Both the position numbers and the translations under genes were made by a program. From the sequence record NC_052652.1: a DNA stretch of 64,000 nucleotides; one strand, given 5' to 3'. Below, piece by piece: positions 1 through 64,000 of this stretch. The stretch is from Escherichia phage vB_EcoM_PHB05. Each line of letters opens with the position of its first letter. Within the stretch, counting starts at the first letter, position 1. The notes beneath the pieces are model-generated. The model was given only the letters and a program-made list of their open reading frames with translations. It was not told where the DNA came from and made no database searches.

Positions 1-816
1 ACACCAGTGAAATTTTATGCATCCATTGCAATTGGTACAAAATGGAGTGAAATTCCAGTTACGTGTTCAGACGTTGGTTATAATCCAGTAGGTACAGAAA
101 GTATTACAGGTATTTCTTCAACGTTTACAGGCTTTTTAGATACAGGTAACTTCTATCCGTTCTCTCCAGGTACAGATGTTGAAACAGATGCAGAATTCCG
201 TTCTCGTTTCAATGATAATATGGATGAAGCTAATGCTGCTACTCGTGCTGCTATTGTTAAAGCTCTATTACTGACAGATGGTGTGACAAAGGTTAAGATT
301 TATGATAACCCTACACTACACGATCAGGAACATGCTCCAGCTATGACATTCCAGACTATTGTGTATGGTGGTACAGCAGAAGAAGTTGCACAGGTTATTT
401 ATAATACTAAGCCTATTAACACATTAACTTATGGTACGACAGCAATTACTATCGTAACAGAAGATGGTGGTCAAGAAGTAATTCGTTTTTCTCCTGGTGA
501 TAATGCGGAATACTCACTTAAACTGGTATATCAAACTGGTAATGGTAGTGTGTTAAGTACAACAGAAAGAGAAAATATTGTTTCTGCTCTTGCAAACTTA
601 CAGGCTTATTTTGAATTAGGGTCAACAGTAACTAACGACCAGATAAAAGGTGTAATTTATTCTGCACTTGCGTTCGGACGCTTGACTTCTCTCCGTGTTT
701 ATGTTAAACTTAATACTGAGGATGACAGTAAATATAATGAGGGAGATATCACTCCAGCGTACAATGTTGTACCATCCTTTGACCTTGATAATATTTCCTA
801 CGAGTACGGAGTCTAA
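1..816 (+). CDS. Virion structural protein, probable baseplate component; reading frame is open to the window edge so the 5' end may lie outside
   Basis: Track ORF 7..816 (GTG at 7), same frame has no stop back to position 1; sits directly upstream of tail-fibre and fibre-chaperone genes in a P2-like J-I-H-G order. Confidence 0.4.
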   Translation, partial: TPVKFYASIAIGTKWSEIPVTCSDVGYNPVGTESITGISSTFTGFLDTGNFYPFSPGTDVETDAEFRSRFNDNMDEANAATRAAIVKALLLTDGVTKVKIYDNPTLHDQEHAPAMTFQTIVYGGTAEEVAQVIYNTKPINTLTYGTTAITIVTEDGGQEVIRFSPGDNAEYSLKLVYQTGNGSVLSTTERENIVSALANLQAYFELGSTVTNDQIKGVIYSALAFGRLTSLRVYVKLNTEDDSKYNEGDITPAYNVVPSFDLDNISYEYGV

Positions 817-818
817 AA

Positions 819-1448
819 ATGGCAGTGAGTGTTGACCATGTGACAACGTGGGATAGTATCAATGAAGATGTTAAAGACCTACTGATTGAAGATTTTAAAT
901 CTTCTCCGAACATTGTCAAACTACTCTATATCATTTCTAGCGAAAAACAAAAGATAGATCAGGCAATGATCTATCTTGCCAAACACCGCTTAATCTCTAC
1001 TGCAACTGGTAAGTATTTAGATCTTATTGGTGAAGAGATGGGGATGGAGAGAAATGGTGCTACGGATGAAGAGTATCGTACAATATTAAAAATCAGGGCT
1101 TATCGTGTTGCGTCTTCTGGTACGCGAGATGATATCATTGATATGTTCGCTCGTTTTACAGGAACAGAAAAAGAAACGATCAATACATACGTTGGATTAA
1201 ATAAAACATTCGACGTATTCTTTTATAATTTGTGTCTACAATCCGATCAGGCAGTAGCACAGTTACTTAACGTTTTCCCGATCCTAAGTAGTTATCGCTT
1301 AGGTGCGAAAGCGGGTGCAGCCTTTGGTTTCACTTCCTATTATGCCACAAAGCCACCTCATGGTATAGGTGGTTTAGGTTCTCTTTACACAGAGGCTGAA
1401 GGAGATGATACAGGGCGAATGACTATGCTGATAGCTCAAATAGAATAA
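819..1448 (+). CDS. Virion structural protein (baseplate or fibre-proximal), 209 aa
   Basis: Tightly packed between the putative baseplate gene and the tail fibre gene; no catalytic motif recognised. Confidence 0.35.
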   Translation: MAVSVDHVTTWDSINEDVKDLLIEDFKSSPNIVKLLYIISSEKQKIDQAMIYLAKHRLISTATGKYLDLIGEEMGMERNGATDEEYRTILKIRAYRVASSGTRDDIIDMFARFTGTEKETINTYVGLNKTFDVFFYNLCLQSDQAVAQLLNVFPILSSYRLGAKAGAAFGFTSYYATKPPHGIGGLGSLYTEAEGDDTGRMTMLIAQIE

Positions 1449-1461
1449 GGAGTTACTCTTA

Positions 1462-2442
1462 ATGGCAAAGCCACAATACTACCCTGACTGGGCGACACAA
1501 ACAGTAACCCTCCCAGGAACGGGAAACACAAACAAGATTAGACCAAAAGAAACCATCCGTAATGTCGGTATGGACTTTGGTCAGATTATGACTTGTGAAG
1601 AAATGAACTGGATCTTAAACAATATTGGGTCTTGGATTCGCTATATGCAAGATGAATTCTTCCCAACATTGCCTACTACATATCTTCCTATAGTCGGTAC
1701 TAAAATTACAATGGCAGGTGATGCTACAGGTGAAGTTACATGGAACGGTAATGCTGCTGTAACATTGTCTATTCAAGTCGTAGATAACAGCCATAATCAC
1801 TTATCAGCTAACATTACAGACGCAACATCAAACCAAGTTGTAGGGAATGTCCTTGTTAAGCGTGATAATGGTGGTGCTATCTATGCAGGTGATATTTACA
1901 CTTGTGGTACAGGTGCTACAGATCCTGCAACATTATTTTTTAGAAACTATAACGGACAAACAGTAGGCAATATGTCTTCTGAACCAGGTGCAGGTGGTCA
2001 ACTCTATATTTATAGAATAAATCCATCTACTGGAGGAACATCTTGTGGAGTTCGTTTGTATGATGCAGGTTATGTTTTAATAGACAATCCTCGTTCTAAT
2101 TCTGGTCAAGACACTGGCAATGGTAATGCTCTTGTAAGATTAGATTATCTTAACTCAAGACTAAACTCATTGCAAAGTACATTGCAAAATAATATTAACA
2201 ACGTTAATAGCAACTTGCAAGGCCAAATTAATAACATTAACAATAGAGTTTCTTCTGTTGTGTCTTCTATCCGTCTAGGTACACGTATTAAAGCTGGTGT
2301 ATCTGAATCTCCTTTCTATGCTGGTCACGTGATCACAGGCTGGGGTTTTGGTGATAAGAAAGAACTTCGTGGTGCTTGGTATTGGTCTGCTCCGCTACAA
2401 TATTACATTAATGGTAGGTGGATAACAGTAACCAACGTTTAG
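1462..2442 (+). CDS. Tail fibre protein, 326 aa
   Basis: Gly/Asn/Thr-rich, Asn/Gln-rich coiled segment (LNSRLNSLQSTLQNNINNVNSNLQGQINNINN); immediately followed by a tail-fibre assembly chaperone. Confidence 0.5.
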   Translation: MAKPQYYPDWATQTVTLPGTGNTNKIRPKETIRNVGMDFGQIMTCEEMNWILNNIGSWIRYMQDEFFPTLPTTYLPIVGTKITMAGDATGEVTWNGNAAVTLSIQVVDNSHNHLSANITDATSNQVVGNVLVKRDNGGAIYAGDIYTCGTGATDPATLFFRNYNGQTVGNMSSEPGAGGQLYIYRINPSTGGTSCGVRLYDAGYVLIDNPRSNSGQDTGNGNALVRLDYLNSRLNSLQSTLQNNINNVNSNLQGQINNINNRVSSVVSSIRLGTRIKAGVSESPFYAGHVITGWGFGDKKELRGAWYWSAPLQYYINGRWITVTNV

Positions 2443-2454
2443 TAAGGAGAACAC

Positions 2455-3006
2455 ATGAAAAAAGATGTTATTTACACTGGCTTTGAACTATATCAACCAG
2501 AATTGACAGAAGAAAATGTCATGTATCTTTCAATAGGTGCTGGTTTTCTTAAAGATAAAGATGGTAATGATTGGTACGAAATTCAGAAATATTTATCCAA
2601 AAATTACCCTGATGCCTATTTCTTAACTCTAGATCACAACAATGTAGTTGTTGCAGCTACGAAAGATGTTTCTACATATTTTCCCGCTGGTCTTACTGTT
2701 CTTGTAACATACAATGTTCCAGATAAGATAGAAGAAGAAAGCAACCTAGGATCGTGGAGATATGACAATGGTAAGTTTGTTTCTCATAATGGGTTTGCAA
2801 TAGAAGATGCCAACCTTAAAATGGAAAAAGAATTAACTTGGGCCACAAATCAAATATCTGCAATTCAAGATTTAGAGGAATTACAAGGTTTATCTGAAGA
2901 ACAAAAAGATTGGTTAGGAAAAGTTAAACTATATCGTGCAACACTGATTCAAATTAACGTTGAAGATGCACCTAATATAACTTGGCCTACAAGACCTAAG
3001 AAATAG
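2455..3006 (+). CDS. Tail fibre assembly chaperone (Tfa-like)
   Basis: C-terminal signature typical of the phage tail-fibre assembly family: ISAIQDLEELQGLSEEQKDWLGKVKLYRATLIQINVEDAPNITWPTRP; RBS AGGAG upstream. Confidence 0.65.
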   Translation: MKKDVIYTGFELYQPELTEENVMYLSIGAGFLKDKDGNDWYEIQKYLSKNYPDAYFLTLDHNNVVVAATKDVSTYFPAGLTVLVTYNVPDKIEEESNLGSWRYDNGKFVSHNGFAIEDANLKMEKELTWATNQISAIQDLEELQGLSEEQKDWLGKVKLYRATLIQINVEDAPNITWPTRPKK

Positions 3007-3015
3007 GGGTAATGT

Positions 3016-3357
3016 ATGGAGCTAACAGAAGTATGGGATATCGCTAAAGAGGCGATTATCCCTCTTATTGGTGTAATCTGGGTGGTCTTCAAACAGAAGA
3101 TAGATGATATAGCAAGTGATTTGGATAAAATGGAAGACAAATACCGTGAACTAGAAAAGAAGTTGGTGTTTGTTGAATCCACTTATGCTACCAAAGCAGA
3201 ACTTGCTCAAATGCTTAACCAGATCAACTCTACATTAATGGCAAATAATACTGCCTTAGAACAGAAAATTGAAAAAATAATGGATTTAAAAAATGCTCCT
3301 GTTCAATTAATGCTAGAGGAGATTACGAAGCGCACACAAAGTAAGGACAAAAATTAA
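3016..3357 (+). CDS. Hypothetical small protein with N-terminal hydrophobic helix and coiled coil, 113 aa
   Basis: IIPLIGVIWVVF hydrophobic segment then charged helical region; ATG overlaps next gene start (TAATG at 3357). Confidence 0.35.
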   Translation: MELTEVWDIAKEAIIPLIGVIWVVFKQKIDDIASDLDKMEDKYRELEKKLVFVESTYATKAELAQMLNQINSTLMANNTALEQKIEKIMDLKNAPVQLMLEEITKRTQSKDKN

Positions 3358-5771
3358 TGGCGAATTTTCCAACATATCCTGCTACGACACTAGAACAAGG
3401 TGTTGATCTGGTTATATTCTCGTCTAACCAGATGCATGATGTTATTAACGGGGATGCTACAGCAACTGTAGAAACCGAAACAGGTTTAATACCTACACTG
3501 CGTAAAGCACTTGTTGATAACTTCTTCTTTAAGAGTCCTGTTGCTTGGTCAGCAGGATCAACTGAAACTGTATTTAACCAGTTACGTTATTTTGAAAACG
3601 GCATCTTGAGTGGGTACTACTATGCCCCATCTGCCACTACTGCGAACCCTGTACCTATGCAGGGTACACCTGTAGGAGACAGTAACTGGACTCTGTATGC
3701 TCTTAAAACTGAACAGTTAGCTTCAGATGTGTATCCTTGGTATTTTAAAGGTGCTACAGGGTATGAGACAGAAATCAGTCCTCCTTATATCTTTGATAAT
3801 GCTATTGTCACCATTAACGGTGTAATTCAGATTCAGGGTGAAGCATTTACTATCAAAGATAGTAAAATTATTCTGGCAGAACCATTAGGTTTAGATCCGT
3901 CTACTGGTCTACCTAACAAATTGTTTGCTTTTATTGGTAAAACAACAGCCTCTACTTCTTACGTAGAGAAAAACCTTTTGTCATCTACCACTGGTGCAGC
4001 AATGGTTGGTCTTCCATCTGGAGGCAATCTGTTACAAGCTCAATACTTTGTAACGCCTGAGCAGTTTGGTGCAATTGGTGATGGAGTTACCGATGATACT
4101 CAAGCAATTCTAAAAACCATTACTTTCGCTAACACGAATAACATTCAAGTACGTGCAGATAAGAATTATAGATTCACAAGCTCAATTGCTATGTCTGGTA
4201 TTCGTTGGTATGGTGGTACATTCACTGGTAACGGTGGAACAATGATTTCTACTGTGTCCTGTTGGATTGAAAACGTTCGCTTTGAAAAATGTTATGTTAA
4301 GATGTTAGGTGGTGATTGCCGATTCTATCGTAATATCTTCTCCAACGCAACATCTACAGCAGCATTCTTAATGCAAGCAATGACAAGTGAAGGTACGTTG
4401 GACTTCAGTTACAACGAGATGTATGGTTGTAAATATGCGATCCTGCAACAAGGTACTGGAGAAGTAATGACCTATGGGCGTTACTCTAACAACTACATTC
4501 ACGATATCAAAGGTGATGCTATTGAACTTAACGTAGTTCAAAGACACTACACTGAAGGTTTGATCATCGAGAATAACCACATTGCTAACGTAGATGCTTC
4601 TGGACAAGGTGCAAACTGGGGTATTGGTATTGGTGTAGCAGGTAGTGGCCCATATGGTGTTGATGCTCCTGATTCACAATATGTACGTAACTTCAGTATC
4701 GTTGGAAATAGAGTTTACAATTGCCGTCAATGTCTACACGTTGAAATGGGTAAAAACTTCACAATACGTGATAACGAAGTTTATCCTAACACAGCAGTTT
4801 CAACAGGTACAGGTTTAACTACTTGTGGTGTTGCATTATACGGATGCCAAGACTTTGAAGTTGATGGTTTAACTGGTTATCTGCTTAATGATCCGTCTGT
4901 TTCAACACGCATGGTCTTTATTGACTGGGGTGTTAACGGTGGAAGATATGCGGGGCCACCAATTAACTTTACAATTAAGAATTTGGATATTCCAGAATCT
5001 TCGATTGAGATTGCAACGGCTGGATCAGACGCCTGGGAAAACTCTACAATTGTTAGTAACATCAATTGTAATGATTTTAAATGGCGTGGGCTACCATCTA
5101 GCTCTACTTTTAATAATATTCGTTGCCGTAGTATTGACTTTATTGGTCAACACGGAAGCGGAGAAGGAAGTGGTGGCGGTTTCTATGCTCGCAGCCAATT
5201 CACTTATATGAAGTGGGTAGGATGTACAGCACTTAGCGGAGATGAAACAACAGTTTCTTTTGCTAAAATCTACACGGATCGTTGCGATCAGGTTGGAAAT
5301 AACTTTGGTGTTCCAACTGCTGTTGATGGTACAGGTCATCGTGGGCCAGTCTTAACCACTATTTCTGAACAATATTTTACAGATTATGATGAATTCCCAG
5401 GTGGGCGTGACTTCCCTACTGGAACAGTTATTCATTGTGCAAGCGGTAAAAAACACGTTGTTACAGTAGGTGGTGCTTTCTTTAGTAATAAAGAGAAAAT
5501 AAAAGCAACTGTTACAGGTCAAACCTATCTACAGTCTAATGCTTTAAACTGGGCTAGTAATGGCTACGCTAAAGCGGCAGGTACTAAGATTGTTATTCCA
5601 GGTGCAGGAGCAAATGGTGGCGATCTTGTGACAACTATAGCACGTGCTACATATGTGACAAATAGTTTGTACACAATAGATATTGCAGATCCAATTGTAA
5701 CACCTACAGCAGAGAATACACAAATTAAAGCTCTGAACCCTGTTACTTTTGTTACTGTCAATAATGCTTAA
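3357..5771 (+). CDS. Tailspike / receptor-binding protein with pectate-lyase-like right-handed beta-helix (putative polysaccharide depolymerase), 804 aa
   Basis: Motif QFGAIGDGVTDDTQAI characteristic of the pectate-lyase superfamily N-cap; repeated N/G/T-rich strands typical of a beta-helix. Confidence 0.6.
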   Translation: MANFPTYPATTLEQGVDLVIFSSNQMHDVINGDATATVETETGLIPTLRKALVDNFFFKSPVAWSAGSTETVFNQLRYFENGILSGYYYAPSATTANPVPMQGTPVGDSNWTLYALKTEQLASDVYPWYFKGATGYETEISPPYIFDNAIVTINGVIQIQGEAFTIKDSKIILAEPLGLDPSTGLPNKLFAFIGKTTASTSYVEKNLLSSTTGAAMVGLPSGGNLLQAQYFVTPEQFGAIGDGVTDDTQAILKTITFANTNNIQVRADKNYRFTSSIAMSGIRWYGGTFTGNGGTMISTVSCWIENVRFEKCYVKMLGGDCRFYRNIFSNATSTAAFLMQAMTSEGTLDFSYNEMYGCKYAILQQGTGEVMTYGRYSNNYIHDIKGDAIELNVVQRHYTEGLIIENNHIANVDASGQGANWGIGIGVAGSGPYGVDAPDSQYVRNFSIVGNRVYNCRQCLHVEMGKNFTIRDNEVYPNTAVSTGTGLTTCGVALYGCQDFEVDGLTGYLLNDPSVSTRMVFIDWGVNGGRYAGPPINFTIKNLDIPESSIEIATAGSDAWENSTIVSNINCNDFKWRGLPSSSTFNNIRCRSIDFIGQHGSGEGSGGGFYARSQFTYMKWVGCTALSGDETTVSFAKIYTDRCDQVGNNFGVPTAVDGTGHRGPVLTTISEQYFTDYDEFPGGRDFPTGTVIHCASGKKHVVTVGGAFFSNKEKIKATVTGQTYLQSNALNWASNGYAKAAGTKIVIPGAGANGGDLVTTIARATYVTNSLYTIDIADPIVTPTAENTQIKALNPVTFVTVNNA

Positions 5772-5774
5772 TTA

Positions 5775-5796
5775 AAAGGGGCGAAAGCCCCTTTAT
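5775..5796 (+). terminator. Rho-independent terminator hairpin (GGGGCGAAAGCCCC, T-run)
   Basis: GC stem with GAAA-type loop followed by TTTAT directly after the stop of the 804-aa gene. Confidence 0.6.
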
Positions 5797-5811
5797 AAAA
5801 GGAGTAGTAAA

Positions 5812-7782
5812 GTGATTTTAACACGTCCAAATAGTGCCATTGCAGACATGGTAGAGTCTCGCTATAGAAAGCGTAGAAGTTTTGCAAGTGGTTTTACCTT
5901 AAGAGATGCTCGTGAAGCATTGCTCTTTGAAGCTGACGGTAACTACTATCAGTGGAAAGGTTCTCTACCTAAAGTTGTACCTGCTAACTCTACTCCTACA
6001 TCCACTGGAGGGATTTCAGATACAGCTTGGAAAAATGTGGGTAATGCAGATGACATTGCTCAAATAGAATCAGAATTAGATGCTATTGAAGCTGAAATTG
6101 AAGATCTTAGAGAATCCATCCCAGAAGCTGGTAAATCAGCTTACCAGATTGCCGTAGACAATGGTTTCCAAGGTACTGAGACACAGTGGTTGGCTTCTTT
6201 AAAAGGTGATCCAGGTGCTCCATTAAAGCTATTAGGGACACTATCTAATACCAACCAATTACCTACAAGTGGAAACAATGCAGGGGATGCATGGATTGTA
6301 GGCGAGGATATGTATGCTTGGGATGGTACTGCTTGGAGAAAAGTAAACTCACAGGGGCCAGAAGGTAAATCTGCTTATGAAGTATGGCTTGCAGCAGGAA
6401 ATGAAGGTACAGAACTAGATTATCTTGCTTCAATTAAAGGTGATAAAGGGGAGCCTGGCCCAGAGGGGCCACAAGGTGTGCCAGGTAACAATGCTAATGG
6501 TTTTGATTACCAAGGCGCAGCTAATTCCGTTTCAGATCTTCCTTCTGCATCTCATGGAAACACATCTCAAGCATGGAGTGTTGGTACATATCTATACGTG
6601 TCAAACGGTGTAGAATGGATCAATATGGGCGCTATAGTGGGGCCAAAAGGAGATAAAGGCGACAAAGGAGATAAGGGTAACACTGGTGATTCAGCTTATC
6701 AAGTCTGGTTAAATGCTGGTAACGTTGGTACTATTGACGAATATATTGCCTCTCTGAAAGGAGAAAAAGGTGATAAGGGAGACAAGGGTGATCAAGGTGC
6801 ACAGGGTATACAAGGCTTGACGGGGCCAACTGGTGCAGGGTTGACCATTATTGACATTCTGACTAGCACTTCTGAACTGCCACAAACTGGGGAAGATGGT
6901 GATGGTTATCTGATCAATAATGAACTTTGGGTCTGGTTGCAAGGAGCCACAGAGTGGACAAATGTTGGTCGTTTAGCTGGTACTCCAATCACTGCAAAAG
7001 GACACGTTGCGTTTGCAAGTGCGCTTCCTCCTACAGCCAATTACGGTGATGCTTATCTGACGGAAGATACAGGTCATCTTTACATTTACACCTATAATGA
7101 ACAAACTCAAACTGCTGAATATGTAGATATGGGTAGTTTGAAAGGTGATAAGGGTGAAAAAGGTGAGAAAGGTGACGCTGGTACTAACGGTACAGACGGT
7201 GCAACTTGGATTGTTAAAACAACAGATCCAATCTCTAGTGATGGTAAACAAGGTGATTATGCCTTTAATATCTCCACTGGCGAAGTGTTCTTAAAAACAT
7301 CTGCAACTGTCTGGACTTCTCAAGGTACACTACCTAGTATCACAGATGCACCTAGTGATGGTAAGACTTATGCTCGTAAAGATGGGGCATGGGAAGAACT
7401 CACTAATTCTGTAGATGGTCAAGATATAGTTCCAACAAAAGTAACAACTAATTTTATAGAGGTTACAGCATATACCAATAATTCTGTTACAGGGGACTGG
7501 ACACCTCCAGGAACACATAACATGAATGTGTTGAATCTTACTGGTAACGCTACTATAAAAGCATGGCCTGGTGTCGAAGATAGTACAAAACCTAAACCAT
7601 TCTCTGCAATAGTTTATCTTATCCAAGATGCCACTGGAGGTCGTACTGTTACTTTAGATCCATCTTACAAAGTAATTGGTTCCAGTGATATTAATACAGA
7701 TCCTAACGGAGTAACAATACTACAACTAACATATTGTGGTGTTGGCGATTACGTGGATGCTATTGTTGCTAAACGCACATAA
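5812..7782 (+). CDS. Tail fibre protein with collagen-like Gly-X-Y repeats, 656 aa (GTG start)
   Basis: Four collagen-like runs, e.g. GDKGEPGPEGPQGVPG, GPKGDKGDKGDKGNTGD, GEKGDKGDKGDQGAQGIQGLTGPTGAG, GDKGEKGEKGDAGTNGTDG; RBS AAAGGAG 8 nt upstream. Confidence 0.6.
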   Translation: MILTRPNSAIADMVESRYRKRRSFASGFTLRDAREALLFEADGNYYQWKGSLPKVVPANSTPTSTGGISDTAWKNVGNADDIAQIESELDAIEAEIEDLRESIPEAGKSAYQIAVDNGFQGTETQWLASLKGDPGAPLKLLGTLSNTNQLPTSGNNAGDAWIVGEDMYAWDGTAWRKVNSQGPEGKSAYEVWLAAGNEGTELDYLASIKGDKGEPGPEGPQGVPGNNANGFDYQGAANSVSDLPSASHGNTSQAWSVGTYLYVSNGVEWINMGAIVGPKGDKGDKGDKGNTGDSAYQVWLNAGNVGTIDEYIASLKGEKGDKGDKGDQGAQGIQGLTGPTGAGLTIIDILTSTSELPQTGEDGDGYLINNELWVWLQGATEWTNVGRLAGTPITAKGHVAFASALPPTANYGDAYLTEDTGHLYIYTYNEQTQTAEYVDMGSLKGDKGEKGEKGDAGTNGTDGATWIVKTTDPISSDGKQGDYAFNISTGEVFLKTSATVWTSQGTLPSITDAPSDGKTYARKDGAWEELTNSVDGQDIVPTKVTTNFIEVTAYTNNSVTGDWTPPGTHNMNVLNLTGNATIKAWPGVEDSTKPKPFSAIVYLIQDATGGRTVTLDPSYKVIGSSDINTDPNGVTILQLTYCGVGDYVDAIVAKRT

Positions 7783-7785
7783 TCA

Positions 7786-7807
7786 AAGCCCCTTCGGGGG
7801 CTTATTA
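7786..7807 (+). terminator. Rho-independent terminator hairpin (AAAGCCCC TTCG GGGGCTT)
   Basis: UUCG-type tetraloop hairpin plus T-rich tail after the stop at 7782. Confidence 0.6.
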
Positions 7808-7821
7808 TTTAAGGAGATTAA

Positions 7822-10641
7822 ATGTATCCTATTCCTTTATTTATGTCAACAACATCAGCTTCAGTAGTAACAGCTACATCTATAACCACTTCCTCTATTG
7901 GTATTGCAATAGTTGGTAGTAAAAAGCAACTGACATACACAGTTTCACCAGAAGATGGTGCGTTATTTGATATAGCTTTTTCATCTTCAGATAATACCAA
8001 AATGGTTATAGATAATAATGGTATGATGGAGTTTGTTGCTGAAGGCGGTTTTGATGCAATAATGACAGCTAAAAATAATTTAGGTGCTGTCTTAACTGAT
8101 CAATCTGGTGGCTATGCTTCAGAATTAAGTGTGTACACTGAAAGTCTGTCTGCTATGGATGCAGGAACTACTCAACAATTGGTTGCTACAATCAGTCCAG
8201 AAGGTGCTAAAGACCTTCCAGACATGGTGATTACGTACACCACAACAGATCCAGAAGTAGCTACTGTAAGTCCTACAGGGTTAATAACTGCTCTTAAAGA
8301 TGGTAGTTGCCGTATAGGTTGTACTGCAACTTATCAAGGAACAGTGGTGGCCTCTGATAGTTCTTATTTAGGTGTTAATGCTGTTCCTGTTATTTCTAAT
8401 GTAACAGCCGTGGCAAACAGCTATGGAGACATTCGTGTTGCTTGGGATGTAGCTGATCCGCTAGATGGTGATACTTATACTGTAGAAGTATTAGATTTAA
8501 GTAATAACAGTGTCCAGTGGACTACAACAACCACGAATACTCATGCTTACTTTGATATCTCTGACTCTATTCCTCTTTATGGGTTTGCTCCAACATACCT
8601 TAAAATTAGCGTTAAGAGCACCAAAGCAGCACCCGTTATCTTTAATAACTCAATAGCTACAGATGATTCGTTCATTAAAGAAGTTATTGTCTTTGCTGGA
8701 CAAGATAACGTAAATGCACACTTTACAGAACTATCTGGTGCAAATAAAGCAGTAATGAGTAGCACAACAACCCGTAATGCATATGCTACGCAACGTGGTT
8801 TAGCAAATGCTGAAGTTCTTCCGTTAAATGCAGCTTCTGGATCATCAGCAGCAGATAAATATGCAGATGATAAAGCCGGAACAGGTACACCAGACAACTA
8901 CTGGTATGATCTGGATAACGCAGCAGATGGGCCATGCTTAACTAATTTTATCACTAAAGTCACACCTTATGCAAGTAAGGTTAAAGCAATTATTTGGGGA
9001 CAAGGTGAAAATGATGCTGTATCAGCATCTTCGACTGTTGCAGGTAGATACAGTAACACTACACGTTACCATGATGCTACGATAGCTATCTTTGATAAGA
9101 TGCGTACAATAGTTCCTGCTTCTCAAGCAAAAATTGTTTGGCAGATCCTAGGACGTTCTTATCTATATGGTGTAGAAGTTAATGGTGTGGATTGGCAGAA
9201 ATACAGAAATGTACAAAGAACCATCTCTACAGCACGTGACGATGTTATCATTGGTTCTTGGGTGGATGGTGCTGAACGCTACAGTGGTTATGTTTATGAA
9301 GAAGGTATTGATGGTCGTATCCATTATATTTCTTCTGTATACCAAACAGCAGCTACAAAACTTGCTAAATCAGCAGCAGACGGTACAGACTTAACATCAA
9401 CATCACCTGTTTGGGTTGATATGGCTGTTCCAACTGGAGCAACAGCTATTTCCCAAGCTAATCAAGATACAATTTTAGCATGGGATGCTCAAGGTTATAG
9501 TAAACACTACTTCCGTAATATTAACGTCTTAACAGCATCTGTATTAACTGAACAAACGCTTAATACGAACAGTTATACGTTTACCTATGCAGATCAAGTA
9601 GAACAATATGGTTTTGCAGCAGGTACTACGATATTTGATGTTGCATATTATGACGAAGCAAATGATGTGTTATCTCCTTTAGTACGTTTTAATGTTAGCG
9701 TTACAGCAGGAAAAGTAGAAGATAAACCTGTCGTGATGGACTATGATTTGACGCAAGAAACTCTTCCATCAGATGTTAAGGTTAATGGTGGGAACTCTTT
9801 TGCTCGTGCCTCTGGAGATATACTTGTAGCCACTAACACCTTGGTTGCTCCGTTGGAGTATGTTGGTACTACCCCTGTAGGTAGACGTGTAACAGCTAAC
9901 ACAGCTACACAAATTTTTGTCAACAACGCCTTAACAAGTGCAAGCCCGTGGGTAAAGACCAACTTAACTGTTGCAGCTTCATCTGATAAATCTCCGGCTG
10001 GAACTACTGCTAATGTATTCAAATTAACTCCGACTACAACCTCTGGTAGTCATATCTTAACTGCAACATATACTAACGCGTACAACATATCTGCCGGACG
10101 TAACTGGTCTGCCTCTGTTTTCTTGAAAGCGAACGGGATTACTAAGGCCAAACTAAGATTAAAAGCAGGAACTGAAGTTAATGAGGGTACTTTTGATTTA
10201 GCAGCAGGTACATTCACAGGAAGTGAAGCTAATATTATATCTATGGGCAACGGTTGGTATCGTGCTATTCTGCATAAAACAGGGATAGCCAAACAGTCCT
10301 CCATAAGTTTTGAAATAATTGCCTTGGATGCAACTGGTGCGGAGATTTTCGCTGGAGATGGTACTAGTAACCTTGCAGTTTGGTTGCCACAGCTTGAAGG
10401 TGCTTCTACAGGAGAAACATCAAAAGCTGGATCGCCTTATGTCTGCACATATCCTGGAAATTTAGGAGGAGTATCCTTCACTATACCAAGGAACGGACAT
10501 ACTGGTGTGGATGTTTACTATTCCAACGGAGACGTTGTTCGTGATGTATTCTCTGGCACAGCATCTACTTGGACAATAAACTACTCCAGCTTGTACGATT
10601 GGGGATCAGTCTTTATTACAGGTTTGAAATATTACGACTAA
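7822..10641 (+). CDS. Large tail fibre / receptor-binding protein with Ig-like (BIG2-type) segment and SGNH/sialate-O-acetylesterase-like carbohydrate esterase region, 939 aa
   Basis: BIG2-like stretch (ATVSPTGLITALKDGSCRIGCTATYQG); esterase-like blocks VFAGQDNVNAHF and AIIWGQGENDA resembling GQSN and W-QGE blocks of O-acetylesterases. Confidence 0.5.
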   Translation: MYPIPLFMSTTSASVVTATSITTSSIGIAIVGSKKQLTYTVSPEDGALFDIAFSSSDNTKMVIDNNGMMEFVAEGGFDAIMTAKNNLGAVLTDQSGGYASELSVYTESLSAMDAGTTQQLVATISPEGAKDLPDMVITYTTTDPEVATVSPTGLITALKDGSCRIGCTATYQGTVVASDSSYLGVNAVPVISNVTAVANSYGDIRVAWDVADPLDGDTYTVEVLDLSNNSVQWTTTTTNTHAYFDISDSIPLYGFAPTYLKISVKSTKAAPVIFNNSIATDDSFIKEVIVFAGQDNVNAHFTELSGANKAVMSSTTTRNAYATQRGLANAEVLPLNAASGSSAADKYADDKAGTGTPDNYWYDLDNAADGPCLTNFITKVTPYASKVKAIIWGQGENDAVSASSTVAGRYSNTTRYHDATIAIFDKMRTIVPASQAKIVWQILGRSYLYGVEVNGVDWQKYRNVQRTISTARDDVIIGSWVDGAERYSGYVYEEGIDGRIHYISSVYQTAATKLAKSAADGTDLTSTSPVWVDMAVPTGATAISQANQDTILAWDAQGYSKHYFRNINVLTASVLTEQTLNTNSYTFTYADQVEQYGFAAGTTIFDVAYYDEANDVLSPLVRFNVSVTAGKVEDKPVVMDYDLTQETLPSDVKVNGGNSFARASGDILVATNTLVAPLEYVGTTPVGRRVTANTATQIFVNNALTSASPWVKTNLTVAASSDKSPAGTTANVFKLTPTTTSGSHILTATYTNAYNISAGRNWSASVFLKANGITKAKLRLKAGTEVNEGTFDLAAGTFTGSEANIISMGNGWYRAILHKTGIAKQSSISFEIIALDATGAEIFAGDGTSNLAVWLPQLEGASTGETSKAGSPYVCTYPGNLGGVSFTIPRNGHTGVDVYYSNGDVVRDVFSGTASTWTINYSSLYDWGSVFITGLKYYD

Positions 10642-10643
10642 TA

Positions 10644-10676
10644 AAAAAGGAGCCATTAGGCTCCTTTTCTTTTATC
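10644..10676. terminator. Bidirectional terminator between convergent gene blocks (AAAAAAGGAGCC ATT AGGCTCCTTTTCTTTT)
   Basis: Perfect 8-bp stem flanked by A-run upstream and T-run downstream; lies between the + strand stop at 10641 and the - strand stop at 10677. Confidence 0.65.
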
Positions 10677-11108
10677 TTAATCAGTGAAAATTACGCTCAC
10701 ATCTTCTTTAGAGAAGAGTTTATGATCTTCACCTTTTGTCTCAAGAGTTTCATACAGGTTAAGAAGTTCTGAAACATCTTTCTCTACCAGTTTCTTCAAT
10801 GTTGCAATTTTCTGTTTGCGACTCTTAATACGTTCAGCTACGACCTTACGTTGGTATCCAGCAGTACGATAACCTGAGAAAGTTACACCAGTAAGACTTG
10901 CAGTTACAGGATCGTAGTGACGTTCAATCTGAAATTTATTAAAAGGTACAGCGTCATCACGAATAATCTTACCGCCATTACTTACTTGACGAAGACCAGT
11001 AACTTGTTCCAGTCGTGCCATAGAAATCTTTGGAGACAGACCAGAGTCCAGGTTCATACCGTTGTTAATCAGTGCTTTCAGGGTGATTTTGCTGTTCAGT
11101 GTACTCAT
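10677..11108 (-). CDS. Hypothetical protein, 143 aa (start may be the internal Met at 11057)
   Basis: Track ORF; overlaps the upstream methyltransferase stop by 44 nt unless the internal ATG is used. Confidence 0.4.
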   Translation of the reverse strand: MSTLNSKITLKALINNGMNLDSGLSPKISMARLEQVTGLRQVSNGGKIIRDDAVPFNKFQIERHYDPVTASLTGVTFSGYRTAGYQRKVVAERIKSRKQKIATLKKLVEKDVSELLNLYETLETKGEDHKLFSKEDVSVIFTD

Positions 11109-11796
11109 TTAGTCGTTCCTCCGCTTGCTTAAAAATATTTACATCGGCTTCACAGCCTAAGTATTCTCTACCTGTTAAAAGTGCCGCAACTTGTGTTGTT
11201 GCACTTCCAGAGAAGAAGTCTAAGACTACATCTCCTTCGTTGGTATGTATATTAATAAGGTCACAAAACAAAGTCAAGTGTTTTTGTGTTGGATGAAAAC
11301 GATCTGCTCCTTGATAGATAGGATACTCAAACACACCCTTATGGTAGGAAGCATTGAAGGTTGGCTTCGAACCTTTAACACAAACAATAGCCATCTCTTT
11401 AGCGTTACTAAGGTAGTTAACACCACTATTGATGGGTACAGGGTTTGTTTTAATCCATTCAATAGTACGGAACATACGAAAACCAAGCGGTTCAAGGATT
11501 TCACGTAGCTCCTGGATCTTCCAGATATCATACCAAACTATGCAAGTACCACCTTTTCTAAGCACCCTATAGGCTTCTTTGAATACTTCTTTAAAGTAAG
11601 GAATATCTACAACGTCCCAGTCACCAAAGTTGTAAGATACACGGAATCTATCCGTATTTTTTCCAGTAGGCTCTCCAGATTGAAAATTTGTGTCACGAGA
11701 AATAGCATATGGTGGGTCAGTAAGAATCAAATCTACACTATTGCTTTCGAGGGTTTGCAGGTAGTTTAATGCAGTGTTGTTTACAAATTCGCTCAT
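11065..11796 (-). CDS. DNA N6-adenine methyltransferase (amino-methyltransferase, motif IV before motif I), 243 aa
   Basis: Catalytic motif LILTDPPYAI (DPPY) near N-terminus and AdoMet motif VLDFFSGSATT near C-terminus. Confidence 0.7.
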   Translation of the reverse strand: MSEFVNNTALNYLQTLESNSVDLILTDPPYAISRDTNFQSGEPTGKNTDRFRVSYNFGDWDVVDIPYFKEVFKEAYRVLRKGGTCIVWYDIWKIQELREILEPLGFRMFRTIEWIKTNPVPINSGVNYLSNAKEMAIVCVKGSKPTFNASYHKGVFEYPIYQGADRFHPTQKHLTLFCDLINIHTNEGDVVLDFFSGSATTQVAALLTGREYLGCEADVNIFKQAEERLNEYTEQQNHPESTD

Positions 11797-11810
11797 TATA
11801 TCTCCTTCAA

Positions 11811-11835
11811 AGAAAAGGAGCCGTTAGGCTCCTTA
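11811..11835 (-). terminator. Terminator hairpin (AAGGAGCC GTTA GGCTCCTT)
   Basis: 8-bp GC-rich stem; on the - strand it is followed by a T-rich tract after the stop at 11857. Confidence 0.5.
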
Positions 11836-11856
11836 TATTCACACAATATTTAACTA

Positions 11857-12804
11857 TTAGAAACAGTGCAGGAAGTTTCGACCATATTGCAAACCAATAG
11901 GAGCAAACGGGATATCATCATCGAAATCTTGAACAACAGGTTCTGGTTCTTTCGGTGCTGGCTCTTTCTTCTCTACTTTTTTAGTTTCTTTCTTAACTTC
12001 TTGTACTGGGGTAGACATTCCACGGATAGCCGCAGCTACTTTATCAGACAAAGCAAGAACTTCACGAGCAGCTTCAATAATCTCTTCTGCCGTTACAGTT
12101 TTACCTGTATGATCACGACAAGCGTTAAGAATTGCGTGTCCAACTGAAGCACCAAGATCATAGTCAGTCACATCAACACCACGATCTTTAGCAATTTCAG
12201 CTTTCAGAGTAACAGTTGCAGATTGTACCACACCAGCCAAATCGAAAGCATCACCTTTCACACCAGCACGTAGAAGCTCCAGAGCGCCGTTTACAGCGTG
12301 TCCTGTTTCAATCCCTACGGTATCACGTTTTTTGTAGTTAGGCTTGTTACCGTCATTATTAGATGGCTTATTTCCACCTTTTGAAGAGGATTGCGCTTGC
12401 TGAACACCTTCTGTTGAAAGAATAGTGATTTTACCTTTAGAGGAGTTGTAGTATGTTTTGCCATTCCATTCAGAAGGTTTAACATCCATAGTTAGTTCTA
12501 CACCTTTTTCGATAGTAACCCACTTATCACCATCTTTAACTTGCAGGTTTTCATGTTCTGGGTGCAGTTTAACTTCACCTAAGCTAACCCAAACACCTTT
12601 ATCATCAGCACCAGCACCTTTCTCTTTAATAAGCAGAGATGCTTTGTGAGTTGATTCAATTTTCTTATCTGGCTGACCTGCAACCTTAATATAAGAAACT
12701 TTCATTTCATCAAACTTATCTAGTTTGACATATTCGACAATACCTTCAGCCCAGAATGCTTCTTTTTTAGTACGACGGTCGATTTCAGAATTAATTACTG
12801 GCAT
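11857..12804 (-). CDS. Putative DNA-binding / replication accessory protein carrying an SSB-like acidic motif (DFDDDIPF), 315 aa
   Basis: Motif DFDDDIPF matches the bacterial SSB C-terminal tail but here is followed by 15 further residues; Lys/Glu-rich linker; no clear OB-fold seen by eye. Confidence 0.35.
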   Translation of the reverse strand: MPVINSEIDRRTKKEAFWAEGIVEYVKLDKFDEMKVSYIKVAGQPDKKIESTHKASLLIKEKGAGADDKGVWVSLGEVKLHPEHENLQVKDGDKWVTIEKGVELTMDVKPSEWNGKTYYNSSKGKITILSTEGVQQAQSSSKGGNKPSNNDGNKPNYKKRDTVGIETGHAVNGALELLRAGVKGDAFDLAGVVQSATVTLKAEIAKDRGVDVTDYDLGASVGHAILNACRDHTGKTVTAEEIIEAAREVLALSDKVAAAIRGMSTPVQEVKKETKKVEKKEPAPKEPEPVVQDFDDDIPFAPIGLQYGRNFLHCF

Positions 12805-12820
12805 AAATTCTCCTCTATAA

Positions 12821-13219
12821 TTACATTACTTTAACACAAAACTCTCGTAAAAGAGTAGCGTCAGTTTCTTCCAACAGGTATTTACCAAGACCAATACCAA
12901 ATCCTATTTCACCACTTTCAAAATGGAGAATTTGTATCTTTTCTCCACCAAGGTTAATTACTTTTGCTTTTCCAGGATTGTCCAAAACATCTCGTATTGT
13001 GTCCTGTAGTAGCATAAGTTCACGTTTTGTGATAGTGGTTTCAGATATCTCTTTGTCTTCTACCCGCACTGTTAAACGGTTGTATCCACCAAAGAGACAT
13101 AGTATTTGAATAAAAAAGGTATTATCTTGAGGTTCAACATCTTTTTTAGTTAGTTCAAGACGATTAGTTTCTCTACTATAGAACGTCTCGACTAAGATTT
13201 TAGAACGATTGTCTGTCAT
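12821..13219 (-). CDS. Hypothetical protein, 132 aa
   Basis: Track ORF in co-directional packed array; no motif recognised. Confidence 0.4.
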   Translation of the reverse strand: MTDNRSKILVETFYSRETNRLELTKKDVEPQDNTFFIQILCLFGGYNRLTVRVEDKEISETTITKRELMLLQDTIRDVLDNPGKAKVINLGGEKIQILHFESGEIGFGIGLGKYLLEETDATLLREFCVKVM

Positions 13220-13262
13220 TCAAGTTCTCATAATAACACATAATTGTAAGGTTTGTCAACAC

Positions 13263-13877
13263 TTAAATCTTAAATTCTTCGTTGTTAAACGAATCCAGTG
13301 TACGTACTTCTGGTTCTTTGGGAATGAAAACGTCTTTTACAAAGCGGAACATAGGGAAACGTTCTGCCATTTTACGGACGTGTGCTTCTTTACCTGTGTA
13401 TCGGTGATTAATAGTGCAAATATTAGTCTTCAATGCAAAGTCAAAATCTGGATGATATACATAATTTTGACCATCCCAGTAACACAGGCAAATAGCTACG
13501 TCAAAGTTCCATACGATTTCACTGCGTACACCCTCTTCCATGATCATAAAGTTAAACTTAAGATCTTTATAGTATGCTTCAAATACCCATTTCAAATGTG
13601 GTAGTTCGGCATAAGTGTGTTCTGTTTGCTTAGTAAGTTGTTTAACATTACGTGCACCAACACCCAACATCAAAAATTTCTCTACCAGTACGGTTGTATT
13701 GTGGTTAGGCATACGCAAGTAAATGTCAATATCTTGCGCAGGTGTTTCTAATCGCCAGTCGCGTACAGCGCCGCCAGCTACAATTGCAAACGGATCTACC
13801 AGTTGGCACATACGTAATACTTCTAAAGCGCGTACTTTTTGATCTTCAATATTCATATTTTCTCCTATCGTGTCCAC
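13263..13877 (-). CDS. Nucleotidyltransferase (Pol-beta superfamily, CCA-adding / poly(A) polymerase head-domain-like), 204 aa
   Basis: Signature GGAVRD followed by DIDIYL (GGxVRD...DxD) typical of the tRNA nucleotidyltransferase/PAP head domain; protein is much shorter than full-length CCA enzymes. Confidence 0.5.
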   Translation of the reverse strand: MDTIGENMNIEDQKVRALEVLRMCQLVDPFAIVAGGAVRDWRLETPAQDIDIYLRMPNHNTTVLVEKFLMLGVGARNVKQLTKQTEHTYAELPHLKWVFEAYYKDLKFNFMIMEEGVRSEIVWNFDVAICLCYWDGQNYVYHPDFDFALKTNICTINHRYTGKEAHVRKMAERFPMFRFVKDVFIPKEPEVRTLDSFNNEEFKI

Positions 13878-14461
13878 TCTTTATGTTGTTCTACATGCTC
13901 AAGCATTTCATTATACAGTGCTTTAAGATGTGGAACAACTCTTTCATCTTCAGTTTCAAAGAATTTTGTAAGCTGTTCTGCTTTAGCTTTCAACCAGCAA
14001 AGATGCGCTTCAATTTCAGTATTAAAACGCCCCAGCGTTTTCATGCGACCGTCTACTTTTATATTGGCTTTGTATTTATTACGATCTTTTTCGTAACTAC
14101 AGCCTACCATAGTTCCATGAGATCTTTTACTTACTCTATAAGCTAAGAACTTATTAAGATCTCCTGTTACTAAAAGACAGGTATCGGGAGAGTAAACCCT
14201 CCCTCCTATAATATCTTTATCAAGTTCTAAGTTTTCCCAGTTTTCCCAAGTTTGCAACCAGGAGTAGAAATTTGAGAACAGTTTCCATTCTTCACAAACC
14301 GTCACCCCCTTATAACAAGGATCACGTTCTTGTTGGCAAGGGGAGTAACACCTCCCCAACATAGCCATCCATTTCATATAATGCGGCGTTAGTTTCTTAC
14401 TACCAGGTAGCGTACTCTCGCCTTGCAAATCATTAATACCTTCACCATATACGGTAAGCAT
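13865..14461 (-). CDS. AP2-domain DNA-binding protein, likely HNH-family homing-endonuclease-like, 198 aa
   Basis: C-terminal AP2-like pattern KYKANIKVDGRMKTLGRFNTEIEAHLCW; N-terminal W/Y/C-rich motif MKWMAMLGRCYSP...YKGVTVCEEW common in phage AP2/HNH proteins. Confidence 0.45.
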   Translation of the reverse strand: MLTVYGEGINDLQGESTLPGSKKLTPHYMKWMAMLGRCYSPCQQERDPCYKGVTVCEEWKLFSNFYSWLQTWENWENLELDKDIIGGRVYSPDTCLLVTGDLNKFLAYRVSKRSHGTMVGCSYEKDRNKYKANIKVDGRMKTLGRFNTEIEAHLCWLKAKAEQLTKFFETEDERVVPHLKALYNEMLEHVEQHKEWTR

Positions 14462-14488
14462 AAAAACTCCTTTAAAATCAAAGAGATG

Positions 14489-17068
14489 TCAGTGACAACT
14501 GGCCCATGAGTTACCAACATCGTAACCAGCAGTGAGAGGTACATTAAGATTGTAATACTCACCAGCTTTATTAACAGCGATAGATGCTAATTCTCCAGCA
14601 CGACTGTAGGCTGTAAACCAACCACCTTTCGGAGATTCATGTACGTTAGCCCAAATCTTGCCAGTACGTTTCTCTTCCTCTTCTTTCCAGGCGTTAACTT
14701 TATCCAAACATTCTTTATCAATTTTCTTTTGTTCTTCTGGATCATCAACTTGAGTCCAACCTAAAGATTCTTTAGAGAACCATTTAAAATGAACCAGATC
14801 ACGAGTTACTTCAAGCTGTGCTTCATCGTGATATGCAATCATTTGTTGAACGAATGACTTATTTTTCCAGTCATCAACAAAAAAGTCAACAGCTAATCCT
14901 TCTTCTTCGATAAGATCGTCGTAGATAACCATTGCTCTTTTTGCACAAATAACACCACCACTCTGGAACAGAGAGTTAAGTATTGCGTGTGCAGATCGTG
15001 TAGGTACTTTCCTACCATCAATACCCAGAATGTATTTCTTACCTGTTTTAACCCAGAAATCATGCAGACGTTCTTTAAGAAGTGCAAGAGGTTTTGCAGC
15101 TTCCCAGAAAGCATCGTATACAAGCTGTCCTGTATACATATCACTACCAATAGTTTTTGCTACTTTTGCAGCTTGAGCACCATAAGTAATACCATACTTA
15201 ACAGATTTAGCAGGGCTTCGTTCAAACTTACGACCAATAGTATCAGAAATACGTCGAGCCATCATTGTATGAACATCATTAGGTTTTTCCAACAACAGAG
15301 CATTACAATATTCGTGTGGTTCCTGCTCGTACCGCCAACAGTAGTGTGATTCTATTTTTGCCTCAAGAGAATCAAAGTCATAACCAATTTGGAAGTATTT
15401 TGGAACTTCTACACCAAATAAGTTACGCATTTCATATCCGTACAGAGATGTTACACGTGGGATATTTGCTACTAACCTATGTTTCATACGAGACGTAGCT
15501 GCATCACACGTTGCAGCAGGAGTTGGTATACGACCATCAGCCCTTACTGCCGCCAGATAACCTTTATCGTAATCCTCTTCATCTTCTTCCCAATCAGCGC
15601 CACCCCCTAGAATAGAGTTTCTACGATGTTTATACGTAAGATACTGCACAATCTGCGTAGCATAAGGAAACTTTTCACCTAGTGCTTCCAAGTTAGGACA
15701 AATATCCTTCTCTTGCCCTTTTGTAAAGGAAGGGTTAGTAAGCACTTTAACACCACGACCTTTAGCTTTAGCAATACGATCTCTTAGTTTCCATTCCAAA
15801 GTTTCTGGTGTGCACTCCAGATGATCACATCTGTCCTGGCAGAAGTTAGATGCTAATGTTTGATCAACATAGTCACGAATAGCTTTCTCCATTTGTGCTT
15901 CATCTTTCTTAATCTTAGTGCCAGATTTAAGAGTGATATCTTTATCTTTATATTCAGATGGACTCCAACCTAAACCAACTAACCAATTTTTAATATGTGT
16001 AGTGTCGTCTAAAGTAGCAGGCACTGTAGGATCACAAATAGGTTCTTCTGCTGGAATAGGTAGTTTAAACTCTTTACCTAATGCAAATAACCACCAACCA
16101 TCTTCTTTTTGTACAAGTTCACCAGAATGTTTCTCTGCAAACTTTATCATGTTACTTGAAGGCTCACCATTCTTTTTAAACTGGAGTTTAGGTGGAATGA
16201 ATGATTTCAAATAACCTTTAGTAGCAGGTTTAGGAGGTAGCACAGGTTCTGCCTCTAAACGACATGCTTCCATTCGAGCATCCAGATCACGAATATTATC
16301 TTCTGCTTGTTTCATATTGAAAGCAAAGCCACGGTGCTCTTGACGTGTAATAATATCAGCTACACGTTGTTCTAAGTTAAATGGTTCAGACCACTTATTA
16401 TAATCACCCCACTCTTCCATCAAATAACGGAACACTGCGGTGTTAGCTTTGTTATCGTAAATACAGTAATACAGCATATCTGCTGCAAATGTTCTAAATC
16501 TTTCAGTTTCAGGAATGTTTTTTCTAAAATCAATTTTAACATCCCCTCCAGCTTTCTTAGATAACTCTGCCAGACTATGACCACCGAAGCGATCAGGGTT
16601 TAGTGTCTTACTTAAGATCATAGTATCACAAATTTCAATGTTACTATTACCCCAAGTATTGTACTTAATACTGTAGTTGAGTTTAAAAAATAATTTAATT
16701 GCCAGTAAGTCGAAGTTAATGATGTTGTGTCCAACTACTTTGGTAATTTTATAGTTTGAATTACCTTTAAATTTACCTGTTCCATTTACAAAATCAGGAA
16801 AATCTTTAAGAGGGAAATGGGTATATTCTAAATGCTCATATTCCTCCAGTCGGTATTCATACTTTCCGTCAGTCTCAATATACGGACGACCATCGAAAAG
16901 ATATTTATCACCATCATGGAAAGCAATAATCTCTCCAGTATCATGACTTTCACACACAATACAGTGCATTGCAAAACTATCTTTTAAACGATATGGACTT
17001 GCCAAGTAATCTACACTTTCGTCATTAAGCAAGTTGTTACTTTCAATGTCGAAAGTAAAAGCTCCCAT
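14489..17068 (-). CDS. DNA polymerase, family A (T7 gp5-like) with 3'-5' exonuclease domain, 859 aa
   Basis: Exo motif FDIESNNL at N-terminus; block TMILSKTLNPDRFGGHSLAELS parallels T7 gp5 TLVLSRLIHSNL...GSHALEAWG; size and Lys/Tyr-rich palm region consistent with Pol I family. Confidence 0.85.
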   Translation of the reverse strand: MGAFTFDIESNNLLNDESVDYLASPYRLKDSFAMHCIVCESHDTGEIIAFHDGDKYLFDGRPYIETDGKYEYRLEEYEHLEYTHFPLKDFPDFVNGTGKFKGNSNYKITKVVGHNIINFDLLAIKLFFKLNYSIKYNTWGNSNIEICDTMILSKTLNPDRFGGHSLAELSKKAGGDVKIDFRKNIPETERFRTFAADMLYYCIYDNKANTAVFRYLMEEWGDYNKWSEPFNLEQRVADIITRQEHRGFAFNMKQAEDNIRDLDARMEACRLEAEPVLPPKPATKGYLKSFIPPKLQFKKNGEPSSNMIKFAEKHSGELVQKEDGWWLFALGKEFKLPIPAEEPICDPTVPATLDDTTHIKNWLVGLGWSPSEYKDKDITLKSGTKIKKDEAQMEKAIRDYVDQTLASNFCQDRCDHLECTPETLEWKLRDRIAKAKGRGVKVLTNPSFTKGQEKDICPNLEALGEKFPYATQIVQYLTYKHRRNSILGGGADWEEDEEDYDKGYLAAVRADGRIPTPAATCDAATSRMKHRLVANIPRVTSLYGYEMRNLFGVEVPKYFQIGYDFDSLEAKIESHYCWRYEQEPHEYCNALLLEKPNDVHTMMARRISDTIGRKFERSPAKSVKYGITYGAQAAKVAKTIGSDMYTGQLVYDAFWEAAKPLALLKERLHDFWVKTGKKYILGIDGRKVPTRSAHAILNSLFQSGGVICAKRAMVIYDDLIEEEGLAVDFFVDDWKNKSFVQQMIAYHDEAQLEVTRDLVHFKWFSKESLGWTQVDDPEEQKKIDKECLDKVNAWKEEEEKRTGKIWANVHESPKGGWFTAYSRAGELASIAVNKAGEYYNLNVPLTAGYDVGNSWASCH

Positions 17069-17135
17069 TCTCCCTCCTTAAAATATTTCTAAAGTCTTAA
17101 TTTGTTAATACTGTACCATAAATTAATTGTTTTGT

Positions 17136-17155
17136 AAAGGGGCTTTCGCCCCTTC
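17136..17155 (-). terminator. Terminator-like hairpin (AAAGGGGC TTTC GCCCCTT)
   Basis: 7-bp GC stem with tetraloop between the genes at 17159 and 17068. Confidence 0.4.
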
Positions 17156-17158
17156 TTG

Positions 17159-17554
17159 TTATTTATTGTCAGCACTTAATTGTACTTTAATAAGGCAATT
17201 AGGGACACCATTGGTATTTCTCAAGCCTACACGGTCAATTTTAACTGTTCCTGTTAAGCCACTAAAAGTGGAAACAATGTTATTAATGTTTTCATCCTTA
17301 CTAGCGATATCAAGAACAACTTTATCACTAACATTTTTCAGCATGCGATCTACAAGCTCTCCCACAAAACCACTGGTAGTTTGAATGAGAAGGTATAGGC
17401 AACCATCCTCAAACCACAAATGTTCGCCATAAGCATAACCGTATGGTTCTAACTCCGATCCATCTTGAAATTTAAACTTGGCAATAGTTTTCGTATAATC
17501 ATACCCTAACGCAGAAGGGGATACCCCATAGAGGATATTTTCGTTGTCTTTCAT
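17159..17554 (-). CDS. Hypothetical protein, 131 aa (start trimmed to the internal ATG with RBS)
   Basis: Track ORF 17159..17683 overlaps the primase-helicase gene; internal Met (MKDNENILYG) at 17554 has RBS AAGGAGAGAAAT and follows the upstream stop. Confidence 0.4.
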   Translation of the reverse strand: MKDNENILYGVSPSALGYDYTKTIAKFKFQDGSELEPYGYAYGEHLWFEDGCLYLLIQTTSGFVGELVDRMLKNVSDKVVLDIASKDENINNIVSTFSGLTGTVKIDRVGLRNTNGVPNCLIKVQLSADNK

Positions 17555-17564
17555 ATTTCTCTCC

Positions 17565-19337
17565 TTAATAAGAACCATCAGGAATATTCTCTGGGTTACT
17601 TGTGTATTGATCGTAATCGTGAAGTGTCGCTGTTTTAATCTCATAGAAGAAACTACCTGCTGCACCAGTCTCTGAGAACTCACGGTTCTTTAGGATGTAG
17701 CAATATGTGCGGTTACGTTCCATAGGATCTTCAGCTTGTTTATCACGCTCCAGCGCAATTGTGATACCAGCACCTTTAGCAAGGAAGCTACTACCCATTG
17801 CATCATCTTCTACAATATGTTCATTACTATTGTTAGAAGACTTTTTAACGTGTGAAATTACAACAATGGTAATTGCGTACTCTTTCATAATGCGTTTGAG
17901 CCACGTCGCAAGTTCCTCTTGTTGTGACACGTCCATACCAGAAAGCAAGTCAGAATAAGGGTCGATAACAAGAATGGTTACTCCGAAATAAATAATCATT
18001 TCCAGAACCTTCTCTTTAATCACATCTACGTTAGCTCCACGATCATCACAAACATAGAAACGTGGTGTTCCATCTTCTCGTTCGTAAAAATCACGAATCT
18101 TTTCTTCATTATCTTTTAAAATCTTTTCCTTCTCTTCTTTTGTTTTACGGTGAAGAGGGATGTGCAAGAATGAAGACAATAAGTTACGAGAATACTTCTT
18201 ATACGTTGCCTCCAAAGATAAAATACCAAGAGTATGTTCTGGGTGTGCAAGAATAATGTGCTTTGTAATCTCGTTAACCAACAGTGTTTTACCGATACTT
18301 GTTTTTGCAAGTATAACAGTAATTTCTTCTTCTACCAAGCCTCCACCTAACATATTAGAAGCAACACGCATGAATGGAGGAAGGGTGATCATTTTAGCTT
18401 CCAGGCATTCCAAGGCTGCTTCATACAGTACGTTAGAAGCATAAACACCAGCAGGTGTGTACAGTTTAGCTTTGAAAAAACGATCAAGAAAGTGATCAAT
18501 TTTTCCTTCTACTAGTGCCTGGTTAGGATCTTTAACATCCGTTAGTTCCATCACATAAACTTTATTACGTGGTAAGATTTTAACACATTTCTCAACTGCT
18601 GCACGTCCAGCTTCATCATTATCCATACACAGAACAATCTTTTTAAATTGATCTAAAAATTTATAACGATGTTGAAGCTGCTTATGCAGAGATGTTTCGC
18701 CACAAGTACCAGATACTACAGCAGGAACAGGATATTTACCGCCCTTGTTATAATCTTTTAGCATCTGTGTTGCAGCCAGCATATCGTGTTCACCACCAAC
18801 GATTAGAATAGTACCGCTGTGGTTACGATATTTAAACTCCCCAAAAAGATCACAATCCTTTCCTGTTTCACCAATAGGATGTGAAAAATCTTTTGGATCG
18901 ATACGTTGTTTATACCCAGCAATATTGTAATCTTTAGTTGTAGGGTATAATGTTGAAATTACTTCGCCAGTAGCTTCATCGTACATATAGCGTACACCGA
19001 AAGGTTTAGAGATATCTTCACGAATACCGCGATAACCTTTTGGATTAGTTCCAGTGCTGGCTTTTAGCTTATCATGTACTTCTGGATTAAACTCACTACC
19101 CAAGATATCCTCCTCTTCAATTTCTTCGCCGTGTGCATTTAACCATTTTTGATCAGGGATAGTAAAGCCACAAGAAAAACAATGTGCGCCTCGATGGTCT
19201 TCATCGGCATCTAAGCCATATACCATCAAATTGTTTTGTGATCGATCACGCCCTCCTTTCATACAACGAGGACACCCAGTATGTCCTTCTTGACTTAGGT
19301 CAATGTTATACCCATATTTATTTACAACATAAGACAC
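17565..19337 (-). CDS. Bifunctional DNA primase-helicase (T7 gp4-like: zinc-binding domain, TOPRIM, DnaB-family helicase), 590 aa
   Basis: Zinc ribbon CPRC...CFSC; TOPRIM block ILIVGGEHDMLA...CMDNDEAGR; Walker A AKTSIGKT and Walker B-like VIDPYSDL in C-terminal half. Confidence 0.85.
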   Translation of the reverse strand: MSYVVNKYGYNIDLSQEGHTGCPRCMKGGRDRSQNNLMVYGLDADEDHRGAHCFSCGFTIPDQKWLNAHGEEIEEEDILGSEFNPEVHDKLKASTGTNPKGYRGIREDISKPFGVRYMYDEATGEVISTLYPTTKDYNIAGYKQRIDPKDFSHPIGETGKDCDLFGEFKYRNHSGTILIVGGEHDMLAATQMLKDYNKGGKYPVPAVVSGTCGETSLHKQLQHRYKFLDQFKKIVLCMDNDEAGRAAVEKCVKILPRNKVYVMELTDVKDPNQALVEGKIDHFLDRFFKAKLYTPAGVYASNVLYEAALECLEAKMITLPPFMRVASNMLGGGLVEEEITVILAKTSIGKTLLVNEITKHIILAHPEHTLGILSLEATYKKYSRNLLSSFLHIPLHRKTKEEKEKILKDNEEKIRDFYEREDGTPRFYVCDDRGANVDVIKEKVLEMIIYFGVTILVIDPYSDLLSGMDVSQQEELATWLKRIMKEYAITIVVISHVKKSSNNSNEHIVEDDAMGSSFLAKGAGITIALERDKQAEDPMERNRTYCYILKNREFSETGAAGSFFYEIKTATLHDYDQYTSNPENIPDGSY

Positions 19338-19349
19338 ATGATTCTCCTA

Positions 19350-19619
19350 CTAAAATGATTCGTTTGTCTCCATAATATATTGCATTTCCAAATCTTCCAT
19401 ATGTTTCTTAAATTGGTAAACAATTTCCGATGGGGAAATATCTATATCAAAAAGTTCTTTTGTACCAGAATAGAACCTAATACCATCAACAATAAGGCCA
19501 CCATAATAATCCCAATCACTTTCTCGTGAAAAAGGATTAGGTTCTTCATAATAGTAATCTACTTCAACAATAATAGGTTCTTTATTATCTTGTTTATACT
19601 CAAAATCAAAAGTGTTCAT
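19350..19619 (-). CDS. Hypothetical protein, 89 aa
   Basis: Track ORF; acidic/aromatic, no motif recognised. Confidence 0.35.
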   Translation of the reverse strand: MNTFDFEYKQDNKEPIIVEVDYYYEEPNPFSRESDWDYYGGLIVDGIRFYSGTKELFDIDISPSEIVYQFKKHMEDLEMQYIMETNESF

Positions 19620-20563
19620 TATAAATCCTCGATAAGCAGTCTGCGGGTTTCATTTAAATCATCAATATTGTAGTTATCTCTTACATACTTAGCAAGAGCT
19701 AATCCTTTCTCAATACAAACATCAGGAGATTCGATTAAGTATTCTACAATATCTTTCCACTCTTTAACTGAATCAGCAAAGAAGATTAGATCTTTAAATT
19801 CTTCAGTATAGTAGTTCTCTCGTGGAGAACAAACGAGTGGCAAACCTTTAGCACCAGCCTCAAGAATTTTTAAATTACTTTTGGCATTATTAAAATGATT
19901 ATTTACTAATGGAGCTATGGAGATTTGATGACCATCGTATGCTTCCATATAACACTCATAAGGACGAATACCTTCATAAACACAATCTGGTTGAATCTCT
20001 TCTTTAATTTGCAACCATTGAGCACTACTTAACTCTTCGTGATCTCTACGAAATCCACATAACGTTAAATCTTTACCAAAAGTAGGAAGAATTGCTAAAT
20101 CATGTTTATGTGTTTCACTTCCCGCCCAAACCAGTGGGCTTTTAGAATAACGATCTTTAGTAAGAACAAACTGCCCTTCATCAAAAGGTAGTCCGTTAGG
20201 CACAATATGTACATTATCATTGTATTGGCTTAATTCAACCTTTAATGCTGGAGTTGTTGTAGTTACAAGATCGCTTCTTTCAAGGAACCATTTTAGGTCA
20301 TCTCGGATTTGATTTTCAAATAATCCTTCCAACATATGCCCTTCAGGAATAATTAAAGAATCATCCAGATCCATTACCAATTTAAACCCAAGTTGTTTAA
20401 GAGCCAGGAAACCTGGCTTTCCACGAGTTGGTACTCCATTGAACACAAAAATATTATGCTTAGGATTAATGGTCAGTTTGCGTTTATATGGCAAAATGAT
20501 TCTATGAAAATCACATACACTATACCTTTCATGTCCACGTGTGTCAAGAATAATATTAGGCAT
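19619..20563 (-). CDS. Glycosyltransferase-like protein (GT-B fold suspected), paralogue 1, 314 aa
   Basis: Clear paralogy with the adjacent gene (shared blocks DFHRI, DEGQF-LTKDRYS, ISIAPLVNN-FNN-KSNLKILEAGAKGLP); KILEAGAKGLP resembles the GT4 E-x7-E region. Confidence 0.5.
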   Translation of the reverse strand: MPNIILDTRGHERYSVCDFHRIILPYKRKLTINPKHNIFVFNGVPTRGKPGFLALKQLGFKLVMDLDDSLIIPEGHMLEGLFENQIRDDLKWFLERSDLVTTTTPALKVELSQYNDNVHIVPNGLPFDEGQFVLTKDRYSKSPLVWAGSETHKHDLAILPTFGKDLTLCGFRRDHEELSSAQWLQIKEEIQPDCVYEGIRPYECYMEAYDGHQISIAPLVNNHFNNAKSNLKILEAGAKGLPLVCSPRENYYTEEFKDLIFFADSVKEWKDIVEYLIESPDVCIEKGLALAKYVRDNYNIDDLNETRRLLIEDL

Positions 20564-20574
20564 ATGGCTCCTTG

Positions 20575-21549
20575 TTAAAGACTTTCAATAACTTGACGAC
20601 GCAGTTCATTGGCATCTGCAAGATTATAATTAAGACGAACGTGTTCTGCAAGCATCATACCACGATCTTCTGTGTATCTAGGGTTCCTCATTAGCTTGAC
20701 AACTTCATAATGCCAAGATGCTTTAGAATCTGCATAGATAACAGCCTTTGCATCTACCGGATTGAAGTACGGCAGCACAGGAGAACAGATAATAGGAAGA
20801 CCCTTTGCACCTGCTTCCAAAATCTTCAAATTGCTTTTACAGTTGTTGAAGTCATTATCTACCAGAGGAGCAATTGCAATACTGTGACCGTCATACACAG
20901 ACATATACTCACCTAAATTTTTAATAGCTGGTTTATACTGTGCATTTGGAATTTTACGTTTTACTTTAACCCACTCCGCAGTAGTTAGATACTGACTATT
21001 ATTTCCAACAGGTGCAGAAGGATACACTTCATACCCTGCAATTGTCAATAGTGTATCATCAAATGTATTAGCTACAAGAGATAAATCAGGTTCATGGCTT
21101 GCTCCTCCAGCCCAAATAATAGGCGTGTCAGAATAACGGTCTTTTGTCAAAGTAAATTGACCTTCATCGTAAGGTAGTGCGTTTCTAATAACGACAACAT
21201 TACGATTTAAATGACGAATTTTGTAAGCCAGGTATTCTGTTGTTACAGTAACAACATCTGCTAACTTAATCATCTCTACAATAGTCTTTGAGTGATTAGT
21301 AAATACGCCAGCCATATAATGTTCAGGATTAAGCGAATAAAAGTCATCTAAATCAACAATAATCTTAACACCTTGTGCCTTCAGGCGTTTAACTTCGTCT
21401 GATCCACGAGAATACACTCTATTAAAAACTAAAACGTCTTTCTTAGGCTTAAACGTATTTCCCGCAAATGGCATTACAATACGATGGTAATCACAACCAC
21501 TGCCTAACTTATTATCACACTTAAGTACAGGAGTATTAGGATTTACCAT
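20575..21549 (-). CDS. Glycosyltransferase-like protein, paralogue 2 (start at internal ATG with RBS GAGGAGG), 324 aa
   Basis: Paralogue of 19619..20563; track ORF extends to 21588 but the Met at 21549 has a strong RBS and minimises overlap. Confidence 0.5.
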   Translation of the reverse strand: MVNPNTPVLKCDNKLGSGCDYHRIVMPFAGNTFKPKKDVLVFNRVYSRGSDEVKRLKAQGVKIIVDLDDFYSLNPEHYMAGVFTNHSKTIVEMIKLADVVTVTTEYLAYKIRHLNRNVVVIRNALPYDEGQFTLTKDRYSDTPIIWAGGASHEPDLSLVANTFDDTLLTIAGYEVYPSAPVGNNSQYLTTAEWVKVKRKIPNAQYKPAIKNLGEYMSVYDGHSIAIAPLVDNDFNNCKSNLKILEAGAKGLPIICSPVLPYFNPVDAKAVIYADSKASWHYEVVKLMRNPRYTEDRGMMLAEHVRLNYNLADANELRRQVIESL

Positions 21550-22222
21550 ATTTTTGAGCCTCCTCATAAGAGATAAAAGTTTTACCATTGCGAAGATCCT
21601 CCAGTGATTGTTTATATTGTTCCCAGTTTACACCAATCCCCTGTTCTTTCTCTTCTTTTGACAGATTCGCAAAAGGTAAAGGATTATCTCCAAACACATC
21701 GTCAGGATGGATAAACGCCATAATTCGAATAGGACATGGTACGCCGTGAATACCTCGGTTCAAACCTGCCAGTGGAACGCGCTGAATCCACTCTGCATCC
21801 TCATACCCATAGCCGTGGGTGTATGAGCGGAAATAGCCAGCTTTCTCAATAACTGCACGGGAATACATACCAAACTGGCACATGCCTAGTTCCCAAATAA
21901 CCACTTCACCTTCAATACCTTTTACTTTATCTTTAAAGTATTCAGGCATACCAAAGAAATCCCAGCCATTTTCCTTAGCCTGTTTTACAAAATATGTTTC
22001 CCAACCTGTCACAACCGGATAGCAATCATCATCAAAAATAAACCAGTAATCATACCCTTCATCATAAAACTTTTTCATCAGTTCATTACGGGCATATGCA
22101 ACACCTTTTCGTTCCCGATCATACTGTACAACAAAAGTAGCATTAGGATCAGTCACAAGATAATCTTTAAGAGGACGCTTACCTACAGTAATAACACCAA
22201 CACCAATTTTTGTATTTTCCAA
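21536..22222 (-). CDS. Glycosyltransferase, GT-A fold (DxD type), 228 aa
   Basis: DxD motif in YWFIFDDDCYP preceded by hydrophobic strand; GYGYEDAEW downstream; typical small GT-A layout. Confidence 0.5.
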   Translation of the reverse strand: MENTKIGVGVITVGKRPLKDYLVTDPNATFVVQYDRERKGVAYARNELMKKFYDEGYDYWFIFDDDCYPVVTGWETYFVKQAKENGWDFFGMPEYFKDKVKGIEGEVVIWELGMCQFGMYSRAVIEKAGYFRSYTHGYGYEDAEWIQRVPLAGLNRGIHGVPCPIRIMAFIHPDDVFGDNPLPFANLSKEEKEQGIGVNWEQYKQSLEDLRNGKTFISYEEAQKYGKS

Positions 22223-22231
22223 AATAACTCC

Positions 22232-22795
22232 TTAAATAATTTTATTCATGTCTTGACAATGTAAAAGGTGTGAAACAGCTTTTCTAGGATCATCATTACC
22301 TAAACGGTATGTGTGAAATAAATATAACCCACGTAGTAAACCTAGCCTTTTATTGTTAGCGTGTAATGCTTTAGAGAAAATTATATCAAACTGTATTGAT
22401 CTTTCCTCAAAAGGGATTTCATTCCACAGACTCTTACGAAAGAGAAGAAAGAATCCTGCTAAGATAGCATCTGTAGGTACTTCCTCTATTGAGTTTCCCC
22501 ATTCTAGATGTGCTCTTTTTGCAATCTCAATGTGGTGTAATATATTTGGATCTTCACTTCTTTCATTATTAAATAATTGATATGTTGATCCCAATCTATT
22601 ACAAGATGCACCAAGAACATCAAAATCAGGATTTGAACGGACTATTGATTCCAACCAAGCAGGTTGTTCTGGAAGAAGAAACATTGTATCAATGTCTCTT
22701 AGGCAAATCCAACTATCTTCTGGTAAGACACTTATTGTGTCATTGATACCTTTTCCAATATCTCCAGAAAGATAGGGAGTTATGTGAAATATCAT
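22232..22795 (-). CDS. Hypothetical protein, possibly a further glycosyltransferase-like enzyme, 187 aa
   Basis: Track ORF adjacent to the GT cluster; acidic motif ICLRDIDTMF could be a DxD-like site (weak). Confidence 0.3.
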   Translation of the reverse strand: MIFHITPYLSGDIGKGINDTISVLPEDSWICLRDIDTMFLLPEQPAWLESIVRSNPDFDVLGASCNRLGSTYQLFNNERSEDPNILHHIEIAKRAHLEWGNSIEEVPTDAILAGFFLLFRKSLWNEIPFEERSIQFDIIFSKALHANNKRLGLLRGLYLFHTYRLGNDDPRKAVSHLLHCQDMNKII

Positions 22796-22852
22796 ACTCC
22801 CTCCGTATTATTACTTTAGCATTTTTAGACTAAAAAGTCCAAATGGTTTTAC

Positions 22853-23047
22853 CTATTGATTACGTTTTGCGAGTTCCATTTGGATAGCTAAACTGTGATC
22901 TCGTGCTTCCATATACTCTTTATATGTTTCATTAAGATGATCACGACAAACATCACGCAGTTTAATCAGTTTATCTGTAGGGATACCACTAAGATCATCC
23001 CAAGATTTTACAACTTCACCAGTATCATTGATCCCAATGGTTTTCAT
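22853..23047 (-). CDS. Hypothetical small protein, 64 aa
   Basis: Track ORF in packed co-directional array. Confidence 0.3.
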   Translation of the reverse strand: MKTIGINDTGEVVKSWDDLSGIPTDKLIKLRDVCRDHLNETYKEYMEARDHSLAIQMELAKRNQ

Positions 23048-23303
23048 CTACAACCTCCTTAATTGCTACAGCACAGTTTTTGCAGATACACTGCCCTTTA
23101 CCTTTAGAAATCTGGATGTAAGGTTCATTTTCATCTTCGCCCTTACGTGAGTCATATATTACAGAATTAAAGCACACAACGCAAATATTTTTTAAGATTG
23201 TATACTTATCAACTTTCTTTTTTGTTTTAAAGTTAACTTCAATAACATCAGCCATCAGTGTAACACTCCCAGTATGTTGTTTTGTGACATAACCATAGAA
23301 CAT
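23025..23303 (-). CDS. Hypothetical Cys-rich small protein (possible zinc ribbon), 92 aa
   Basis: CVVCFN ... CICKNCAV cysteine pairs. Confidence 0.3.
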   Translation of the reverse strand: MFYGYVTKQHTGSVTLMADVIEVNFKTKKKVDKYTILKNICVVCFNSVIYDSRKGEDENEPYIQISKGKGQCICKNCAVAIKEVVDENHWDQ

Positions 23304-23533
23304 TCAACATTATCGTGACTACGTGAAAAACGTTCCCAAACATCTTCATCGACTCGTAAAGCTATACAAGGATAGACGTTATCATTGATCATTTCAATTG
23401 AATAAACATCCACATTGTCTTCGTCTTCGATGAACATCATTGCAAACTGTTCTAAATGTTTCCTAATGTAATGTACATCCTCTTCTGTAAGACCAATAAC
23501 AAGATAACTTGCAACGATAACGCCATCTTTCAT
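23255..23533 (-). CDS. Hypothetical small protein, 92 aa
   Basis: Track ORF. Confidence 0.3.
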   Translation of the reverse strand: MKDGVIVASYLVIGLTEEDVHYIRKHLEQFAMMFIEDEDNVDVYSIEMINDNVYPCIALRVDEDVWERFSRSHDNVECSMVMSQNNILGVLH

Positions 23534-23543
23534 CTATATCTCC

Positions 23544-24053
23544 TTAGCGATAGAATTGATGTTCTTTGTAGCGGTACACTAGAACCATATCTTTTTCCCA
23601 GTGTGCTCTTATTGTAGATTTTTTAAAGTATAATGCTCCTTTTGTAATATCTAATGCAATTCGTAGTTCTGGAAAATGGTTATCGAGATAAAGTAGACGT
23701 TCTGCTATAGCCTTAGCTTCCTTCCACTTATCGTGTTCCATAACGTTGAATGTCTTCGTGTAAGAGAATTGTCCTTTCTGAAACAAAACTTCTTTTATAG
23801 TATCAGGGAAATATGAATCTCTAGCCCTATTCAATACTACATTACCAACAGCAGACATACCGCGCTTTCCTTGATTACGACTTTCTGCATAGATTGCACA
23901 AGCTAATAGATTTTCTTTACTATCACGCTTTGTACACTTGTGAACTACTTTAGCAGTTTTTACGTTTGCAGCTTCGGCTTGCGCCACAACAGGTGTAAAT
24001 GTAAAAGCAGTTAAGGATAGTAACGCAATTGCGACAAAGGTTTTTATTGACAA
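23544..24053 (-). CDS. Secreted cell-wall hydrolase (SleB/Hydrolase_2-like), candidate endolysin, 169 aa
   Basis: N-terminal signal peptide (MSIKTFVAIALLSLTAFTFTPVVAQA); motif LACAIYAESRNQ...GMSAVGNVVLNR typical of SleB-family cell wall hydrolases. Confidence 0.55.
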   Translation of the reverse strand: MSIKTFVAIALLSLTAFTFTPVVAQAEAANVKTAKVVHKCTKRDSKENLLACAIYAESRNQGKRGMSAVGNVVLNRARDSYFPDTIKEVLFQKGQFSYTKTFNVMEHDKWKEAKAIAERLLYLDNHFPELRIALDITKGALYFKKSTIRAHWEKDMVLVYRYKEHQFYR

Positions 24054-24117
24054 ACTTGCCTCCTATTTTGTTAAACGAACTTTTATTGTAACACAGAAGA
24101 GGCTGTTTTGCAAGTGG

Positions 24118-24138
24118 AGGGGGATAATCCCCCCTCTT
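24118..24138 (-). terminator. Terminator-like hairpin (GAGGGGGG ATAAT CCCCCCTC)
   Basis: 8-bp perfect G/C stem in the 93-nt gap between genes. Confidence 0.45.
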
Positions 24139-24146
24139 AGACTCTG

Positions 24147-24749
24147 TTAGATATTGTAAACCTTTGTATGAGTTACTACACCATCTTCTACAAAATCAAT
24201 ACGTTCTTGATCCGTAACTAGTGCAGACAACACTTTAAATTTAATTTTTACACGCTCAAAAGCTGGTTGACCATCTTTAAGATAATTATGTTCAGTTGTC
24301 ACTGTCTTGTTTACAAAATCAACTTTTGCTTTACCGTTTTCGCGTAAGTGGAATGTTTTTCCTGCTTTATACACAATTTCAACATTACCTTCGAGAGTAA
24401 TTCCTTCAAAAAGTTCACCCTCTTCTTCATTTTCTTCACTTTTGAACAGACGACGAAATTCTTCCATATCAAGATAAACAACACCTTCAGAATAATTATC
24501 AGTAAGATATGTCTTACCACCCATTAGCCCGAAATATTGCCAGATTGCCGAATAAACATCACTAGATGATCCAAGGGTTTCTCTGAGTTTAGTTCCACGA
24601 ATTACTTCATAAACTTCAAAATTGAAACCAGCCTGCAAAGCATCAAACAGCACATCACTAACTTCTAAAGCATAATCTTGATTGTGTTCAATATCTACAA
24701 GAAAATTGCCGCTACGAATAAGTTTTTGACCTTCTAAAGTAATACCCAT
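24147..24749 (-). CDS. Hypothetical protein, 200 aa
   Basis: Track ORF; acidic run EENEEEGELFEG; no motif recognised. Confidence 0.4.
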   Translation of the reverse strand: MGITLEGQKLIRSGNFLVDIEHNQDYALEVSDVLFDALQAGFNFEVYEVIRGTKLRETLGSSSDVYSAIWQYFGLMGGKTYLTDNYSEGVVYLDMEEFRRLFKSEENEEEGELFEGITLEGNVEIVYKAGKTFHLRENGKAKVDFVNKTVTTEHNYLKDGQPAFERVKIKFKVLSALVTDQERIDFVEDGVVTHTKVYNI

Positions 24750-24777
24750 TGTTTTCTCCTCTTTTATTTCAAATATG

Positions 24778-24793
24778 CGCCCCGAAGGGCGCT
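24778..24793 (-). terminator. Terminator-like hairpin (GCGCCC CGAA GGGCGC)
   Basis: 6-bp GC stem with tetraloop immediately downstream (on - strand) of the TerD-like gene. Confidence 0.45.
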
Positions 24794-24813
24794 ATGATTT
24801 ATTACTTGACTTA

Positions 24814-25410
24814 TTACTCGAACCAATCGTCGCCAGCGCCGAACGCTTTAACTACATCGTAAATGTCAAGCCCAGCTTTACCCACACCATACGCTTTCAG
24901 TTTCCATTCACTATCTTCCCGTACCAGGGAGGCAACGTGGCAAATGGTGTTACCTGCAAGTTCTGGAGCCAAGAAGTCAAAGTCCAGCAGTTCAACATTA
25001 CGTTCATCATCGAAGATTTTAAGGAAACCTTCGGTAGCGTGACCAAGGCGTTTCTTACCCGTTTCGTCATCAATAGTAATTACAAATGCAATTTCCTGTG
25101 CTTCAGCAGAGATATTATCCAGTGTAACATCAATCTGCTCCATCTGTCCTACACCGTCACGAACATCTTCACCTGCAAAAGTAGAACGTTCAGGATCAAA
25201 TTTCTGCGCGTAGCACACCAGGTGACGAGGAGACAACAGTTCCGGCAGACCAGATGCATTGTGTCGGCAAATCAGAGCACTAACATCCAGATCCAGTTTT
25301 TCGTTAGATTTCCAAGAGAATTCCAGACGAATGCGTTTCAGTGCTGGTGCAATCTTTTTCAGAGAAACTTTTTCACTAGAACCTTTTTTCAGGGAAATTT
25401 TCTGAGTCAT
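24814..25410 (-). CDS. terD: TerD-domain stress protein (tellurium-resistance TerD family), 198 aa
   Basis: N-terminal ISLKKGSSEKVSLKK strand pair, LDLDVSALICRHN block and acidic Ca-binding-like segment (FAGEDVRDGVGQMEQIDVTLD, ITIDDETG) as in TerD/TerE proteins. Confidence 0.65.
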   Translation of the reverse strand: MTQKISLKKGSSEKVSLKKIAPALKRIRLEFSWKSNEKLDLDVSALICRHNASGLPELLSPRHLVCYAQKFDPERSTFAGEDVRDGVGQMEQIDVTLDNISAEAQEIAFVITIDDETGKKRLGHATEGFLKIFDDERNVELLDFDFLAPELAGNTICHVASLVREDSEWKLKAYGVGKAGLDIYDVVKAFGAGDDWFE

Positions 25411-25482
25411 AATTTATTATCTCCTTTGTTGTTAATTTACGTTGTCTATTTTACTAATCTTTTCTACAAAGTCAAGCGTTTT

Positions 25483-26277
25483 TTACGCTTTTGCTCCGAA
25501 TTTTTTAACCCACTCACCAAACTCTTCGGATAACAGCTTATCGTAAAGTTCTTCATCAGACAAGGACAAATCTGCAATACCGATAAAATCAACATTATCG
25601 TATTCTTTTGCCAAGTCTTTCAGGAATTTAAAGTTTGCATTACCTACACCAACCATAAACCAGTAAACAGGCGTATTGCGGTGTTTGTTCAGTAAGCTAC
25701 GTACTGCTGAAGTATCCATGTTCTCCCCGTCAGTTTGGAAGAAAATCATTGCAGGAGTACGATCAACTTGTGCATCAGTATCTACAACCTGTTCTACAAC
25801 AGTACGTGTTACTTCTACAAGTTCTTTTTTACCAGTTAGTTTAGCAAGGAAACCCTTAGCCGGGACTTCTTCATACTCAACGACTTCGCGTGTAATATTT
25901 TTCATAGGTACACTACCGAAGTATGTATCATAGATCTCTTGCATTACTGGAGCATAAGCAGTACCACCGTTGATGCAAACATTAGACATGCAAGAGCCGA
26001 CATAATCATCATACACACCAGCCGTTGCAGGAGGCAGTTCAAAAGAAGAACTATTGAAAGCCCACATGTCAATCTGTGCATTATCATCAAACTTCATACC
26101 AAACGGCAGCAGTTTACCTACAAAATCACTAACAGTGCCATCACGATACAGCTCACACATACTACCCGAAATATCTAAGGCGCTACCGACACGAAGAACA
26201 ACATCGTTAATCTTTTTCTTACGCAGAGATACAGTAAGAGTTTCTTGACGTTTTTTAAGACTGATTTTATTGGACAT
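25483..26277 (-). CDS. von Willebrand factor A (vWA) domain protein with TerD-like N-terminal strand (TerY/TerF-like), 264 aa
   Basis: MIDAS motif VGSALDISGSM (DxSxS); N-terminus ISLKKRQETLTVSLRK mirrors the TerD N-terminus. Confidence 0.55.
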   Translation of the reverse strand: MSNKISLKKRQETLTVSLRKKKINDVVLRVGSALDISGSMCELYRDGTVSDFVGKLLPFGMKFDDNAQIDMWAFNSSSFELPPATAGVYDDYVGSCMSNVCINGGTAYAPVMQEIYDTYFGSVPMKNITREVVEYEEVPAKGFLAKLTGKKELVEVTRTVVEQVVDTDAQVDRTPAMIFFQTDGENMDTSAVRSLLNKHRNTPVYWFMVGVGNANFKFLKDLAKEYDNVDFIGIADLSLSDEELYDKLLSEEFGEWVKKFGAKA

Positions 26278-26278
26278 A

Positions 26279-26548
26279 TTATTTCTCCTTTCTGAGTGTA
26301 ATGTTAGTAACTTCTAAATCCACTTCTACTACTTCTGTATCATATAAAATACAGTTAAGTTGACCTCTTTGTGAACCGTTCAGACACATTGCTTGGTTTG
26401 TATTAACCTTAATAAACACTAAGTTTCTGAACGTATCTAAACCAGATTCTTGATAGGCAACATAATATACAAATGTATCACCTGCGTCAAGTTCTCCAAA
26501 ACATTTAGGTTCATCTGATTTGTCGTCTTTGATATTAAATTTAAGCAC
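26279..26548 (-). CDS. Hypothetical small protein, 89 aa
   Basis: Track ORF. Confidence 0.3.
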   Translation of the reverse strand: MLKFNIKDDKSDEPKCFGELDAGDTFVYYVAYQESGLDTFRNLVFIKVNTNQAMCLNGSQRGQLNCILYDTEVVEVDLEVTNITLRKEK

Positions 26549-27104
26549 TGTCTTCTCCTTTACCTGCTCTCCAGCCTAAATAGAAAGCCTCTCTGGTGAT
26601 CTTTTGCAACTCGTTTAAAGAGATAGTTACAACTAAATCATCTTCAATTTCTAGCTTTGAGTCTTCTTCTGTCTCAATGCAAGTATTATGCACTTTGTGG
26701 TAAGGATTGTCAACACGTTTAAATTTATTATTTTCAGTGCTGAAGAAGCAATCTGGATCTTCTTCTCCATCACCCCAGCCCTGGTTAGGGTCTTCTTCAG
26801 ATCTTTCTGTTGGGATCTCCCCTGTAAAGTGCTCTTCTAATACCATAGCGATACCATCCCCAGGATCGGAAGAGAACATCAAATTACAAACTTCTTCCCA
26901 AGGCATAGACCACTTGAATCTTTTACGATTGCCATGTTTATCTTCTTCGTTAGAGAAAACACTACCATAGCTATCATAATTGCCATACATCTCTTCAACA
27001 ACTTTACCACCTTTCAAAAGAAATAGGTAGCAAGGAGAGCCATCGAAAGAGGTAGAAAGAGCAGCATTACCAGACTCTTTGCACAAGAAACTAAAACACC
27101 CCAT
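26541..27104 (-). CDS. Hypothetical acidic protein, 187 aa, C-terminal motif shared with the next gene
   Basis: C-terminal LNELQKITREAFYLGWRAGKGEDS resembles N-terminal LTREELQTIMEDAFIDGWKQGQESD of 27104..27304. Confidence 0.35.
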   Translation of the reverse strand: MGCFSFLCKESGNAALSTSFDGSPCYLFLLKGGKVVEEMYGNYDSYGSVFSNEEDKHGNRKRFKWSMPWEEVCNLMFSSDPGDGIAMVLEEHFTGEIPTERSEEDPNQGWGDGEEDPDCFFSTENNKFKRVDNPYHKVHNTCIETEEDSKLEIEDDLVVTISLNELQKITREAFYLGWRAGKGEDSA

Positions 27105-27304
27105 TATACACCAGCCTTAAGATCAACTAAAGCCAAAGTTGTTTCAGAATGTGTTTGCTCGTCTACAGGTGCAGTCATATGATAATACAAAAAGTCTTCG
27201 GCATCATACCAATCTGACTCTTGACCTTGTTTCCAACCATCAATGAAAGCATCTTCCATAATGGTTTGTAATTCTTCACGAGTTAAGTGAATATCTTTAT
27301 TCAT
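27104..27304 (-). CDS. Hypothetical small protein sharing the AF-x-GW motif, 66 aa
   Basis: See previous entry; translationally coupled. Confidence 0.3.
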   Translation of the reverse strand: MNKDIHLTREELQTIMEDAFIDGWKQGQESDWYDAEDFLYYHMTAPVDEQTHSETTLALVDLKAGV

Positions 27305-27537
27305 TACACATTCTCCTCTTTTACCAATTCCATCGTTGAACTATCAAAACCATCTTTAGAAGAATAGGTATAGACAGAACGTAGTTCTCGCAGGACAGTA
27401 AACACATTAGGATCATCTAACCAAGCATCCTGGAGGAGAACATAACGATCTTCATTGTCGTACTGGACAGCGATCATAGAACCAGACAGTTTGTAAATTT
27501 TAATATTCATAATATATTTCTCCTTAAAGTAGACCAC
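27304..27537 (-). CDS. Hypothetical small protein, 77 aa
   Basis: Track ORF. Confidence 0.3.
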   Translation of the reverse strand: MVYFKEKYIMNIKIYKLSGSMIAVQYDNEDRYVLLQDAWLDDPNVFTVLRELRSVYTYSSKDGFDSSTMELVKEENV

Positions 27538-28627
27538 GTTTAACAGTTTGAATCATACCATCTTCAAGAGATTGCACTTCTTGAATGTAATCAATACGAG
27601 CAGCACGGGCTTCAGTGTTGATCCGATTAGTTTCTTCCAACATTTTAACTAAGTTTTCTTGATCGCGACGTAATGTTTCAATATCCAATACTTGACGATT
27701 AGCAAGTTGCGTAGCTTCAATTTGGTTTTGTGCAGCCAGATCACTACCCATTGCAATAGCAGCATTAAACTCATTCAGTACATTGTTCTGTGTATCGGCT
27801 GCTTTCTTCTGGCGTAGACTTTCAATATACATAGAAAAGTTTGCAGAGTAAGCAGGAATAACATTATTCACAATATTACGGGCTGATCGCATCAAACTTG
27901 CAGATACTTTCTGCATACTTTGTACACGTGGCCCCATCTGAACACACAGTAAACGCAAGGCTTTCAGGTCTGCAATACGAATTTCAAGCAGATCCATAGT
28001 ATCACGAGTACGTTGACGCTCTTCTACTTCATTTTCAGGTAGTGTATTAAGGCGAACTTCTTCTTTTTCATAAGTAGCTGTTAGAAGCTCTATATCCCTG
28101 TTTAAGCTAAGAGCATATTTTGCAATAGCCTCTTCTAAACGTTGCAGATATCGTAAAGAATCTTCTTCTTTTTTCAAGTCTGTTTGGAGTGTCTTTACCA
28201 AACCTTCAATACGATTATTGATGGTGTCAAATTCTCCAAACAAATCTTCTTTCATACCTAATACTTTCTTAACTAACTTACCTAAGCCTTTAGATTGTTT
28301 AATAGAGTTAGGATCAAGTTGCTTTGCTTGCTTAATAAGTGCAGTTAAACGTTCACTCATTTCATCTCCCTGAGATGAACGCTGGTGTTTAAGCACTTCA
28401 GCATTAAGGTTACGAAGAGTAAGTCCTGCATCAGCACCAACTTGTTCAATCTCTTCACGAGACATTGGAGGCAGCATTTGTACAGGTCGTGCAACAGCAG
28501 GGGCATATACAGGGCTTGCATCCATAGCACTTGGAGCAAACAAAGACTTACTTTTTTCTGTTGTTGCCGTGAATACACTCATTTCAGACGGTTTGCTTTT
28601 TACGGCACTGATAAAAGGACTGGACAT
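27524..28627 (-). CDS. telA: TelA-like toxic-anion-resistance family protein (coiled-coil), 367 aa
   Basis: Length, predicted all-helical coiled-coil architecture with E/R/L-rich heptads and position next to TerD/TerC genes match TelA/KlaA family; assignment by resemblance, not verified. Confidence 0.5.
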   Translation of the reverse strand: MSSPFISAVKSKPSEMSVFTATTEKSKSLFAPSAMDASPVYAPAVARPVQMLPPMSREEIEQVGADAGLTLRNLNAEVLKHQRSSQGDEMSERLTALIKQAKQLDPNSIKQSKGLGKLVKKVLGMKEDLFGEFDTINNRIEGLVKTLQTDLKKEEDSLRYLQRLEEAIAKYALSLNRDIELLTATYEKEEVRLNTLPENEVEERQRTRDTMDLLEIRIADLKALRLLCVQMGPRVQSMQKVSASLMRSARNIVNNVIPAYSANFSMYIESLRQKKAADTQNNVLNEFNAAIAMGSDLAAQNQIEATQLANRQVLDIETLRRDQENLVKMLEETNRINTEARAARIDYIQEVQSLEDGMIQTVKRGLL

Positions 28628-28695
28628 TCAATTTCCTCCATATTCTTTAGTAGATGGTGATACCTCTGTACCACCATCATAACACAAATTAAGTA

Positions 28696-29547
28696 TTAAA
28701 CAAACATATCTAAATAATTTGTAGTAATAAATGCTCCATCTGCTTCCAGATTAACATAACCAGTAGCATTAGTGGTTAAGAAATCCAGATCGAAGGACTC
28801 TTTAACACCCCGTACCTCAACACGAGAGATATCGAATACAGGTAGTGTAACAGCCTCTTCGTGCAATACCGTACCTTTGTAGGTTGCCTTAATGATAAAC
28901 TTGATATTACCCGTTCCCGCATCATACAAAACACTTTCAAACCCTTTGAGAGTATACTTATCACCAGAAGTGAAGTGCAAAGTTGCTTTGTTTACAGTAC
29001 GTTTTTTACGAGGAGTTCCTTTCACACGTTTATGATCACTACGTTTTTTGTATTTAGGAGTGAATACAAACGATACACTCTCAAGAAAGGTATCAACATC
29101 AAGGATTTCAATATCCTCTGTTGCAGCAAATTTTGAAGTCGTTGCATCAAAATGCTTTCCCCTGCGATCATACATAAAGATATCAAACCGATCTTCTAAA
29201 TCAAACAAATTATGTATCTTAATTTCAGAATGCTTGCACATTGCAGCAACCTTAAACTCTTCAAAACGTGGGTGTTCTACAAGCTCTTCAAGTTTTACAC
29301 CAAAGACAGTATATTGTTTCGAAGTTTTTTCTGGCGTTGGCATTACAGAAGCATAATCACCGATTGCGCTTTTAAAGCAAAATTGTTCTTGACCTGTATT
29401 TTTACCAACGAATTTACAGTATTCGTCATCGTGCATACTTTCTTTGGTAGTACCAACAAACTCAAAACCATCCTTATTCTTCTCAAGAATTTCTTGATTA
29501 AAGATCCAACCTTCCAGGCGATACACTTTACCAACTTCTAGTTTCAT
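28696..29547 (-). CDS. Hypothetical protein, 283 aa
   Basis: Track ORF between TelA-like and lipoprotein genes; basic KR-rich linker; no motif recognised. Confidence 0.4.
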   Translation of the reverse strand: MKLEVGKVYRLEGWIFNQEILEKNKDGFEFVGTTKESMHDDEYCKFVGKNTGQEQFCFKSAIGDYASVMPTPEKTSKQYTVFGVKLEELVEHPRFEEFKVAAMCKHSEIKIHNLFDLEDRFDIFMYDRRGKHFDATTSKFAATEDIEILDVDTFLESVSFVFTPKYKKRSDHKRVKGTPRKKRTVNKATLHFTSGDKYTLKGFESVLYDAGTGNIKFIIKATYKGTVLHEEAVTLPVFDISRVEVRGVKESFDLDFLTTNATGYVNLEADGAFITTNYLDMFV

Positions 29548-29582
29548 CTGTTCCTCCTTCTTATTTAATCTGTATTAAATTA

Positions 29583-30188
29583 TTAACGGCGACGTGAGCT
29601 ACTAAAACTACGTTTCGACGAAGAATAACTTTTCGAAGACTTACTATAAGAGCTAATAGGGCTTGAGTAAGACTTACGAGCAGAGTAATCACTATTCACT
29701 TTTGTTGTTGATGGGCGTGAATACGTTTGTACACTTTGCTGCTTAATTGTGTTTTGTTTAGTTGTTGTATATGTATTCCCTTGTTTATCATAAAAACTAT
29801 GCTTTTGTGTTGTATATGATTTACTGTTAGTTGTAGGAGCAGCGTTGTTATTAATAATTGTTGTATTGCTACCGCCATCTCTATAACCACCACCGCCACT
29901 ATTACCACTCAACATATGACCAAGAAGCATACCTGTAGCAAATTCACCTACACCAGAAGAACCACTACCGCCTCCTTGCACAACAACTGTTGAAGGCTGT
30001 GCAGGTGCTGCTTGAACAACTTGAGGTGCAGGTTGATTTACATATTGTTCATCTACCATCTGATTTGGTGTTTGTTGGTAACGTTGGTTTTGTACATTTT
30101 CAGAATCATCACAACCTACCAGCAATGCACTGCCTAAAACAACTGCAACAATAAAAGATTTAATGTTTTTCATTTGTAACCCTCTCAT
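29583..30188 (-). CDS. Lipoprotein with glycine-zipper segment and S/Y/Q/N-rich low-complexity tail, 201 aa
   Basis: Signal peptide plus lipobox (ALLVGC); GMLLGHMLSG glycine zipper; extreme S/Y/T/K-rich C-terminus. Confidence 0.55.
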   Translation of the reverse strand: MRGLQMKNIKSFIVAVVLGSALLVGCDDSENVQNQRYQQTPNQMVDEQYVNQPAPQVVQAAPAQPSTVVVQGGGSGSSGVGEFATGMLLGHMLSGNSGGGGYRDGGSNTTIINNNAAPTTNSKSYTTQKHSFYDKQGNTYTTTKQNTIKQQSVQTYSRPSTTKVNSDYSARKSYSSPISSYSKSSKSYSSSKRSFSSSRRR

Positions 30189-30366
30189 TTAAAGTCTCAA
30201 CACAATTTTTAAAATCTCTAGAGAAACAATACATCTGTTCTCCGTTCCTGTTGATAGTAATTGTATGGTTATCAATATATGTTGTCAATATAAAAATCAA
30301 ACAAAATAGCCCTAAAGCAAAACAAATATTTTCAAACAGAATCCAAAGAACACGTAAAACCACCAT
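30160..30366 (-). CDS. Small membrane protein, 68 aa
   Basis: Single hydrophobic helix (ICFALGLFCLIFILTTYI). Confidence 0.3.
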   Translation of the reverse strand: MVVLRVLWILFENICFALGLFCLIFILTTYIDNHTITINRNGEQMYCFSRDFKNCVETLNERVTNEKH

Positions 30367-30382
30367 CAGATCACCTCAACAA

Positions 30383-30398
30383 AGCCCCCGAAGGGGCT
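30383..30398 (-). terminator. Terminator-like hairpin (AGCCCC CGAA GGGGCT)
   Basis: GC stem with tetraloop between the TerC-like gene and downstream genes. Confidence 0.4.
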
Positions 30399-30405
30399 TA
30401 ATGAA

Positions 30406-31383
30406 TTAAGCAACAGCCTGGTCTTCTTTTTCAGGGAAGATTAAACTTGCAATAACACCCAGCCCCAGAGTACCTAACACAATATACATACTGATCGTCG
30501 GATCAATGTGTGCTGGCAGGAAACTCACTTTTGCGTGCAGAGTTTCTGCAAATGGGTGATACATCAGTTTTACACCCACAAATACCAGGACTACGATAAC
30601 TGCTTTCTCCAGATGAACCAAATATTTCAGTGCAACACTAAGGACAAAGAACAGAGCACGTAGACCTAAAATTGCACACAGCATTGAAGAAAATACAAGC
30701 AGAGGTTCTTGTGTCACTGCAATTACTGCTGGAACAGAATCTACTGCAAAGATTACGTCAACCATTTCCATTACAAACACACAAACCAATGCAGGAGTTG
30801 CTACACGAACACCATTTTTGATTGTGAAGAACTTCTCACCATCCATCTGATCAGATACAGGGAACAGCTTACGAACAATGCGAGTAGCCCAGTGTTTAGA
30901 GTAATCAACTTCTGCGTCATTATCTCCAGCGAATACCATTTTAGCTGCACAGAAAAGGATGATCGCACCGAAGAAGATATTAACATACCAGCCCAAACTC
31001 AACAAGTAAGTGCCTACTGCTACAAACACACCTCGGAAGACAATCGCACCTGCAATACCCCAAAGTAGAATCTTGTGCTGCAAGTGTGTGCTTTTAATAC
31101 CAAAACTTGCGAATACTGCCACAAATACTACTAAGTTATCTACAGAAAGAGATTTCTCCAACACATACCCACTCAAGAACAAGCTCGCAAAATCAGCACC
31201 GTGTTGGAAGTATACAAAACCATAGTAGGCTAATGATACCCCAATCCAGAAAATTGACCAGCCAATTGCAGATTTAAATGAAATTTCTTTGTTTTCTCTG
31301 TGTCCAAAGAAATCAATACAAATCGACAAGACTAAAATACCCACTAAAACAACCACATCAATAATTGGGAAACCCAGTTGCAT
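30406..31383 (-). CDS. terC: TerC-family integral membrane protein, 325 aa
   Basis: Multiple TM helices and hallmark motif LEKSLSVDNLVVFVAVFASFG of the TerC/Alx family. Confidence 0.7.
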   Translation of the reverse strand: MQLGFPIIDVVVLVGILVLSICIDFFGHRENKEISFKSAIGWSIFWIGVSLAYYGFVYFQHGADFASLFLSGYVLEKSLSVDNLVVFVAVFASFGIKSTHLQHKILLWGIAGAIVFRGVFVAVGTYLLSLGWYVNIFFGAIILFCAAKMVFAGDNDAEVDYSKHWATRIVRKLFPVSDQMDGEKFFTIKNGVRVATPALVCVFVMEMVDVIFAVDSVPAVIAVTQEPLLVFSSMLCAILGLRALFFVLSVALKYLVHLEKAVIVVLVFVGVKLMYHPFAETLHAKVSFLPAHIDPTISMYIVLGTLGLGVIASLIFPEKEDQAVA

Positions 31384-31401
31384 TCTTTTCTCCTCTTTAA
31401 T

Positions 31402-31420
31402 GCGGAGGACAATCCTCCGC
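31402..31420 (-). terminator. Hairpin (GCGGAGGA CAAT CCTCCGC) upstream of the TerC-like gene, possible terminator of the preceding transcript
   Basis: 7-bp stem in the 77-nt intergenic gap. Confidence 0.35.
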
Positions 31421-31460
31421 TCTATGTCGTATACTATAAACTGTTTTTAAAGAAAGTCAA

Positions 31461-31709
31461 CTAGTTCAGTTCTGTAATTTTAAGTTTATCTTCTTTGTTA
31501 ATGATAGGGAAAGCTACAGCATCACCTACATCATCAATAAAGCAAACAGCAAGACCACCTTCCACTTTGCTAACCTGACCATTAAAGGCGTGATACGGGG
31601 CAGGAACAATATCTCCATCTTCAAGGAGAATAGCCTCATAAACCTTACCAACAGTACAATCACGAGTGTTTATAAATTTTTCAAGCACTTCAACATTTAC
31701 TTTACGCAT
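31461..31709 (-). CDS. Hypothetical small protein, 82 aa
   Basis: Track ORF. Confidence 0.35.
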   Translation of the reverse strand: MRKVNVEVLEKFINTRDCTVGKVYEAILLEDGDIVPAPYHAFNGQVSKVEGGLAVCFIDDVGDAVAFPIINKEDKLKITELN

Positions 31710-31724
31710 ATAAAAAATCCTCTC

Positions 31725-31931
31725 TTATTTGTTAGATTGAAAGATACCACGAAGTACCGCAAGAATGAACGTCACACAGACTACACTCCAAAACGTTACA
31801 GGAACATGATGCCAGTCTAAACCGATAATGTCAATCATATAGTTGTATGCTAAAAGCAGTAGCCAACTAGGGATTAACACAATCAAGAACACAACAATAA
31901 AACAACCTAATACTGCTAAAACACCTGCCAT
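31725..31931 (-). CDS. Small membrane protein, 68 aa
   Basis: Two hydrophobic helices (LAVLGCFIVVFLIVLIPSWLLLLAY; VTFWSVVCVTFILAVL). Confidence 0.35.
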   Translation of the reverse strand: MAGVLAVLGCFIVVFLIVLIPSWLLLLAYNYMIDIIGLDWHHVPVTFWSVVCVTFILAVLRGIFQSNK

Positions 31932-31940
31932 ACTTTCTCC

Positions 31941-32657
31941 TTATTTCAGTTTGTAAACAATTACATTTAAACCTTTGTTCACTAGAGTTTCTTCGATCAT
32001 AAGTTTTACAATATTCCAAGAACCTCCAGCCAAACCACAACCAAGCATTGGTAAACCTACAATTTTACCGCCTGAAGATACAACATCGTCTCCCATACTA
32101 TCTAACGCATTGTAGATAGCTTCATAATTCAGGTCACGCTTACCTTCCTCACGACGACTATAACCATATTGTCCATATAAATTATAAATTGTCAAATTGT
32201 TTTCTGTATACTTAGTAAACGTACCTAATTTTTTATAATCACCACGTTTAGTGGCACAATCTGCTTTAAACGCACCAGGCCACTTGCTTTTAATTTTTGG
32301 TGCAATACCACTACCCATAGTGCAAAAACAGTTACAGCAGTGTGCTATAGCGTCTATATCGCCTCTCTCGGCTGCTGCTAAAAGATCACCGTATACCTCA
32401 ATGATACCTGCTGGATAACTTGTTACAATTTCATCTTCCCAATACATTTTCTCTACACCACCGATCAGTGCAAAGTTTTGTGTAATGCGATCATCAATAT
32501 AGTTAAGACCTGAAACATACACAGCATATTCATCCTGTGCTGTAATGCCTTGTACACGAATTCTTAAGACACCATCTTTATCTGTTGCTACGCGCCCAAA
32601 ATCTTTTTCTGTAATATTGGTGATAGGATCTCCGAAAGTCGTCACTTTATTAGACAT
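31941..32657 (-). CDS. Macro-domain protein (Poa1p-like ADP-ribose-derivative processing enzyme), 238 aa from internal start
   Basis: Motif IDAIAHCCNCFCTMGSGIA matches the H-x-CN...MG-GIA signature of Poa1-type macro domains; start set at the Met with RBS AAGGGG, giving an 8-nt overlap with the upstream gene. Confidence 0.5.
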   Translation of the reverse strand: MSNKVTTFGDPITNITEKDFGRVATDKDGVLRIRVQGITAQDEYAVYVSGLNYIDDRITQNFALIGGVEKMYWEDEIVTSYPAGIIEVYGDLLAAAERGDIDAIAHCCNCFCTMGSGIAPKIKSKWPGAFKADCATKRGDYKKLGTFTKYTENNLTIYNLYGQYGYSRREEGKRDLNYEAIYNALDSMGDDVVSSGGKIVGLPMLGCGLAGGSWNIVKLMIEETLVNKGLNVIVYKLK

Positions 32658-33507
32658 AATAATCCCCTTTAACATTAGATTTGTTGATAATGTTGCTTTC
32701 AAAAAATTGACGCAGGAAATCAAAGTTCTCTTTGTATTTTTCAATATTATTGTAACCTTCTGCAAGGCAACCAAAGAACAGTTGTTCTACATAATACAAA
32801 GGAAGTTGTGAAAGTGCAATTTTAAAATCAACTTCGCTTTGACTCATTAGATACTTAATAGGACGAACCAAACATTTAGCATCAGTTTCTTGCTTAATCA
32901 TTTTAATAAAAGCTGCCAAGTTATTGATATAGTTGAAGTTAAGCGCAGCTTCGGTGTTGGCTTCTGTACCTTCATACTTTGCAAAGTACAGGAAAAACGT
33001 ATCGTTTTCAACACCTTCTTTGTCTAAAATTTCAATAAGTTTTTCTTCGTGTGTTCCTGTAATATTAACATCATCAATGAAAATCAGAGTTTTATTACCC
33101 CAGAAATCACGATTGATAGAGAAAGTGTCACCATCAATCAAAGCCTTACGATCTTCTTTGCTAAGAAATCCATAATCATTGATATAACTCACTTTACGAT
33201 GAACGATATCCCACTCTACTGCTTTACCTCCTTTGATAGAGATTAGGTAGTTGAGGTGATCTACAAAATGTTCAGATAACACTGTAGCTGCATTTTTCAC
33301 ATAGTTGTATGGAGATGGAATAACAACAAAACTTTCATTTACTAGTCGTTCTTCATATTTAGAAAAGAAACTTTCAGCCAGAATGCGTCCCATTCTTTTT
33401 GCTGCCTGGTTACTACCAAACTTTAGTTTGGAATAATCTGCAATGTTAAATTTTGCTTCCTTCAGGTTAGTAAAAGTATTAGCAAAATGTTGAATTTGAT
33501 TACGCAT
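32650..33507 (-). CDS. Phosphoribosyltransferase (type I PRTase fold) family protein, 285 aa
   Basis: PRPP-binding motif TLIFIDDVNITGTHEEKL (hydrophobic strand, two acidic residues, TG-T). Confidence 0.55.
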   Translation of the reverse strand: MRNQIQHFANTFTNLKEAKFNIADYSKLKFGSNQAAKRMGRILAESFFSKYEERLVNESFVVIPSPYNYVKNAATVLSEHFVDHLNYLISIKGGKAVEWDIVHRKVSYINDYGFLSKEDRKALIDGDTFSINRDFWGNKTLIFIDDVNITGTHEEKLIEILDKEGVENDTFFLYFAKYEGTEANTEAALNFNYINNLAAFIKMIKQETDAKCLVRPIKYLMSQSEVDFKIALSQLPLYYVEQLFFGCLAEGYNNIEKYKENFDFLRQFFESNIINKSNVKGDYYV

Positions 33508-34156
33508 TAATAAGTTCCTCTTTTTTAAGTTTAGCCAACAAATCTTCTGGATTAATAATATGACAGAACTTCATCCCTATGTCAACAGCTTTTCCATCAT
33601 AGATCAAACTATCTCCAACGTGTAAAATCTCCTCTGGTGCGAGATCAAACGTTACCATTTCATCAAAAGAGAGTTTAAAAAACCTAGGATCTGGTTTACA
33701 CAAGCAAAACTCATCAGAAAAATGCATAAAGTCAAATGGTAATTTTGTTAAGCCAGAATATACAGCTAAGAAACTACCTGGTACAAAATTAGTATTGCTC
33801 TTAATACTCAAAGAATAGGTTGAACTTAGCTCTTCCAACTTCTTGCAAAGCTCATGGTTCAATATTGGAGGATGTTTTATAAACATTGCTAAACAGTCTC
33901 TTTTTAATCCATCCACTTTATCAAGATCAATGTTCAAACGAGTAGAAAGTGTTTCCCAAGCATTCCTAGACGTTCCACAAATGCCTTTTTCTGCTTTTAA
34001 ATCCAGGAGAGTTTTTACCTCTTTATATACGGTAGCTGCTTCTGCCTCAGAACAAGAGGTATACTCGGCAATAACCTTGTTGCGTTCTTCTGCATACAAA
34101 GGATTAGCAGTAATAAGAGTATTCCATACATCAAAAGAAATATGCTTAACAGTCAT
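33500..34156 (-). CDS. HAD-superfamily hydrolase-like protein (phosphatase/nucleotidase-like), 218 aa from internal start
   Basis: N-terminal ISFDVWNTLI (motif I-like, second Asp replaced) and C-terminal HVGDSLIYDGKAVDIG (motif IV-like); start at the Met with RBS GGAGG. Confidence 0.45.
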   Translation of the reverse strand: MTVKHISFDVWNTLITANPLYAEERNKVIAEYTSCSEAEAATVYKEVKTLLDLKAEKGICGTSRNAWETLSTRLNIDLDKVDGLKRDCLAMFIKHPPILNHELCKKLEELSSTYSLSIKSNTNFVPGSFLAVYSGLTKLPFDFMHFSDEFCLCKPDPRFFKLSFDEMVTFDLAPEEILHVGDSLIYDGKAVDIGMKFCHIINPEDLLAKLKKEELINA

Positions 34157-34325
34157 TTTTAATCCTCCGTCCAAAAGAATATCATCTGCTTAATTTTATT
34201 AATCTCTTGACGTAGTAACTTTCCAGCATGTGCTTGATCTTTAAGATTTGCAGCAAGAGTTTCAAGCTCCGTTAGTTTTTCCTGGATAGCTTTATATTCA
34301 TCATCTGTAAGCATTTTCTTCCCCT

Positions 34326-34529
34326 TTAGAATGGTAATCTTTGTATATCACTTATCCCCACACCAAGAAGTCTAGCAATATCCTTATCTAAAAGCAACTC
34401 TTTTTGTTCTAAAATGTTAATCAGATCTCCTAATACTTCTTTAATGTCACGATCATTTTTAGCAACGTGACCACCTGCTGTATCAACTTTATCTTTAAAA
34501 ACAAAATAATGATCCATAATACCCTCCAT
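34326..34529 (-). CDS. Hypothetical small protein, 67 aa
   Basis: Track ORF. Confidence 0.3.
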   Translation of the reverse strand: MEGIMDHYFVFKDKVDTAGGHVAKNDRDIKEVLGDLINILEQKELLLDKDIARLLGVGISDIQRLPF

Positions 34530-34536
34530 ATAAATA

Positions 34537-34560
34537 AAGGAGGCTTTCGCCTCCTTTTAT
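34537..34560. terminator. Terminator hairpin flanked by A- and T-runs (AAAGGAGGC TTTC GCCTCCTTTT)
   Basis: Perfect 7-bp stem, symmetric A/T flanks. Confidence 0.55.
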
Positions 34561-34563
34561 CAC

Positions 34564-35724
34564 TTAGTAAGAACGACCACCAAACACATACTCTGTGTAG
34601 TTTTTACGTTCTTTGTTTTTAATAACAACTTCAATGTTGTTACCTTTATCATCGGTGAACATAAAGTGATAACCGTCACCACCCATTGTACGAATGTGTT
34701 TTTCATCATACGTTAGCAAGATACGGTCTACACCCCAGTAGTAGTCACCTTCTTCATCTTTATCTTCTACGGTAACGATCCCTTCCATTTCAGGAAGATG
34801 CTCTTCTCCTGACTTATGATCTACAGCTACAACATAACGATTACCGCTAAACAAACCTTGTGCTGTCATACCGTCAATATCGGTATCTGACGAAACATCC
34901 CCTGTACGATCTACACCGTTAACTTTCAGAAGTTTAACTTCTTTTGCAGCATAGCGGTGTTCAGTAATACTGATACCCATTAATGCAAGTGCATCAGAGA
35001 ATTTGTCATTAGGGTAACGGTTAAGTTCTTCTACTAATGACTGAACAATATCAAAGTTCAAATCCACGGAGAGATTATAAAGCGTTTCAAAATCTGGTAA
35101 GAAGGCTTTGTTCTCCAGATTTTTAGCCAGATAATCATCCATAGTAGCTTTAGGTAGTTTCTTATAGCTAAAACTGTAGAAAATACGGCTAGGACGATTA
35201 CGCAAAAATTCTGATACATAACCATCATTTTTAGTCAATACAAACAGCTTGTCATAACCACCAACACCATCCAGCAGGGTAAGCAGACCATCTTGTGCAT
35301 CTTTTTCAGCATACAGTTTATCAAATTCATCGATCATAATCATCACAGGTTGTGTGATTTTAGACATAAAATTGATAAAGCCTTCACCATTAAAAGCACT
35401 ACCGATAGAAATAGTAGGAATACCCATTTCACGAAGAGCAGAAGACAGCATTTTAGCTTGCAAAGTTTTACCGCTACCTTTCGTACCCTCAAGGAGAACA
35501 CCTGTGTTTTTACCTTTGCGGCTAAGGAACGTCTTGATAATACGTTCTGATTTATCATCAGTATCACCGTATGTTACTGAAGGGACTTCCATATCGTTTT
35601 TAGGATACAGGAAGAACTCGCCACTTTGAGTAACACCTACACCAAAAGTTCCTGCTGGAATTTCTTCAATATCTGTACCAGACTTCTGACGCAGGAAGAT
35701 TTGATTGCCGAATACTGTAAACAT
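34564..35724 (-). CDS. P-loop AAA+-type ATPase, copy A (RFC/clamp-loader-like motif layout), 386 aa
   Basis: Walker A GTKGSGKT, Walker B MIMIDEFDK, sensor-1-like VLTKNDG, arginine motif NRPSRIFY; paralogue of 50489..51616. Confidence 0.6.
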   Translation of the reverse strand: MFTVFGNQIFLRQKSGTDIEEIPAGTFGVGVTQSGEFFLYPKNDMEVPSVTYGDTDDKSERIIKTFLSRKGKNTGVLLEGTKGSGKTLQAKMLSSALREMGIPTISIGSAFNGEGFINFMSKITQPVMIMIDEFDKLYAEKDAQDGLLTLLDGVGGYDKLFVLTKNDGYVSEFLRNRPSRIFYSFSYKKLPKATMDDYLAKNLENKAFLPDFETLYNLSVDLNFDIVQSLVEELNRYPNDKFSDALALMGISITEHRYAAKEVKLLKVNGVDRTGDVSSDTDIDGMTAQGLFSGNRYVVAVDHKSGEEHLPEMEGIVTVEDKDEEGDYYWGVDRILLTYDEKHIRTMGGDGYHFMFTDDKGNNIEVVIKNKERKNYTEYVFGGRSY

Positions 35725-35744
35725 AGTTTTCTCCTCTATTTAAT

Positions 35745-36215
35745 TTAGTCAGATTCCCAAATGTTGTCTTTCTTAACCCACATTCGTTGATTATCTGAAC
35801 CTCTATAACGTTTCGTTGTTGGTTGATTCATATCATACTTACCATCTATCACTATGTCAACCAGTTTTTTAATTTTCTCTGGAATTTCTTCAAAAAGATA
35901 TCCTGTATATAAGACAATATCTTTTTTGTTTCCAAAACAATCTCTTACCTTCTCAAGAACATACTCTACAGTGTCAATGTTCTCTTTGTCAAGAGGTTCA
36001 CCACCTAAAACTGTTAATCCTTTAATGAAAGGTCGAGATAAATCTTCCAAGATAAGATCTAATGTTTCAGCAGTGAACTCTTGTCCGTAGTTATACGACC
36101 AGGCTTTCTGGTTAAAGCAGCCACGGCAACCGTGGCTACAACCGCTCACCCACAAAGAGCATCTTACACCGTCACCGTTGAGCATGTCAACAGGTTCATA
36201 TCCGGCGTAATTCAA
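35745..36215 (-). CDS. nrdG: Anaerobic ribonucleotide reductase activating protein (radical SAM)
   Basis: Cys cluster CSLWVSGCSHGCRGC near N-terminus; 156 aa; translationally coupled downstream of nrdD. Confidence 0.8.
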   Translation of the reverse strand: MNYAGYEPVDMLNGDGVRCSLWVSGCSHGCRGCFNQKAWSYNYGQEFTAETLDLILEDLSRPFIKGLTVLGGEPLDKENIDTVEYVLEKVRDCFGNKKDIVLYTGYLFEEIPEKIKKLVDIVIDGKYDMNQPTTKRYRGSDNQRMWVKKDNIWESD

Positions 36216-38011
36216 AAATGTTTCTCCCTTTCTAGTACCTCTTGCATTTTACCTTTATTATAAGGGCGAGAGTTAGGAGCAGAAAGGTATCCTGACACTC
36301 TTCTGATCACAGATATGGATTCTTCTTCATGATTACCGCAACTTGGACACTCGAAGCCTTTAGCCGTTGCTTTAAATTCACCATGAAAACCACATTTGAA
36401 ACACTGATCTACAGGTTGGTTCACGCCAAAATAAGGAATTTTATTGTAGGCATAATCTACAAGAGTTTCCAGTGCTTGCAAGTTATTTTTAAGGTTTGGT
36501 GTTTCTACATAACCTATGTTCCCACCATTGCTAATTTGTGCAAAACCTTCCTCATAATCCCACTTTTGGAACGGGGTAGTGTGCATCCATACAGGTTGAT
36601 GGAAAGAGTTTGTCAAGTAGTCACGATCAATAGAGCCAGGATAGCGATCATTTAATGCTTTGGCAAATTTATAGCACAAGGATTCTGCTGGTGTTCCATA
36701 CAAACTAAAAGCTAAACCAGAACGTTCTTTAAATGTGCAACAGATATCCTTCATATATTGAAGGATGTTTTTACCCATTGCTTTTGGATTGGTGTTATTT
36801 GGGTATAAAATCTCCATAGCTTCTGCTAAACCTACATAACCGATACTAATAGAGGCATAACCACCTTCAAATAGTTTACCAATCTCTTCATTAGCTTCTA
36901 GTCGAGCTAAAGCCCCTTCCATAAACAATGTAGGGTTTTGAGATGCTTTGGTATGTCTAATACGGTTAACACGTAGCATATGCGCCTTATACGCCATCTC
37001 CATATGTTGTTCCAACAGTTCAGTAAATAAGATGCCCTTTTCACGGGACTCTGCTGCAATGATAGGTAAATTTAAAGAAACTACGCCTAAGTTGAAACGA
37101 CCATCATATTTTTCACCTTGCTCTGTTGCGTAGTATGACAAGAAACTACGGCAACCCATGCTTGTGACGCGACCATCTGAAGATCCTGTAACTTCTTTGT
37201 TTAAAGGTACAGAAATAAAATCAGGATAAATGCGTTCAGCACAACACTCCATTGCCAGTTGCTTCAAATCATAGTTTGGATCGCCAGCTTTCATGTTAAC
37301 ACCATCTTCCAAGAAGAAGATAACTTTAGGGAACACAGGAGTTACCCTATCTTTTCCTAAGCCTTGTTTGTGCACCATTAGGTAGTTTTTAGCGATCATT
37401 CTACCAAAAGCAGAGGTATCCAAGCCTAAACTAATTGTTATAAAAGGTGACTGACCATTTACACTCATTAGGGTGTTCACCTGGTAGATTAAAGTTTGCA
37501 TTGCATCATAAACCTGTTTATCTACCATACGCATAGCAATATCATAATCACCAACGTCAGCATAGATTTTATTAAAACTTGCTTTAACGTATTGACTAAG
37601 CCCAGTATCAATATGTGCACAAGTTTGTCCACCATATTGGCTAGAAGCTACTGCTTGAATAATTTGAGTTAGAACAGTAGTTGCTACACCGATAGATTTT
37701 GGTTTTTCAATATGTGCATTACCAATACGGAAACCGTTCTCAAGCATATCTTGGTAATTTACCAGGCAACAATTAGTTAAAGGTGAGAGTAAATAATCTA
37801 AATCGTGAATGTGACCATACCCGCTTTTATGCCATTCTGCTAGATCTTCCGGTAAAATATGGGTCATTGCCATGTGCTTGCTCAGGATACCTGCTAGTAA
37901 GTCTCGGTGAGTATTAACAATCATTGCAGGTTTGTTTGCATTTTCACGAGTAAATTCTTCGGATGTTTGTTCGAGGAATCCGATTACATCCTCATATAGT
38001 TTTTGGGTCAT
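36212..38011 (-). CDS. nrdD: Anaerobic ribonucleoside-triphosphate reductase (class III RNR)
   Basis: C-terminal Zn ribbon CFKCG...CPSCG and glycyl-radical motif RVSGYL; 599 aa. Confidence 0.85.
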   Translation of the reverse strand: MTQKLYEDVIGFLEQTSEEFTRENANKPAMIVNTHRDLLAGILSKHMAMTHILPEDLAEWHKSGYGHIHDLDYLLSPLTNCCLVNYQDMLENGFRIGNAHIEKPKSIGVATTVLTQIIQAVASSQYGGQTCAHIDTGLSQYVKASFNKIYADVGDYDIAMRMVDKQVYDAMQTLIYQVNTLMSVNGQSPFITISLGLDTSAFGRMIAKNYLMVHKQGLGKDRVTPVFPKVIFFLEDGVNMKAGDPNYDLKQLAMECCAERIYPDFISVPLNKEVTGSSDGRVTSMGCRSFLSYYATEQGEKYDGRFNLGVVSLNLPIIAAESREKGILFTELLEQHMEMAYKAHMLRVNRIRHTKASQNPTLFMEGALARLEANEEIGKLFEGGYASISIGYVGLAEAMEILYPNNTNPKAMGKNILQYMKDICCTFKERSGLAFSLYGTPAESLCYKFAKALNDRYPGSIDRDYLTNSFHQPVWMHTTPFQKWDYEEGFAQISNGGNIGYVETPNLKNNLQALETLVDYAYNKIPYFGVNQPVDQCFKCGFHGEFKATAKGFECPSCGNHEEESISVIRRVSGYLSAPNSRPYNKGKMQEVLEREKHF

Positions 38012-38038
38012 TAATCCTCCGTGGAAAATAAAAGCCAG

Positions 38039-38063
38039 CTTAATGCTGGCTTTAGGGTGGATC
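38039..38063 (-). terminator. Terminator-like hairpin (AAAGCCAGC TTAAT GCTGGCTTT)
   Basis: 9-bp stem upstream of the nrdD start, downstream of the 38101 gene stop. Confidence 0.45.
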
Positions 38064-38100
38064 TTTATTTTAAATCTTTTTCGTAAGATTGTCCTTGATC

Positions 38101-39051
38101 TTAGTCAAGGTTTTTGGTAATACGTGTACAACCATCAGAAGTCAAACCGTCAACTTGAGTTTCCCAAGTACCATGAATATTTCGGAACAATGTTGTTACA
38201 CCTTTTGGTTCATTAATAATGATTGCCATAACAAGTTTAGGATCGATAACAGACATAATCTTTTCCTCAATACCCTCTGTAATAACATTATTGCGCACAA
38301 TATTAATTGCATCTTCTTGTACAGTAAGAACACTTACGTTCTTAAGAGTATATACCTGCTGTGTAGTGTAAATGATACGAACATAACTTACAGAACGAGT
38401 AGGCACAGGTTTACGCGGTCGGCGAAAACGTGGTTTTGGTGAAGATTCAGTTTTACTTTCATCTTTTGAATAATACTCCTCAAACAGTTTAGTAAATGTT
38501 TTTACATCAACTACAAACCGATCTTTCCGATATGGAGAATTCTTATGTGCACCATTAATACCACTGTTTTCATCGAAGAAAGTAATGTTTTCTTCAGTTG
38601 AATACATTAGATAATGATCTGCATTTTTCCAATGTGGTTGTGGACAACGAGGATTACAAACGGAAAGCAGATAACTAATATCTTCTTCCGTGGCATCAGT
38701 ATCCAGGAAACACGTATTATGCACAGTCAGTTGTACTTTTTCAGCCATATCTTTTTCTTTATCCTCTTTAGCAAGATATTCAGTACGAATAATCTCCAGA
38801 AAATTTTCAGGTGTTACTTCCATAAATGTATATTCAGGATGAAGTTCCATATATTCAAATCCACAACCATCTAACTGCTGTAGAAAGTTAGGGTAGAAGA
38901 ACAAATCATTAACACTGTGAATCAGATCATTGATTTCTGCTTCAGTTGTGTAACCAAAACTCTTGTGAATTGCTTCGTTAAGAATATGCAGGATACCCAT
39001 CTCTTCTGCTGCTTTTTTAACTTCCAGTTTATTAGCGTAAAATGCAATCAT
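38101..39051 (-). CDS. Hypothetical protein, 316 aa
   Basis: Track ORF; no motif recognised. Confidence 0.4.
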   Translation of the reverse strand: MIAFYANKLEVKKAAEEMGILHILNEAIHKSFGYTTEAEINDLIHSVNDLFFYPNFLQQLDGCGFEYMELHPEYTFMEVTPENFLEIIRTEYLAKEDKEKDMAEKVQLTVHNTCFLDTDATEEDISYLLSVCNPRCPQPHWKNADHYLMYSTEENITFFDENSGINGAHKNSPYRKDRFVVDVKTFTKLFEEYYSKDESKTESSPKPRFRRPRKPVPTRSVSYVRIIYTTQQVYTLKNVSVLTVQEDAINIVRNNVITEGIEEKIMSVIDPKLVMAIIINEPKGVTTLFRNIHGTWETQVDGLTSDGCTRITKNLD

Positions 39052-39068
39052 TATGTTCTCCTTCTAAA

Positions 39069-39503
39069 TTAGTTTAAAATTTCTTTTGCAATGGTAGAAG
39101 CAAGTTTTCCATCATATTGATTCGGATACTCTGCTTTAAGGTGTTTCATCATATCTGGCATTTTCTTGCCTGTCAAGGCAAATTCTTCAGCAATAGCGCG
39201 AAGATCATCTTCAGATAGCATTTCTGGTAAATATTTTTCAAGAGTGGTGATATCACGCATAGCTCGCTCACATTTGCTAATAGAGGCATTAACTTTCTTA
39301 AGCGAGTCTAGTTCCTCTTTAGCGTGTGCAATACCAATCTTAACAATGTTAATCATAATATCGTCTTCTGATTTGTTTAGATTTGCCTTTTGAGTACGAG
39401 CAAGGTCAAACTCACCAATAATATTAGTTAACAAAGCAAAAGCACCCTTATCGGTTGTACGTGCTAAGATACGATCTGCTTTCATTTGTGTCACAATAGA
39501 CAT
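39069..39503 (-). CDS. GatB/YqeY-domain protein, 144 aa
   Basis: C-terminal block LEKYLPEMLSEDDLRAIAEEFALTGKK...DGKLASTIAKEILN matches the YqeY family pattern (EEYLP..LSEEE...GK.V...VK..L). Confidence 0.5.
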   Translation of the reverse strand: MSIVTQMKADRILARTTDKGAFALLTNIIGEFDLARTQKANLNKSEDDIMINIVKIGIAHAKEELDSLKKVNASISKCERAMRDITTLEKYLPEMLSEDDLRAIAEEFALTGKKMPDMMKHLKAEYPNQYDGKLASTIAKEILN

Positions 39504-39515
39504 TCTATTCTCCTT

Positions 39516-40088
39516 TTATTTGCTAATGCTTTGAATGTTATTTACAACACGGTTTATTGCCAGTGAAGCCCTAGGCTCTGCAATACCTGTTGCATAGATA
39601 TAAGGATGACCTCTTGGAGACTCCCTCATACCGAATGAACCTAATTCTAAACCATATTCATCCTCTACGTCAACCCCAATATTAGTGGGTACTAAATATG
39701 TTTTAACTCCATAGTAAGTAGAGAAGAAACAGCGCATAGCGTTAGCATACTCTTCAATTGTAGCATCAGGGTAGAACTCAATCAACTCCAATTTCAAGAA
39801 AATATTAAAATGGGTATCATCTAAATTTTCTTCTGTACGGTAACATGGCGTTAGTGCCATATACGGATTACCTGCTGCAAATTCAAAACCATCCTTCTCC
39901 ATTTGCAGGAAAGATTGTTCTGCACTAGCTACATAGTATTTACCGTTAGGATGCCCTAATGGGCGATCCTCTTTATTTTCTGGTAGTGTGTACGCCAGTA
40001 TATCAGCATCCACGAGATATGGAACTTCCAACATTTGTGCAAACCGACCATAGTAATCAATAGCTTGAGCTATTACTGCAACATTCAT
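39516..40088 (-). CDS. Class II aminoacyl-tRNA-synthetase-like catalytic core (stand-alone amino-acid ligase-like), 190 aa
   Basis: Motif-2-like CYRTEE...THFNIFLKLEL and motif-3-like GMRESPRGHPYIYATGIAEPR; no anticodon-binding domain. Confidence 0.4.
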   Translation of the reverse strand: MNVAVIAQAIDYYGRFAQMLEVPYLVDADILAYTLPENKEDRPLGHPNGKYYVASAEQSFLQMEKDGFEFAAGNPYMALTPCYRTEENLDDTHFNIFLKLELIEFYPDATIEEYANAMRCFFSTYYGVKTYLVPTNIGVDVEDEYGLELGSFGMRESPRGHPYIYATGIAEPRASLAINRVVNNIQSISK

Positions 40089-40336
40089 GATCGACCTCCA
40101 TTGCGGAATGCACGTTTAGTAATGTTTGACATAGTGATCAAATCTTGAAGCGTCATATCAGGAAAATGCTGTTCAAGAACACCTTCAACAGCGCCTACAA
40201 TATCTGATAACTCAATAAGTTGCATCAGCTTGCAATCTTGATCAATAGCATCCTGAAGTTCATAAAGCTCTTCTTGAATCTTAGCAACAGAACCATAGTC
40301 CTCTTTGCTAATCTCCTTCAAATGATACCCTGCCAC
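40085..40336 (-). CDS. MazG/HisE-like all-alpha nucleotide pyrophosphohydrolase, 83 aa
   Basis: Acidic helices IQEELYELQDAI and IELSDIVGAVEGVL resemble the E-x2-E...E-x2-D metal-binding pattern of MazG-like NTP-PPases. Confidence 0.4.
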   Translation of the reverse strand: MAGYHLKEISKEDYGSVAKIQEELYELQDAIDQDCKLMQLIELSDIVGAVEGVLEQHFPDMTLQDLITMSNITKRAFRNGGRS

Positions 40337-40346
40337 TTTAACCCCC

Positions 40347-43121
40347 TTAGTTTACCAGTTTATTTATATCTGGTAAAAGATTTATTTCACCTAAGAAATC
40401 ACCTTCACCTTCCTCTAGCCAACTCTCATATGCTTGTGCATGATTATAGTTACCATCAAAAGAATCTGCAACAAATTTTTCTACAGTTTTTCGAGATGTG
40501 CCAGCGCCAAATACACCAAGTTTAATACCATTGATCGGTAAAGTGGTGCTTGTGGGTACTTTCTCTGTTGCAACACGGTTGATATCTATAATCTCCTGTA
40601 CGGTTGTATTCCATTGTAAGCATTTAACACAACGGGTGTGCGCTACATACAGTAGGTTTCGCTCTGCCTCTTCTAGTCCTACCCATTCACCAGTCTTTTT
40701 ATCATAGTTGGAAGGAAAATCATTAGCAACAATAACCTGATCCCACTCCAAACCTTTAGACTTATGTGCTGTAGTCAGTGTGACTTTTGCTGTAGGAGAA
40801 TTTCTATGCGTTCTAAGTGTATGTGCTATAGTGTTTGCCTTACCAGAAACTACAATGTTTAACAAGCGTTTAGCATCTGGATCAGCCTCTGCACACTCAA
40901 CAAATTCATTCCAGTCTGCGTAAGGTAATACAGTTTCATGTTTTACTTTCTCAATATCTCCTCTCCGAAGAGCATTAACACTATCTACCATAGAGATAAA
41001 ATCCCTGGTATCTACGTTAATAATAATTTCTTCCCCATCTGCAATACGATCCATTGCCTCCATAAGCAAGGTTAAATTCTTGCGAAAGATGATAGTGTAA
41101 GGTTTTGTATAGTCTACAACATCTGATTTGTAGCTACCTACTACAGTATCAAAGCCTTTACCAACCAAAGGATGACGCAAAGGTTCTTTATCACTTAAAA
41201 TCATATTCGCAATGTTTGCCACTTTGGGGCCAAAACGGAAGCAAGCAGTTAATGGAAGCTCTGCCCCATACTTAGCTGTTTCAATCATCATATTAGAGCT
41301 ACCTCTAAATTGATAAATGCAGTTATGGCTAAGAATTTCATTGCCAAAGAAGTTAGCAGTATCCTCTACTTCAATATCATAATAGATACCATCACTATCT
41401 ACAATGTCCACAATTTCTTCTGCCGTTACAGTATCACCATCTTTTACCAACACAGACATGCCTTTAAACAAACCCGCTGCCGGAATTAAATTATATTTGG
41501 CAGTGTTCACAGAGGACATGCATTCTTTTAAAGATGCAAACGGAACTATTTCAAGGATCTTTTGTGCAAAACTCAATGCTTCACGATAAGAATTGAAATA
41601 TTTACGTACACGGTAACGACCTTCCAATTTAGCAACACTTACACTTACACCTGCTTCAATGAGTGAAGCATAGATTGGCATTTCACTTTCTGTCCACTCA
41701 AAGCTAACTTGTGTTCCTTTACAACCTTGTGCTCGCAAAGTCACTGTTAACATTTTTCTTGCATCTACTGTACAATTGATGCTGTGCCAATGTGGATAAG
41801 CAAAATGATAATCTTTATCCTCTAAAAGTTTAAAACCATTTTGTCCGAATTGTTCAAAGATATTGTTGATCCTTTCTTGATTAATACCGCGTGAACTTGC
41901 CTCAAATACACAAGTAGGAATGCCATATTGTAAACTGTATGCCATTTCTTTTTCCATAGCAGCTTCACGGTTTTCAACAATATCCAACACCCACAACTTC
42001 TGTGCTTTTTCAGAACGTGTACGTTGCCCCAGTTTAGAAAAACCTTCTTTATCATCGAATTTGTTAGTGATCCCTACTCGGAAACCTAAATCTTTTCTCC
42101 ACATTAGGTATACCACCATCTGATCATCTTTCAGAACATAAGGTGAAGCCCAAATACGATGGTTATGTGTCATATCTAAAGTCTTACCTTTAGCAGTAAT
42201 AATATTCCTACCTTTTGTACGTGTAGATAAAGTTTTATTTGTTACTTTTCTAAATGTAACTTTACCGTTAGAATAAGACTCTACCTTATCACCGATTTGC
42301 AGGTCTTTCATTGTAACCTGACCATTTTCGGTATTAAGTACCGTGTTTTCTGACACACATTGGAATTCATCACCAACTACCACAATTTGTTTGGCAGATT
42401 TAGCATTCCGCAGAATAGACAAGAATGCAGGGTTAACATCCTGGAATTCATCCCCAAAAATAATGTCATAACCAAGATCAGCACCAGACAATTCAAACAA
42501 TTTTACATAGGTGTCATGCGTCATCAAAGTATCTGTGTTAGGGTCAATGCGCTCTCGCCACAATTGTTTTGCATACTTAACTACTTCTGTAATTAGTTTG
42601 TGTTCGTTAATACCTTTTCTTTTAATATCTGCAAGATGTACACTAGGAAAATGTTTACGGCTGATAAAAGGATCATCCGAAAATTCAAACTTACCTACGG
42701 TTTGCTTGATCATTAAACCAATCATAGCACGAGTTAAAAGTGTTTTCCCTCGTTTATCAATAAGATTATTAATCTTAAATTTCTTTGCTATCTCACTACC
42801 TGTACCTGCAACGTTAACATACTGTCCTTCTGGTCGTGACAGTTTTGCACGTAAACGATGATCCAGGAATTGATAGCAAATGGAATGCAATGTACGGCAT
42901 TCTACATTTGGTGGCATCTTACGCCGTGCTTCTTCTGCCATGCTTTTATTGAAAGCTAAGTAAAGAATGCGATCTTCTGTACTGTTAGCCAGCAAATAAA
43001 GTGTTGACGTTTTTCCTGATCCAGATTTAGCTTGGATAGTTAAAAACCGATGATCTGGAAAAGCCTCCTTAATAGCTGTTTGCTCTTCTGTTGGAGTAAA
43101 ACTCAACTCTTTCTTAGCCAT
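40347..43121 (-). CDS. UvrD/PcrA-like SF1 DNA helicase precursor containing an intein in motif III, 924 aa from Met-14
   Basis: Walker A AKSGSGKT, motif II IIFGDEFQD, motif III split as VVVGDEFQ | intein | CIYQFRGSS; start at internal ATG to avoid overlap. Confidence 0.75.
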   Translation of the reverse strand: MAKKELSFTPTEEQTAIKEAFPDHRFLTIQAKSGSGKTSTLYLLANSTEDRILYLAFNKSMAEEARRKMPPNVECRTLHSICYQFLDHRLRAKLSRPEGQYVNVAGTGSEIAKKFKINNLIDKRGKTLLTRAMIGLMIKQTVGKFEFSDDPFISRKHFPSVHLADIKRKGINEHKLITEVVKYAKQLWRERIDPNTDTLMTHDTYVKLFELSGADLGYDIIFGDEFQDVNPAFLSILRNAKSAKQIVVVGDEFQCVSENTVLNTENGQVTMKDLQIGDKVESYSNGKVTFRKVTNKTLSTRTKGRNIITAKGKTLDMTHNHRIWASPYVLKDDQMVVYLMWRKDLGFRVGITNKFDDKEGFSKLGQRTRSEKAQKLWVLDIVENREAAMEKEMAYSLQYGIPTCVFEASSRGINQERINNIFEQFGQNGFKLLEDKDYHFAYPHWHSINCTVDARKMLTVTLRAQGCKGTQVSFEWTESEMPIYASLIEAGVSVSVAKLEGRYRVRKYFNSYREALSFAQKILEIVPFASLKECMSSVNTAKYNLIPAAGLFKGMSVLVKDGDTVTAEEIVDIVDSDGIYYDIEVEDTANFFGNEILSHNCIYQFRGSSNMMIETAKYGAELPLTACFRFGPKVANIANMILSDKEPLRHPLVGKGFDTVVGSYKSDVVDYTKPYTIIFRKNLTLLMEAMDRIADGEEIIINVDTRDFISMVDSVNALRRGDIEKVKHETVLPYADWNEFVECAEADPDAKRLLNIVVSGKANTIAHTLRTHRNSPTAKVTLTTAHKSKGLEWDQVIVANDFPSNYDKKTGEWVGLEEAERNLLYVAHTRCVKCLQWNTTVQEIIDINRVATEKVPTSTTLPINGIKLGVFGAGTSRKTVEKFVADSFDGNYNHAQAYESWLEEGEGDFLGEINLLPDINKLVN
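41322..42359 (-). mobile_element. Intein (about 346 aa) inserted in helicase motif III, with probable endonuclease-sized insert
   Basis: Begins with Cys (CVSENTVL), block B MTHNHRI, C-terminal block GIYYDIEVEDTANFFGNEILSHN followed by +1 Cys; flanking exteins rejoin into a canonical motif III. Confidence 0.7.
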
Positions 43122-43122
43122 T

Positions 43123-43599
43123 TCAACCTCTCTTAATTTGTTTAACAAGCATAGGAACAAAATCTCGTTTTAAAATTTGTTCAATAATATGATCAGGTAG
43201 CTGTTGGAAATTATAATTAAACGCTACTGTCTCACCTTTAGGTGTTTCTACCCGCACATATAGCATGTTACGAAGTTTATCCACTTGTGCTGTATATTCT
43301 AAACCACGTAATTGATGCATTGCAAACATCAAATCCTCAGTTTCAGTTTGGAATCTATCCCTTGTTTGCATCAAGGATAAGGCAAAAGGTAGATTTTCCC
43401 TAAGAGCCACCTTCTTAGGCACTAGTGAAGGGAAATACTCCCCAATAACTTCCTGTGTAAGCTGAATACACTCTTTTTCAAGCTGGTTTTGTTCCTTGAG
43501 TTCACAAACACTTTTTTGTAAAGTGTTAACCTCTTTTTGCAAAGCTGCTAGTTGAGCACTTAACTTTCTTTTTTGATTACGACCGAAACGTTTAGACAT
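43123..43599 (-). CDS. Hypothetical protein, 158 aa
   Basis: Track ORF; coiled-coil N-terminus. Confidence 0.4.
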   Translation of the reverse strand: MSKRFGRNQKRKLSAQLAALQKEVNTLQKSVCELKEQNQLEKECIQLTQEVIGEYFPSLVPKKVALRENLPFALSLMQTRDRFQTETEDLMFAMHQLRGLEYTAQVDKLRNMLYVRVETPKGETVAFNYNFQQLPDHIIEQILKRDFVPMLVKQIKRG

Positions 43600-43607
43600 A
43601 TTTCCCC

Positions 43608-44123
43608 CTAGTAAAACCCCTTAACAATTTGTATTAACTCGGCACAACGGTTGACCAACTTTTCATCGTACAATACACGTTGTGGCATATGTTGTATAAT
43701 ATACTCCATTTGCTCATGCCATGTCCACTTTTCTTTTTTGTCCGGGATAACATCACTAGCACGAGAATTATCTTTTAATGTTTGTATAATCCAATTGCTT
43801 GGAAAGTGCTCTCCACCTTTCTTAAATGGTTTATAGTGGCCTAGAGTGAATTGAGAATCCCCTGTTAGAGCACCCAATTTATTTAGATGGATAATCAAAC
43901 TACGAAACACATAATATTCATAGATGTTATCCACCGTATAGCAAGCATAATATTTCAAGATGCCCTTATCTCGCGGATACTTACCAACATCCAGATTACA
44001 CCAGTTGACATTTTCTGGATCATAGTGGTGTTCCTTAAGCCATATTTCTCTTTCATCAAAGTCTGGATATATTACCGCCCTGCTTACAGAGTCAACAAGT
44101 GGAGATTGAGCATCAAAAAACAT
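43608..44123 (-). CDS. Hypothetical protein, 171 aa
   Basis: Track ORF. Confidence 0.4.
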   Translation of the reverse strand: MFFDAQSPLVDSVSRAVIYPDFDEREIWLKEHHYDPENVNWCNLDVGKYPRDKGILKYYACYTVDNIYEYYVFRSLIIHLNKLGALTGDSQFTLGHYKPFKKGGEHFPSNWIIQTLKDNSRASDVIPDKKEKWTWHEQMEYIIQHMPQRVLYDEKLVNRCAELIQIVKGFY

Positions 44124-44145
44124 TATATTTTTCCTTATTGGTTTA

Positions 44146-44511
44146 TTAAACGTTTTCTAAATCTTTTAAGGCATTACCCAACGTTAGAACAATAACATCG
44201 TTTGCTGCCTCTTCCCCATTGATATTGGTGAAATTTGGTGTGACAAAAGTAACCATATAAAACTCGTCCACCTGGAAGACAGCAATAACACCGTCCATCT
44301 TAACATCTTGACGAAAGGAAAAACCAAGCATCTTCTCTTGCAAAGGCATATCCCCTTCCTTCATTACTGCCAGGGAGTTTTCAGGAATGTTATATTTATC
44401 TGCTCCGATGTAGATGTACGTAATGTTATCTTTATCGTGATGATACAGGGTTGCTTTTTCCATATCTAAACCTGACAGATCAAATACGTTAATTTCTTGT
44501 GTAGTCTTCAT
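44146..44511 (-). CDS. Hypothetical protein, 121 aa (internal start with RBS GGAGG)
   Basis: Track ORF 44146..44586 trimmed to the Met at 44511. Confidence 0.35.
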   Translation of the reverse strand: MKTTQEINVFDLSGLDMEKATLYHHDKDNITYIYIGADKYNIPENSLAVMKEGDMPLQEKMLGFSFRQDVKMDGVIAVFQVDEFYMVTFVTPNFTNINGEEAANDVIVLTLGNALKDLENV

Positions 44512-44875
44512 AAATATCCTCCCAAATCCAATAATCATCTGTGTAAGTAGGATGCCTTTTATCCCACTCTGTTCTAGCCCAAGCAACCGCTGCTACCAAC
44601 ACATCACCATGACAAGGTTGAGGTGCGCAGAAGCAAACTAAGTCTTTCCCTTCTAATTCTAACAAATCCTCAAGAGTGATTTTACCACAACGAATTTGTT
44701 CCCACAACCACTCTTTATATCTTTGTATAGTTGACCCTCGTGGTTCATCATCCTTTAACTTAAAAGGATTTGCAAACTTTGAGGCTTTTAACCCCATATG
44801 AGGCATAGCTTTGCCAATGTACACTGCACCTTCAGGTATTACTTTACCTAAGTGGTAAAAATTTAATACTTTCAT
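44489..44875 (-). CDS. DUF4326-like protein, 128 aa
   Basis: Motif GKDLVCFCAPQPCHGDVL (C-x-C-x-P-x2-CH) preceded by NPF, characteristic of DUF4326; start at MKVLNFYHLGK. Confidence 0.45.
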   Translation of the reverse strand: MKVLNFYHLGKVIPEGAVYIGKAMPHMGLKASKFANPFKLKDDEPRGSTIQRYKEWLWEQIRCGKITLEDLLELEGKDLVCFCAPQPCHGDVLVAAVAWARTEWDKRHPTYTDDYWIWEDIYEDYTRN

Positions 44876-44876
44876 A

Positions 44877-45227
44877 TTAACCCAAACACATCTGTGCAAT
44901 CAAGCCCTGTATAAATTTATTAGCTTCTTTACTGTCGTAGTCAGTCTCTTCTGGATATCCATCTTCATCGTACACAACTGTACCTTCAATATACCCTGCC
45001 TCAATTAAGGCGCGGATCATATCAAATTGCCAGCATGAGTTACCAAATGGACGTTTACCATTAAAACACTCTTCTTCTCTCCATAACGTAGAGAGTAGTT
45101 GTCGGAAATATTCCCGTACAGTGACAGTACCAAGATCTGAATCCTCAAACATAACATCCAAGGCATCAGGATTGCTTTTCTCTACATAAGGAATATATTT
45201 AACACCATTAATAGTTACATCAAGCAT
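44877..45227 (-). CDS. Hypothetical protein, 116 aa
   Basis: Track ORF. Confidence 0.35.
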   Translation of the reverse strand: MLDVTINGVKYIPYVEKSNPDALDVMFEDSDLGTVTVREYFRQLLSTLWREEECFNGKRPFGNSCWQFDMIRALIEAGYIEGTVVYDEDGYPEETDYDSKEANKFIQGLIAQMCLG

Positions 45228-45590
45228 TTATTTCTCCTTATCATCATATTCTAGGAACATATCTGCACGATATGCTTTACGCTCTTCAAACTTAGCAGGA
45301 TCTACAACAATAAGCAATACAAGGTTAACATCTAAATACTTCTTAACAAATAGAAATAAATCTTTTCCACAGTTAAAACCTACACCAGTATAGGCATCCC
45401 CATATTGATCTACTGATTTAATCTTCTTACTAACCGTACACTCTATGCTATTCTTTTCTTCTTGGTATAAGGCTTTCCCACCCCAATATGTAAAGAATTT
45501 AGTACCGTCAGCACCAAGTTTAAAACCCTCTGTTGCATGTCCAGCAAATGAAAGTAAACATAACCAAGTGATCATCAGGTACTTTAGCAT
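45228..45590 (-). CDS. Putative secreted protein, 120 aa
   Basis: Signal-peptide-like N-terminus MLKYLMITWLCLLSFAGHA at the internal start. Confidence 0.35.
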   Translation of the reverse strand: MLKYLMITWLCLLSFAGHATEGFKLGADGTKFFTYWGGKALYQEEKNSIECTVSKKIKSVDQYGDAYTGVGFNCGKDLFLFVKKYLDVNLVLLIVVDPAKFEERKAYRADMFLEYDDKEK

Positions 45591-45591
45591 T

Positions 45592-46074
45592 TTAACCACC
45601 CAATTGCAAATGTTTAGAAAGAACAATATCCCATTGATCACCACAACCGTTATCTATGCGGAACATAATGTACGTATCATCTTCTTCTACAACATATAAC
45701 ACCTCATAGGAATTACAACAGCCTTCCCAATTTTTAACAGCCTCTGGTGTATCATGTGTAAAAATTTCATTACCATCATATGACCAAAACAAAGGGGTGA
45801 GGTTTTCGAACGTCAGTGAAGTAGGGTTCACTTCATCTTTAACTGCTTCCTCATACTCCTTATGCGTTTGTACTGCTTTAGTTAGTGTACTCATGTCTAT
45901 CTCCTTTTCTCCTTCTTGACTATGGAGGATAGCGAACTCTCTAAACTCCACTTCACGCCATGTTTTCAGGTAGTGCTTTATAATTTTATCAACATCTGCC
46001 TGTTCAACATTACTTTTCAAGCAATAGTAATCATGGTCTTCACCCATTCTACCCCATATGCTATACATTGTCAT
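45592..46074 (-). CDS. Hypothetical protein, 160 aa
   Basis: Track ORF. Confidence 0.4.
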   Translation of the reverse strand: MTMYSIWGRMGEDHDYYCLKSNVEQADVDKIIKHYLKTWREVEFREFAILHSQEGEKEIDMSTLTKAVQTHKEYEEAVKDEVNPTSLTFENLTPLFWSYDGNEIFTHDTPEAVKNWEGCCNSYEVLYVVEEDDTYIMFRIDNGCGDQWDIVLSKHLQLGG

Positions 46075-46342
46075 CTGATTGATCCTTTACATTGTTCTTG
46101 GCATACACAGGAATAACATCATTATGATCTTTATTACTTTCATCTGTTAAAGCCCAAAACAACTTACCTGCTGGATGTTTAAAGATGTAAGCAATAGGTT
46201 CCTCTTCCTGGGCTTCTTTGCTACGGATACCATCCCGCCAGGCAAGCCAAGTGTAGATCATCACTTCTTGACGTTCTTCTTCGTTAGGCCACATATGTGG
46301 TGGAAAGTTTTTATCAAACCATTGCTTAAATTCTTCAGTCAT
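46061..46342 (-). CDS. Hypothetical protein, 93 aa
   Basis: Track ORF. Confidence 0.35.
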   Translation of the reverse strand: MTEEFKQWFDKNFPPHMWPNEEERQEVMIYTWLAWRDGIRSKEAQEEEPIAYIFKHPAGKLFWALTDESNKDHNDVIPVYAKNNVKDQSDDNV

Positions 46343-46517
46343 AGTCTACTCCTTGGCGTACAAAGTTAACTTCTGCTTCTTTCAGCTTTGACACTTCTAC
46401 ATAACCACCATGATCATCTTTAATCCATTCTTTTCCTTTACGGATGATAACAGGATACGTAGAGTGAGTAAGTTTAGGTACAGATCTTTTTGTTTTAGTG
46501 ATAGAAATGTTTTGCAT
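46335..46517 (-). CDS. Hypothetical small protein, 60 aa
   Basis: Track ORF. Confidence 0.3.
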   Translation of the reverse strand: MQNISITKTKRSVPKLTHSTYPVIIRKGKEWIKDDHGGYVEVSKLKEAEVNFVRQGVDYD

Positions 46518-46577
46518 AGTAGTCTCCTTAGTAAATTTTACATAGAGTCTAGATTATTTAGTAGGTAAAGTCAATAA

Positions 46578-46844
46578 TTAATTACTGTTAGATCTGTATT
46601 CTGTCTTCCATTCGCAATGGTAAACTTCAACAGGTTCTAACTTCCAGTGTTCAGGAACTAATTCAGGGCAATATCTACAAAAGAGAAATAGATAGATAAT
46701 TAAGACAGGTATTAAATAGTAAAATGGTATACGATCATAACCATACTTACGAGATAACATGTAGACATATAGATAGGGTATAACAATTAAACCTATAACT
46801 ATAAGTAAGAAGAGAAGTATAAACCTCAGTGTAGTAACATCCAT
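46578..46844 (-). CDS. Small membrane protein (two TM helices), 88 aa
   Basis: LRFILLFLLIVIGLIVIPYLYVYML and IPVLIIYLFLFC hydrophobic helices. Confidence 0.35.
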   Translation of the reverse strand: MDVTTLRFILLFLLIVIGLIVIPYLYVYMLSRKYGYDRIPFYYLIPVLIIYLFLFCRYCPELVPEHWKLEPVEVYHCEWKTEYRSNSN

Positions 46845-47008
46845 AGTATTCTCCTATACAGTAATATACTCTGTTCCTGCCCCTCCATGAGTGACAGGAA
46901 CAATATCTATAGAGAATACTAACTCGCTTCGCTCGTCACCTTTCAGGTTTAGGGTAGCATGTTTTTCTGAAAAAGTCAATACTCTCCACAAAACTTTACA
47001 AAATGTTT

Positions 47009-47281
47009 TTACATAGGTACAACAGAGTCTGTTTTGAAGTCGTACATATGATTTACACCTGTGATTTTTGACATAGAGATTGCACGTTTAGCACCTGCAA
47101 TTACCTGGTCTGTCTTCTTAATCTCTTCACGGAACTTACGTACAGTTAGAGAGAAGAAACGATGATCCATCCATTGACGATTCACACGATCACGCTTGAA
47201 GTGACGGAAATCTTCAATCTGTTTATTGCGCAATCGGCGCAGTACATGCAATAATTTATAGTAAGGGTGTTTATTTTTCAT
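47009..47281 (-). CDS. Hypothetical basic protein, 90 aa
   Basis: Arg/Lys-rich (RRLRNKQIEDFRHFKRDRVNRQW). Confidence 0.35.
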   Translation of the reverse strand: MKNKHPYYKLLHVLRRLRNKQIEDFRHFKRDRVNRQWMDHRFFSLTVRKFREEIKKTDQVIAGAKRAISMSKITGVNHMYDFKTDSVVPM

Positions 47282-47284
47282 AAT

Positions 47285-47713
47285 TTATTCTCCAAATCGA
47301 AAATCGTCAATATCATCAAACCATACACAATGGCGAGTCCTTTCTTTTTCTGTTGCAGACATTGTTTCAACAGCTTTAGGACTAAGCACAACAGGAATGT
47401 AACGAACAGGTCGTTCATAATAGTAGCCATACTTTTCTGTATTAGCTGCCTCAAAGACTTTACGGCGTTCTTCAAGATCTTCTATGGTGAATCCTACCAT
47501 ATAACCATCATGTTTGCTACCCCATCCTTCCTCACTTTCAACAATCGGGATATAAAAGCCGTTACGCGTCCCTGACGCTGGTTCTTCTTGAGCCTGAAGG
47601 CAAGCCTCCCATCCTGCTTTAAAGACGTTATAGAGCGATTTACGCACGTTATGAGTGCCGCTTTCGCTTGCTGGATAGAGTTCATTAAATTTGTCTTGGA
47701 TTTGTTGCGTCAT
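47285..47713 (-). CDS. Hypothetical protein, 142 aa
   Basis: Track ORF. Confidence 0.4.
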   Translation of the reverse strand: MTQQIQDKFNELYPASESGTHNVRKSLYNVFKAGWEACLQAQEEPASGTRNGFYIPIVESEEGWGSKHDGYMVGFTIEDLEERRKVFEAANTEKYGYYYERPVRYIPVVLSPKAVETMSATEKERTRHCVWFDDIDDFRFGE

Positions 47714-47856
47714 ACTCGCCCCTTAGTGATTATTTGACCAGCTAAACAAATAGCTTGTAGTACAATAAAGAAGTAGCCTAATTTTACACTACCTAATACC
47801 CAGAATGCAATGTTTGCAAACAAACAGAAAGCAATATTAAGTCTAAAGAATAACAT
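47710..47856 (-). CDS. Small hydrophobic peptide (about 48 aa), not in ORF track
   Basis: ATG at 47856 with RBS AAGGGG; translation MLFFRLNIAFCLFANIAFWVLGSVKLGYFFIVLQAICLAGQIITKGRV; stop overlaps next start (ATGA). Confidence 0.3.
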   Translation of the reverse strand: MLFFRLNIAFCLFANIAFWVLGSVKLGYFFIVLQAICLAGQIITKGRV

Positions 47857-48123
47857 TTAATCCCCTTCATATTTAGGTAAAGGCATATATGCCACAATAG
47901 GAGGGTAATCAAAGTGAAAATGATGGTTCACCACAATAATCTTACCAGACATACTTTTATGCACTTCACAATACCCTTTTCCACCATCTTCCATTACCAC
48001 CACATACTCACCTAGTGGGATATCGTATGGATCTTCTACTTTTACCCATCCTGTCATTTTGTAAACTCCTCGTAGTAAGGTAAAGCCTTGATCAGTTGTT
48101 CTGAAGTGCCATTTTGCACCCAC
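47857..48123 (-). CDS. Hypothetical protein, 88 aa
   Basis: Track ORF. Confidence 0.35.
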   Translation of the reverse strand: MGAKWHFRTTDQGFTLLRGVYKMTGWVKVEDPYDIPLGEYVVVMEDGGKGYCEVHKSMSGKIIVVNHHFHFDYPPIVAYMPLPKYEGD

Positions 48124-48189
48124 GTAACACCATTGTCAACAGAAACATACCCTTTTTTGTCAATAAATTTACGCAGACAGCCAGTGAAC

Positions 48190-48369
48190 TTATTTTTGTA
48201 GATCATTTCTTCTTTCCTTTTTGATTACAGCCCCATCACTCCCTTGCCAAACTTCCGATCTGAATTCCATCTCAAACCACTCACCACCGCAAAAACGGCT
48301 ATGTTCAACACGTCTATCTTCCTTCATTGCTTCTTTAGCTTCGATAGAAGTTAGTTCGATGTTTTGCAT
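48190..48369 (-). CDS. Hypothetical small protein, about 59 aa (first gene of the leftward block)
   Basis: Track ORF 48190..48543 trimmed to internal Met (MQNIELTS) with RBS AAAGGAG. Confidence 0.25.
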   Translation of the reverse strand: MQNIELTSIEAKEAMKEDRRVEHSRFCGGEWFEMEFRSEVWQGSDGAVIKKERRNDLQK

Positions 48370-48487
48370 TTGTTTTTCTCCTTTCATTTGGTGTGCGTTA
48401 ATCTTAACAAAATAAAAATGTATGTCAATACTTGATTTGAAATTAGTTTCTGGTACTCTGTGTGTATCGTAACAAAAGAGGTTAGAT

Positions 48488-48778
48488 ATGAACATCACAC
48501 TAGCAACTAAGAATATTACAGAAACTTTCGATGGTTTTGGCATTATTATTGCTGTTCATGGACATAACGAAAAATGGTTAGCCTCTTTTGAAGAGGACAA
48601 AGAACGCAATGTACGTTTGAATGCACCAATCAAAGTTTTACACCAGGTAGGTGAGAATAAGAAACAATGGAGATCATACAAAGAGTGGAACATTACAAAC
48701 GAATTAATACACAAACTTGACAAAGTGATAAACATGTTCGACAATGCACCAAGCAGTGCAAAACGTGTTTTACTATAA
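48488..48778 (+). CDS. Hypothetical protein, 96 aa
   Basis: Track ORF; first gene of rightward block. Confidence 0.4.
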   Translation: MNITLATKNITETFDGFGIIIAVHGHNEKWLASFEEDKERNVRLNAPIKVLHQVGENKKQWRSYKEWNITNELIHKLDKVINMFDNAPSSAKRVLL

Positions 48779-48789
48779 AGGAGAGTGAT

Positions 48790-49143
48790 ATGAAAATTGT
48801 ACACGATGAAATTCAATTTGAAGAGAGTGATCTTCTTGATCTGGATGTGACACTAAGTAAACTGATCTACAACGCACTTTCTGCATATCGTGCAAAAGTG
48901 ATAGCCACAAACAATGTTAAAATTCCTAGCGGGTTACTTCGTCGGATGTACCCACACGCTAAAGGTGACTATCTACCTTATATGGAAGAACGAGCAGCAA
49001 TACACTGGTTAGAAATTCTTGAAAAAATGGAGTCCTCTTTTAAGGATTCAACTCCACCTGAAGAAGTTAATGAAAAACAACGGCAAGAGCGTTTAGAAGG
49101 TCGTATTTTGTTTGCTAAGTATTTCCATAATTTGTGGAGCTAA
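48790..49143 (+). CDS. Hypothetical protein, 117 aa
   Basis: Track ORF, RBS AAGGAGAG upstream. Confidence 0.4.
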   Translation: MKIVHDEIQFEESDLLDLDVTLSKLIYNALSAYRAKVIATNNVKIPSGLLRRMYPHAKGDYLPYMEERAAIHWLEILEKMESSFKDSTPPEEVNEKQRQERLEGRILFAKYFHNLWS

Positions 49144-49241
49144 ACATATCTGGTAAAATCACTTATATGTTCTTAGTATACTTGTGTAAAGAAGTTATCT
49201 AACAGGTGTTGAGTGGACTATTAAATTAGGAGGGCTTTAAT

Positions 49242-49580
49242 ATGTTTAGTAAAGAAATGAGAGAAGTAATTGCCACTTTGGTAGTTGATCATGGTGTTGA
49301 AGTTGAGCGTCACGTTTGGAACGATGAACCTCCTTTCTTCGATTTGGCATCACGAGCTAAAAGTCATATGCACCTGCTGGAAGACGGTAATGAGTTTGTT
49401 CTCCGTATGCGTTATGATCGAGAGTTTCGAATTCCGCTTGACACTGAACCAGATGGTGTAGTAATGTGGTTGGCAGAACATTTCGCATACGATGCACTAC
49501 ATGGAAGAAGTTTTGGTAATGAGCGTTGGGATGCCATTTGTCGTAAGCATAATATTGAACCAGAGTACGGGAGTATGTAA
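49242..49580 (+). CDS. Hypothetical protein, 112 aa
   Basis: Track ORF. Confidence 0.4.
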   Translation: MFSKEMREVIATLVVDHGVEVERHVWNDEPPFFDLASRAKSHMHLLEDGNEFVLRMRYDREFRIPLDTEPDGVVMWLAEHFAYDALHGRSFGNERWDAICRKHNIEPEYGSM

Positions 49581-49831
49581 TGTTAAGTATCAAACCTAAA
49601 ATGATAACAGAAGACGAAGCAGACTTTATTTTCAAATGTGGGCGTGTATGGAGAGAATTCACAAAAGGGAATGAAGTGGTTGTTGTTGTCGAACACAAGA
49701 TATCTATCCAGGATCTGTTTGGACAATATGTTGATGTTATTAAATTAGGTATTGACAAGGGTTTAGTTGAGGTGTTAACATTAGATCAAGTTGAAGCAGA
49801 GCACCTCGATAAAGTGGTGGTTGAATTTTAA
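49580..49831 (+). CDS. Hypothetical protein, 83 aa
   Basis: Track ORF, start overlaps previous stop. Confidence 0.35.
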   Translation: MLSIKPKMITEDEADFIFKCGRVWREFTKGNEVVVVVEHKISIQDLFGQYVDVIKLGIDKGLVEVLTLDQVEAEHLDKVVVEF

Positions 49832-49851
49832 AATACAGACGGGAGAAAGGT

Positions 49852-50025
49852 ATGAGTTTCTTTGTTACAGTATTTATGGCTATCTGGATTGTAGTCTCAC
49901 TCGTTCTTTTCCTGGTGGGTTGTCTGGAAGAGATTAAGAAAGCGATTATTTGCGGTTTCTTTGGCTTTATTATCTCTCCTGCCTGGATGTGGTTCTTCAT
50001 TATGATTGGTTTCCTTAAAAGGTAA
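49852..50025 (+). CDS. Small membrane peptide (about 57 aa), not in ORF track; coordinates approximate (+/-1)
   Basis: RBS GGGAGAAAGG then ATG; translation MSFFVTVFMAIWIVVSLVLFLVGCLEEIKKAIICGFFGFIISPAWMWFFIMIGFLKR. Confidence 0.3.
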   Translation: MSFFVTVFMAIWIVVSLVLFLVGCLEEIKKAIICGFFGFIISPAWMWFFIMIGFLKR

Positions 50026-50039
50026 GTGAGGAATAAAGA

Positions 50040-50477
50040 ATGAGTAAAACAAACGCAATCGCAGATAAAGCAACGGATGTACTTCTGAACATGGTTAACG
50101 TCACTATTCAAACAATGAGTGATGTTGTAGAGTTTGGAAAACAACAAATTCCAGAAGTAATCCATCAATTACTAGTGTGGAAAGCAGTATCCGCAGGTTT
50201 ATGGCAACTTTTTAGTATTTGCTTTATGTTTATTACTTTTATTGCTGTGCGGAACCTCGTAAAAGCAATTAAAGATAAAGAATGCCTGTGGTCACGAGAT
50301 CGCTATGGTGAAGTATCTGCTTTACCTATTGTTGGTCTTGTTGTCTGTGCTTTCTTTTTCTTTTTAGGATTTGTTATTTTCTTTTCGAATTTTGATTGGC
50401 TAAAAATCATTATTGCACCAAAAGTGTATCTGATTGAATTTGCTGCTGATTTAATTCGTTCATCTCAACAAAAATAA
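50040..50477 (+). CDS. Membrane protein, 145 aa
   Basis: Two long hydrophobic helices (LWQLFSICFMFITFIAV; LPIVGLVVCAFFFFLGFVIFF). Confidence 0.4.
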   Translation: MSKTNAIADKATDVLLNMVNVTIQTMSDVVEFGKQQIPEVIHQLLVWKAVSAGLWQLFSICFMFITFIAVRNLVKAIKDKECLWSRDRYGEVSALPIVGLVVCAFFFFLGFVIFFSNFDWLKIIIAPKVYLIEFAADLIRSSQQK

Positions 50478-50488
50478 AAGGGGTTAAA

Positions 50489-51616
50489 ATGAAATACACG
50501 ATTTATGGTGATATTGTAAGTGTAAATAAAGATATGGGTGTGGAATCTAATTATCTTCCACCTGGATTCTATACTGTTAGTCGTGATCCCCTTGGCAATT
50601 ATTTTTTAAGCCGTGGTAATCTAACAGGTGTACCGGATGTTCTGTATGGTGAAACAGAAAAACGAGCAAATCACGTTATCCGTACATTCCATCGCCGGAG
50701 TGCACAAGGTAAAAATACAGGTTTGCTTCTGACAGGAACTAAGGGCAGTGGTAAAACTATGTTAGCCAAGCTCATTAGTCGTGACCTTGTAGAAGAAGGT
50801 ATTCCAACTATTATGGTTACTCAAGCCTACAGTGATGCTAATTTCATTGAACTTATTAGCAAGATCACCGACAAAGCAGTGATTATTTTTGACGAGTTTG
50901 ATAAAGTATATGAGAAGAAACAAGATCAAGAAGCACTTCTCACTTTGTTAGATGGTACTGGCAGTGGTAATAAACTGTTTATTCTAACTAAAAACAGTGG
51001 CTTTATCTCTGAATTCTTTCTAAATCGTCCTAGTCGTGTGTTTTATAATTTTAATTATGATAAAATCTCACTAGAAACTATGATTGACTATTTAGATAAA
51101 AACCTGGATAACAAAGCACACTTTGATAATTTCCAAAGACTTTGGGATGTAAGTTTAGAGTTGTCCTTTGATGTGATCCAAGGTATAGTAGAAGAACTTA
51201 ATTTCTACCCTGATTTATCCTTTAAAGAATGCATCTCTATGATGGGCGTTTCTTTGGGTGGTGGTAATAAATGGGATATCAGTAGCGTTATTATTAATGG
51301 AAAACTTCAGAAAGTTAGCTGGGTATCTAGTTGGCATAACTTTACACCTGCAATCTTTTTAGGTGGCTCGTGCACACTAGACGTGTACTTGTCATCTCCA
51401 AGTGATGCAGATTCTAAAGAAGCCCTTGCTAATAGCTCTTACGTGGTTTTTGATGATGAAGGCGATGCTCGAATTCCGTTGAATGCGACAAAAATGAAAG
51501 CAGACCTTATCACAGGCGGTAAAATCGTTGTGTTTAGTGATGATCCAGAAGATTCTTTCCGTATTGTTCTGGAACCAACTATCACCAATGGTGCAACTTT
51601 GGCAAGTGTGTTTTAA
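50489..51616 (+). CDS. P-loop AAA+-type ATPase, copy B (paralogue of 34564..35724), 375 aa
   Basis: Walker A GTKGSGKT, Walker B VIIFDEFDK, ILTKNSG, NRPSRVFY; N-terminal 80 aa and ATPase core align with copy A, C-terminal third diverges. Confidence 0.6.
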   Translation: MKYTIYGDIVSVNKDMGVESNYLPPGFYTVSRDPLGNYFLSRGNLTGVPDVLYGETEKRANHVIRTFHRRSAQGKNTGLLLTGTKGSGKTMLAKLISRDLVEEGIPTIMVTQAYSDANFIELISKITDKAVIIFDEFDKVYEKKQDQEALLTLLDGTGSGNKLFILTKNSGFISEFFLNRPSRVFYNFNYDKISLETMIDYLDKNLDNKAHFDNFQRLWDVSLELSFDVIQGIVEELNFYPDLSFKECISMMGVSLGGGNKWDISSVIINGKLQKVSWVSSWHNFTPAIFLGGSCTLDVYLSSPSDADSKEALANSSYVVFDDEGDARIPLNATKMKADLITGGKIVVFSDDPEDSFRIVLEPTITNGATLASVF

Positions 51617-51632
51617 GTAAGCCAGCAAATAA

Positions 51633-51656
51633 AAACCCGCTTCGGCGGGTTTTCTT
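51633..51656 (+). terminator. Rho-independent terminator (AAACCCGC TTCG GCGGGTTTTCTTG)
   Basis: 8-bp stem, UUCG loop, T-run. Confidence 0.65.
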
Positions 51657-51690
51657 GTATTGATGCCAGATTTAATAAAAGGAGTAGTAG

Positions 51691-52863
51691 ATGGTAGCAC
51701 TAAAATCATGGGAACAATATAAAGAAGAATTAATACCCCTTGCTAAAAATCACAATATTCAAATCTTGGGTTATGTTGGTGAATGGAAAGGGAACAAGAC
51801 TAAACTTAAGCTATCTTGCCCTAAACATGGAGAGTGGAACACCACGAACATTAATGATTTTAAGAAGGGACGTGGTTGTCCTATCTGTTCTGGTAAGAAG
51901 CCGTTAACATGGGAAACAGAATTGCCGATCTTGGAAGAGATAGCACAGAAGAGGGGGTATCAGGTGTTAGGGTACGTGGGAGAATGGAAAGGGAATAAAA
52001 CAAAACTTGATTTGTTGTGTCATTGTGGTAATAAATGGGATACTACAAGTATTAACAATTTTAAACGTGGTAGCGGTTGTCCACAATGTAAGAGGGAGAG
52101 ACAAACAATGTCCGACGATCAACATATTGCAGATTTCTTTTCTACAGGGGAATTTAAGGAAGGCACTATCTTCACCAATACAGGGAAACGTAACAAGCGT
52201 GATGCAGTATGGATGGTTGAGTGTCCTGTTTGCTCCCATGATGAATATGTTCAAGCAGGTGTTTGTGATGGTAAATTTTACTCTGCAGGACATAACCTTA
52301 AACAAGGGTATATTCCGTGTCGTTGTGGGAACTATCAGTATACAGAAGACCAGATCACCTATAGGGTAAAAAAGGAAGTAGAAGGGAAAGGGTATGTCTG
52401 GGTAGATTGGATTACCAAACCCTCTTCTATAGGTAAGTTTAAATATCTTTGTCTTGTGCATGGTGAGCAGATAGGGAGTGCTCGTAATTTATTAAGCCTC
52501 GGTCAAGGTTGTCCACAGTGTGCTGGTCATAATCAACAGCAATTATATATTAATATTGTTAAAGATAATGGTATTATAGTTGCTCTTAAGTTTGGTATAT
52601 CTAAAGATAGCGATAGACGATTAAACGGTCAAAATAGCCGTAATCTGTTTTTTATGGAGCGTATTTGTTTATATGATTTTAGCACAGTGAAACAATGTAG
52701 GGCTGCTGAAAGAGCTATAAAGAAAAAATTAAAAACTGGTATTTTAACGGCAAGAGAGTTGAAAGATGGTTATACAGAAACAGTAAGTGTTTCTGATTTG
52801 GAAAATCTTCAAAAAATTATTACACAATATGGTGGCAAATTAGTATACAGTAAGGAGGTGTAA
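51691..52863 (+). CDS. Tandem zinc-ribbon-repeat protein with C-terminal GIY-YIG/T5orf172-like domain (putative nuclease), 390 aa
   Basis: Repeated modules GYVGEWKGNKTKL-L-C-HGEW-TT-IN-FK-G-GCP-C (four copies, paired cysteines); C-terminal IVALKFGISKDSDRRL resembles the T5orf172 signature. Confidence 0.4.
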   Translation: MVALKSWEQYKEELIPLAKNHNIQILGYVGEWKGNKTKLKLSCPKHGEWNTTNINDFKKGRGCPICSGKKPLTWETELPILEEIAQKRGYQVLGYVGEWKGNKTKLDLLCHCGNKWDTTSINNFKRGSGCPQCKRERQTMSDDQHIADFFSTGEFKEGTIFTNTGKRNKRDAVWMVECPVCSHDEYVQAGVCDGKFYSAGHNLKQGYIPCRCGNYQYTEDQITYRVKKEVEGKGYVWVDWITKPSSIGKFKYLCLVHGEQIGSARNLLSLGQGCPQCAGHNQQQLYINIVKDNGIIVALKFGISKDSDRRLNGQNSRNLFFMERICLYDFSTVKQCRAAERAIKKKLKTGILTARELKDGYTETVSVSDLENLQKIITQYGGKLVYSKEV

Positions 52864-53415
52864 ATGCGGATTACTGATAAGTATGTGTTCTTCTTCTCGG
52901 CAAAAGATGAATTTAGCAACTGGTATCTATCATCTTTTATTGAACCTTTAGCACCCAAGTATAATAATTCTATTACAAGTTCTGTTGAATTTACTTGTGT
53001 GGAACAATATATGATGTGGAGAAAAGCATGTTTGTTTTATGATTACAGTATTGCATCTTCTATTTTAACCGGAGATCTAAGATATACAGGAGAAAAAGAA
53101 CAAGCATATTATAAACGACTAGGCAGATTAGTTAAAGATTATGATGAAGATACCTGGGCTTCTTTACGGGAGAAGATTGTCAAGCGTGGTTTGTATCTTA
53201 AATACACACAAAATGAAGATCTCAAAAATAAACTTATCGCTTACGCAGATAAGGAGTTCGTAGAGGCAAGCCCCTATGATTCTATTTATGGTATCAAAAT
53301 GGGGATGTGGGATCGGGACGTGGAAAATAAGGATTGTTGGAAAGGACAAAATCTTTTAGGAAAATGGCATACAGACCTTGCTGTTTATCTAAAATCACAA
53401 TCTGATATTTCCTGA
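52864..53415 (+). CDS. NADAR-domain protein (YbiA-like), 183 aa
   Basis: Motif FFFSAKDEFSNWYLSSF ... FTCVEQYMMWRKACLFYD matches the NADAR/DUF1768 signature (FF..SNW...F.S.EQ.mM..KA..F.D). Confidence 0.6.
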   Translation: MRITDKYVFFFSAKDEFSNWYLSSFIEPLAPKYNNSITSSVEFTCVEQYMMWRKACLFYDYSIASSILTGDLRYTGEKEQAYYKRLGRLVKDYDEDTWASLREKIVKRGLYLKYTQNEDLKNKLIAYADKEFVEASPYDSIYGIKMGMWDRDVENKDCWKGQNLLGKWHTDLAVYLKSQSDIS

Positions 53416-53631
53416 TATTTTGAAAATTTTTATTTTTATAAAAAGGGGTGTGGGTTTCATGTACGGAAATCCACCCTCTGAATAATATATCCAGAGTAAG
53501 TAGTATTCTATACCCTGTTAATAAAGTATTTAATTTGTTTGTTGGACTATGGTATCTGATCTTTAAAAGGCATACTATCTCTTAACTACTACTTATAACA
53601 GAACAGTAAAATCATTTTTATAAAAAGTACA

Positions 53632-53845
53632 AAATTATTTAAAGTTTTTACAGATTTTTGGATACAAATTTTGAAAATGAAAAGTTCAAGTTTGGTCAAA
53701 ATTATTTAAAGTTTTTGTACGTATTTCTATCCAGATTTTGAAAATGAAAACTTCAATTTTTTAAAAATTCCCCAGTTTATTTAAAGTTTTTTTGCCTTTT
53801 TCCGTAGAAAAATCAAAAATGAAAAGTTCAATTTCGTGTTTTTAT
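53632..53845. repeat. Three tandem direct repeats of about 68 bp (core ATTATTTAAAGTTTTT ... ATTTTGAAAATGAAAAGTTCAA)
   Basis: Core strings TATTTAAAGTTTTT and TTTTGAAAATGAAAAGTTCAA each recur three times at about 68-bp spacing. Confidence 0.6.
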
Positions 53846-53857
53846 GGGTATGCGTAT

Positions 53858-53975
53858 GATAATCATTCTCATTTGTAAATGAGAATCATTATCATTTAAT
53901 TATGTAAATGATAAGCATTCTCACTAAGAGAATGAGAATCATTAGCAAATGAGAATTTTTCTCATTTAGAGAATA
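53858..53975. promoter_or_regulatory. Array of Fur-box-like palindromes (AATGAGAAT C ATTCTCATT and GATAATCATT units)
   Basis: TGATAATCATTCTCATTTGTAAATGAGAATCATTATCATTT... contains several overlapping near-matches to the enterobacterial Fur box GATAATGATAATCATTATC. Confidence 0.45.
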
Positions 53976-54228
53976 ACGCGCAGGGGCGGTGTTTGTCTCG
54001 CGCTCCCGTGTCCCCTCGCCATACAATAAGAATAGCATAACCAACAACAAAAGCAAGCGATTATTTTTATCTTTACATTTCTTTACAAATTTATTTTGGA
54101 CGAGCTACCGGCGATCAACCTTCCAACCAGTGCCCCCTGGTATGTTAGCCCCGCCTTTACGCCGTGGGGGTGGCGTTTCCTCTTCTGTATGTAAAACAGT
54201 ATAAGCCCGATCCCTGGGCTTGTCAAGA

Positions 54229-54495
54229 TTATTTTTTGTTTTCTTGCCAGGAAAGGACACCTAACCAAAAATACATATCGCCCCGCGCCCCTGGCGGGAT
54301 CTTGCTTTCCCCGCCGCCACTGCAAGCCCATAAATAACCATTTACGAACGTATCAAAGTGATCTATCTCTTCCACCTTATGATCGCCCAGGTTGAGAACG
54401 GTTTCAACCTTTAAGCCCGTTGCGCTTGCTACCTGGTGCACCGTGCCGCCTTGCCAGCCCAATGAGTGCATGAGATGTAAAGGAGTATTTGTCAT
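54229..54495 (-). CDS. Early-block small protein (leftward gene of divergent promoter pair), 88 aa
   Basis: Track ORF; preceded on the - strand by a TTGCTA-17-TATTAT promoter, a GC stem-loop and AGAAAGGG RBS, the same cassette layout as the + strand early genes. Confidence 0.4.
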   Translation of the reverse strand: MTNTPLHLMHSLGWQGGTVHQVASATGLKVETVLNLGDHKVEEIDHFDTFVNGYLWACSGGGESKIPPGARGDMYFWLGVLSWQENKK

Positions 54496-54516
54496 GGTAT
54501 CGCCCTTTCTTTGATG

Positions 54517-54575
54517 TGCGCCCTGGTTGGCGCGGTAGAAAGATAATAGCCGTTTCCTTTATAGATAGCAAGCAA
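54517..54575 (-). promoter_or_regulatory. Leftward early promoter (TTGCTA -17- TATTAT) plus leader stem-loop (GCGCC AACCAG GGCGC)
   Basis: Read on the - strand; mirrors the + strand cassette architecture. Confidence 0.45.
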
Positions 54576-54605
54576 AAAAGAAATGAAAAAAAGATTAAAA
54601 AAATG

Positions 54606-54658
54606 GTTGACGTTCCTCACCTGGTAGCGTAGTATTCATCTTGTCGAGGGGGCAATAG
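54606..54658 (+). promoter_or_regulatory. Rightward early promoter (TTGACG -17- TAGTAT) plus leader hairpin (GGCA ATAG TGCC)
   Basis: Divergent from the previous promoter; followed by RBS and ATG at 54689. Confidence 0.5.
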
Positions 54659-54688
54659 TGCCGCTCATAACAGAAGAGAGAAATAATC

Positions 54689-54961
54689 ATGGCATCATAT
54701 AGCGCATCAATGATCGTAATGGGTATCACTGGTAAACCTATGCGCGGTGGCGGATCTTTCGCTAATATTAATATTGATGGGCGTTTATCCCTGGATGCAG
54801 CGATCACAGTGGCACGGGAAACATTTAAAAAAGAATGTAATTTCAATAAACAAGATTATCTCGGTTTCGCTATTGAAAAAACCGCGCGCTTTGTGGATTA
54901 TAAAAGCCCGAAAATGATTGATACTACACTAAAAGCGCAAGATGTAGCGTTTTTGCTTTAA
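54689..54961 (+). CDS. Early small protein, 90 aa
   Basis: Track ORF with promoter and RBS. Confidence 0.45.
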   Translation: MASYSASMIVMGITGKPMRGGGSFANINIDGRLSLDAAITVARETFKKECNFNKQDYLGFAIEKTARFVDYKSPKMIDTTLKAQDVAFLL

Positions 54962-54964
54962 GGC

Positions 54965-55025
54965 TTGACACTGAAAAATATTTTGGTAATATATACCACA
55001 TAAGGCGGGGAAATGGTTTCCCGCC
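54965..55025 (+). promoter_or_regulatory. Early promoter (TTGACA -17- TAATAT) followed by conserved leader stem-loop GGCGGGGAAATGGTTTCCCGCC
   Basis: Exact -35 consensus, 17-bp spacer, stem-loop at about 55004..55025, then CAAAGAAAGGG RBS and ATG 55048. Confidence 0.6.
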
Positions 55026-55047
55026 AAATCAAAGAAAGGGTAATGCA

Positions 55048-55410
55048 ATGAGCAAGCAAATCAATACTATCATGTTTAATCTGGTATCTTTCCGCGATGA
55101 CGTGAAAAACCTTTCGCGTGATGCAGTGGATGCACGGATCGAAAGCTATCGCACACAGATCGCAACGTTACCGCTGAAACGTGATCAACATGCCGCTAAT
55201 ATGATGCTTGATGCTATGATTAAAAAGATGATTCAATGTGATCTTACCATGGCTTATGAATATGCTGGCGATCTCTTTGTAACATATAGCAAGCCCGTTC
55301 CAGGTATGAGCACCACGGAAGAATTGCATGCCTTAAATCTGCGACAAGATGCATGGGATAACATGCGCCGTGTTATGGTATGGGTAGAAAGCGGTAAAAT
55401 TTACGAATAA
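55048..55410 (+). CDS. Early small protein, 120 aa
   Basis: Track ORF with cassette upstream. Confidence 0.45.
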   Translation: MSKQINTIMFNLVSFRDDVKNLSRDAVDARIESYRTQIATLPLKRDQHAANMMLDAMIKKMIQCDLTMAYEYAGDLFVTYSKPVPGMSTTEELHALNLRQDAWDNMRRVMVWVESGKIYE

Positions 55411-55416
55411 AAACGG

Positions 55417-55471
55417 TTGACATTGCACTAAAACCTGATAAGCTATCTTAAAGCGGGAATAGTTCCCGCTT
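55417..55471 (+). promoter_or_regulatory. Promoter-like TTGACA plus stem-loop AAGCGGGAATAGTTCCCGCTT
   Basis: -35 exact; -10 weak (TAAGCT); hairpin variant with compensatory changes. Confidence 0.4.
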
Positions 55472-55488
55472 ACATAGGATAAAACTTT

Positions 55489-55635
55489 ATGAAACAATAT
55501 GTAATGAGTATTCACACCAAAAACGGCGCTACTGTTACGACTCCGGCACGGTTTGCACTTGTAAACCGTTGCAAGAGACTAAAACGAGAGTTAAAAAATA
55601 ACCGTGCAACGGGCTTTAAACGCTGGGGAGGATAA
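55489..55635 (+). CDS. Small basic peptide (48 aa), not in ORF track
   Basis: ATG follows the stem-loop and AGGAT RBS; translation MKQYVMSIHTKNGATVTTPARFALVNRCKRLKRELKNNRATGFKRWGG. Confidence 0.3.
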   Translation: MKQYVMSIHTKNGATVTTPARFALVNRCKRLKRELKNNRATGFKRWGG

Positions 55636-55637
55636 TC

Positions 55638-55898
55638 TTGTTTTTTCTAAAAGTTTTTGATAATGTGATCGCTTTTGAACATGCTACAACGTTCGACCTG
55701 GCGAGATACGCTATCAGGTTTAAAGATAATGTTTATCCCCGTGCTGGCGGCGGTTACACTATTTTTAATCATCGCAACGCGCAACTGACTGATATAACTA
55801 ATCCAGGCCCTGGAGTGTATCGCATAGGCTGGCTACCGTCAAAAGACGCTGCAAGCATGTTTAAGGTATGTAAACTACTAACAGAAGAGGCGAACTAG
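55638..55898 (+). CDS. Early small protein, 86 aa (TTG start per ORF track)
   Basis: Track ORF; GGGGAGGA RBS 6 nt upstream of the TTG. Confidence 0.35.
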   Translation: MFFLKVFDNVIAFEHATTFDLARYAIRFKDNVYPRAGGGYTIFNHRNAQLTDITNPGPGVYRIGWLPSKDAASMFKVCKLLTEEAN

Positions 55899-55899
55899 C

Positions 55900-56445
55900 A
55901 TGGGGCGTGAATATGTGATCCAGTCCTGGGTAAAGCATGACGCAAATGATCCGCGCATAATACCAGATGACATGATCGATCACATGGTAGGGTATAGCGG
56001 GGAGCAGATAGGAAATCGAGCGGCAAAGAGCAACGGCAACACCAGGACGAGATCCGTTCGCCCTGGATGGCTGGCGAATGGTAATGCTGACATTGCAAGC
56101 GCCGCAGATCCAAGCGATGACGCTAAAAATAATCCCTTATACAGCATTGATCCGGCTTTTAAGGTGTTGGAAGAGTATCCCGCTAAATTAGCCGCACTAG
56201 ATAAGGCATACGCAGAAAAGCGCATGGCATGGACTGTATACAACACCGCTAAAATGGTGCTAGATGCAAAACTAATTAAAGCCCAGGAGAAGATCAATAA
56301 ACTTGTCACCATAGCGCAAGAGGAAGACCAGGAGGAAGAGGAAGAAATCATGCCTAACCTGGAAGAGGAAGAGATCCAGCCATACACGCCGACAGAAGAG
56401 GAAAAAATACAAGCCTTAAAAAATTATAAAAATTGTATTGTGTAA
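55900..56445 (+). CDS. Early protein with strongly acidic C-terminal tail, 181 aa
   Basis: C-terminus QEEDQEEEEEIMPNLEEEEIQPYTPTEEEKI; coiled-coil middle region. Confidence 0.45.
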   Translation: MGREYVIQSWVKHDANDPRIIPDDMIDHMVGYSGEQIGNRAAKSNGNTRTRSVRPGWLANGNADIASAADPSDDAKNNPLYSIDPAFKVLEEYPAKLAALDKAYAEKRMAWTVYNTAKMVLDAKLIKAQEKINKLVTIAQEEDQEEEEEIMPNLEEEEIQPYTPTEEEKIQALKNYKNCIV

Positions 56446-56448
56446 GGC

Positions 56449-56507
56449 TTGACATATGCAAACAAGCCCCGTAATATGTACCACATAGAGCGGGGCAACC
56501 CCCCTCA
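56449..56507 (+). promoter_or_regulatory. Early promoter (TTGACA -17- TAATAT) plus stem-loop variant (GAGCGGGG CAA CCCCCCTC)
   Basis: Cassette copy immediately upstream of the consensus promoter at 56528. Confidence 0.45.
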
Positions 56508-56527
56508 AAGGTGAAATAAAAAATCAC

Positions 56528-56555
56528 TTGACAACTGAAATCAGTAAGCTATAAT
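56528..56555 (+). promoter_or_regulatory. Consensus sigma70 promoter (TTGACA -16- TATAAT), no leader hairpin
   Basis: Both hexamers are exact consensus; about 37 nt upstream of ATG 56593. Confidence 0.6.
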
Positions 56556-56592
56556 GCTTATATAAATTGAAGCGTTACTAAGGAATAAAATC

Positions 56593-56958
56593 ATGGCTAA
56601 AAATATTAATGTTTCCGCTTATGCTACCATGGCTAACACGGCTAAAATTGAACTGTCCAGCATTGAAGCGGTGCATATTAGCGCCCGTCGCTGGTTTCAA
56701 AAATCTTATGGTAACACTTATTTCTCTTTGATGGTTGACGTTGAGATCGGCGGTAAACTGATTGAAGTCGTTAACGTTCCGTTTCAATATGGTTATGGTG
56801 ATCATTTTGATACCGTTGCCCTAGAAGAGTTTAGCAAGGTTATCAACCTGGAAGGTAAAGACTTTTCAAATTATGCTTACCTTTCCAGTTTTTGCCGTGA
56901 CAATGGGATCGCTGTATACAGCCATGCAAGCGATGTTAAACGTAAAAAAGATCTATAA
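56593..56958 (+). CDS. Early small protein, 121 aa
   Basis: Track ORF with AAGGAAT RBS. Confidence 0.45.
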   Translation: MAKNINVSAYATMANTAKIELSSIEAVHISARRWFQKSYGNTYFSLMVDVEIGGKLIEVVNVPFQYGYGDHFDTVALEEFSKVINLEGKDFSNYAYLSSFCRDNGIAVYSHASDVKRKKDL

Positions 56959-57047
56959 AAAGCATTGACAGCACGAATAAAAAGTGTAAAATGTTTCATA
57001 TCAGGACGGGGAACGGTTTCCCCCTCCTAACAAGGAGAGAAATAAAA

Positions 57048-57230
57048 ATGGCTAAATGCACTATCTGTAAGAAAGAAATAGTATTAGTTCCAAGTGCCCG
57101 TGAACGTGCCGCTAAGTTCGGTGGCAAACCGTCAGACTATACGAAAATGTTTACTACCCATGCAGCTTGCCAGGTAGCAAAACGTTCACAAGAAAGCGTA
57201 GAATTAATGCGTAAACTTTCCAAAAAATAA
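57048..57230 (+). CDS. Early small protein with CxxC...HxxC (possible zinc-binding), 60 aa
   Basis: Start at Met-20 of track ORF 56991..57230, just after stem-loop and AGGAGAG RBS; CTICKK ... HAACQ. Confidence 0.4.
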   Translation: MAKCTICKKEIVLVPSARERAAKFGGKPSDYTKMFTTHAACQVAKRSQESVELMRKLSKK

Positions 57231-57315
57231 TATTGACAAAGTATTTTATTATTATATAATGGTTTACATCGAGAGCGGGAATAGTTCCCGCCTCACTGAA
57301 AAAGAGATTAACATC

Positions 57316-57555
57316 ATGGCTAAATCTAAAATGTACAACGGTCACAAAAATAAAACTCATTGGAATGTAAGCCTTTGGATTAATAACGATCCAGGTTTTT
57401 ATAATATGGCAAAAGAATTTATAGCCGTGAACAACAATAAAGATAACGCCGCGCGTGAAATGATGTCATTACTTAACGAAATGGGCCAAAATACTACGCC
57501 AGATGGCTATAAATTCAGTAAAACCAGTATCCGCGCCGCTATGGTAGGAATGTAA
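57316..57555 (+). CDS. Early small protein, 79 aa
   Basis: Start at Met-20 of track ORF 57259..57555, after the stem-loop; RBS AAAGAGA. Confidence 0.4.
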   Translation: MAKSKMYNGHKNKTHWNVSLWINNDPGFYNMAKEFIAVNNNKDNAAREMMSLLNEMGQNTTPDGYKFSKTSIRAAMVGM

Positions 57556-57564
57556 TAAAAGCAG

Positions 57565-57624
57565 TTGACAACGTTTTTTAATCTGGTATAGTTTATCACA
57601 TAGGGCGGGAAATGGTTTCCCGCC
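57565..57624 (+). promoter_or_regulatory. Early promoter (TTGACA -16- TATAGT) plus stem-loop GGCGGGAAATGGTTTCCCGCC
   Basis: Cassette copy; ATG at 57647. Confidence 0.55.
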
Positions 57625-57646
57625 AAATGAAAGAAAGGTTATCATT

Positions 57647-57874
57647 ATGGCTATCGTTATTGTTCGCGTATCCGGCACGGTTGGAATCTCCCAGGTAGTA
57701 GCAGTTATCACCGAGAAGAAAGGGGATGATCTTCACTCCTCCTTGAATAGCTGGGCGGTCGCTAATTTCGGGCAATGGTCGAGCGTTGAGTATATCGAAT
57801 CCTACCAGGTGCCAACGATTAGCCTAACCGATCTGAATGTTGATCGCTTGTTGTGCCTGGATGGATTAAACTAA
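57647..57874 (+). CDS. Early small protein, 75 aa
   Basis: Track ORF with cassette. Confidence 0.45.
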   Translation: MAIVIVRVSGTVGISQVVAVITEKKGDDLHSSLNSWAVANFGQWSSVEYIESYQVPTISLTDLNVDRLLCLDGLN

Positions 57875-57961
57875 AAATAATCTTGACAAGATAACTAAAA
57901 TCAGTAAAATGTAATGCATAGGGCGGCAATAGTGCCGCTCATAGTAAGAGAGATTATCAAA

Positions 57962-58177
57962 ATGGCTAATATCCGCACACTGTTAAAAAATGCAAGTCAA
58001 GTTTTATTTTCAGATGACGAGTATTTCAACAAAGACATTACAGGCGTGAAAAATTTAAAAGACGTGAAGGATGTTATCGGTATCCGTGGATCTTTACGTA
58101 AAGGTGACATATACGGTAACAAGGTGCAATATAAACTATCAAAAGATTATGATTTTACTTTGACAATTATTTCATAA
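57962..58177 (+). CDS. Early small protein, 71 aa
   Basis: Start at Met-17 of track ORF 57914..58177, after promoter TTGACA (57883) and stem-loop GCGGCA ATAG TGCCGC. Confidence 0.4.
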   Translation: MANIRTLLKNASQVLFSDDEYFNKDITGVKNLKDVKDVIGIRGSLRKGDIYGNKVQYKLSKDYDFTLTIIS

Positions 58178-58266
58178 AACTACTTGCAAACCTGGTAAAA
58201 TAAAGTAAACTATATTCATTAAGGCGGTGGAATAGCCCACCGCCTAACAAAGAGAAGAGGAAACAT

Positions 58267-58437
58267 CATGATCACTTTCGCTACCCGTGAAGCCGCTCGC
58301 AACGTTGCACGTAAAGTTAACGCCGCCAACCTAGGCGCTACGCTTAAAGCCCCGGTGAAAGATGAATCAGGAAAATGGATCTTTCCTGGTCTGCGTCACG
58401 CTGATAAGCTGGGGACATTAACGTTAAAAAATAAATA
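58267..58437 (+). CDS. Early small basic protein (56 aa), not in ORF track
   Basis: Follows stem-loop GGCGGTGG AATAGC CCACCGCC and RBS AGAGGAAAC; frame checked start to stop. Confidence 0.35.
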
Positions 58438-58569
58438 ATATCCGCTTGACAGTAGCATCATTTATAAGTAAAGTAACAACAACGGCGGGAAAATTATTGG
58501 TTATATATTGCAAGCATGATCATAACTTTAGCAAAATATCATAAAGTAGCGTAATTAAGAGGAAGAAAC

Positions 58570-58707
58570 ATGAACGCATCACAGCAGATCGAAAAATTCA
58601 ACCGCAGCAAGGCGCGTAAAGATTGGAACGAAGAGATCACCAAAAAAGGTGACAAGCGGAACAAAACAAAGAGAGATCGCAGCACAAAAAGATACTGGAA
58701 CGAATAA
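58570..58707 (+). CDS. Small highly basic peptide (45 aa), not in ORF track
   Basis: RBS AAGAGGAAG then ATG; K/R-rich translation MNASQQIEKFNRSKARKDWNEEITKKGDKRNKTKRDRSTKRYWNE. Confidence 0.3.
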   Translation: MNASQQIEKFNRSKARKDWNEEITKKGDKRNKTKRDRSTKRYWNE

Positions 58708-58710
58708 CAA

Positions 58711-58737
58711 AAAAAGGGCGCAATAAGCGCCCTTTTA
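58711..58737 (+). terminator. Rho-independent terminator (AAAGGGCGC AATAA GCGCCCTTTT)
   Basis: 9-bp stem plus T-run. Confidence 0.6.
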
Positions 58738-58826
58738 GCTTATATAGAGGCTTGTTACCCATAGGCAATGGTAACGCCAGGGCAAGCCTATAAATCAACG
58801 TTAGACGGCTTTACAGGAGCTTTAAA

Positions 58827-59009
58827 ATGAGATTAGAAGAAATAAGCAAGGCACTAGCCCAGGGGCAAAGGTTAAACGCCCGTTATCGTGATCAATATGG
58901 CTTTATAACTAGCGGCGTGATCCTGGGGATTGAAGACAATAAGATTTTTATTGACACGTTGAAAAACGTTGTATATAGTGACAATATAATCTCAATAAAA
59001 CATATATGA
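58827..59009 (+). CDS. Early small protein, 60 aa
   Basis: Track ORF; RBS ACAGGAG. Confidence 0.4.
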   Translation: MRLEEISKALAQGQRLNARYRDQYGFITSGVILGIEDNKIFIDTLKNVVYSDNIISIKHI

Positions 59010-59017
59010 GGCAAGAA

Positions 59018-59419
59018 ATGAAAAAATTATTGATCGCTGGTTTAATCTCTTTTGGCATGGTTGGAACATCTAGCGCGGCGATATCCTCCACAGTAGCAGA
59101 ATTAAGCGCCGTTGATGCAATGGAAAACGTCATGATCATTAATAATGCGATCCCCGATGAAATCATGGAGGATTCACACATGATCGCTTATGGTGCTGTT
59201 ACACAATTAACGGCAAAAATAGATAAATCTATTGTTAATGGCTTAAATGAAGATGTACCATGTGAAATTATTACCAGTGTGCTAACGACTCAAAATTTTA
59301 CGCCGTGGCTAAAAAGTATTCAAAAGGTACACAGCACCGCCGCAGATCGTAGCAATGAAAAACTAGTGTCAGCACTTGCAACGTATACCCTAGCAAAATG
59401 TACCGAGATAAAAGGTTGA
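59018..59419 (+). CDS. Secreted/periplasmic small protein with signal peptide, 133 aa
   Basis: MKKLLIAGLISFGMVGTSSAA signal peptide; start at Met-5 of the track ORF with GAGG RBS. Confidence 0.45.
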   Translation: MKKLLIAGLISFGMVGTSSAAISSTVAELSAVDAMENVMIINNAIPDEIMEDSHMIAYGAVTQLTAKIDKSIVNGLNEDVPCEIITSVLTTQNFTPWLKSIQKVHSTAADRSNEKLVSALATYTLAKCTEIKG

Positions 59420-59466
59420 CAATATAGAAAGCACGTTATAAGATACACACAACAAAGGAGAACTAC

Positions 59467-59769
59467 ATGAACGGCATAGCTAAAACGTTTTTTCTTTTTT
59501 CTGGTGTAAATGATCCATCAATAAAAGTCGATAGTGTAAAAGAAAACAATACTATCACCGCTAAATTGTTTCAAGATGAAACAAATAACGTGCTAATCAT
59601 TAATCTTAAAGAAATAACGAAAGGTTATTATACTATTGCTTACCATGCGATCTATCATGCGGGTACTAGTGAGGAAGTGCAAACAAGCAACAACGAAAGC
59701 GCGGCGCTACCTGGTGATCTGGTGCTGGGCGTTATCAGTTCAATTGTCAATGATTTTTTTAAGGAGTAA
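59467..59769 (+). CDS. Early small protein, 100 aa
   Basis: Track ORF; promoter TTGACA at 59416 and RBS AAAGGAG. Confidence 0.45.
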   Translation: MNGIAKTFFLFSGVNDPSIKVDSVKENNTITAKLFQDETNNVLIINLKEITKGYYTIAYHAIYHAGTSEEVQTSNNESAALPGDLVLGVISSIVNDFFKE

Positions 59770-59773
59770 AACC

Positions 59774-59869
59774 ATGCCCTATTTACATTTATTTTTCGGT
59801 ATCTTATTGACAGGATCTTTTTTCTTCTGTATGCTTGTTTCTATTGTAAACCACGTTTTAAGACATTAA
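59774..59869 (+). CDS. Small hydrophobic peptide (31 aa)
   Basis: RBS AAGGAG 8 nt upstream; MPYLHLFFGILLTGSFFFCMLVSIVNHVLRH; part of track ORF 59636..59869. Confidence 0.3.
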   Translation: MPYLHLFFGILLTGSFFFCMLVSIVNHVLRH

Positions 59870-60098
59870 GGAAACAGCATGAAAATTATTCCCGTACAGT
59901 ATAGCGTAATAAATCCAGCATATGAGGAAGGAAGGAAAACAAGCATGGCTTTATGTTGTATTACTACTATAGCCATGTTATTATATATTGTGTTTTAATA
60001 GGTTTTATAGTTGTACGCTTTAAAGGCTTGACAATTTTTTGTTATGCTTTAAAATATATCTTGAAAACGGCAAAGGCCGCAAACAAAAGGGTAAAATT

Positions 60099-60422
60099 AT
60101 GAAATCTGTGATCGGTGTTTATTTGGATAACTCTGATTTTTTCTATCATCGTGCGCGTTTCCTTGATGCGATTGAAATGATAGAATCAGGCTTTAAAGAG
60201 TATCGCCTTGCACATGATGACCTGGAAGCATTACAGGGCAATAGTGTTTTTACATTGCAAGCTAAAGCACTATGTAAAAGCCGGATCGACATTGCGAGCA
60301 AAAAGATAGAACGCGGCATGTCCTGGTTACGCACCGCAGAAATTAACATGGGGCAATGGTACGGCGAAAACTTAGAAAATAAACTCACTTTTGTAAATGT
60401 AGAAAATATTAAAGATTATTGA
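60099..60422 (+). CDS. Early small protein, 107 aa
   Basis: Start at Met-21 of track ORF 60039..60422; promoter TTGACA at 60028. Confidence 0.4.
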   Translation: MKSVIGVYLDNSDFFYHRARFLDAIEMIESGFKEYRLAHDDLEALQGNSVFTLQAKALCKSRIDIASKKIERGMSWLRTAEINMGQWYGENLENKLTFVNVENIKDY

Positions 60423-60485
60423 TTGACAGCACACCTGATAAGTAATATATTGTATCTCATAGAGCGGGGAAATGGTTTCCCCGCC
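60423..60485 (+). promoter_or_regulatory. Early promoter (TTGACA -17- TATATT) plus stem-loop GCGGGGAAATGGTTTCCCCGC
   Basis: Cassette copy; ATG at 60505. Confidence 0.55.
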
Positions 60486-60504
60486 TTAACAGAAGAGATA
60501 AGAT

Positions 60505-60789
60505 ATGAAGATCACAAAAGCACTTTCCAACTATGCAGCACGTCGCGGCTTATGCTTATCCGTTGAAAACTTAGAGAAAGAAGATTTTTTGTGCTTTTGG
60601 GAGCTTGAGAATGATAATGAGTGGATCTTCTCTTATTCTATCTGCAAAGATCAAAATGGTTGCTTGTTAACCTGGCGCGGTAATATCTATTTGCCGGAAG
60701 AAATAAAACAAGAATTACCAGGCACGATCATGACTGAGAAACAGCTTAAGGAAGTGATCAATTTTGTAGGGCAAAACATTAAAAAATAA
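60505..60789 (+). CDS. Early small protein, 94 aa
   Basis: Track ORF with cassette. Confidence 0.45.
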   Translation: MKITKALSNYAARRGLCLSVENLEKEDFLCFWELENDNEWIFSYSICKDQNGCLLTWRGNIYLPEEIKQELPGTIMTEKQLKEVINFVGQNIKK

Positions 60790-60873
60790 TTTGACAGTAG
60801 GCAAACAACGTAGTAAAGTTTACCACATAGGGCGGGAAATGGTTTCCCGCTCACAGCAGAAGAGAAACAAATC

Positions 60874-61044
60874 ATGATCCCGACTATGTTTTACGTATCG
60901 CGCAAAGGTCACAATATTTTTTGGTCTGAAGATTTAAATGAAGCCATGACGTTTGCCCGTGATCGTGTTGCTATCGGTGGCGTTAATATTACCGTAACCG
61001 ATGAAAACGGCATTGAATACTATAACGGCGACGATGAAGAGTAA
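60874..61044 (+). CDS. Early small acidic protein (56 aa), not in ORF track
   Basis: Follows promoter TTGACA (60791) and stem-loop GGCGGGAAATGGTTTCCCGC; frame checked. Confidence 0.35.
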   Translation: MIPTMFYVSRKGHNIFWSEDLNEAMTFARDRVAIGGVNITVTDENGIEYYNGDDEE

Positions 61045-61092
61045 TTAATAAGGCGGGGGGAGTATTCCCCGCCATCAATAAAGAGGTAAATC

Positions 61093-61401
61093 ATGAAAAT
61101 ATCTTTGGACGTTGCAATCAAGGCCATCGAATCCGGTTACACCCTGGTAAAAGATGATAAGGCTAAAATAGTGCATCATGTTAACAAGGAAACAGGCGAA
61201 AGCATGATCACATATAAAGCCGCCTATTTTCTCCAATCAGTAGCAGATCCGCGCGTACAACGCCAGGTTACGGCGGCTATTGCTAAAAAATTATGTGCTT
61301 TACAGGGTACAAGTTTTAACGAGATCCCGCCGTGTTTTGACTGGGCGAGCTTGAAAAATAGTTTGACAATATGCGGTTATCTGGTAATATATACCACATA
61401 A
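61093..61401 (+). CDS. Early small protein, 102 aa
   Basis: Track ORF; preceded by stem-loop GGCGGGG GGAGTA TTCCCCGCC and AGAGG RBS. Confidence 0.45.
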   Translation: MKISLDVAIKAIESGYTLVKDDKAKIVHHVNKETGESMITYKAAYFLQSVADPRVQRQVTAAIAKKLCALQGTSFNEIPPCFDWASLKNSLTICGYLVIYTT

Positions 61402-61423
61402 GGCGGGGAAATGGTTTCCCGCC
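61364..61423 (+). promoter_or_regulatory. Early promoter (TTGACA -17- TAATAT) plus stem-loop GGCGGGGAAATGGTTTCCCGCC; promoter lies inside the 3' end of the preceding ORF
   Basis: Cassette copy nearly identical to the one at 54965. Confidence 0.55.
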
Positions 61424-61441
61424 AGAATAGAGAGAACTAAA

Positions 61442-61546
61442 ATGATTATTCTTACCATGATGTGCGCGGCGGTTATTATTCCTTTGATAACGCTTATTGT
61501 TTCTGAGATCGATGATCTTCTCTTTGAAAGAAGTTTAAAAAAGTAA
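61442..61546 (+). CDS. Small hydrophobic peptide (34 aa), not in ORF track
   Basis: MIILTMMCAAVIIPLITLIVSEIDDLLFERSLKK; follows cassette and RBS AGAGAGAA. Confidence 0.3.
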   Translation: MIILTMMCAAVIIPLITLIVSEIDDLLFERSLKK

Positions 61547-61626
61547 TTGACAACGGCTAATAAGCTGATAATATGTATCACATAGGGCGGGGCAATAAGG
61601 CAACGCCCACTAATGAGGGTAGCATC

Positions 61627-61731
61627 ATGTTAGAGAAAATTTTCACGGTTGTAATAGTGGGCCTGGCGTTATCGGTTGGAGTGATTGCAACTATGGCTAA
61701 CATGATCCTATCTTCCCACGGTATCGGCTAA
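61627..61731 (+). CDS. Small hydrophobic peptide (34 aa), not in ORF track
   Basis: MLEKIFTVVIVGLALSVGVIATMANMILSSHGIG; follows promoter TTGACA (61547) and stem-loop. Confidence 0.3.
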   Translation: MLEKIFTVVIVGLALSVGVIATMANMILSSHGIG

Positions 61732-61745
61732 AAGAGAAACACAAC

Positions 61746-62132
61746 ATGAAAACAGAAATCATTATTGAAATCATCAACGGTTATAAAGAAGCCTTTATTT
61801 TTGCTGAATCAGCAAGGGATCATGAAGGTAATTTTATTGATAACTTAGACGATTATGATTTTTCAGATCAAGCCCATCAACGGATCATTAATGACGTAGC
61901 GGCTTATTGTGATGCCAATGATGCTGCTATCTCTGAGGCAATGAGCGACGGCGCAACAGCAAACCAGATCGGGAATGATTTACATTTTACCCGTAACGGT
62001 CACGGCGTAGGTTTTTGGGATCGCCCTGAAATATACACTACTAACACCGCCAACCGCCTAACAAATGCAGCTAGATTAATGCCATCGGTGCATGCTTACA
62101 TTGGTGAAGATAATTTGATTTATATTGAATAA
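61746..62132 (+). CDS. Early small acidic protein, 128 aa
   Basis: Track ORF. Confidence 0.45.
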   Translation: MKTEIIIEIINGYKEAFIFAESARDHEGNFIDNLDDYDFSDQAHQRIINDVAAYCDANDAAISEAMSDGATANQIGNDLHFTRNGHGVGFWDRPEIYTTNTANRLTNAARLMPSVHAYIGEDNLIYIE

Positions 62133-62138
62133 AAAGTG

Positions 62139-62197
62139 TTGACACCGATCCCCAATATGGTATTATTTACCACGTAGGCGGGAAATGGTTTCCCGCC
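62139..62197 (+). promoter_or_regulatory. Early promoter (TTGACA -17- TATTAT) plus stem-loop GGCGGGAAATGGTTTCCCGCC
   Basis: Cassette copy; ATG at 62222. Confidence 0.55.
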
Positions 62198-62221
62198 AGG
62201 TAATCAAAAAAGGTAAACATT

Positions 62222-62611
62222 ATGCGCAACCTGGTTTCTGTTTCTAACGTTGAAAAATTTCAATCCTTGCAGGGTATCATTAACAACGTAGCGCCTTTTT
62301 TAGTCAATGGCTTGATTGCAAAGATGAAAAATAAACATCATGCGGCATGGTCTGCTTATTGCTTTGATAATGATGAAAAAGCGGCTGAAATGATGTTAAA
62401 TATGCTTTTGGATAGTGTAGAATCATCTTTACCGGAAAACATCGCAGAAGAGATCACCTATCGTTATAATATGGCGATCACTTACCAGGAGGTTGCGCAA
62501 TTCAACATGATGGATGATGACGAACAACAGGATCAAGAAATGTTCTGGGAGTATGCTGATCGTCAATCGGCTTTTGATGAAAAGTTAGCGATGTATTATA
62601 ATGAATATTAA
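62222..62611 (+). CDS. Early small acidic protein, 129 aa
   Basis: Track ORF with cassette. Confidence 0.45.
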   Translation: MRNLVSVSNVEKFQSLQGIINNVAPFLVNGLIAKMKNKHHAAWSAYCFDNDEKAAEMMLNMLLDSVESSLPENIAEEITYRYNMAITYQEVAQFNMMDDDEQQDQEMFWEYADRQSAFDEKLAMYYNEY

Positions 62612-62622
62612 TACACGGTAAA

Positions 62623-62653
62623 AGAAAGGGGCGCACTAAGCGCCCTTTTTTGT
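62623..62653 (+). terminator. Rho-independent terminator (AAAGGGGCGC ACTAA GCGCCCTTTTTTG)
   Basis: Perfect GC stem and T6 run closing the early block. Confidence 0.65.
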
Positions 62654-63189
62654 ATTCTTTTTTCACGATGGAAACAACACGTAAAAAATAGGCGTAAAGG
62701 TGGCGTAAAACCATCTAAAACCGACTGTAACCGCTTAAACAGGGTAACAATGAGTAATCACCTTACCAGGATGAAAAAGCTGTTATAAAGCTATTTAGAG
62801 CGTTTAAAGCACACAGGAAATAATTTGCTTTTTATCTTGCCTTTTATTCTGCTTTTGATTATTATTATGGAACGGGCGGCACCTGGGGACAGGGGAAGAT
62901 AATCACCGGAAGATCCCGCTATATATTGATAGCTTCTACCTATTAAACAACAAAACATCAAAGAAATAAACTATCAAATCTTTTTACCTAAATAAAGATG
63001 ATAACTTTTACCTATCAAAAACGTTCACCGAAAAAAGTGAATAGATCGCGGTATTGAGCTAATCAAGGAGCAGATGAATAACCATACCATGAAGATCATA
63101 AGGCGCTTACAGCGTGTTTTAGACCGCTTATTTTTAATTTCTTCATGCAACTATCTGGCAAAAACAGCCTTTTTCTTGTCTTTCCTCTT

Positions 63190-63260
63190 AAATAATAATC
63201 ATTCTCATTTATAGCTGATTATTTATGCAATAAACTGAATAATATAATAATGATAATCAT
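63190..63260. promoter_or_regulatory. Second Fur-box-like element (AATAATAATCATTCTCATTT ... AATGATAATCATTCTT)
   Basis: Same TAATCATTCTCATT core as at 53862; lies on the far side of the early block. Confidence 0.4.
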
Positions 63261-63616
63261 TCTTAACTTAAGGCCATCTAACCTATAAAATAATAAGCTA
63301 TCTAACTAAATTAAAGCTAATTATCTCACCTTTATTTATAACTTACTGTTATTATCTCATTGATAACCTTATATTAAACAACAATAACTAATATAAATCA
63401 TTACCAAACTAAATATAATCTATCTAACCTTTAAAACTATAACTATAATCTATCGAATTGTTGCACAAAGTAACTATTAAATTGTTAGTAACATTACTAA
63501 ATAATTAATATCCTATCTATTTATGATCTAATCTTTACCTTACTATCTATTACCTAAATAATCATTTCATACAATAATTATAACAAGAAATATAATTAGC
63601 AAGCGTATCATTAGCA

Positions 63617-63790
63617 GCCTATGCCGGACACATAGGCGGCTAATAATAACGCAACTACACATCCCACATAATAACCATCACCGATAGTTATTATTTGTGC
63701 TTATGTAGCTTGCAACAACTGCAAGCGCAACAATATACATGGTATATTGTATCCCTTACATTGTTGCGGTGCGTTATTATTAGCTAATGT
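63617..63790. repeat. Nested inverted repeats in AT-rich non-coding DNA
   Basis: Outer 13-bp arms CTAATAATAACGC / GCGTTATTATTAG, inner 9-bp arms CGCAACAAT / ATTGTTGCG, central palindrome CAATATACATGGTATATTG; plus hairpin GCCTATG-N7-CATAGGC. Confidence 0.5.
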
Positions 63791-64000
63791 TTGGAACATT
63801 GGCTATAATATAAGCTATCCAATAATAAACATAGGGAAAATGACACTGATGATCATAATGCGCCACCTTCCAGGGGGCGCTATGTGAACACAAAGAAACC
63901 TTTCTTGTCAAGAAAAATATTACCATTATTGCGCAAAATTATTTATATATGAATAGATGGTTTTTCATACTATTGCCCCCATATAGCTTATCATTTGTTG

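What the first reader, a model, noticed from the sequence alone, without database searches (positions are those of the whole stretch)
3357..10641. Three distinct receptor-binding or enzymatic fibre genes in series (beta-helix depolymerase-like, collagen-like, esterase-like)
Besides the proximal fibre and chaperone, the phage encodes a pectate-lyase-type tailspike, a fibre with four collagen Gly-X-Y tracts, and a 939-aa fibre with Ig-like and O-acetylesterase-like blocks (GQDN, WGQGEND). Multiple enzymatically distinct receptor-binding proteins imply recognition of several surface glycans such as capsule or O-antigen, with deacetylation as one step.
Basis: partly seen in the sequence, partly recalled or inferred. 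Interest (0 to 1): 0.45.

Follow-up and report, generated by a model that had tools for sequence, protein, structure and literature searches.

The report
Known phi92-type tail fibre gene trio
These three genes are the known colanic-acid-cutting tailspike, collagen-like fibre and Ig/esterase-fold fibre of phi92-like E. coli phages; the one twist is that the esterase-fold domain lacks its catalytic serine, so it probably binds sugars rather than deacetylating them.

The parts
1462..2442 (+). Short tail fibre (phi92 gp147 orthologue, Mu GpS-like).
   Evidence: 99.4% identical to phi92 gp147. PHROG 4465 tail fibre, E 4e-109. gp147 was assigned to fiber III in the phi92 cryo-EM map (PMC13450770).
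2455..3006 (+). Tail-fibre assembly chaperone (phi92 gp148 orthologue)
   Evidence: Pfam Caudo_TAP, 44.2 bits against a cut-off of 22.1. PHROG 136, E 3e-44.
3016..3357 (+). Small protein with a hydrophobic N-terminal stretch (IIPLIGVIWVVF) and a charged, helix-like remainder (phi92 gp149 orthologue, annotated 'lipoprotein')
   Evidence: PHROG 15210, E 2e-70, with weak Rz-like spanin similarity. The sequence contains no cysteine, so the lipoprotein label is doubtful.
3357..5771 (+). ORF1: colanidase tailspike (phi92 gp150 orthologue), 804 aa
   Evidence: 98.5% identical to phi92 gp150. PDB 6E0V/6E0W cover aa 180-804. PHROG 6117 'colanic acid degradation', E 9e-270.
3390..3734 (+). ORF1 N-terminal attachment region (aa 12-126)
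   Evidence: Matches aa 15-130 of the phiTE tail fibre chain 9cuy_g, E 1e-17. In phiTE the N-terminal residues 14-171 of the long tail fibre are the part modelled in the baseplate map (PMC11972413). I did not confirm that chain g is that long tail fibre.
4428..5021 (+). ORF1 beta-helix core with WcaM-like segment (aa 358-555)
   Evidence: NCBIfam TIGR04004 WcaM (colanic acid cluster protein), E 5.7e-29. This is a partial match, far below the equivalog cut-off.
5466..5732 (+). ORF1 C-terminal TSP_Ig-like domain (aa 704-792)
   Evidence: Pfam PF20745, 51.7 bits against a cut-off of 27.9.
5778..5800 (+). GC-rich hairpin (GGGGC-GAAA-GCCCC) followed by TTTATAAAA, after ORF1
   Evidence: Read directly from the sequence. 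Relatives annotate terminators in this region (H10 and H13).
5812..7782 (+). ORF2: collagen-like tail fibre (phi92 gp151 orthologue), 656 aa
   Evidence: 98.3% identical to phi92 gp151. PHROG 15437, full-length match at 1378 bits.
5842..6042 (+). ORF2 Tail_spike_N adaptor domain (aa 11-77)
   Evidence: Pfam PF18668, 75 bits against a cut-off of 25. The same stretch matches the N-terminal parts of CBA120 TSP3/TSP4, G7C gp63.1 and Sf11 gp13 chains in the PDB.
6439..6492 (+). Gly-X-Y tract 1 (aa 210-227)
6640..6693 (+). Gly-X-Y tract 2 (aa 277-294)
6760..6840 (+). Gly-X-Y tract 3 (aa 317-343)
   Evidence: Pfam Collagen best stretch at aa 317-341
7144..7206 (+). Gly-X-Y tract 4 (aa 445-465)
7357..7401 (+). 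Foldon-like motif DGKTYARKDGAWEEL (aa 516-530)
   Evidence: Pfam Fibritin_C at aa 505-532, E 0.0011 and 19.6 bits, just below the cut-off of 21. Sequence read.
7396..7779 (+). ORF2 C-terminal distal domain (aa 529-656)
   Evidence: Matches the C-terminus of PHROG 4549 tail fibre (743-869 of 869), E 7e-39. The predicted gp151 structure resembles the Pa223 head-spike protein (PMC13450770).
7786..7803 (+). Terminator-like hairpin after ORF2
7822..10641 (+). ORF3: mosaic Ig-like / SGNH-fold / distal-domain fibre or adhesin, 939 aa
   Evidence: 97.0% identical to PaulScherrer bas60_0037 'lateral tail fiber protein'. PHROG 32204 and 11922 'tail protein'.
8158..8331 (+). ORF3 Big_2 Ig-like domain (aa 113-170). 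The PHROG Ig-domain families match aa 10-199 as a whole.
   Evidence: Pfam Big_2, 51.9 bits against a cut-off of 22.8. PHROG 215 'structural protein with Ig domain' covers aa 10-199.
8395..9651 (+). Cassette collinear with N4 gp65 aa 619-1059 (beta-sandwich, SGNH-like domain, beta-sandwich); ORF3 aa 192-610
   Evidence: BLASTP 23% identity over 461 columns, E 2e-13. tblastn gives the same coordinates.
8674..9417 (+). SGNH/SASA-fold domain (aa 285-532)
8698..8709 (+). Block I motif GQDN (aa 293-296), with Asp295 at the position of the family's nucleophile Ser
   Evidence: Family consensus is GQSN, and 28 of 33 aligned members have Ser. The Ser of GQSNM is the nucleophile in SASA-type esterases (PMC12313940).
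8995..9015 (+). WGQGEND block (aa 392-398), the SASA block III equivalent
   Evidence: W, Q, G, E and D are at least 90% conserved in alignment A1. This stretch gives the only direct Pfam SASA hit of the window protein (17 bits, below the cut-off of 24.8).
9322..9324 (+). His501 (in IDGRIHY), the block V histidine equivalent
   Evidence: H217 of A1 is at least 90% conserved.
9715..10638 (+). ORF3 C-terminal distal domain (aa 632-939). It is allelic among relatives and can be absent.
   Evidence: phmmer: Sf11 gp17 C-terminal appendage (9occ_C) E 2e-19, and RcGTA head-spike fibre Rcc01080 (6tb9) E 1e-13. NCBIfam GTA_spike_fiber, 70.1 bits against a cut-off of 36, at aa 694-863. Allele and absence pattern.
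10645..10668 (+). Terminator-like hairpin closing the + strand structural module
   Evidence: 10-pair stem followed by a T-rich tail

Best explanation
The region is the downstream half of the multivalent adsorption apparatus of a phi92-like (Justusliebigvirus) E. coli myophage.

ORF1 (shown by near-identity to a solved and assayed protein). It is a trimeric beta-helix tailspike that hydrolyses colanic acid, the enterobacterial slime polysaccharide, so the virion can tunnel through it. I infer that its N-terminal ~180 aa dock it to the baseplate.

ORF2 (inferred from domain anatomy). It is a trimeric, non-enzymatic fibre. A Tail_spike_N adaptor domain plugs it into the branched RBP complex. A coiled coil and three SAY...LKG repeats, alternating with four short collagen triple-helix tracts, form a shaft. 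A foldon-like hairpin clamps the trimer, and a ~125-aa distal knob binds an unidentified receptor.

ORF3 (fold shown, function inferred). It is a mosaic adhesin. It begins with Ig-like Big_2 domains. Next comes a beta-sandwich/SGNH-fold/beta-sandwich cassette that shares ancestry with the middle of the N4 receptor-binding sheath protein gp65. It ends with a swappable distal domain related to the RcGTA head-spike fibre. The SGNH-fold domain has lost its nucleophile serine (GQSN to GQDN), so it most likely acts as a non-catalytic glycan-binding or spacer module. Specificity most likely lies in the variable C-terminal domain. The protein is accessory: it is broken in phi92, annotated as two CDSs in ALITA, and lacks the distal domain in many relatives.
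For: The region is 97-99% identical to more than 50 Justusliebigvirus genomes. ORF1 is 98.5% identical to phi92 gp150 and matches PDB 6E0V. It has a WcaM-like segment. Colanic acid hydrolysis by gp150 is published (Xu 2025, cited in PMC13450770).

ORF2: Tail_spike_N at 75 bits, Collagen above its cut-off, a near-threshold Fibritin_C hit, and no enzyme family.

Ser to Asp: 28 of 33 family members have GQSN. The window, ALITA, PaulScherrer and phi92 have GQDN. Av-05 has GGDN and has also lost the block III Gln.

C-terminal domain: homologous to Sf11 gp17 and Rcc01080. About 19 records hold it at >=95% identity and about 39 at 60-80%. It is cleanly absent in phi92, Eryne, PD06, muut and others. 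The phi92 orthologue carries a 218-nt deletion and a frameshift. ALITA annotates the gene as two CDSs.
Against: No activity, binding or virion-location data exist for ORF2 or ORF3. phi92 cryo-EM could not place gp150 or gp151 in the fibre densities, and fiber II remains unassigned (PMC13450770).

His501, the Q/G/E/D block and most of the SGNH core are retained. Asp295 is conserved between lineages only 44% identical. This could mean a functional, conceivably catalytic, role for the pocket rather than decay.

ORF3 has no recognisable tail-attachment domain, so 'fibre' is an assumption taken from synteny and annotation.

I could not inspect model coordinates to check the active-site geometry.
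Confidence: 0.75

Rival explanations
1. One reading: ORF3 is an active O-acetylesterase tail fibre that deacetylates a surface glycan as a step in adsorption, like the SGNH tail fibre gp63.1 of phage G7C.
Against: The nucleophile Ser of block I is Asp in every Justusliebigvirus orthologue checked and in Av-05. I know of no SGNH esterase that uses Asp as its nucleophile (own knowledge). Av-05 has additionally lost the block III Gln (WSLGEQD). The window protein fails Pfam SASA's gathering score (17 against 24.8 bits). The best sequence and Foldseek match, N4 gp65, is a receptor-binding structural protein, and its collinear second copy lacks both the Ser and the His.
Confidence: 0.15
2. ORF3 is not a tail fibre. 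It is an Ig-domain decoration or adhesin protein on the capsid, neck or tail tube (Hoc-like or head-spike-like) that promotes loose adherence to glycans or mucus.
For: Its N-terminal Big_2 domains match PHROGs of 'structural protein with Ig domain (head and packaging)' and of major tail proteins. phi92 gp152 was annotated as a lambda gpV-like fold. Its C-terminal domain is homologous to the RcGTA HEAD spike fibre. It has no Tail_spike_N or other baseplate-docking domain, unlike ORF1 and ORF2. It is dispensable in phi92. It is not among the fibre candidates considered in the phi92 cryo-EM study.
Against: It is the last gene of the tail-fibre cluster, and this synteny is conserved in Av-05 and, with a different Ig-like protein, in rV5. 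Its central cassette is homologous to a tail-borne RBP, N4 gp65. The C-terminal domain also occurs on the tail-tip DTP of siphophage Sf11.
Confidence: 0.15
3. ORF3 is the Justusliebigvirus counterpart of N4 gp65. Its gp65-like cassette recognises the NGR glycan or its exporter NfrA, which would explain why phi92-like phages depend on nfrB and wecB on E. coli K-12.
For: Collinear homology to N4 gp65. Bas60-62, which all carry the long ORF3, depend on NGR (PMC8669472; PMC11990801). Eryne has the short ORF3 and is reported to use NGR only poorly (PMC11984140).
Against: The rV5 tail-fibre locus has no detectable copy of the cassette, although Vequintavirus phages also depend on NGR (PMC8669472). 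The published explanation is a different shared protein, a glycan deacetylase tailspike, which lies outside this window. No homologue of the 417-aa N4 protein gp64 or of the appendage gp66 was found in the window. Short-ORF3 phages such as muut and outra were isolated on K-12 MG1655. Identity to gp65 is only 23%.
Confidence: 0.1

Closest known systems
Phage phi92 gp150 colanidase tailspike (PDB 6E0V/6E0W)
   Same: ORF1 is 98.5% identical over all 804 aa. It has the same beta-helix, the same C-terminal Ig-like domain and the same genomic position.
   Different: Only scattered substitutions. Nothing of functional note was seen.
Phage phi92 gp151 'potential tail fibre' (BASEL annotation: lateral tail fiber protein with type I collagen domain)
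   Same: ORF2 is 98.3% identical, with the same Tail_spike_N adaptor and collagen tracts.
   Different: 3 aa longer. The receptor and the position in the virion are unknown for both.
PaulScherrer bas60_0037, BME3 939-aa 'tail fiber', and phi92 gp152+gp153
   Same: ORF3 is 97% identical to bas60_0037. The BME3 paper already notes a 939-aa CDS shared by alia, Paula, inny and PaulScherrer but not phi92 (PMC12210895).
   Different: In phi92 the gene is split by a 218-nt deletion and a frameshift, and it lacks the ~310-aa distal domain. Eryne, PD06 and muut have an intact 628-aa short form.
Phage N4 gp65, non-contractile sheath and receptor-binding protein (PDB 9LC0, 9YF4)
   Same: The beta-sandwich/SGNH-like/beta-sandwich cassette is collinear (ORF3 aa 192-610 against gp65 aa 619-1059). 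The family profile hits gp65 at E 3e-62, and Foldseek TM is 0.80. In both, the SGNH-like copy lacks an intact catalytic set.
   Different: 23% identity. gp65 has two tandem copies inside a 10-domain, 1382-aa protein that pairs with gp64 and wraps a podophage tail tube. ORF3 has one copy, different termini and no gp64 partner gene in the window, and it sits in a myophage.
SASA-type SGNH carbohydrate esterases (Pfam PF03629; 1ZMB, 2APJ, E. coli NanS 3PT5, XAC1771 7KMM; CE6/CE20)
   Different: The block I nucleophile Ser is Asp. The Pfam score is below the gathering threshold. ORF3 works like a member of this fold but should not be filed as an active member.
RcGTA head-spike fibre Rcc01080 (PDB 6TB9) and the Sf11 distal tail protein gp17 C-terminal appendage (PDB 9OCC)
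   Same: ORF3 aa 632-939 is homologous to both (E 1e-13 and 2e-19). NCBIfam GTA_spike_fiber is above its cut-off.
   Different: The domain is attached to entirely different scaffolds. The Sf11 appendage has no known function (PMC12724387).

Membership tests
phi92 gp150-type colanidase tailspike | Near full-length sequence identity to the crystallised beta-helix enzyme | tested here: met
   98.5% identity over 804 aa. PDB 6E0V at 1412 bits over aa 180-804.
phi92 gp150-type colanidase tailspike | Hydrolysis of colanic acid (beta-1,4 Glc-Fuc) | not testable with these tools
   Known for phi92 gp150 (Xu et al. 2025, cited in PMC13450770). Inferred here from 98.5% identity.
Collagen triple-helix repeat protein (PF01391) | Uninterrupted Gly-X-Y runs scoring above the Pfam gathering threshold | tested here: met
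   Four tracts of 6-9 triplets. 35.2 bits against a cut-off of 27.2.
Collagen triple-helix repeat protein (PF01391) | Trimeric triple-helix formation | not testable with these tools
   Supported only indirectly, by a foldon-like motif (Fibritin_C 19.6 bits, just below the cut-off of 21).
Tail_spike_N (PF18668) branched-tailspike adaptor | N-terminal domain above the gathering score | tested here: met
   ORF2 aa 11-77, 75 bits against a cut-off of 25. The same stretch matches the N-terminal parts of CBA120 TSP3/4 and G7C gp63.1 chains.
SGNH hydrolase / SASA carbohydrate esterase (PF03629) | Three-layer alpha/beta/alpha SGNH fold | tested here: met
SGNH hydrolase / SASA carbohydrate esterase (PF03629) | Pfam gathering score | tested here: not met
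   17.0 bits against 24.8 for the window domain, although 26 of 33 homologues match SASA at E <= 0.01 (best E 2.9e-15).
SGNH hydrolase / SASA carbohydrate esterase (PF03629) | Block I nucleophile serine (GQSNM) | tested here: not met
   GQDN (Asp295). The family consensus is GQSN in 28 of 33 members. Role of the Ser: PMC12313940.
SGNH hydrolase / SASA carbohydrate esterase (PF03629) | Block III (QGE-D, oxyanion Gln) and block V histidine | tested here: met
   WGQGEND at aa 392-398 and His501 both fall in columns that are at least 90% conserved.
SGNH hydrolase / SASA carbohydrate esterase (PF03629) | Block V acid (DxxH) | tested here: inconclusive
   The query reads D-G-R-I-H, one residue longer than DxxH. 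Many GQSN-bearing close homologues lack the Asp altogether. The geometry could not be inspected.
SGNH hydrolase / SASA carbohydrate esterase (PF03629) | Esterase activity | not testable with these tools
N4 gp65-type receptor-binding sheath protein | Collinear homology of the beta-sandwich/SGNH-like/beta-sandwich module | tested here: met
   BLASTP E 2e-13 over 461 columns. hhalign probability 99.5%. Profile E 3e-62.
N4 gp65-type receptor-binding sheath protein | Full 10-domain architecture with a gp64 partner subunit | tested here: not met
   Only about 420 of 1382 aa are shared. tblastn finds no gp64 or gp66 homologue in the window, PaulScherrer or phi92 loci.
N4 gp65-type receptor-binding sheath protein | Binding of NfrA or NGR | not testable with these tools
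   There is only the correlative literature on NGR dependence of Bas60-62.
GTA head-spike fibre domain (NCBIfam NF048003) | Domain score above the curated cut-off | tested here: met
   70.1 bits against 36, at aa 694-863. Rcc01080 E 1e-13.
Bacterial Ig-like domain group 2 (PF02368) | Domain score above the gathering threshold | tested here: met
   51.9 bits against 22.8, at aa 113-170.

The most novel reading that the evidence does not exclude
ORF3 is a myophage-borne derivative of the N4 gp65 receptor-binding module. Its serine-less SGNH pocket has been repurposed as a lectin for an acetylated enterobacterial glycan such as NGR, and the swappable head-spike-fibre-type distal domain tunes host range. 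This would make it a second, unrecognised link between Justusliebigvirus and N4 host recognition, and a natural case of an esterase converted to a binding module in a phage RBP.
Probability: 0.1. Interest if true: 0.5.

Novelty: already known. Interest (0 to 1): 0.18.

Why it matters
It adds little beyond what is published. phi92-like phages are the textbook "Swiss army knife" case of several co-expressed receptor-binding proteins, and all three genes are 97-99% identical to deposited, annotated orthologues.

Three practical points follow.

1. The label 'tail carbohydrate esterase' on ORF3 orthologues should be treated with caution, because the nucleophile serine is missing.
2. ORF3 shares a module with the N4 receptor-binding protein gp65. 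It also has a distal domain that is allelic or absent across the genus, which makes it a sensible target for host-range engineering or knock-out studies.
3. The placement of gp150, gp151 and ORF3 in the phi92 virion is still unresolved, so these genes are candidates for the unassigned fiber II density.

Tried and rejected
- **Single-sequence AlphaFold2 of ORF3 aa 271-631.** It gave pLDDT 31 and was unusable. It was replaced by a 33-sequence alignment run.
- **Word-indexed homologue search with the ORF3 mid-region.** It returned only 2 near-identical fragments. The exhaustive representative search was needed.
- **Direct Pfam and NCBIfam scans of ORF3.** They do not call an esterase above threshold.
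- **The idea that ORF3 is the 'glycan deacetylase tailspike' shared with N4 in the BASEL and NGR papers.** Rejected. No homologue of the 417-aa N4 protein gp64 or of the appendage gp66 was found in the window or in the PaulScherrer and phi92 loci. BASEL annotates ORF3 differently. That protein must lie upstream of the window.
- **Whether the gp65-like cassette tracks NGR dependence.** The rV5 tail-fibre locus has none, so the correlation fails.
- **ORF1 as a lyase.** Rejected. The published activity is hydrolysis.
- **Schwarzer et al. 2012 (PMC3457257).** It could not be read, so the virion proteomics for gp151-153 were not checked.
- **Two further papers (PMC10698182, PMC12695924).** They added nothing on these genes.


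Full report
**Identity of the window.** The region 3357-10641 matches 78 phage records by megablast, and 51 of them cover at least 80% of it at 95-99% identity. Almost all are Escherichia phages of genus Justusliebigvirus (Stephanstirmvirinae). They include EC.P2 (99.1%), SD2, BME3, alia, PaulScherrer and ALITA (taxonomy). Gene order is the same as in the type phage phi92: baseplate gp145/146, short fibre gp147, chaperone gp148, gp149, gp150, gp151, gp152/153. After that the replication module runs on the other strand.

**Check of the observation.** Three + strand ORFs occupy 3357-5771 (804 aa), 5812-7782 (656 aa, GTG start 7 nt after AAGGAG) and 7822-10641 (939 aa). Each is followed by a GC-rich hairpin, at 5778-5800, 7786-7803 and 10645-10668. 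ORF2 has four Gly-X-Y tracts at aa 210-227, 277-294, 317-343 and 445-465. About 0.003 six-triplet runs are expected by chance, and Pfam Collagen is above its threshold. ORF3 has a Big_2 domain and the motifs GQDN (aa 293) and WGQGEND (aa 392).

**ORF1.** It is 98.5% identical to phi92 gp150, and residues 180-804 match the crystallised fragment 6E0V/6E0W at 1412 bits. PHROG 6117 'colanic acid degradation' matches at E 9e-270. A 200-aa stretch of the beta-helix resembles WcaM of the colanic acid gene cluster at E 6e-29, a partial match. The C-terminus is a TSP_Ig-like domain. phi92 gp150 has been expressed and shown to hydrolyse the beta-1,4 Glc-Fuc linkage of colanic acid (Xu et al. 2025, as cited in PMC13450770). 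The 'pectate-lyase-type' description is therefore right for the fold only; the enzyme is a glycoside hydrolase. Residues 12-126 resemble the N-terminus of a phiTE tail-fibre chain (9cuy_g), E 1e-17. In phiTE the N-terminal part of the long tail fibre is the part modelled in the baseplate map (PMC11972413). This suggests direct baseplate docking, but that is an inference.

**ORF2.** It is 98.3% identical to phi92 gp151. Its anatomy is as follows.
- A Tail_spike_N domain at aa 11-77, 75 bits. This is the adaptor found at the N-termini of CBA120 tailspikes, G7C gp63.1 and Sf11 gp13.
- A glutamate-rich, coiled-coil-like stretch, consistent with the coiled-coil note in the phi92 annotation.
- Three copies of a 24-aa SAY...LKG repeat, each leading into a Gly-X-Y tract, alternating with Trp/Tyr-rich segments.
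- A foldon-like DGKTYARKDGAWEEL motif (Fibritin_C E 0.001, just below threshold).
- A ~125-aa distal domain shared with other tail-fibre PHROGs.

No enzymatic family is detected. The most likely reading is a trimeric, non-catalytic fibre whose collagen tracts form part of the shaft. The phi92 cryo-EM study lists gp151 as a fibre candidate whose predicted fold resembles the Pa223 head-spike protein, but could not fit it to density.

**ORF3 fold.** Direct scans see only Big_2 (aa 113-170), a sub-threshold SASA hit around WGQGEND, and an NCBIfam GTA_spike_fiber domain at aa 694-863. An exhaustive HMMER search with aa 285-631 found 78 relatives. A 33-sequence alignment of the ~245-aa core (A1) gave an AlphaFold2 model with pLDDT 97.1. 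The earlier single-sequence attempt had failed at pLDDT 31.

**ORF3 catalytic residues.** In SASA-type esterases the nucleophile is the serine of the block I motif GQSNM (PMC12313940). In A1, 28 of 33 sequences read GQSN. The window reads GQDN, and so do ALITA, PaulScherrer and phi92. The syntenic Avunavirus Av-05 protein, 44% identical, reads GGDN and has also lost the block III Gln (WSLGEQD). His501 and the Q/G/E/D block are retained.

A defining feature of the esterase family was thus tested and not met, so I do not file ORF3 as an active esterase. A non-catalytic glycan-binding or spacer role is more likely. There is a precedent among the structural hits: the entry titled 'The active site of a carbohydrate esterase displays divergent catalytic and non-catalytic binding functions' (2W9X). 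The conservation of Asp in two divergent lineages argues that the pocket is still used for something. I cannot exclude unusual chemistry.

**ORF3 as a mosaic.**
- Residues 192-610 (beta-sandwich, SGNH-like, beta-sandwich) are collinear with N4 gp65 residues 619-1059 at E 2e-13. gp65 is the N4 non-contractile sheath and receptor-binding protein that engages NfrA (PMC13434306).
- Residues 632-939 are homologous to the unresolved C-terminal appendage of the Sf11 distal tail protein (E 2e-19) and to the RcGTA head-spike fibre (E 1e-13).
- This distal domain behaves like a host-range cassette. About 19 phage records carry this allele at >=95% identity. About 39 carry a 60-80% allele, including phAPEC8-type phages and some Justusliebigviruses. 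In phi92, Eryne, PD06, muut, VEcB and others the gene stops right after the second beta-sandwich, as in the 628-aa Eryne protein that ends ...LVRFTVNVT.
- The SGNH-like domain itself occurs only in Justusliebigvirus, in Av-05-like phages and, distantly, in N4-like phages. phAPEC8-type phages share the ends of the protein but not this domain.
- In phi92 the gene is disrupted by a 218-nt deletion and a frameshift, which is why it is annotated as gp152 plus gp153. ALITA annotates it as two CDSs. The protein is therefore accessory, at least on laboratory hosts.

[quoted passage not shown] BASEL annotated all three genes as lateral tail fibres and stressed that it is unclear which gene forms which fibre (PMC8594841). 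The BME3 paper noted the 939-aa form that is absent from phi92. phi92-like phages depend on the NGR glycan on K-12 (PMC8669472, PMC11990801). This is attributed to a deacetylase tailspike shared with N4. That protein is not in this window: no homologue of the 417-aa N4 protein gp64 or of the appendage gp66 was found.

I tested whether the gp65-like cassette could explain NGR dependence instead. rV5, from the NGR-dependent Vequintavirus group, has no detectable copy in its tail-fibre locus. The idea stays a low-probability speculation.

**Verdict.** The finding is real, correctly located and largely correctly described, but it is an already-known system in a genome nearly identical to many deposited ones. 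The small new points are the Ser-to-Asp change in the SGNH-fold domain, its homology to the N4 gp65 module, and the allelic or absent distal domain. Interest is low.

Noticed in passing
window 3016-3357 (+): The gp149 orthologue is annotated 'lipoprotein' in relatives and in PHROG 15210, but the 113-aa sequence has no cysteine and so no lipobox. It has a hydrophobic N-terminal stretch and a charged, helix-like remainder, with weak Rz-like spanin similarity (E about 1e-3). The label is probably wrong.
   Followed up: partly
L003 (phi92 NC_023693) locus 11002-12664, equivalent to window 7822-9705: The reference phage phi92 carries a broken copy of ORF3. It has a 218-nt deletion relative to the window (ORF3 nt 591-808), a further frameshift inside the SGNH-like domain, and no distal domain. 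Its gp152 and gp153 are fragments of one gene.
   Followed up: yes
L001 (ALITA PP359570) locus 10458-13277: ALITA's ORF3 orthologue is annotated as two CDSs ('tail carbohydrate esterase' of 720 aa and 'tail protein' of 172 aa). This implies a disruption or sequencing error inside the distal domain.
   Followed up: no
L004 (phage N4) gp64 aa 19-79 and gp65 aa 439-602: The first SGNH-like copy in N4 gp65 matches only profile positions 4-160. The N-terminus of the partner subunit gp64 matches positions 169-227, the C-terminal third including the His region (E 3e-5 locally, 0.014 against the PDB). This may be a fold completed in trans within the gp64-gp65 heterodimer, or it may be a chance match.
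   Followed up: no
window 14489-17068 (-): By synteny with ALITA this 859-aa ORF is the DNA polymerase. It is intein-free here and in ALITA (2580 nt). The PaulScherrer gene is 3315 nt and is annotated as carrying an intein. The phi92 gene is also 3315 nt.
   Followed up: partly
17 and 52 hit lists: Records named Campylobacter phage A150/A110a, Serratia phage KKP_3264 and Klebsiella phage ZCKP1 carry these E. coli-phage genes at 95-98% identity. The host labels of some of these records may reflect contamination, or a genuinely very broad host range.
   Followed up: no
window 5778-5800, 7786-7803, 10645-10668: Each of the three RBP genes is a separate cassette, bounded by a GC-rich hairpin and with its own strong Shine-Dalgarno site. 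This layout would favour module exchange by recombination.
   Followed up: partly
window 10677-11108 and 11065-11796 (-): The first two genes of the opposite-strand module overlap by 44 nt. They are a 143-aa protein (phi92 gp154 orthologue) and a Dam-like N6-adenine methyltransferase. They converge on the ORF3 terminator hairpin.
   Followed up: no

Follow-up and report, generated by a model that had tools for sequence, protein, structure and literature searches.

The DNA analysed here, referred to as the window, is the whole 64,000-nucleotide stretch from Escherichia phage vB_EcoM_PHB05 (sequence record NC_052652.1). It is part of a Justusliebigvirus (phi92-like) genome and is colinear with phage W22. 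Three genes follow one another on its minus strand, encoding a DNA polymerase, a protein with an AP2 domain (the AP2 gene and AP2 protein) and a nucleotidyltransferase (NTase), as set out in Table 1. The open reading frames originally predicted, one of 204 aa at 13263-13877 and one of 198 aa at 13865-14461, are both present. They are genuine genes rather than chance open reading frames, given their DNA conservation (92-99% identity in 26 full-length relatives), their annotation in RefSeq as 'nucleotidyltransferase' and 'HNH endonuclease', and the hundreds of distant homologues of each protein. Both are already publicly annotated in the manner routine for phages, and near-identical genes have been deposited. 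The AP2 gene had been placed upstream of the polymerase gene; it lies directly downstream of it, behind a spacer that is unchanged in relatives without the AP2 gene. The polymerase gene, which has no intein in the window, is the conserved neighbour that the mobile AP2 gene follows. In a scan for promoters and terminators, neither the NTase nor the AP2 gene showed a promoter of its own. The two appear to be co-transcribed behind the polymerase gene and to have unrelated functions.

Table 1. Positions of the genes and sequence features at the polymerase, AP2 and NTase locus of the window.
Feature	Position	Strand	Description
NTase gene, 197 aa	13263..13856	-	Stand-alone Gad2-family (PF26128) Pol-beta-type NTase with a class II CCA/PAP head fold
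NTase motif A, aa 27-46, AGGAVRDW...DIDIY	13719..13778	-	Helix-turn Gly pair and two metal-binding Asp
Additional 21 nt of the longest ORF (GTG start)	13857..13877	-	Last codons of the AP2 gene, its TAG stop (13867-13865) and the NTase Shine-Dalgarno AGGAG
AP2-domain endonuclease-like gene, 198 aa, freestanding	13865..14461	-	RefSeq name 'HNH endonuclease'; mobile, dispensable insert
AP2 DNA-binding domain, approximately aa 117-165	13967..14113	-	A C-terminal helical tail comes next
N-terminal conserved domain of the AP2 protein, aa 22-111	14129..14398	-	Putative catalytic domain; no solved relative
Predicted strand-strand-helix element, aa 78-106, LELDKDIIGGRVYSPDTCLLVTGDLNKFL	14144..14230	-	From DSSP of the AF2 model
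Spacer, 27 nt, polymerase stop codon to AP2 gene ATG	14462..14488	-	Contains the AAAGGAG Shine-Dalgarno of the AP2 gene
Family A DNA polymerase gene, 859 aa	14489..17068	-	Pfam DNA_pol_A; from annotation and comparison with nieznany

The longest open reading frame of the NTase begins at a GTG (13877), yet the start is most likely the ATG at 13856. The Shine-Dalgarno sequence at 13866-13862 is 5 nt upstream of this ATG and overlaps the stop codon of the AP2 gene. The NTase is annotated as 594 nt in RefSeq, phi92 and W22, and the first residue is aligned with the Met of this ATG in 158 of 245 family members. Relatives without the AP2 gene have an in-frame TAA at the place of the window's codon after the GTG. 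The additional 21 nt are therefore probably outside the translated NTase. With the start at the ATG, the 13-nt overlap reported between the two genes becomes an artefact of taking the longest open reading frame, and the AP2 gene stop codon and the NTase start are instead 8 nt apart.

The AP2 label given to the AP2 protein holds, as its C-terminal domain has the three-stranded sheet and helix and the sequence signature of the AP2/ERF domain. The N-terminal domain is marked by W31, M34, R37, W59, F65, W68 and a LDKD...YSPDTC...N segment. In the AF2 model, DSSP predicts strands at residues 78-81 and 96-99 and a helix at 100-106. D81, K82, D83, Y90, C95 and N103 are invariant in relatives down to 32% identity. 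The description of this domain as HNH-like does not hold. No Pfam HNH family matched any of 40 family members at E<=0.1, and hhalign of the domain against I-HmuI (1u3e, sequence verified) gave a probability of 0.06%, so that similarity to the I-HmuI-type HNH enzymes is not detectable. The family alignment shows no conserved His in this domain. When LDKD is read against the 'DH' of HNH enzymes by visual alignment, the invariant K82 stands at the position of the HNH His. The AP2 protein matches phrog_953 (E 7e-75), and its HNH label comes from PHROG and RefSeq names only. The widespread 'HNH' label of this family therefore reflects names rather than a detectable HNH active site. Since neither the HNH His nor a nuclease fold or family is detected, nuclease activity of the AP2 protein is an assumption.

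It is clear that the AP2 gene is not conserved at this site in all relatives. In Justusliebigvirus it is present in 26 records and absent from at least 23, including phi92. In Phapecoctavirus, phage nieznany carries it immediately behind the polymerase gene, and the corresponding site in phAPEC8 is cleanly empty, with a hairpin spacer where the cassette would be. Two genera are thus polymorphic for the gene at one and the same site, and with its exact empty site in the sister genus it makes a tidy mobile endonuclease-like cassette. Justusliebigvirus phages without the AP2 gene retain its Shine-Dalgarno sequence, its ATG and a diverged remnant of approximately 80 nt from its 3' end. In this genus the polymorphism thus reflects loss, not demonstrated invasion. 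The AP2 genes of the two genera share 74% identity, similar to the polymerase, which is compatible with vertical descent with repeated loss. As a possible sign of recent transfer between the genera, the DNA identity around the gene is uninformative; at 77% it is about that of the rest of the polymerase gene (72-77%). The last 330 nt of the polymerase gene were compared in 7 alleles for signs of immunity or co-conversion; the variants are mosaic and none is linked to the AP2 gene. A recent internal deletion has occurred in the AP2 gene of phage outra.

More widely, 123 homologues of the AP2 protein were collected, and tblastn found 1852 places in 1207 phage records, often several in one genome and sporadically distributed. 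The phages involved infect Vibrio, Rheinheimera, Bacillus, Pseudomonas, Acinetobacter and other hosts. Some relatives have modular fusions to Zn-ribbon repeats, which are typical of homing endonucleases, and the N-terminal domain is also found in an open reading frame between two DNA polymerase open reading frames of Bacillus phage SBSphiJ4. The AP2-domain homing endonucleases of phages and cyanobacteria are likewise small modular proteins with an AP2 DNA-binding domain, encoded by freestanding genes of patchy distribution next to or within replication genes. Judged from sequence comparisons, the AP2 gene fits a freestanding homing-endonuclease-like element, as had been predicted; its presence or absence at a fixed intergenic site and its sporadic multi-copy spread both agree with this. 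The C-terminal AP2 domain would recognise DNA and the N-terminal 'LDKD...N' domain would be the presumed nuclease. Sitting in the short spacer after the polymerase gene, the element would be gained and lost independently of its neighbours.

It is possible, if rather unlikely, that the AP2 protein has no nuclease function. It would then be a regulator that binds DNA, or what remains of a homing endonuclease after domestication or degeneration, and the patchy distribution would mean only that the gene is dispensable. The Lys in place of the catalytic His and the failure to detect a nuclease family or fold agree with such a protein, as do records that name some relatives 'DNA-binding protein' and the Justusliebigvirus alleles without the gene, which are deletion remnants rather than naive sites. 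A regulator or relic does not readily explain the invariance of the six residues listed above, which argues for a conserved active or metal-binding site. Nor does it explain the multiple copies within genomes, the domain between the SBSphiJ4 polymerase open reading frames, the clean cassette insertion seen between nieznany and phAPEC8, or the Zn-ribbon fusions.

The NTase belongs to the phage family Gad2 (Pfam PF26128) and is a complete Pol-beta-type nucleotidyltransferase that stands alone. Its membership is based on precomputed PF26128 matches and on hhalign of the family profile. At E<=1e-5, PF26128 is matched by a protein 99% identical to the NTase (P0001) and by most family members. Against Gad2 of Bacillus phage SPbetaL7, the family profile gave an hhalign probability of 90% (E 1.6e-6) over 115 columns with 23% identity, spanning residues 11-145 of the query and 16-134 of Gad2, from motif A to the FD..C strand. 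BLASTP against the same protein matched in the motif A region only (E 1e-4). A literature search for PF26128 returned no match. The useful outcome for annotation is the re-labelling of the NTase as a full-length member of the Gad2 (anti-Gabija) family rather than a truncated CCA-adding enzyme.

The NTase had been described as truncated, with no body or tail domains. The absence of these domains is correct, but the protein is not truncated, because approximately 190-200 aa is the normal length for its family. A word-indexed search with the single sequence found only its own cluster, and an exhaustive HMMER scan reached the wider family, matching 483 clusters (50% identity), almost all of 175-235 aa. 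Among the 259 relatives collected, 245 are of 160-260 aa and the median is 198. No Pfam match to a fused domain was obtained for the longer family members, of 284-400 aa.

The predicted GGxVRD...DxD signature is borne out by motif A of the NTase. Across 245 family members, G28, G29, D42 and D44 never vary, and A27, A30, R32, D33, W34 and A40 are at least 90% conserved. The third catalytic carboxylate, E93, is only about 67% conserved in the family alignment, which counts against an active nucleotidyltransferase. [quoted passage not shown] With motif A on a Pol-beta head-domain fold, the NTase has one hallmark of the class II CCA/poly(A) polymerases. A phmmer search of PDB sequences with the NTase or the AP2 protein returned nothing useful.

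The family is confined to phages or phage-like contexts, usually amid genes for replication and nucleotide metabolism. Within the Stephanstirmvirinae the NTase gene is a conserved core gene adjoining the polymerase gene. Its product has diverged to only 36% identity between Justusliebigvirus and Phapecoctavirus, compared with 56-86% for syntenic neighbours. Such conservation and such a position would suit a replication or housekeeping function better than an accessory anti-defence gene, which argues against the reading preferred below.

Gad2, an experimentally validated but remote relative of the NTase, neutralises the Gabija OLD-family nuclease by an NTase-dependent route, and anti-Gabija activity has been demonstrated only for Gad2 and one Brevibacillus homologue. 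Both Gad2 and the NTase are phage-encoded Pol-beta-type nucleotidyltransferases and share an N-terminal domain with AGGA...D.DIY, a hydrophobic strand and FD..(I/V)C. Gad2 is 400 aa, however, and its C-terminal half of approximately 200 aa is absent from the NTase, which ends after the NTase domain. Gad2 has GGAITS where the NTase has GGAVRD(W); among the entries listed in the BLAST-based Gad2 homologue tables of Yirmiya et al., 27 are of the GGAITS type and none is a GGA[PV]RD(W) protein. The genes also differ in location: a temperate Bacillus phage carries Gad2 in a variable anti-defence locus rather than beside a polymerase gene. Since the mechanism of Gad2 is itself unsolved, the suggestion that the NTase works like Gad2 predicts little. 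Expression of Gad2 is toxic and phage Emajogi has a cytotoxic Gad2-family NTase, both consistent with an active enzyme.

On balance it is considered probable, with moderate confidence, that the NTase is a stand-alone Gad2-family nucleotidyltransferase acting in phage-host conflict, beside a selfish homing-endonuclease-like AP2 gene. The NTase would probably still bind NTP-Mg2+ and transfer a nucleotide to an acceptor hydroxyl. It would have lost the parts that confer specificity for tRNA-CCA, namely the EDxxR template, motif B and the tRNA-binding body and tail domains, and may modify a nucleic-acid end or another target during infection. The RRD-type motif B, which we take to be characteristic of class II CCA enzymes, is absent from the NTase. 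CCA repair is a less likely role than counter-defence or the modification of nucleic acids, and the NTase is not thought to be a housekeeping CCA-adding enzyme.

It had been proposed that the NTase repairs tRNA 3' ends cleaved by host anticodon nucleases. These nucleases cut the anticodon loop and not the 3' end, so the proposal fails as worded. In a broader form, a minimal tRNA nucleotidyltransferase would restore the damaged 3'-CCA of host or phage tRNAs in the face of nucleases or CCA-modifying toxins; this is unlikely. The nearest solved folds and the common motif A are in keeping with it, some relatives are named 'putative tRNA nucleotidyl transferase / poly(A) polymerase', the phage has 16 tRNA genes and tRNA-related enzymes, and phage CCA enzymes are assumed in the literature to repair tRNA. 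The comparison with CCA enzymes that had been suggested supports the head fold and motif A. It does not extend to the equivalog models, for which the NTase scores 13.7 and 13.8 bits against NCBIfam CCA cut-offs of 281 and 290. Pfam PolyA_pol scores 20 bits, with a gathering score of 23, and was matched at E<=0.01 by only 11 of 57 family members. There was no match to PolyA_pol_RNAbd or tRNA_NucTran2.

[quoted passage not shown] The NTase is half this size or less, and its 197 aa include no such domains. The EDxxR string also appears to be missing from its neck region, where the nearest string is E157-A-H-V-R161, lacking the Asp; in the alignment the family columns read K/P/A/R at NTase position 158 and K/Q/E/T at 161. 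Selection for function of the EDxxR (motif D) template recovered no replacement of the Asp or the Arg (PMC11784652). A stand-alone 'CCA-adding enzyme head domain' protein of 191 aa is known from a bacterial chromosome (2la3, S. pneumoniae NP_344798.1), but it has only 9% identity to the NTase and no relationship is detected at the sequence level.

The tRNA genes themselves also argue against CCA repair. There are none in the window, and all 16 found elsewhere in the W22 genome encode CCA. De novo CCA synthesis is therefore not needed, although repair is still compatible with this. In addition, E. coli itself supplies a Cca enzyme. The approximately 126 of 149 kb of the W22 genome that were inspected contain no annotated RNA ligase or Pnkp partner. 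Taken with the results for the AP2 gene, the original prediction is partly confirmed in its observations and partly supported in its interpretation.

Action of the NTase on the host, either by poly(A)-polymerase-like RNA tailing that makes host transcripts unstable or by addition to the tRNA acceptor end of the MenT/AbiEii type so that translation is halted, is decidedly unlikely. PADLOC gave no match of the NTase to defence-type or toxin NTase families, and the fold is far nearer to the class II enzymes than to MenT. The toxicity of over-expression is non-specific. It is very improbable that the NTase makes a nucleotide signal or decoy, such as a cyclic dinucleotide jamming host sensors; it is small, lacks an acceptor domain and has an intact metal site, and MNT-like phage NTases, also small stand-alone Pol-beta enzymes with a counter-defence role, make 3'3'-cGAMP and c-di-AMP and inhibit TIR-STING (Ho et al., 10.1101/2022.06.09.495361), but those form a separate clade with the motif GS...SDxD in place of GG...DxD, and the NTase neither matched CD-NTase models nor had the GS...SDxD plus NP-x-h2[DE] motifs (cGAS/DncV-like, MNT-like).

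Returning to the Gad2-family reading, a more far-reaching form of it is offered tentatively and thought doubtful. It holds that the proteins of approximately 190 aa with GGA(P/V)RDW...DxD are the minimal catalytic core of the Gad2 family, blinding end-sensing defence nucleases. A second, separate possibility is that the LDKD...N domain of the AP2 protein represents a His-less, Lys-dependent nuclease family mislabelled as HNH. Without an acceptor domain, such Gad2-core proteins might tail or cap phage DNA ends or host RNA, or nucleotidylate a host factor. This action would blind OLD-family or other end-sensing defence nucleases such as Gabija. If this were true, the core NTase of the Stephanstirmvirinae would be a simple and tractable E. 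coli model for the mechanism of Gad2. As the NTase is conserved across a subfamily of easily handled E. coli phages, it could reveal what the family transfers, and onto what. Besides phi92, such E. coli phages include the Justusliebigvirus phages Bas60-62 of the BASEL paper.

The two open reading frames and their motifs are present as described in the original prediction, and both genes are real but ordinary and have been annotated in public records already. The most useful new statement concerns the family of the nucleotidyltransferase. Its cluster and most of its relatives are assigned to Pfam PF26128 (Gad2) in the precomputed Pfam hits of the protein collection. The protein also matches the nucleotidyltransferase group of PHROGs (1.6e-34), and the Pfam PolyA_pol head domain scores 20 bits, just under the threshold of 23. 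Across 245 relatives G28, G29, D42 and D44 are invariant and R32, D33, W34, Y82 and K162 nearly so; the motif itself had been read correctly in the original prediction. At E93, a candidate for the third carboxylate, about two-thirds of them have an acidic residue. The body and tail domains are absent, as predicted, and no conserved EDxxR template was found among the 245 relatives. In selection experiments, replacement of the Asp or Arg of EDxxR was never recovered (PMC11784652). Because the GG and Asp residues are invariant but EDxxR, body and tail are missing, the protein appears to retain the class II catalytic chemistry without the class II specificity apparatus. It is not the truncated enzyme first described, since an exhaustive HMMER scan gave 483 cluster representatives, nearly all of 175 to 235 aa.

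Gad2 of Bacillus phage SPbetaL7 is a 400-aa anti-Gabija protein and predicted nucleotidyltransferase. Comparison of the family profile with the Gad2 sequence, taken from the supplementary table of the Gad2 paper, gave a match to the N-terminal domain of Gad2 at a probability of 90% (E 1.6e-6, 115 columns). The two are genuinely but only distantly related. In place of the GGA(P/V)RDW of the present family Gad2 carries GGAITS, and it alone has the extra C-terminal half. No RD(W)-type proteins were found in the part of the BLAST-derived Gad2 homologue tables that was covered. A PADLOC search returned no defence-type nucleotidyltransferase match, and the MNT-like phage nucleotidyltransferases, makers of cyclic dinucleotides, have a different motif. 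The protein is read here as a probably active, stand-alone Gad2-family nucleotidyltransferase, and it may offer a minimal model for the Gad2 mechanism, still unsolved in the literature of 2026.

The proposal that it repairs tRNA 3' ends is most likely wrong, given the lack of EDxxR, a score of 14 bits against CCA-enzyme equivalog models with cut-offs near 285, and a genomic 3' CCA in all 16 tRNA genes. No tRNA genes were found within the window; the 16 are clustered outside it, at 50974-53854 in Escherichia phage W22 (20974-23854 of its locus L017). We infer that the protein more likely acts in the conflict between phage and host than in mending CCA ends. The gene is kept in both genera of the subfamily, Justusliebigvirus and Phapecoctavirus, and its homologues in unrelated phages are found repeatedly among genes for replication and nucleotide metabolism. 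It is far more diverged than its neighbours, being only 36% identical to its counterpart in the Phapecoctavirus nieznany (locus L011, 2828-3421); between the two genera, syntenic identities are 74-86% for the polymerase, 74% for the AP2 gene, and 56% and 63% for two downstream genes. This divergence would reflect either fast evolution or xenologous replacement.

The unrelated Curvibacter phage P26059A has a neighbourhood of the same kind (locus L018, 3956-8498), with, in this order, a nucleotidyltransferase, an HNH homing endonuclease, a primase/helicase, an HNH endonuclease and DNA polymerase B. In Vibrio phage ICP1_2001_A (locus L019, 3459-4035) the homologue lies between a DNA ligase gene and NAD-salvage genes (PRPP synthetase, NadV). 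It is annotated as two short ORFs, with a match spanning residues 3-126 only, so a split or a frameshift in the gene is possible.

Escherichia phage W22 is 98.6% identical over 12800-14600 and its annotation from 82594 onward has coordinates equal to those of the window; 25 other full-length matches, at 92-98% identity, are from phi92-like phages (Justusliebigvirus, Stephanstirmvirinae). The AP2 gene had been placed upstream of the polymerase gene; it is downstream, all of these genes being on the minus strand.

Features of the polymerase, AP2 and nucleotidyltransferase locus
Feature	Position	Strand	Remark
Small 'endonuclease/hydrolase' gene	17159-17578	-	between polymerase and primase/helicase genes
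Family A DNA polymerase gene	14489-17068	-	first in transcription order
AP2 gene	13865-14461	-	second, after polymerase gene
Nucleotidyltransferase gene	13263-13856	-	third, after AP2 gene
Sigma-70 promoter, near consensus	13230-13259	-	directly past nucleotidyltransferase stop codon
Gene following the promoter	12821-13219		
315-aa 'hypothetical' protein gene	11857-12804	-	
Two conserved hypothetical genes and a methyltransferase gene	3' of nucleotidyltransferase	-	next in transcription order

The nucleotidyltransferase is likely to start at ATG 13856 rather than at the GTG of the longest ORF, which would give 204 aa. AGGAG lies 5 nt before this ATG, homologues start at the equivalent Met, the gene is annotated as 594 nt in phi92, RefSeq and W22, and the supposed N-terminal extension is interrupted by an in-frame stop in relatives that have no AP2 gene. 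The predicted 13-nt overlap with the AP2 gene therefore disappears, and the Shine-Dalgarno sequence of the nucleotidyltransferase would instead overlap the AP2 gene TAG. A simple consensus scan detected neither a sigma-70-like promoter ahead of the AP2 or the nucleotidyltransferase gene nor a terminator separating the two. The near-consensus promoter (TTGACA, 18-nt spacer, TATTAT, TG extended -10; 11 of 12 matches) suggests a transcription-unit boundary. Since the scan gave the two genes no promoter of their own and no intervening terminator, and placed a promoter after the nucleotidyltransferase stop codon, the polymerase, AP2 and nucleotidyltransferase genes probably form a single transcription unit.

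The AP2 gene occurs in 26 Justusliebigvirus records; at least 23 other listed records, that of phi92 among them, have no copy. A fresh internal deletion in phage outra has left 87 nt of the gene's 5' end and about 65 nt of its 3' end; the other genomes without the gene still have the Shine-Dalgarno sequence and ATG that belong to it, together with about 80 nt of diverged sequence from its 3' end. A clean empty site is the 49-nt spacer of the Phapecoctavirus phAPEC8 (locus L013, 2845-2893), in which a GC-rich hairpin, AAGGGGCTTCTGCCCCTT, lies after the polymerase stop codon and before the following Shine-Dalgarno sequence. In nieznany this hairpin is exactly replaced by a complete cassette, from Shine-Dalgarno sequence to stop codon (4005-4620 of L011), where the AP2 gene immediately follows that of the polymerase, as it does in Justusliebigvirus. 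The gene downstream is different between the two genera, so the association is with the polymerase 3' end and not with the nucleotidyltransferase. The family has 1852 occurrences in 1207 phage records, and its N-terminal domain, with other C-terminal modules, is found in an ORF between two DNA polymerase ORFs of Bacillus phage SBSphiJ4. This is good evidence for a mobile gene; the homing-endonuclease-like nature originally proposed agrees with presence or absence at the polymerase 3' end and with a multi-copy family. Two results speak against active homing here: comparison of the flanking sequence found no polymorphism linked to the gene, and the two genera are not more alike in the DNA around it. 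Vertical descent with repeated loss is therefore possible.

The AP2 domain is solid, with profile matches to plant AP2/ERF structures and, in 10 of 40 relatives, a match to the Pfam AP2 model. A domain of strong conservation occupies the N-terminal 110 residues, in which W31, W59, F65, W68, D81, K82, D83, Y90, C95 and N103 are invariant; the structure model is of high confidence (pLDDT 93) and has a strand-strand-helix element at residues 78-106. The 'HNH' label comes only from PHROG and RefSeq names, and the HNH-like character of the original prediction failed the tests run: Pfam HNH models matched none of the 40 relatives, I-HmuI, its sequence confirmed to be that of 1u3e, gave a null result when profiles were compared, and an invariant Lys occupies the position read by eye as the catalytic His. 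A His-less variant of the HNH fold is possible.

Besides the AP2 gene, the locus holds a second mobile-element polymorphism, in the polymerase. The window's polymerase has no intein and is 859 aa, against 1104 aa in three phi92-type loci (L002, L010 and L012), those of phi92, PD06 and a metagenomic relative. The nieznany polymerase is 1189 aa long and carries about 325 extra residues, inserted between positions 626 and 628.

The small 'endonuclease/hydrolase' gene begins before the primase/helicase gene has ended. Close to the C-terminus of the 315-aa 'hypothetical' protein is DFDDDIPF, an acidic motif like that of SSB; the protein weakly matches a PHROG of single-strand DNA-binding proteins and is annotated as SSB in some relatives.

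What the first reader, a model, noticed from the sequence alone, without database searches (positions are those of the whole stretch)
19619..22795. Cluster of glycosyltransferase-like genes including a tandem duplicated pair, adjacent to replication genes
Two adjacent paralogous proteins (314 and 324 aa, sharing DEGQF-LTKDRYS and KILEAGAKGLP blocks) are followed by a DxD-type GT-A-like protein (FIFDDDCYP) and a further possible GT-like ORF. Sitting between the primase-helicase and a cell-wall hydrolase in a lytic phage, the cluster could glycosylate phage DNA bases, virion proteins or host surface polysaccharide. The duplication suggests two sugars or two acceptor specificities.
Basis: partly seen in the sequence, partly recalled or inferred. 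Interest (0 to 1): 0.6.

Follow-up and report, generated by a model that had tools for sequence, protein, structure and literature searches.

The report
Four-glycosyltransferase operon of phi92-like coliphage
Four adjacent genes in this phi92-like E. coli phage are real sugar-transferring enzymes, already annotated as such in public genomes; their target is unknown, published data argue it is not the phage DNA, and the best guess is phage particle proteins.

Summary
Window 19619-22795 (minus strand) holds four tightly packed, translationally coupled genes. GT1 (314 aa) and GT2 (324 aa) are 41% identical paralogues with a GT-B, GT4-like fold. GT3 (228 aa) has a GT-A fold with an invariant DDD motif. 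GT4 (187 aa) is a small GT-A-like domain, identified through homologues that score as Pfam GT2.

The window is a Justusliebigvirus (phi92-like phage), 98-99.5% identical to deposited genomes in which these genes are already called glycosyltransferases. The four-gene block is syntenic in Phapecoctavirus and under purifying selection. These phages also carry a dTDP-rhamnose pathway, about 70 kb away and outside the window.

DNA glycosylation is unlikely. These phages are exceptionally sensitive to restriction-modification systems and to BREX, and are not hit by the modification-dependent nuclease BrxU. Their thymidylate synthase is ThyX type, not the ThyA type that makes hydroxylated pyrimidines.

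Context in other phages and bacteria favours a protein acceptor: packaging and structural gene modules, mycobacteriophage glycosyltransferase homologues, and adhesin-linked bacterial homologues. My best guess is virion proteins (about 0.4). Remodelling of host envelope glycans is the main rival. Nothing here is experimentally settled. This is a known, annotated feature with an open function, and the interest is moderate.

The parts
19619..20563 (-). GT1: 314-aa GT-B (GT4-like) glycosyltransferase, the diverged paralogue
20575..21549 (-). GT2: 324-aa GT-B glycosyltransferase, the ancestral-like paralogue (an alternative upstream ATG at 21588 would give 337 aa)
   Evidence: It is 41% identical to GT1, E=6e-83. 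PHROG 7162 E=3.7e-149. A GAGGAGG ribosome-binding site precedes the ATG at 21549. It is 66% identical to the single GT-B of Klebsiella phage phi1_175008 and 43% to the B. dolosa homologue; GT1 scores 38% and 35% against the same two.
21536..22222 (-). GT3: 228-aa GT-A (GT2-like) glycosyltransferase with an invariant DDD motif and a YG-x-ED motif
22232..22795 (-). GT4: 187-aa small GT-A-like glycosyltransferase domain (D34-x-D36 motif)
   Evidence: It has no direct Pfam or PDB sequence hit. PHROG 14179 E=5.5e-113. A profile search found 1179 cluster representatives. Many are fused to TOD1_MUCI70 or GT2 domains. In P0127 and P0122 the homologous region itself passes the Pfam GT2 thresholds. It is at least 99% identical in 53 phage records in the tblastn search.
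19350..19619 (-). 89-aa acidic ORF, translationally coupled to GT1 (TAATG overlap) and co-conserved with the GT-B gene; function unknown and membership in the module uncertain
   Evidence: PHROG 4240, unknown function, E=8.4e-35. The same position is occupied in phAPEC8 and in Klebsiella phage phi1_175008, where the ORF is 47% identical, E=2.6e-30. Junction sequence.

Best explanation
The region is a conserved operon of four soluble, cytoplasmic glycosyltransferases: two GT-B paralogues and two GT-A-type enzymes. Together they probably build a short oligosaccharide on a non-DNA acceptor. Donors would be host NDP-sugars and, where present, dTDP-L-rhamnose from the phage's own RmlABCD genes elsewhere in the genome. 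The acceptor I think most likely is one or more phage structural proteins (capsid, tail, or fibre/spike proteins), modified in the cytoplasm before or during assembly. The result would be a glycosylated virion, as in some mycobacteriophages and giant viruses.

Shown: the enzyme folds and families, the operon structure, conservation and purifying selection, and the absence of membrane segments.

Inferred: that the four act on one acceptor, the donor sugars, and the acceptor itself.

Confidence that these are active glycosyltransferases working on something other than bulk DNA is about 0.8. Confidence in the virion-protein acceptor is about 0.4, and that is the figure given below.
For: Enzyme identity.

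Operon: gaps of at most 11 nt or overlaps, a Shine-Dalgarno sequence before each start, and no minus-strand terminator inside the block.

Conservation: the same order GT4-GT3-GT2-GT1-small ORF-primase occurs in phAPEC8. Between genera pN is 0.16-0.25 while pS is saturated at 0.66-0.84. Within the genus there are 41 synonymous and 9 non-synonymous codon differences.

Against DNA as target: phi92-like phages are 'exceptionally susceptible' to RM systems (PMC8594841). phiPau and phiPATM are restricted about 10^7-fold by BREX and are not among the BrxU-sensitive phages; BrxU cleaves 5mC, 5hmC and glc-5hmC DNA (PMC8565348; both are Justusliebigvirus records). The thymidylate synthase is ThyX (PF02511), not a ThyA homologue. 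GT1, GT3 and GT4 are acidic, with pI 5.2-5.6.

For a virion or protein acceptor:
- A GT3-like plus GT-B-like pair, in the same order, sits immediately upstream of small terminase, portal and capsid in an unrelated ~36 kb phage contig (hhalign probability 98%).
- GT-B or GT4-like homologues lie in or beside packaging and structural modules in Streptomyces phage Zuko, L008 and L010.
- Outside its own subfamily, GT3's nearest phage relatives are glycosyltransferases of about 535 mycobacteriophage records of clusters F and C. Cluster F phages Che8 and Rita are reported to carry capsid glycans (PMC11256854).
- The only two bacterial contexts examined place the GT-B next to invasin/intimin-type or pertactin autotransporter adhesin genes, which suggests protein glycosylation. 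phi92-like fibres include an intimin-like domain (annotation).

A general argument, which is inference: in a fast lytic cycle only newly made macromolecules can be modified stoichiometrically. Those are phage DNA or phage proteins, and DNA is disfavoured.
Against: No experiment on glycosylation of phi92-like virions was found in the searchable literature. In this phage the operon sits in the early replication and nucleotide-metabolism block, not next to structural genes. Direct BLASTP to the experimentally implicated Che8 gp108-110 finds nothing; the mycobacteriophage link runs through a different cluster-F glycosyltransferase (Fruitloop gp99), whose role I could not verify. The gene-context arguments are associations in distant relatives at 26-38% identity. 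The rml link is loose: ESCO37 lacks rmlA/B and Eryne has a fused rmlB-rmlA, yet both keep the glycosyltransferases. The adjacent Ter-type cluster and a secreted cell-wall hydrolase point instead to envelope functions.
Confidence: 0.4

Rival explanations
1. Host envelope glycan remodelling. The four enzymes act at the cytoplasmic face of the inner membrane on lipid-linked intermediates (LPS core, O-antigen, ECA, colanic acid or the NGR glycan). This would alter the surface of the infected cell, block superinfection, or stop progeny sticking to debris.
Against: There are no membrane anchors, flippase, polymerase or ligase genes (annotations). In a virulent phage with a short cycle, pre-existing surface glycans would stay unmodified, so masking would be slow; validated cases I know of are temperate phages. 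Adjacency to the Ter genes is conserved synteny, not proof of a shared function.
Confidence: 0.25
2. DNA base glycosylation, as in T-even, RB69 or TET-associated systems. The enzymes would add sugars, perhaps rhamnose, to a hydroxylated base in phage DNA to evade nucleases.
Against: The phage is RM-hypersensitive, BREX-sensitive and not BrxU-sensitive. The thymidylate synthase is ThyX, not a ThyA-type hydroxylase or hydroxymethylase. The TAGT hit is below the gathering score and covers only the generic Rossmann/DxD part, profile positions 37-104 of 205. No TET/JBP domain was found in the proteins scanned near the methyltransferase. Generic GT4 enzymes outrank the DNA glucosyltransferases structurally. 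Three of the four enzymes are acidic. Rare, sequence-specific modification is not excluded.
Confidence: 0.08
3. Another cytoplasmic acceptor: a host protein, an RNA (for example a tRNA base), or a small molecule or nucleotide-like metabolite, possibly the predicted product of the neighbouring Ter-linked PRTase/HAD enzymes. Glycosylation would serve host takeover or anti-defence.
For: The enzymes are soluble and cytoplasmic. GT1's top structural hits include small-molecule glycosyltransferases: sucrose-phosphate synthase, BshA, TreT and GlgM. PRTase_3, HAD and Macro genes lie on the same strand a few kb upstream. The bacterial homologues next to adhesin genes show the family can be tied to specific proteins.
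Against: No specific partner or precedent was identified. Four glycosyltransferases plus a dedicated rhamnose pathway imply a sizeable glycan and high flux, which is unusual for a signalling metabolite. The association with Ter genes is not seen in the unrelated phage contigs that carry these glycosyltransferases.
Confidence: 0.15

Closest known systems
Mycobacteriophage virion glycosylation genes (cluster F Che8 gp108-110 and related cluster F/C glycosyltransferases)
   Same: They are phage-encoded sets of 2-3 glycosyltransferases acting on a non-DNA target. GT3 is homologous to the N-terminal GT-A domain of cluster-F glycosyltransferases such as Fruitloop gp99 (tblastn E about 1e-7; PHROG 1579 E=5.4e-11). 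That gene occupies the same right-end locus as the Che8 glycosyltransferase genes.
   Different: There is no detectable similarity to Che8 gp108-110 themselves. The host is Gram-negative, the phage is a large virulent myophage, and the operon lies in the replication block. It includes two GT-B enzymes and is accompanied elsewhere by a dTDP-rhamnose pathway. Virion glycosylation has not been shown for it.
T4 alpha- and beta-glucosyltransferases and the RB69/DLP3 DNA arabinosyltransferases
   Different: This phage has no ThyA-type enzyme to create a hydroxylated pyrimidine. Published data show its DNA is readily restricted. Structural similarity is no better than to generic GT4 enzymes.
Giant-virus capsid glycosylation machinery (chlorovirus PBCV-1 A064R; mimivirus R655/R699)
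   Different: Here the enzymes are separate small proteins in a bacteriophage. The similarity is at fold level only, and the acceptor is unverified.
Bacterial GT4/GT2 enzymes of polysaccharide and glycoconjugate synthesis (PglA/PglH, WaaG, PimA, HepE, GlfT2, TarP, RmlT) and prophage O-antigen-modifying glycosyltransferases
   Same: They share the folds and motifs and give the best structural matches. They also show the cluster-like arrangement of several glycosyltransferases with an NDP-sugar pathway.
   Different: This operon has no membrane components, flippase or polymerase. It is encoded by a virulent phage. The GT-B N-terminal domain carries its own invariant D-x-DD, H76 and H152/D155 signature, which I could not match to a characterised subfamily.

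Membership tests
GT-B fold, GT4-like glycosyltransferases (Pfam Glyco_trans_1_2 / Glycos_transf_1 clan), for GT1 and GT2 | Two Rossmann-like domains with an inter-domain cleft | tested here: met
GT-B fold, GT4-like glycosyltransferases (Pfam Glyco_trans_1_2 / Glycos_transf_1 clan), for GT1 and GT2 | Pfam model score above the curated gathering score | tested here: inconclusive
   GT1 scores 26.8 bits on PF13524, above the cut-off of 25. GT2 scores only 14.7-18.1 bits, below cut-off. The profile search against PDB gives only weak C-terminal matches, MshA at E=0.006.
GT-B fold, GT4-like glycosyltransferases (Pfam Glyco_trans_1_2 / Glycos_transf_1 clan), for GT1 and GT2 | C-terminal donor-binding E-x7-E type motif | tested here: inconclusive
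   The second Glu is invariant (E235 in ...KSNLKILEAGA...). The first position is not Glu; invariant K228, S229 and K232 are present instead.
GT-A fold, GT2-like glycosyltransferases, for GT3 | Single Rossmann-like domain with a DxD metal- and donor-binding motif | tested here: met
GT-A fold, GT2-like glycosyltransferases, for GT4 | Homology to recognised GT2 domains, plus a DxD motif | tested here: met
   GT4 has no direct Pfam hit. Profile homologues P0127 (region 17-164, PF13641, E=7.7e-11) and P0122 (422-490, PF00535) pass GT2 thresholds in the homologous region. D34 and D36 are invariant.
TET-associated glycosyltransferase (Pfam TAGT, PF20691), for GT3 | Score above the gathering score across the domain | tested here: not met
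   The score is 25.5 bits against a cut-off of 27.5. Only profile positions 37-104 of 205 are matched.
TET-associated glycosyltransferase (Pfam TAGT, PF20691), for GT3 | A neighbouring TET/JBP dioxygenase and C5-methyltransferase that supply 5hmC | tested here: inconclusive
   A C5-methyltransferase exists about 60 kb away in the relative EmilieFrey. No TET/JBP domain was found in the 10 proteins scanned near it, and none is annotated. The whole genome was not scanned by HMM.
Phage DNA glycosyltransferase systems (T4 AGT/BGT; RB69/DLP3 arabinosyltransferases) | A ThyA-homologue dCMP/dUMP hydroxymethylase or 5-hydroxylase that provides the acceptor hydroxyl | tested here: not met
   The only annotated thymidylate synthase in the relative EmilieFrey is ThyX type, with the RHR...S..SSR motif and PF02511 at E=4.2e-9. 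The criterion comes from PMC13326640.
Phage DNA glycosyltransferase systems (T4 AGT/BGT; RB69/DLP3 arabinosyltransferases) | Virion DNA refractory to restriction and containing glycosylated bases | not testable with these tools
   Published phenotypes argue against it: RM hypersensitivity (PMC8594841), and BREX sensitivity without BrxU sensitivity (PMC8565348). No nucleoside analysis was found.
Phage virion-glycosylation systems (mycobacteriophage type) | Homology to glycosyltransferases of phages with glycosylated virions | tested here: inconclusive
   GT3 hits about 535 mycobacteriophage records from clusters F and C, E about 1e-7. It has no BLASTP match to Che8 gp108-110.
Phage virion-glycosylation systems (mycobacteriophage type) | Glycans covalently attached to capsid or tail proteins | not testable with these tools
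   This needs glycostaining and mass spectrometry of purified virions. No report was found.
dTDP-L-rhamnose-dependent glycosylation | Co-occurrence with a complete RmlABCD pathway | tested here: inconclusive
   rmlB, A, C and D are present in the relative EmilieFrey at 116-119 kb, outside the window. Identity-band counts match at genus level: RmlA 53 and 73 records, GT1 52 and 74. ESCO37 lacks rmlA/B and Eryne has a fused rmlB-rmlA, yet both keep the glycosyltransferases. At most 2 Klebsiella-named records carry RmlA, against 10 with the GT-B.

The most novel reading that the evidence does not exclude
phi92-like and phAPEC8-like coliphages may decorate their virions (capsid, tail, or their many fibres and spikes) with a rhamnose-containing oligosaccharide built by this four-enzyme operon. 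To my knowledge that would be the first glycosylated virion in a phage of Enterobacteriaceae. A further speculation follows from the bacterial homologues that sit beside autotransporter or invasin adhesin genes: the GT-B family may be a dedicated protein glycosyltransferase for adhesin-like proteins, shared between bacterial adhesins and phage fibres.
Probability: 0.3. Interest if true: 0.7.

Novelty: already known. Interest (0 to 1): 0.4.

Why it matters
Justusliebigvirus and Phapecoctavirus phages have very broad host ranges and are being characterised as phage-therapy candidates. They spend four glycosyltransferase genes, plus a four-gene rhamnose pathway, on a product nobody has identified. 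Their DNA behaves as unmodified.

If the product is a virion glycan, it would affect antibody recognition, stability and pharmacokinetics of therapeutic phages. It would also extend virion glycosylation from actinophages to coliphages.

If the product is a host-surface modification, it would be a rare example of receptor remodelling by a virulent phage.

Either way, the question can be answered with simple experiments on phages that are already in public collections (BASEL Bas60-62, the Durham collection).

Tried and rejected
- Sequence-level PDB searches with family profiles gave only weak matches for GT1 (MshA, E=0.006) and nothing meaningful for GT3 or GT4.
- NCBIfam gave nothing for any of the four.
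- hhalign of the GT3 family against the GT4 family found no relationship, probability 0.3%. The two GT-A-type genes are therefore not a second duplication.
- BLASTP of all four against Che8 gp108-110 found nothing, so I do not claim orthology to the experimentally studied Che8 enzymes.
- The Foldseek search of GT3 against viral models returned unnamed phage proteins and giant-virus GT2/GT25 proteins. No named DNA glycosyltransferase appeared, and the search did not discriminate between hypotheses.
- The promoter and terminator scan was uninformative inside the block. Promoter-like hits are only slightly above the shuffled expectation (43 against 32±5), and there is no minus-strand terminator.
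- I considered a functional link to the adjacent Ter/PRTase/HAD genes and kept it only as a minor rival. The glycosyltransferases occur without Ter genes in the unrelated phage contigs examined.
- I considered EarP-like EF-P rhamnosylation and tRNA-queuosine glycosylation, from memory, and dropped them for lack of any supporting hit.
- Three papers could not be read because they are not held: Schwarzer 2012 on phi92, Kelly 2023 on the Durham phages, and Freeman 2023 on Che8 glycosylation.
Full report
**What is there.** The window region 19619-22795 carries four consecutive minus-strand ORFs:
- GT1, 19619-20563, 314 aa
- GT2, 20575-21549, 324 aa (337 aa from an upstream ATG at 21588)
- GT3, 21536-22222, 228 aa, TTG start
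- GT4, 22232-22795, 187 aa

The junctions show a tight, translationally coupled operon. AAGGAG precedes the TTG of GT3. GAGGAGG precedes the 324-aa start of GT2, which overlaps the end of GT3 by 14 nt. AAGGAG precedes GT1. GT1's stop overlaps the ATG of a conserved 89-aa acidic ORF (TAATG). No minus-strand terminator-like site lies inside the block.

**Where it comes from.** Megablast places the region in the genus Justusliebigvirus (phi92-like myophages, Stephanstirmvirinae). Fifty-five records match at 90-99.5% identity, and 51 of them cover at least 80% of the query. In RefSeq and several GenBank records the four genes are already annotated 'glycosyltransferase'. In the BASEL phage EmilieFrey the two paralogues are called 'putative disaccharide synthase'. 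The feature is therefore not new as an annotation.

**Are they glycosyltransferases?** Yes, all four.
- The GT-B family alignment shows its own invariant set: R21, D-x-DD at positions 65-68, H76, H152/D155, and the ...FN..KS.LK.LE.GA... block.
- GT4 has no direct Pfam or PDB hit. An exhaustive profile search found 1179 cluster representatives. Many are fused to TOD1_MUCI70 or GT2 domains, and in one protein examined also to a methyltransferase domain. In two of them the GT4-like region itself passes Pfam GT2 thresholds. GT4 is therefore a small GT-A-type domain.
- GT3 and GT4 are not detectably related to each other.
- None of the four has a hydrophobic segment, so they are soluble cytoplasmic enzymes.

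**Conservation.**
- The order hydrolase, three small ORFs, GT4, GT3, GT2, GT1, small ORF, primase is identical in phAPEC8, genus Phapecoctavirus.
- Between the two genera, synonymous sites are saturated (pS 0.66-0.84) while pN is 0.16-0.25. This is comparable to the primase-helicase.
- Within the genus, 41 synonymous and 9 non-synonymous codon changes separate the window from EmilieFrey.
- The duplication is old. Klebsiella relatives such as phi1_175008 have only GT4 plus one GT-B. That GT-B is the orthologue of GT2 (66% identity, against 38% to GT1). GT2 is also the copy closer to the bacterial homologues.
- Another Klebsiella phage, KP13-16, has GT3 next to its GT-B. The number of glycosyltransferases thus varies among relatives.

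**The sugar supply.** Phi92-like phages and phapecoctaviruses carry a complete dTDP-rhamnose pathway (PMC7552041). In EmilieFrey, rmlB, A, C and D lie at 116.0-119.3 kb. That is about 70 kb from the glycosyltransferases and outside this window. At genus level the two modules co-occur: RmlA is found in 53 records at ≥95% identity and 73 at 60-80%, and GT1 in 52 and 74. The link is not obligatory. ESCO37 lacks rmlA/B (PMC10269720) but keeps GT3 and GT4. Eryne has rmlB and rmlA fused into one ORF but keeps the intact operon. At most 2 Klebsiella-named records carry RmlA, against 10 with the GT-B. The host rfb/rff genes may substitute, or other donors may be used.

The evidence is against it.
- Maffei et al. 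2021 tested the phi92-like BASEL phages against six RM systems. They found them 'exceptionally susceptible', 'despite a putative dTDP glycosylation machinery' (PMC8594841).
- Picton et al. 2021 found phiPau and phiPATM restricted about 10^7-fold by BREX, and not among the phages sensitive to BrxU. BrxU cleaves 5mC, 5hmC and glucosyl-5hmC DNA (PMC8565348). Records named Paula and vB_Eco_PATM are Justusliebigvirus, and Paula's Durham origin is stated in PMC12210895. Equating PATM with phiPATM is my inference.
- Known glycosylated pyrimidines need a ThyA-homologue hydroxymethylase or 5-hydroxylase (PMC13326640). The only annotated thymidylate synthase here is ThyX type.
- GT3's hit to the TET-associated glycosyltransferase model is below threshold and covers only the generic N-terminal half. 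No TET/JBP domain turned up in the proteins I scanned.
- Three of the four enzymes are acidic.
- A rare, sequence-specific modification cannot be excluded, because a C5-methyltransferase exists in the genome.

**What else could the target be?** Two lines of context compete.

For a protein or virion acceptor:
- An unrelated ~36 kb phage contig carries a GT3 homologue (hhalign probability 98%, E=8e-14) and a GT-B homologue. They are adjacent, in the same order, and lie immediately upstream of small terminase, terminase, portal, protease and capsid.
- Homologues sit beside or inside packaging and structural modules in Streptomyces phage Zuko (with UDP-glucose dehydrogenase), L008 and L010.
- Outside its own subfamily, GT3's phage relatives are overwhelmingly mycobacteriophage glycosyltransferases: 535 records from clusters F and C, for example the N-terminal domain of Fruitloop gp99. 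Cluster F phages Che8 and Rita are reported to have glycosylated capsids (PMC11256854). The Che8 enzymes themselves do not match.
- The two bacterial homologues examined lie next to an invasin/intimin-type gene and a pertactin autotransporter gene.

For a host-envelope acceptor:
- Many structural neighbours act on lipid-linked glycans.
- These phages read surface glycans.
- The operon lies just downstream of a phage Ter-type cluster (TerD, vWA-TerF, TelA, TerC, Macro, PRTase_3, HAD) and a secreted cell-wall hydrolase. Iyer et al. 2021 interpret both Ter systems and glycosyltransferase clusters in phages as anti-superinfection devices (PMC7824862).

Other phage contigs place these glycosyltransferases in large sugar-modification islands next to replication genes. 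That placement is neutral between the two readings.

**Verdict.** I favour virion-protein glycosylation, at about 0.4. In a fast lytic cycle only newly made polymers can be modified stoichiometrically, and DNA is disfavoured. The recurrent association with packaging and structural genes, and with adhesin genes, also points to proteins. Envelope remodelling is the main rival (about 0.25). Another cytoplasmic acceptor scores about 0.15 and DNA about 0.08. None of these is tested, and I found no paper reporting an experiment on these genes.

The finding is a correct reading of an already annotated, already discussed gene cluster whose function is still open. That makes it of moderate interest and easy to test in phages that are publicly available.

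Noticed in passing
window 24814-34174 (minus strand): A phage-encoded Ter-type cluster lies directly upstream of the glycosyltransferase block. It comprises TerD (24814-25410), vWA-TerF-like (25483-26277), TelA (27524-28627), TerC (30406-31383), a Macro-domain protein (31941-32774), a ComF-like PRTase_3 (32650-33507) and a HAD-like protein (33500-34174). This matches the Ter 'nucleoside-like metabolite' system of Anantharaman et al. 2012, which Iyer et al. 2021 read as anti-superinfection when it occurs in phages.
   Followed up: partly
window 23544-24053 (minus strand): The SleB-type cell-wall hydrolase (PF07486) has an N-terminal Sec-like signal peptide. It is distinct from the endolysin annotated elsewhere in related genomes (EmilieFrey bas61_0208). 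Its role is unclear: a second lysin, or a periplasmic remodelling enzyme.
   Followed up: partly
L013 3086-4396 (phage Eryne); ESCO37 (OM386659): There are natural rml-defective relatives. In Eryne, rmlB and rmlA are fused into one 436-aa ORF. ESCO37 is reported to lack rmlA and rmlB. Both retain the glycosyltransferases (Eryne all four, ESCO37 at least GT3 and GT4), so the phage rhamnose pathway is dispensable for growth in the laboratory.
   Followed up: partly
L007 3025-8440 (Burkholderia dolosa); L015 100-5501 (metagenome): The only two bacterial homologues of the GT-B examined (35-45% identical to GT1 and GT2) sit next to adhesin genes. One neighbour is an invasin/intimin-type inverse autotransporter and the other a pertactin-type autotransporter. 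This hints at a dedicated adhesin glycosyltransferase family.
   Followed up: partly
L016 7216-8984: A ~36 kb siphophage-like contig carries a GT3-like plus GT-B-like gene pair in the same order as in the window. The pair lies immediately upstream of small terminase, terminase, portal and capsid. The pair therefore looks like a mobile two-gene module.
   Followed up: yes
window 19350-19619 (minus strand): An 89-aa, very acidic ORF (PHROG 4240, unknown function) is translationally coupled to GT1. It is conserved after the GT-B gene in phAPEC8 and in Klebsiella phage phi1_175008. It is a possible partner or regulator of the glycosyltransferases.
   Followed up: partly
public records hit: Several GenBank records are 76-99% identical to these coliphages in this region, or carry protein homologues of that identity. 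They are named 'Campylobacter phage A150/C3/B15/A110a', 'Acinetobacter phage vB_AbaM_ABPW7' and 'Serratia phage KKP_3264'. The host labels look doubtful: contaminating coliphages, or unusually broad host range.
   Followed up: no
window 1-64000 (composition profile): GC skew is positive over about 1-10 kb, negative over about 10-48 kb, and positive again after about 48 kb. The first switch coincides with the change from plus-strand tail and baseplate genes to the long minus-strand replication and metabolism block that contains the glycosyltransferases.
   Followed up: no
L002 14405-17719 (phage PD06), compared with window 14489-17068: The DNA polymerase gene is 3315 nt in PD06 but 2580 nt (859 aa) in the window and in EmilieFrey. 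This suggests an insertion, perhaps an intein or mobile element, in some members of the genus.
   Followed up: no
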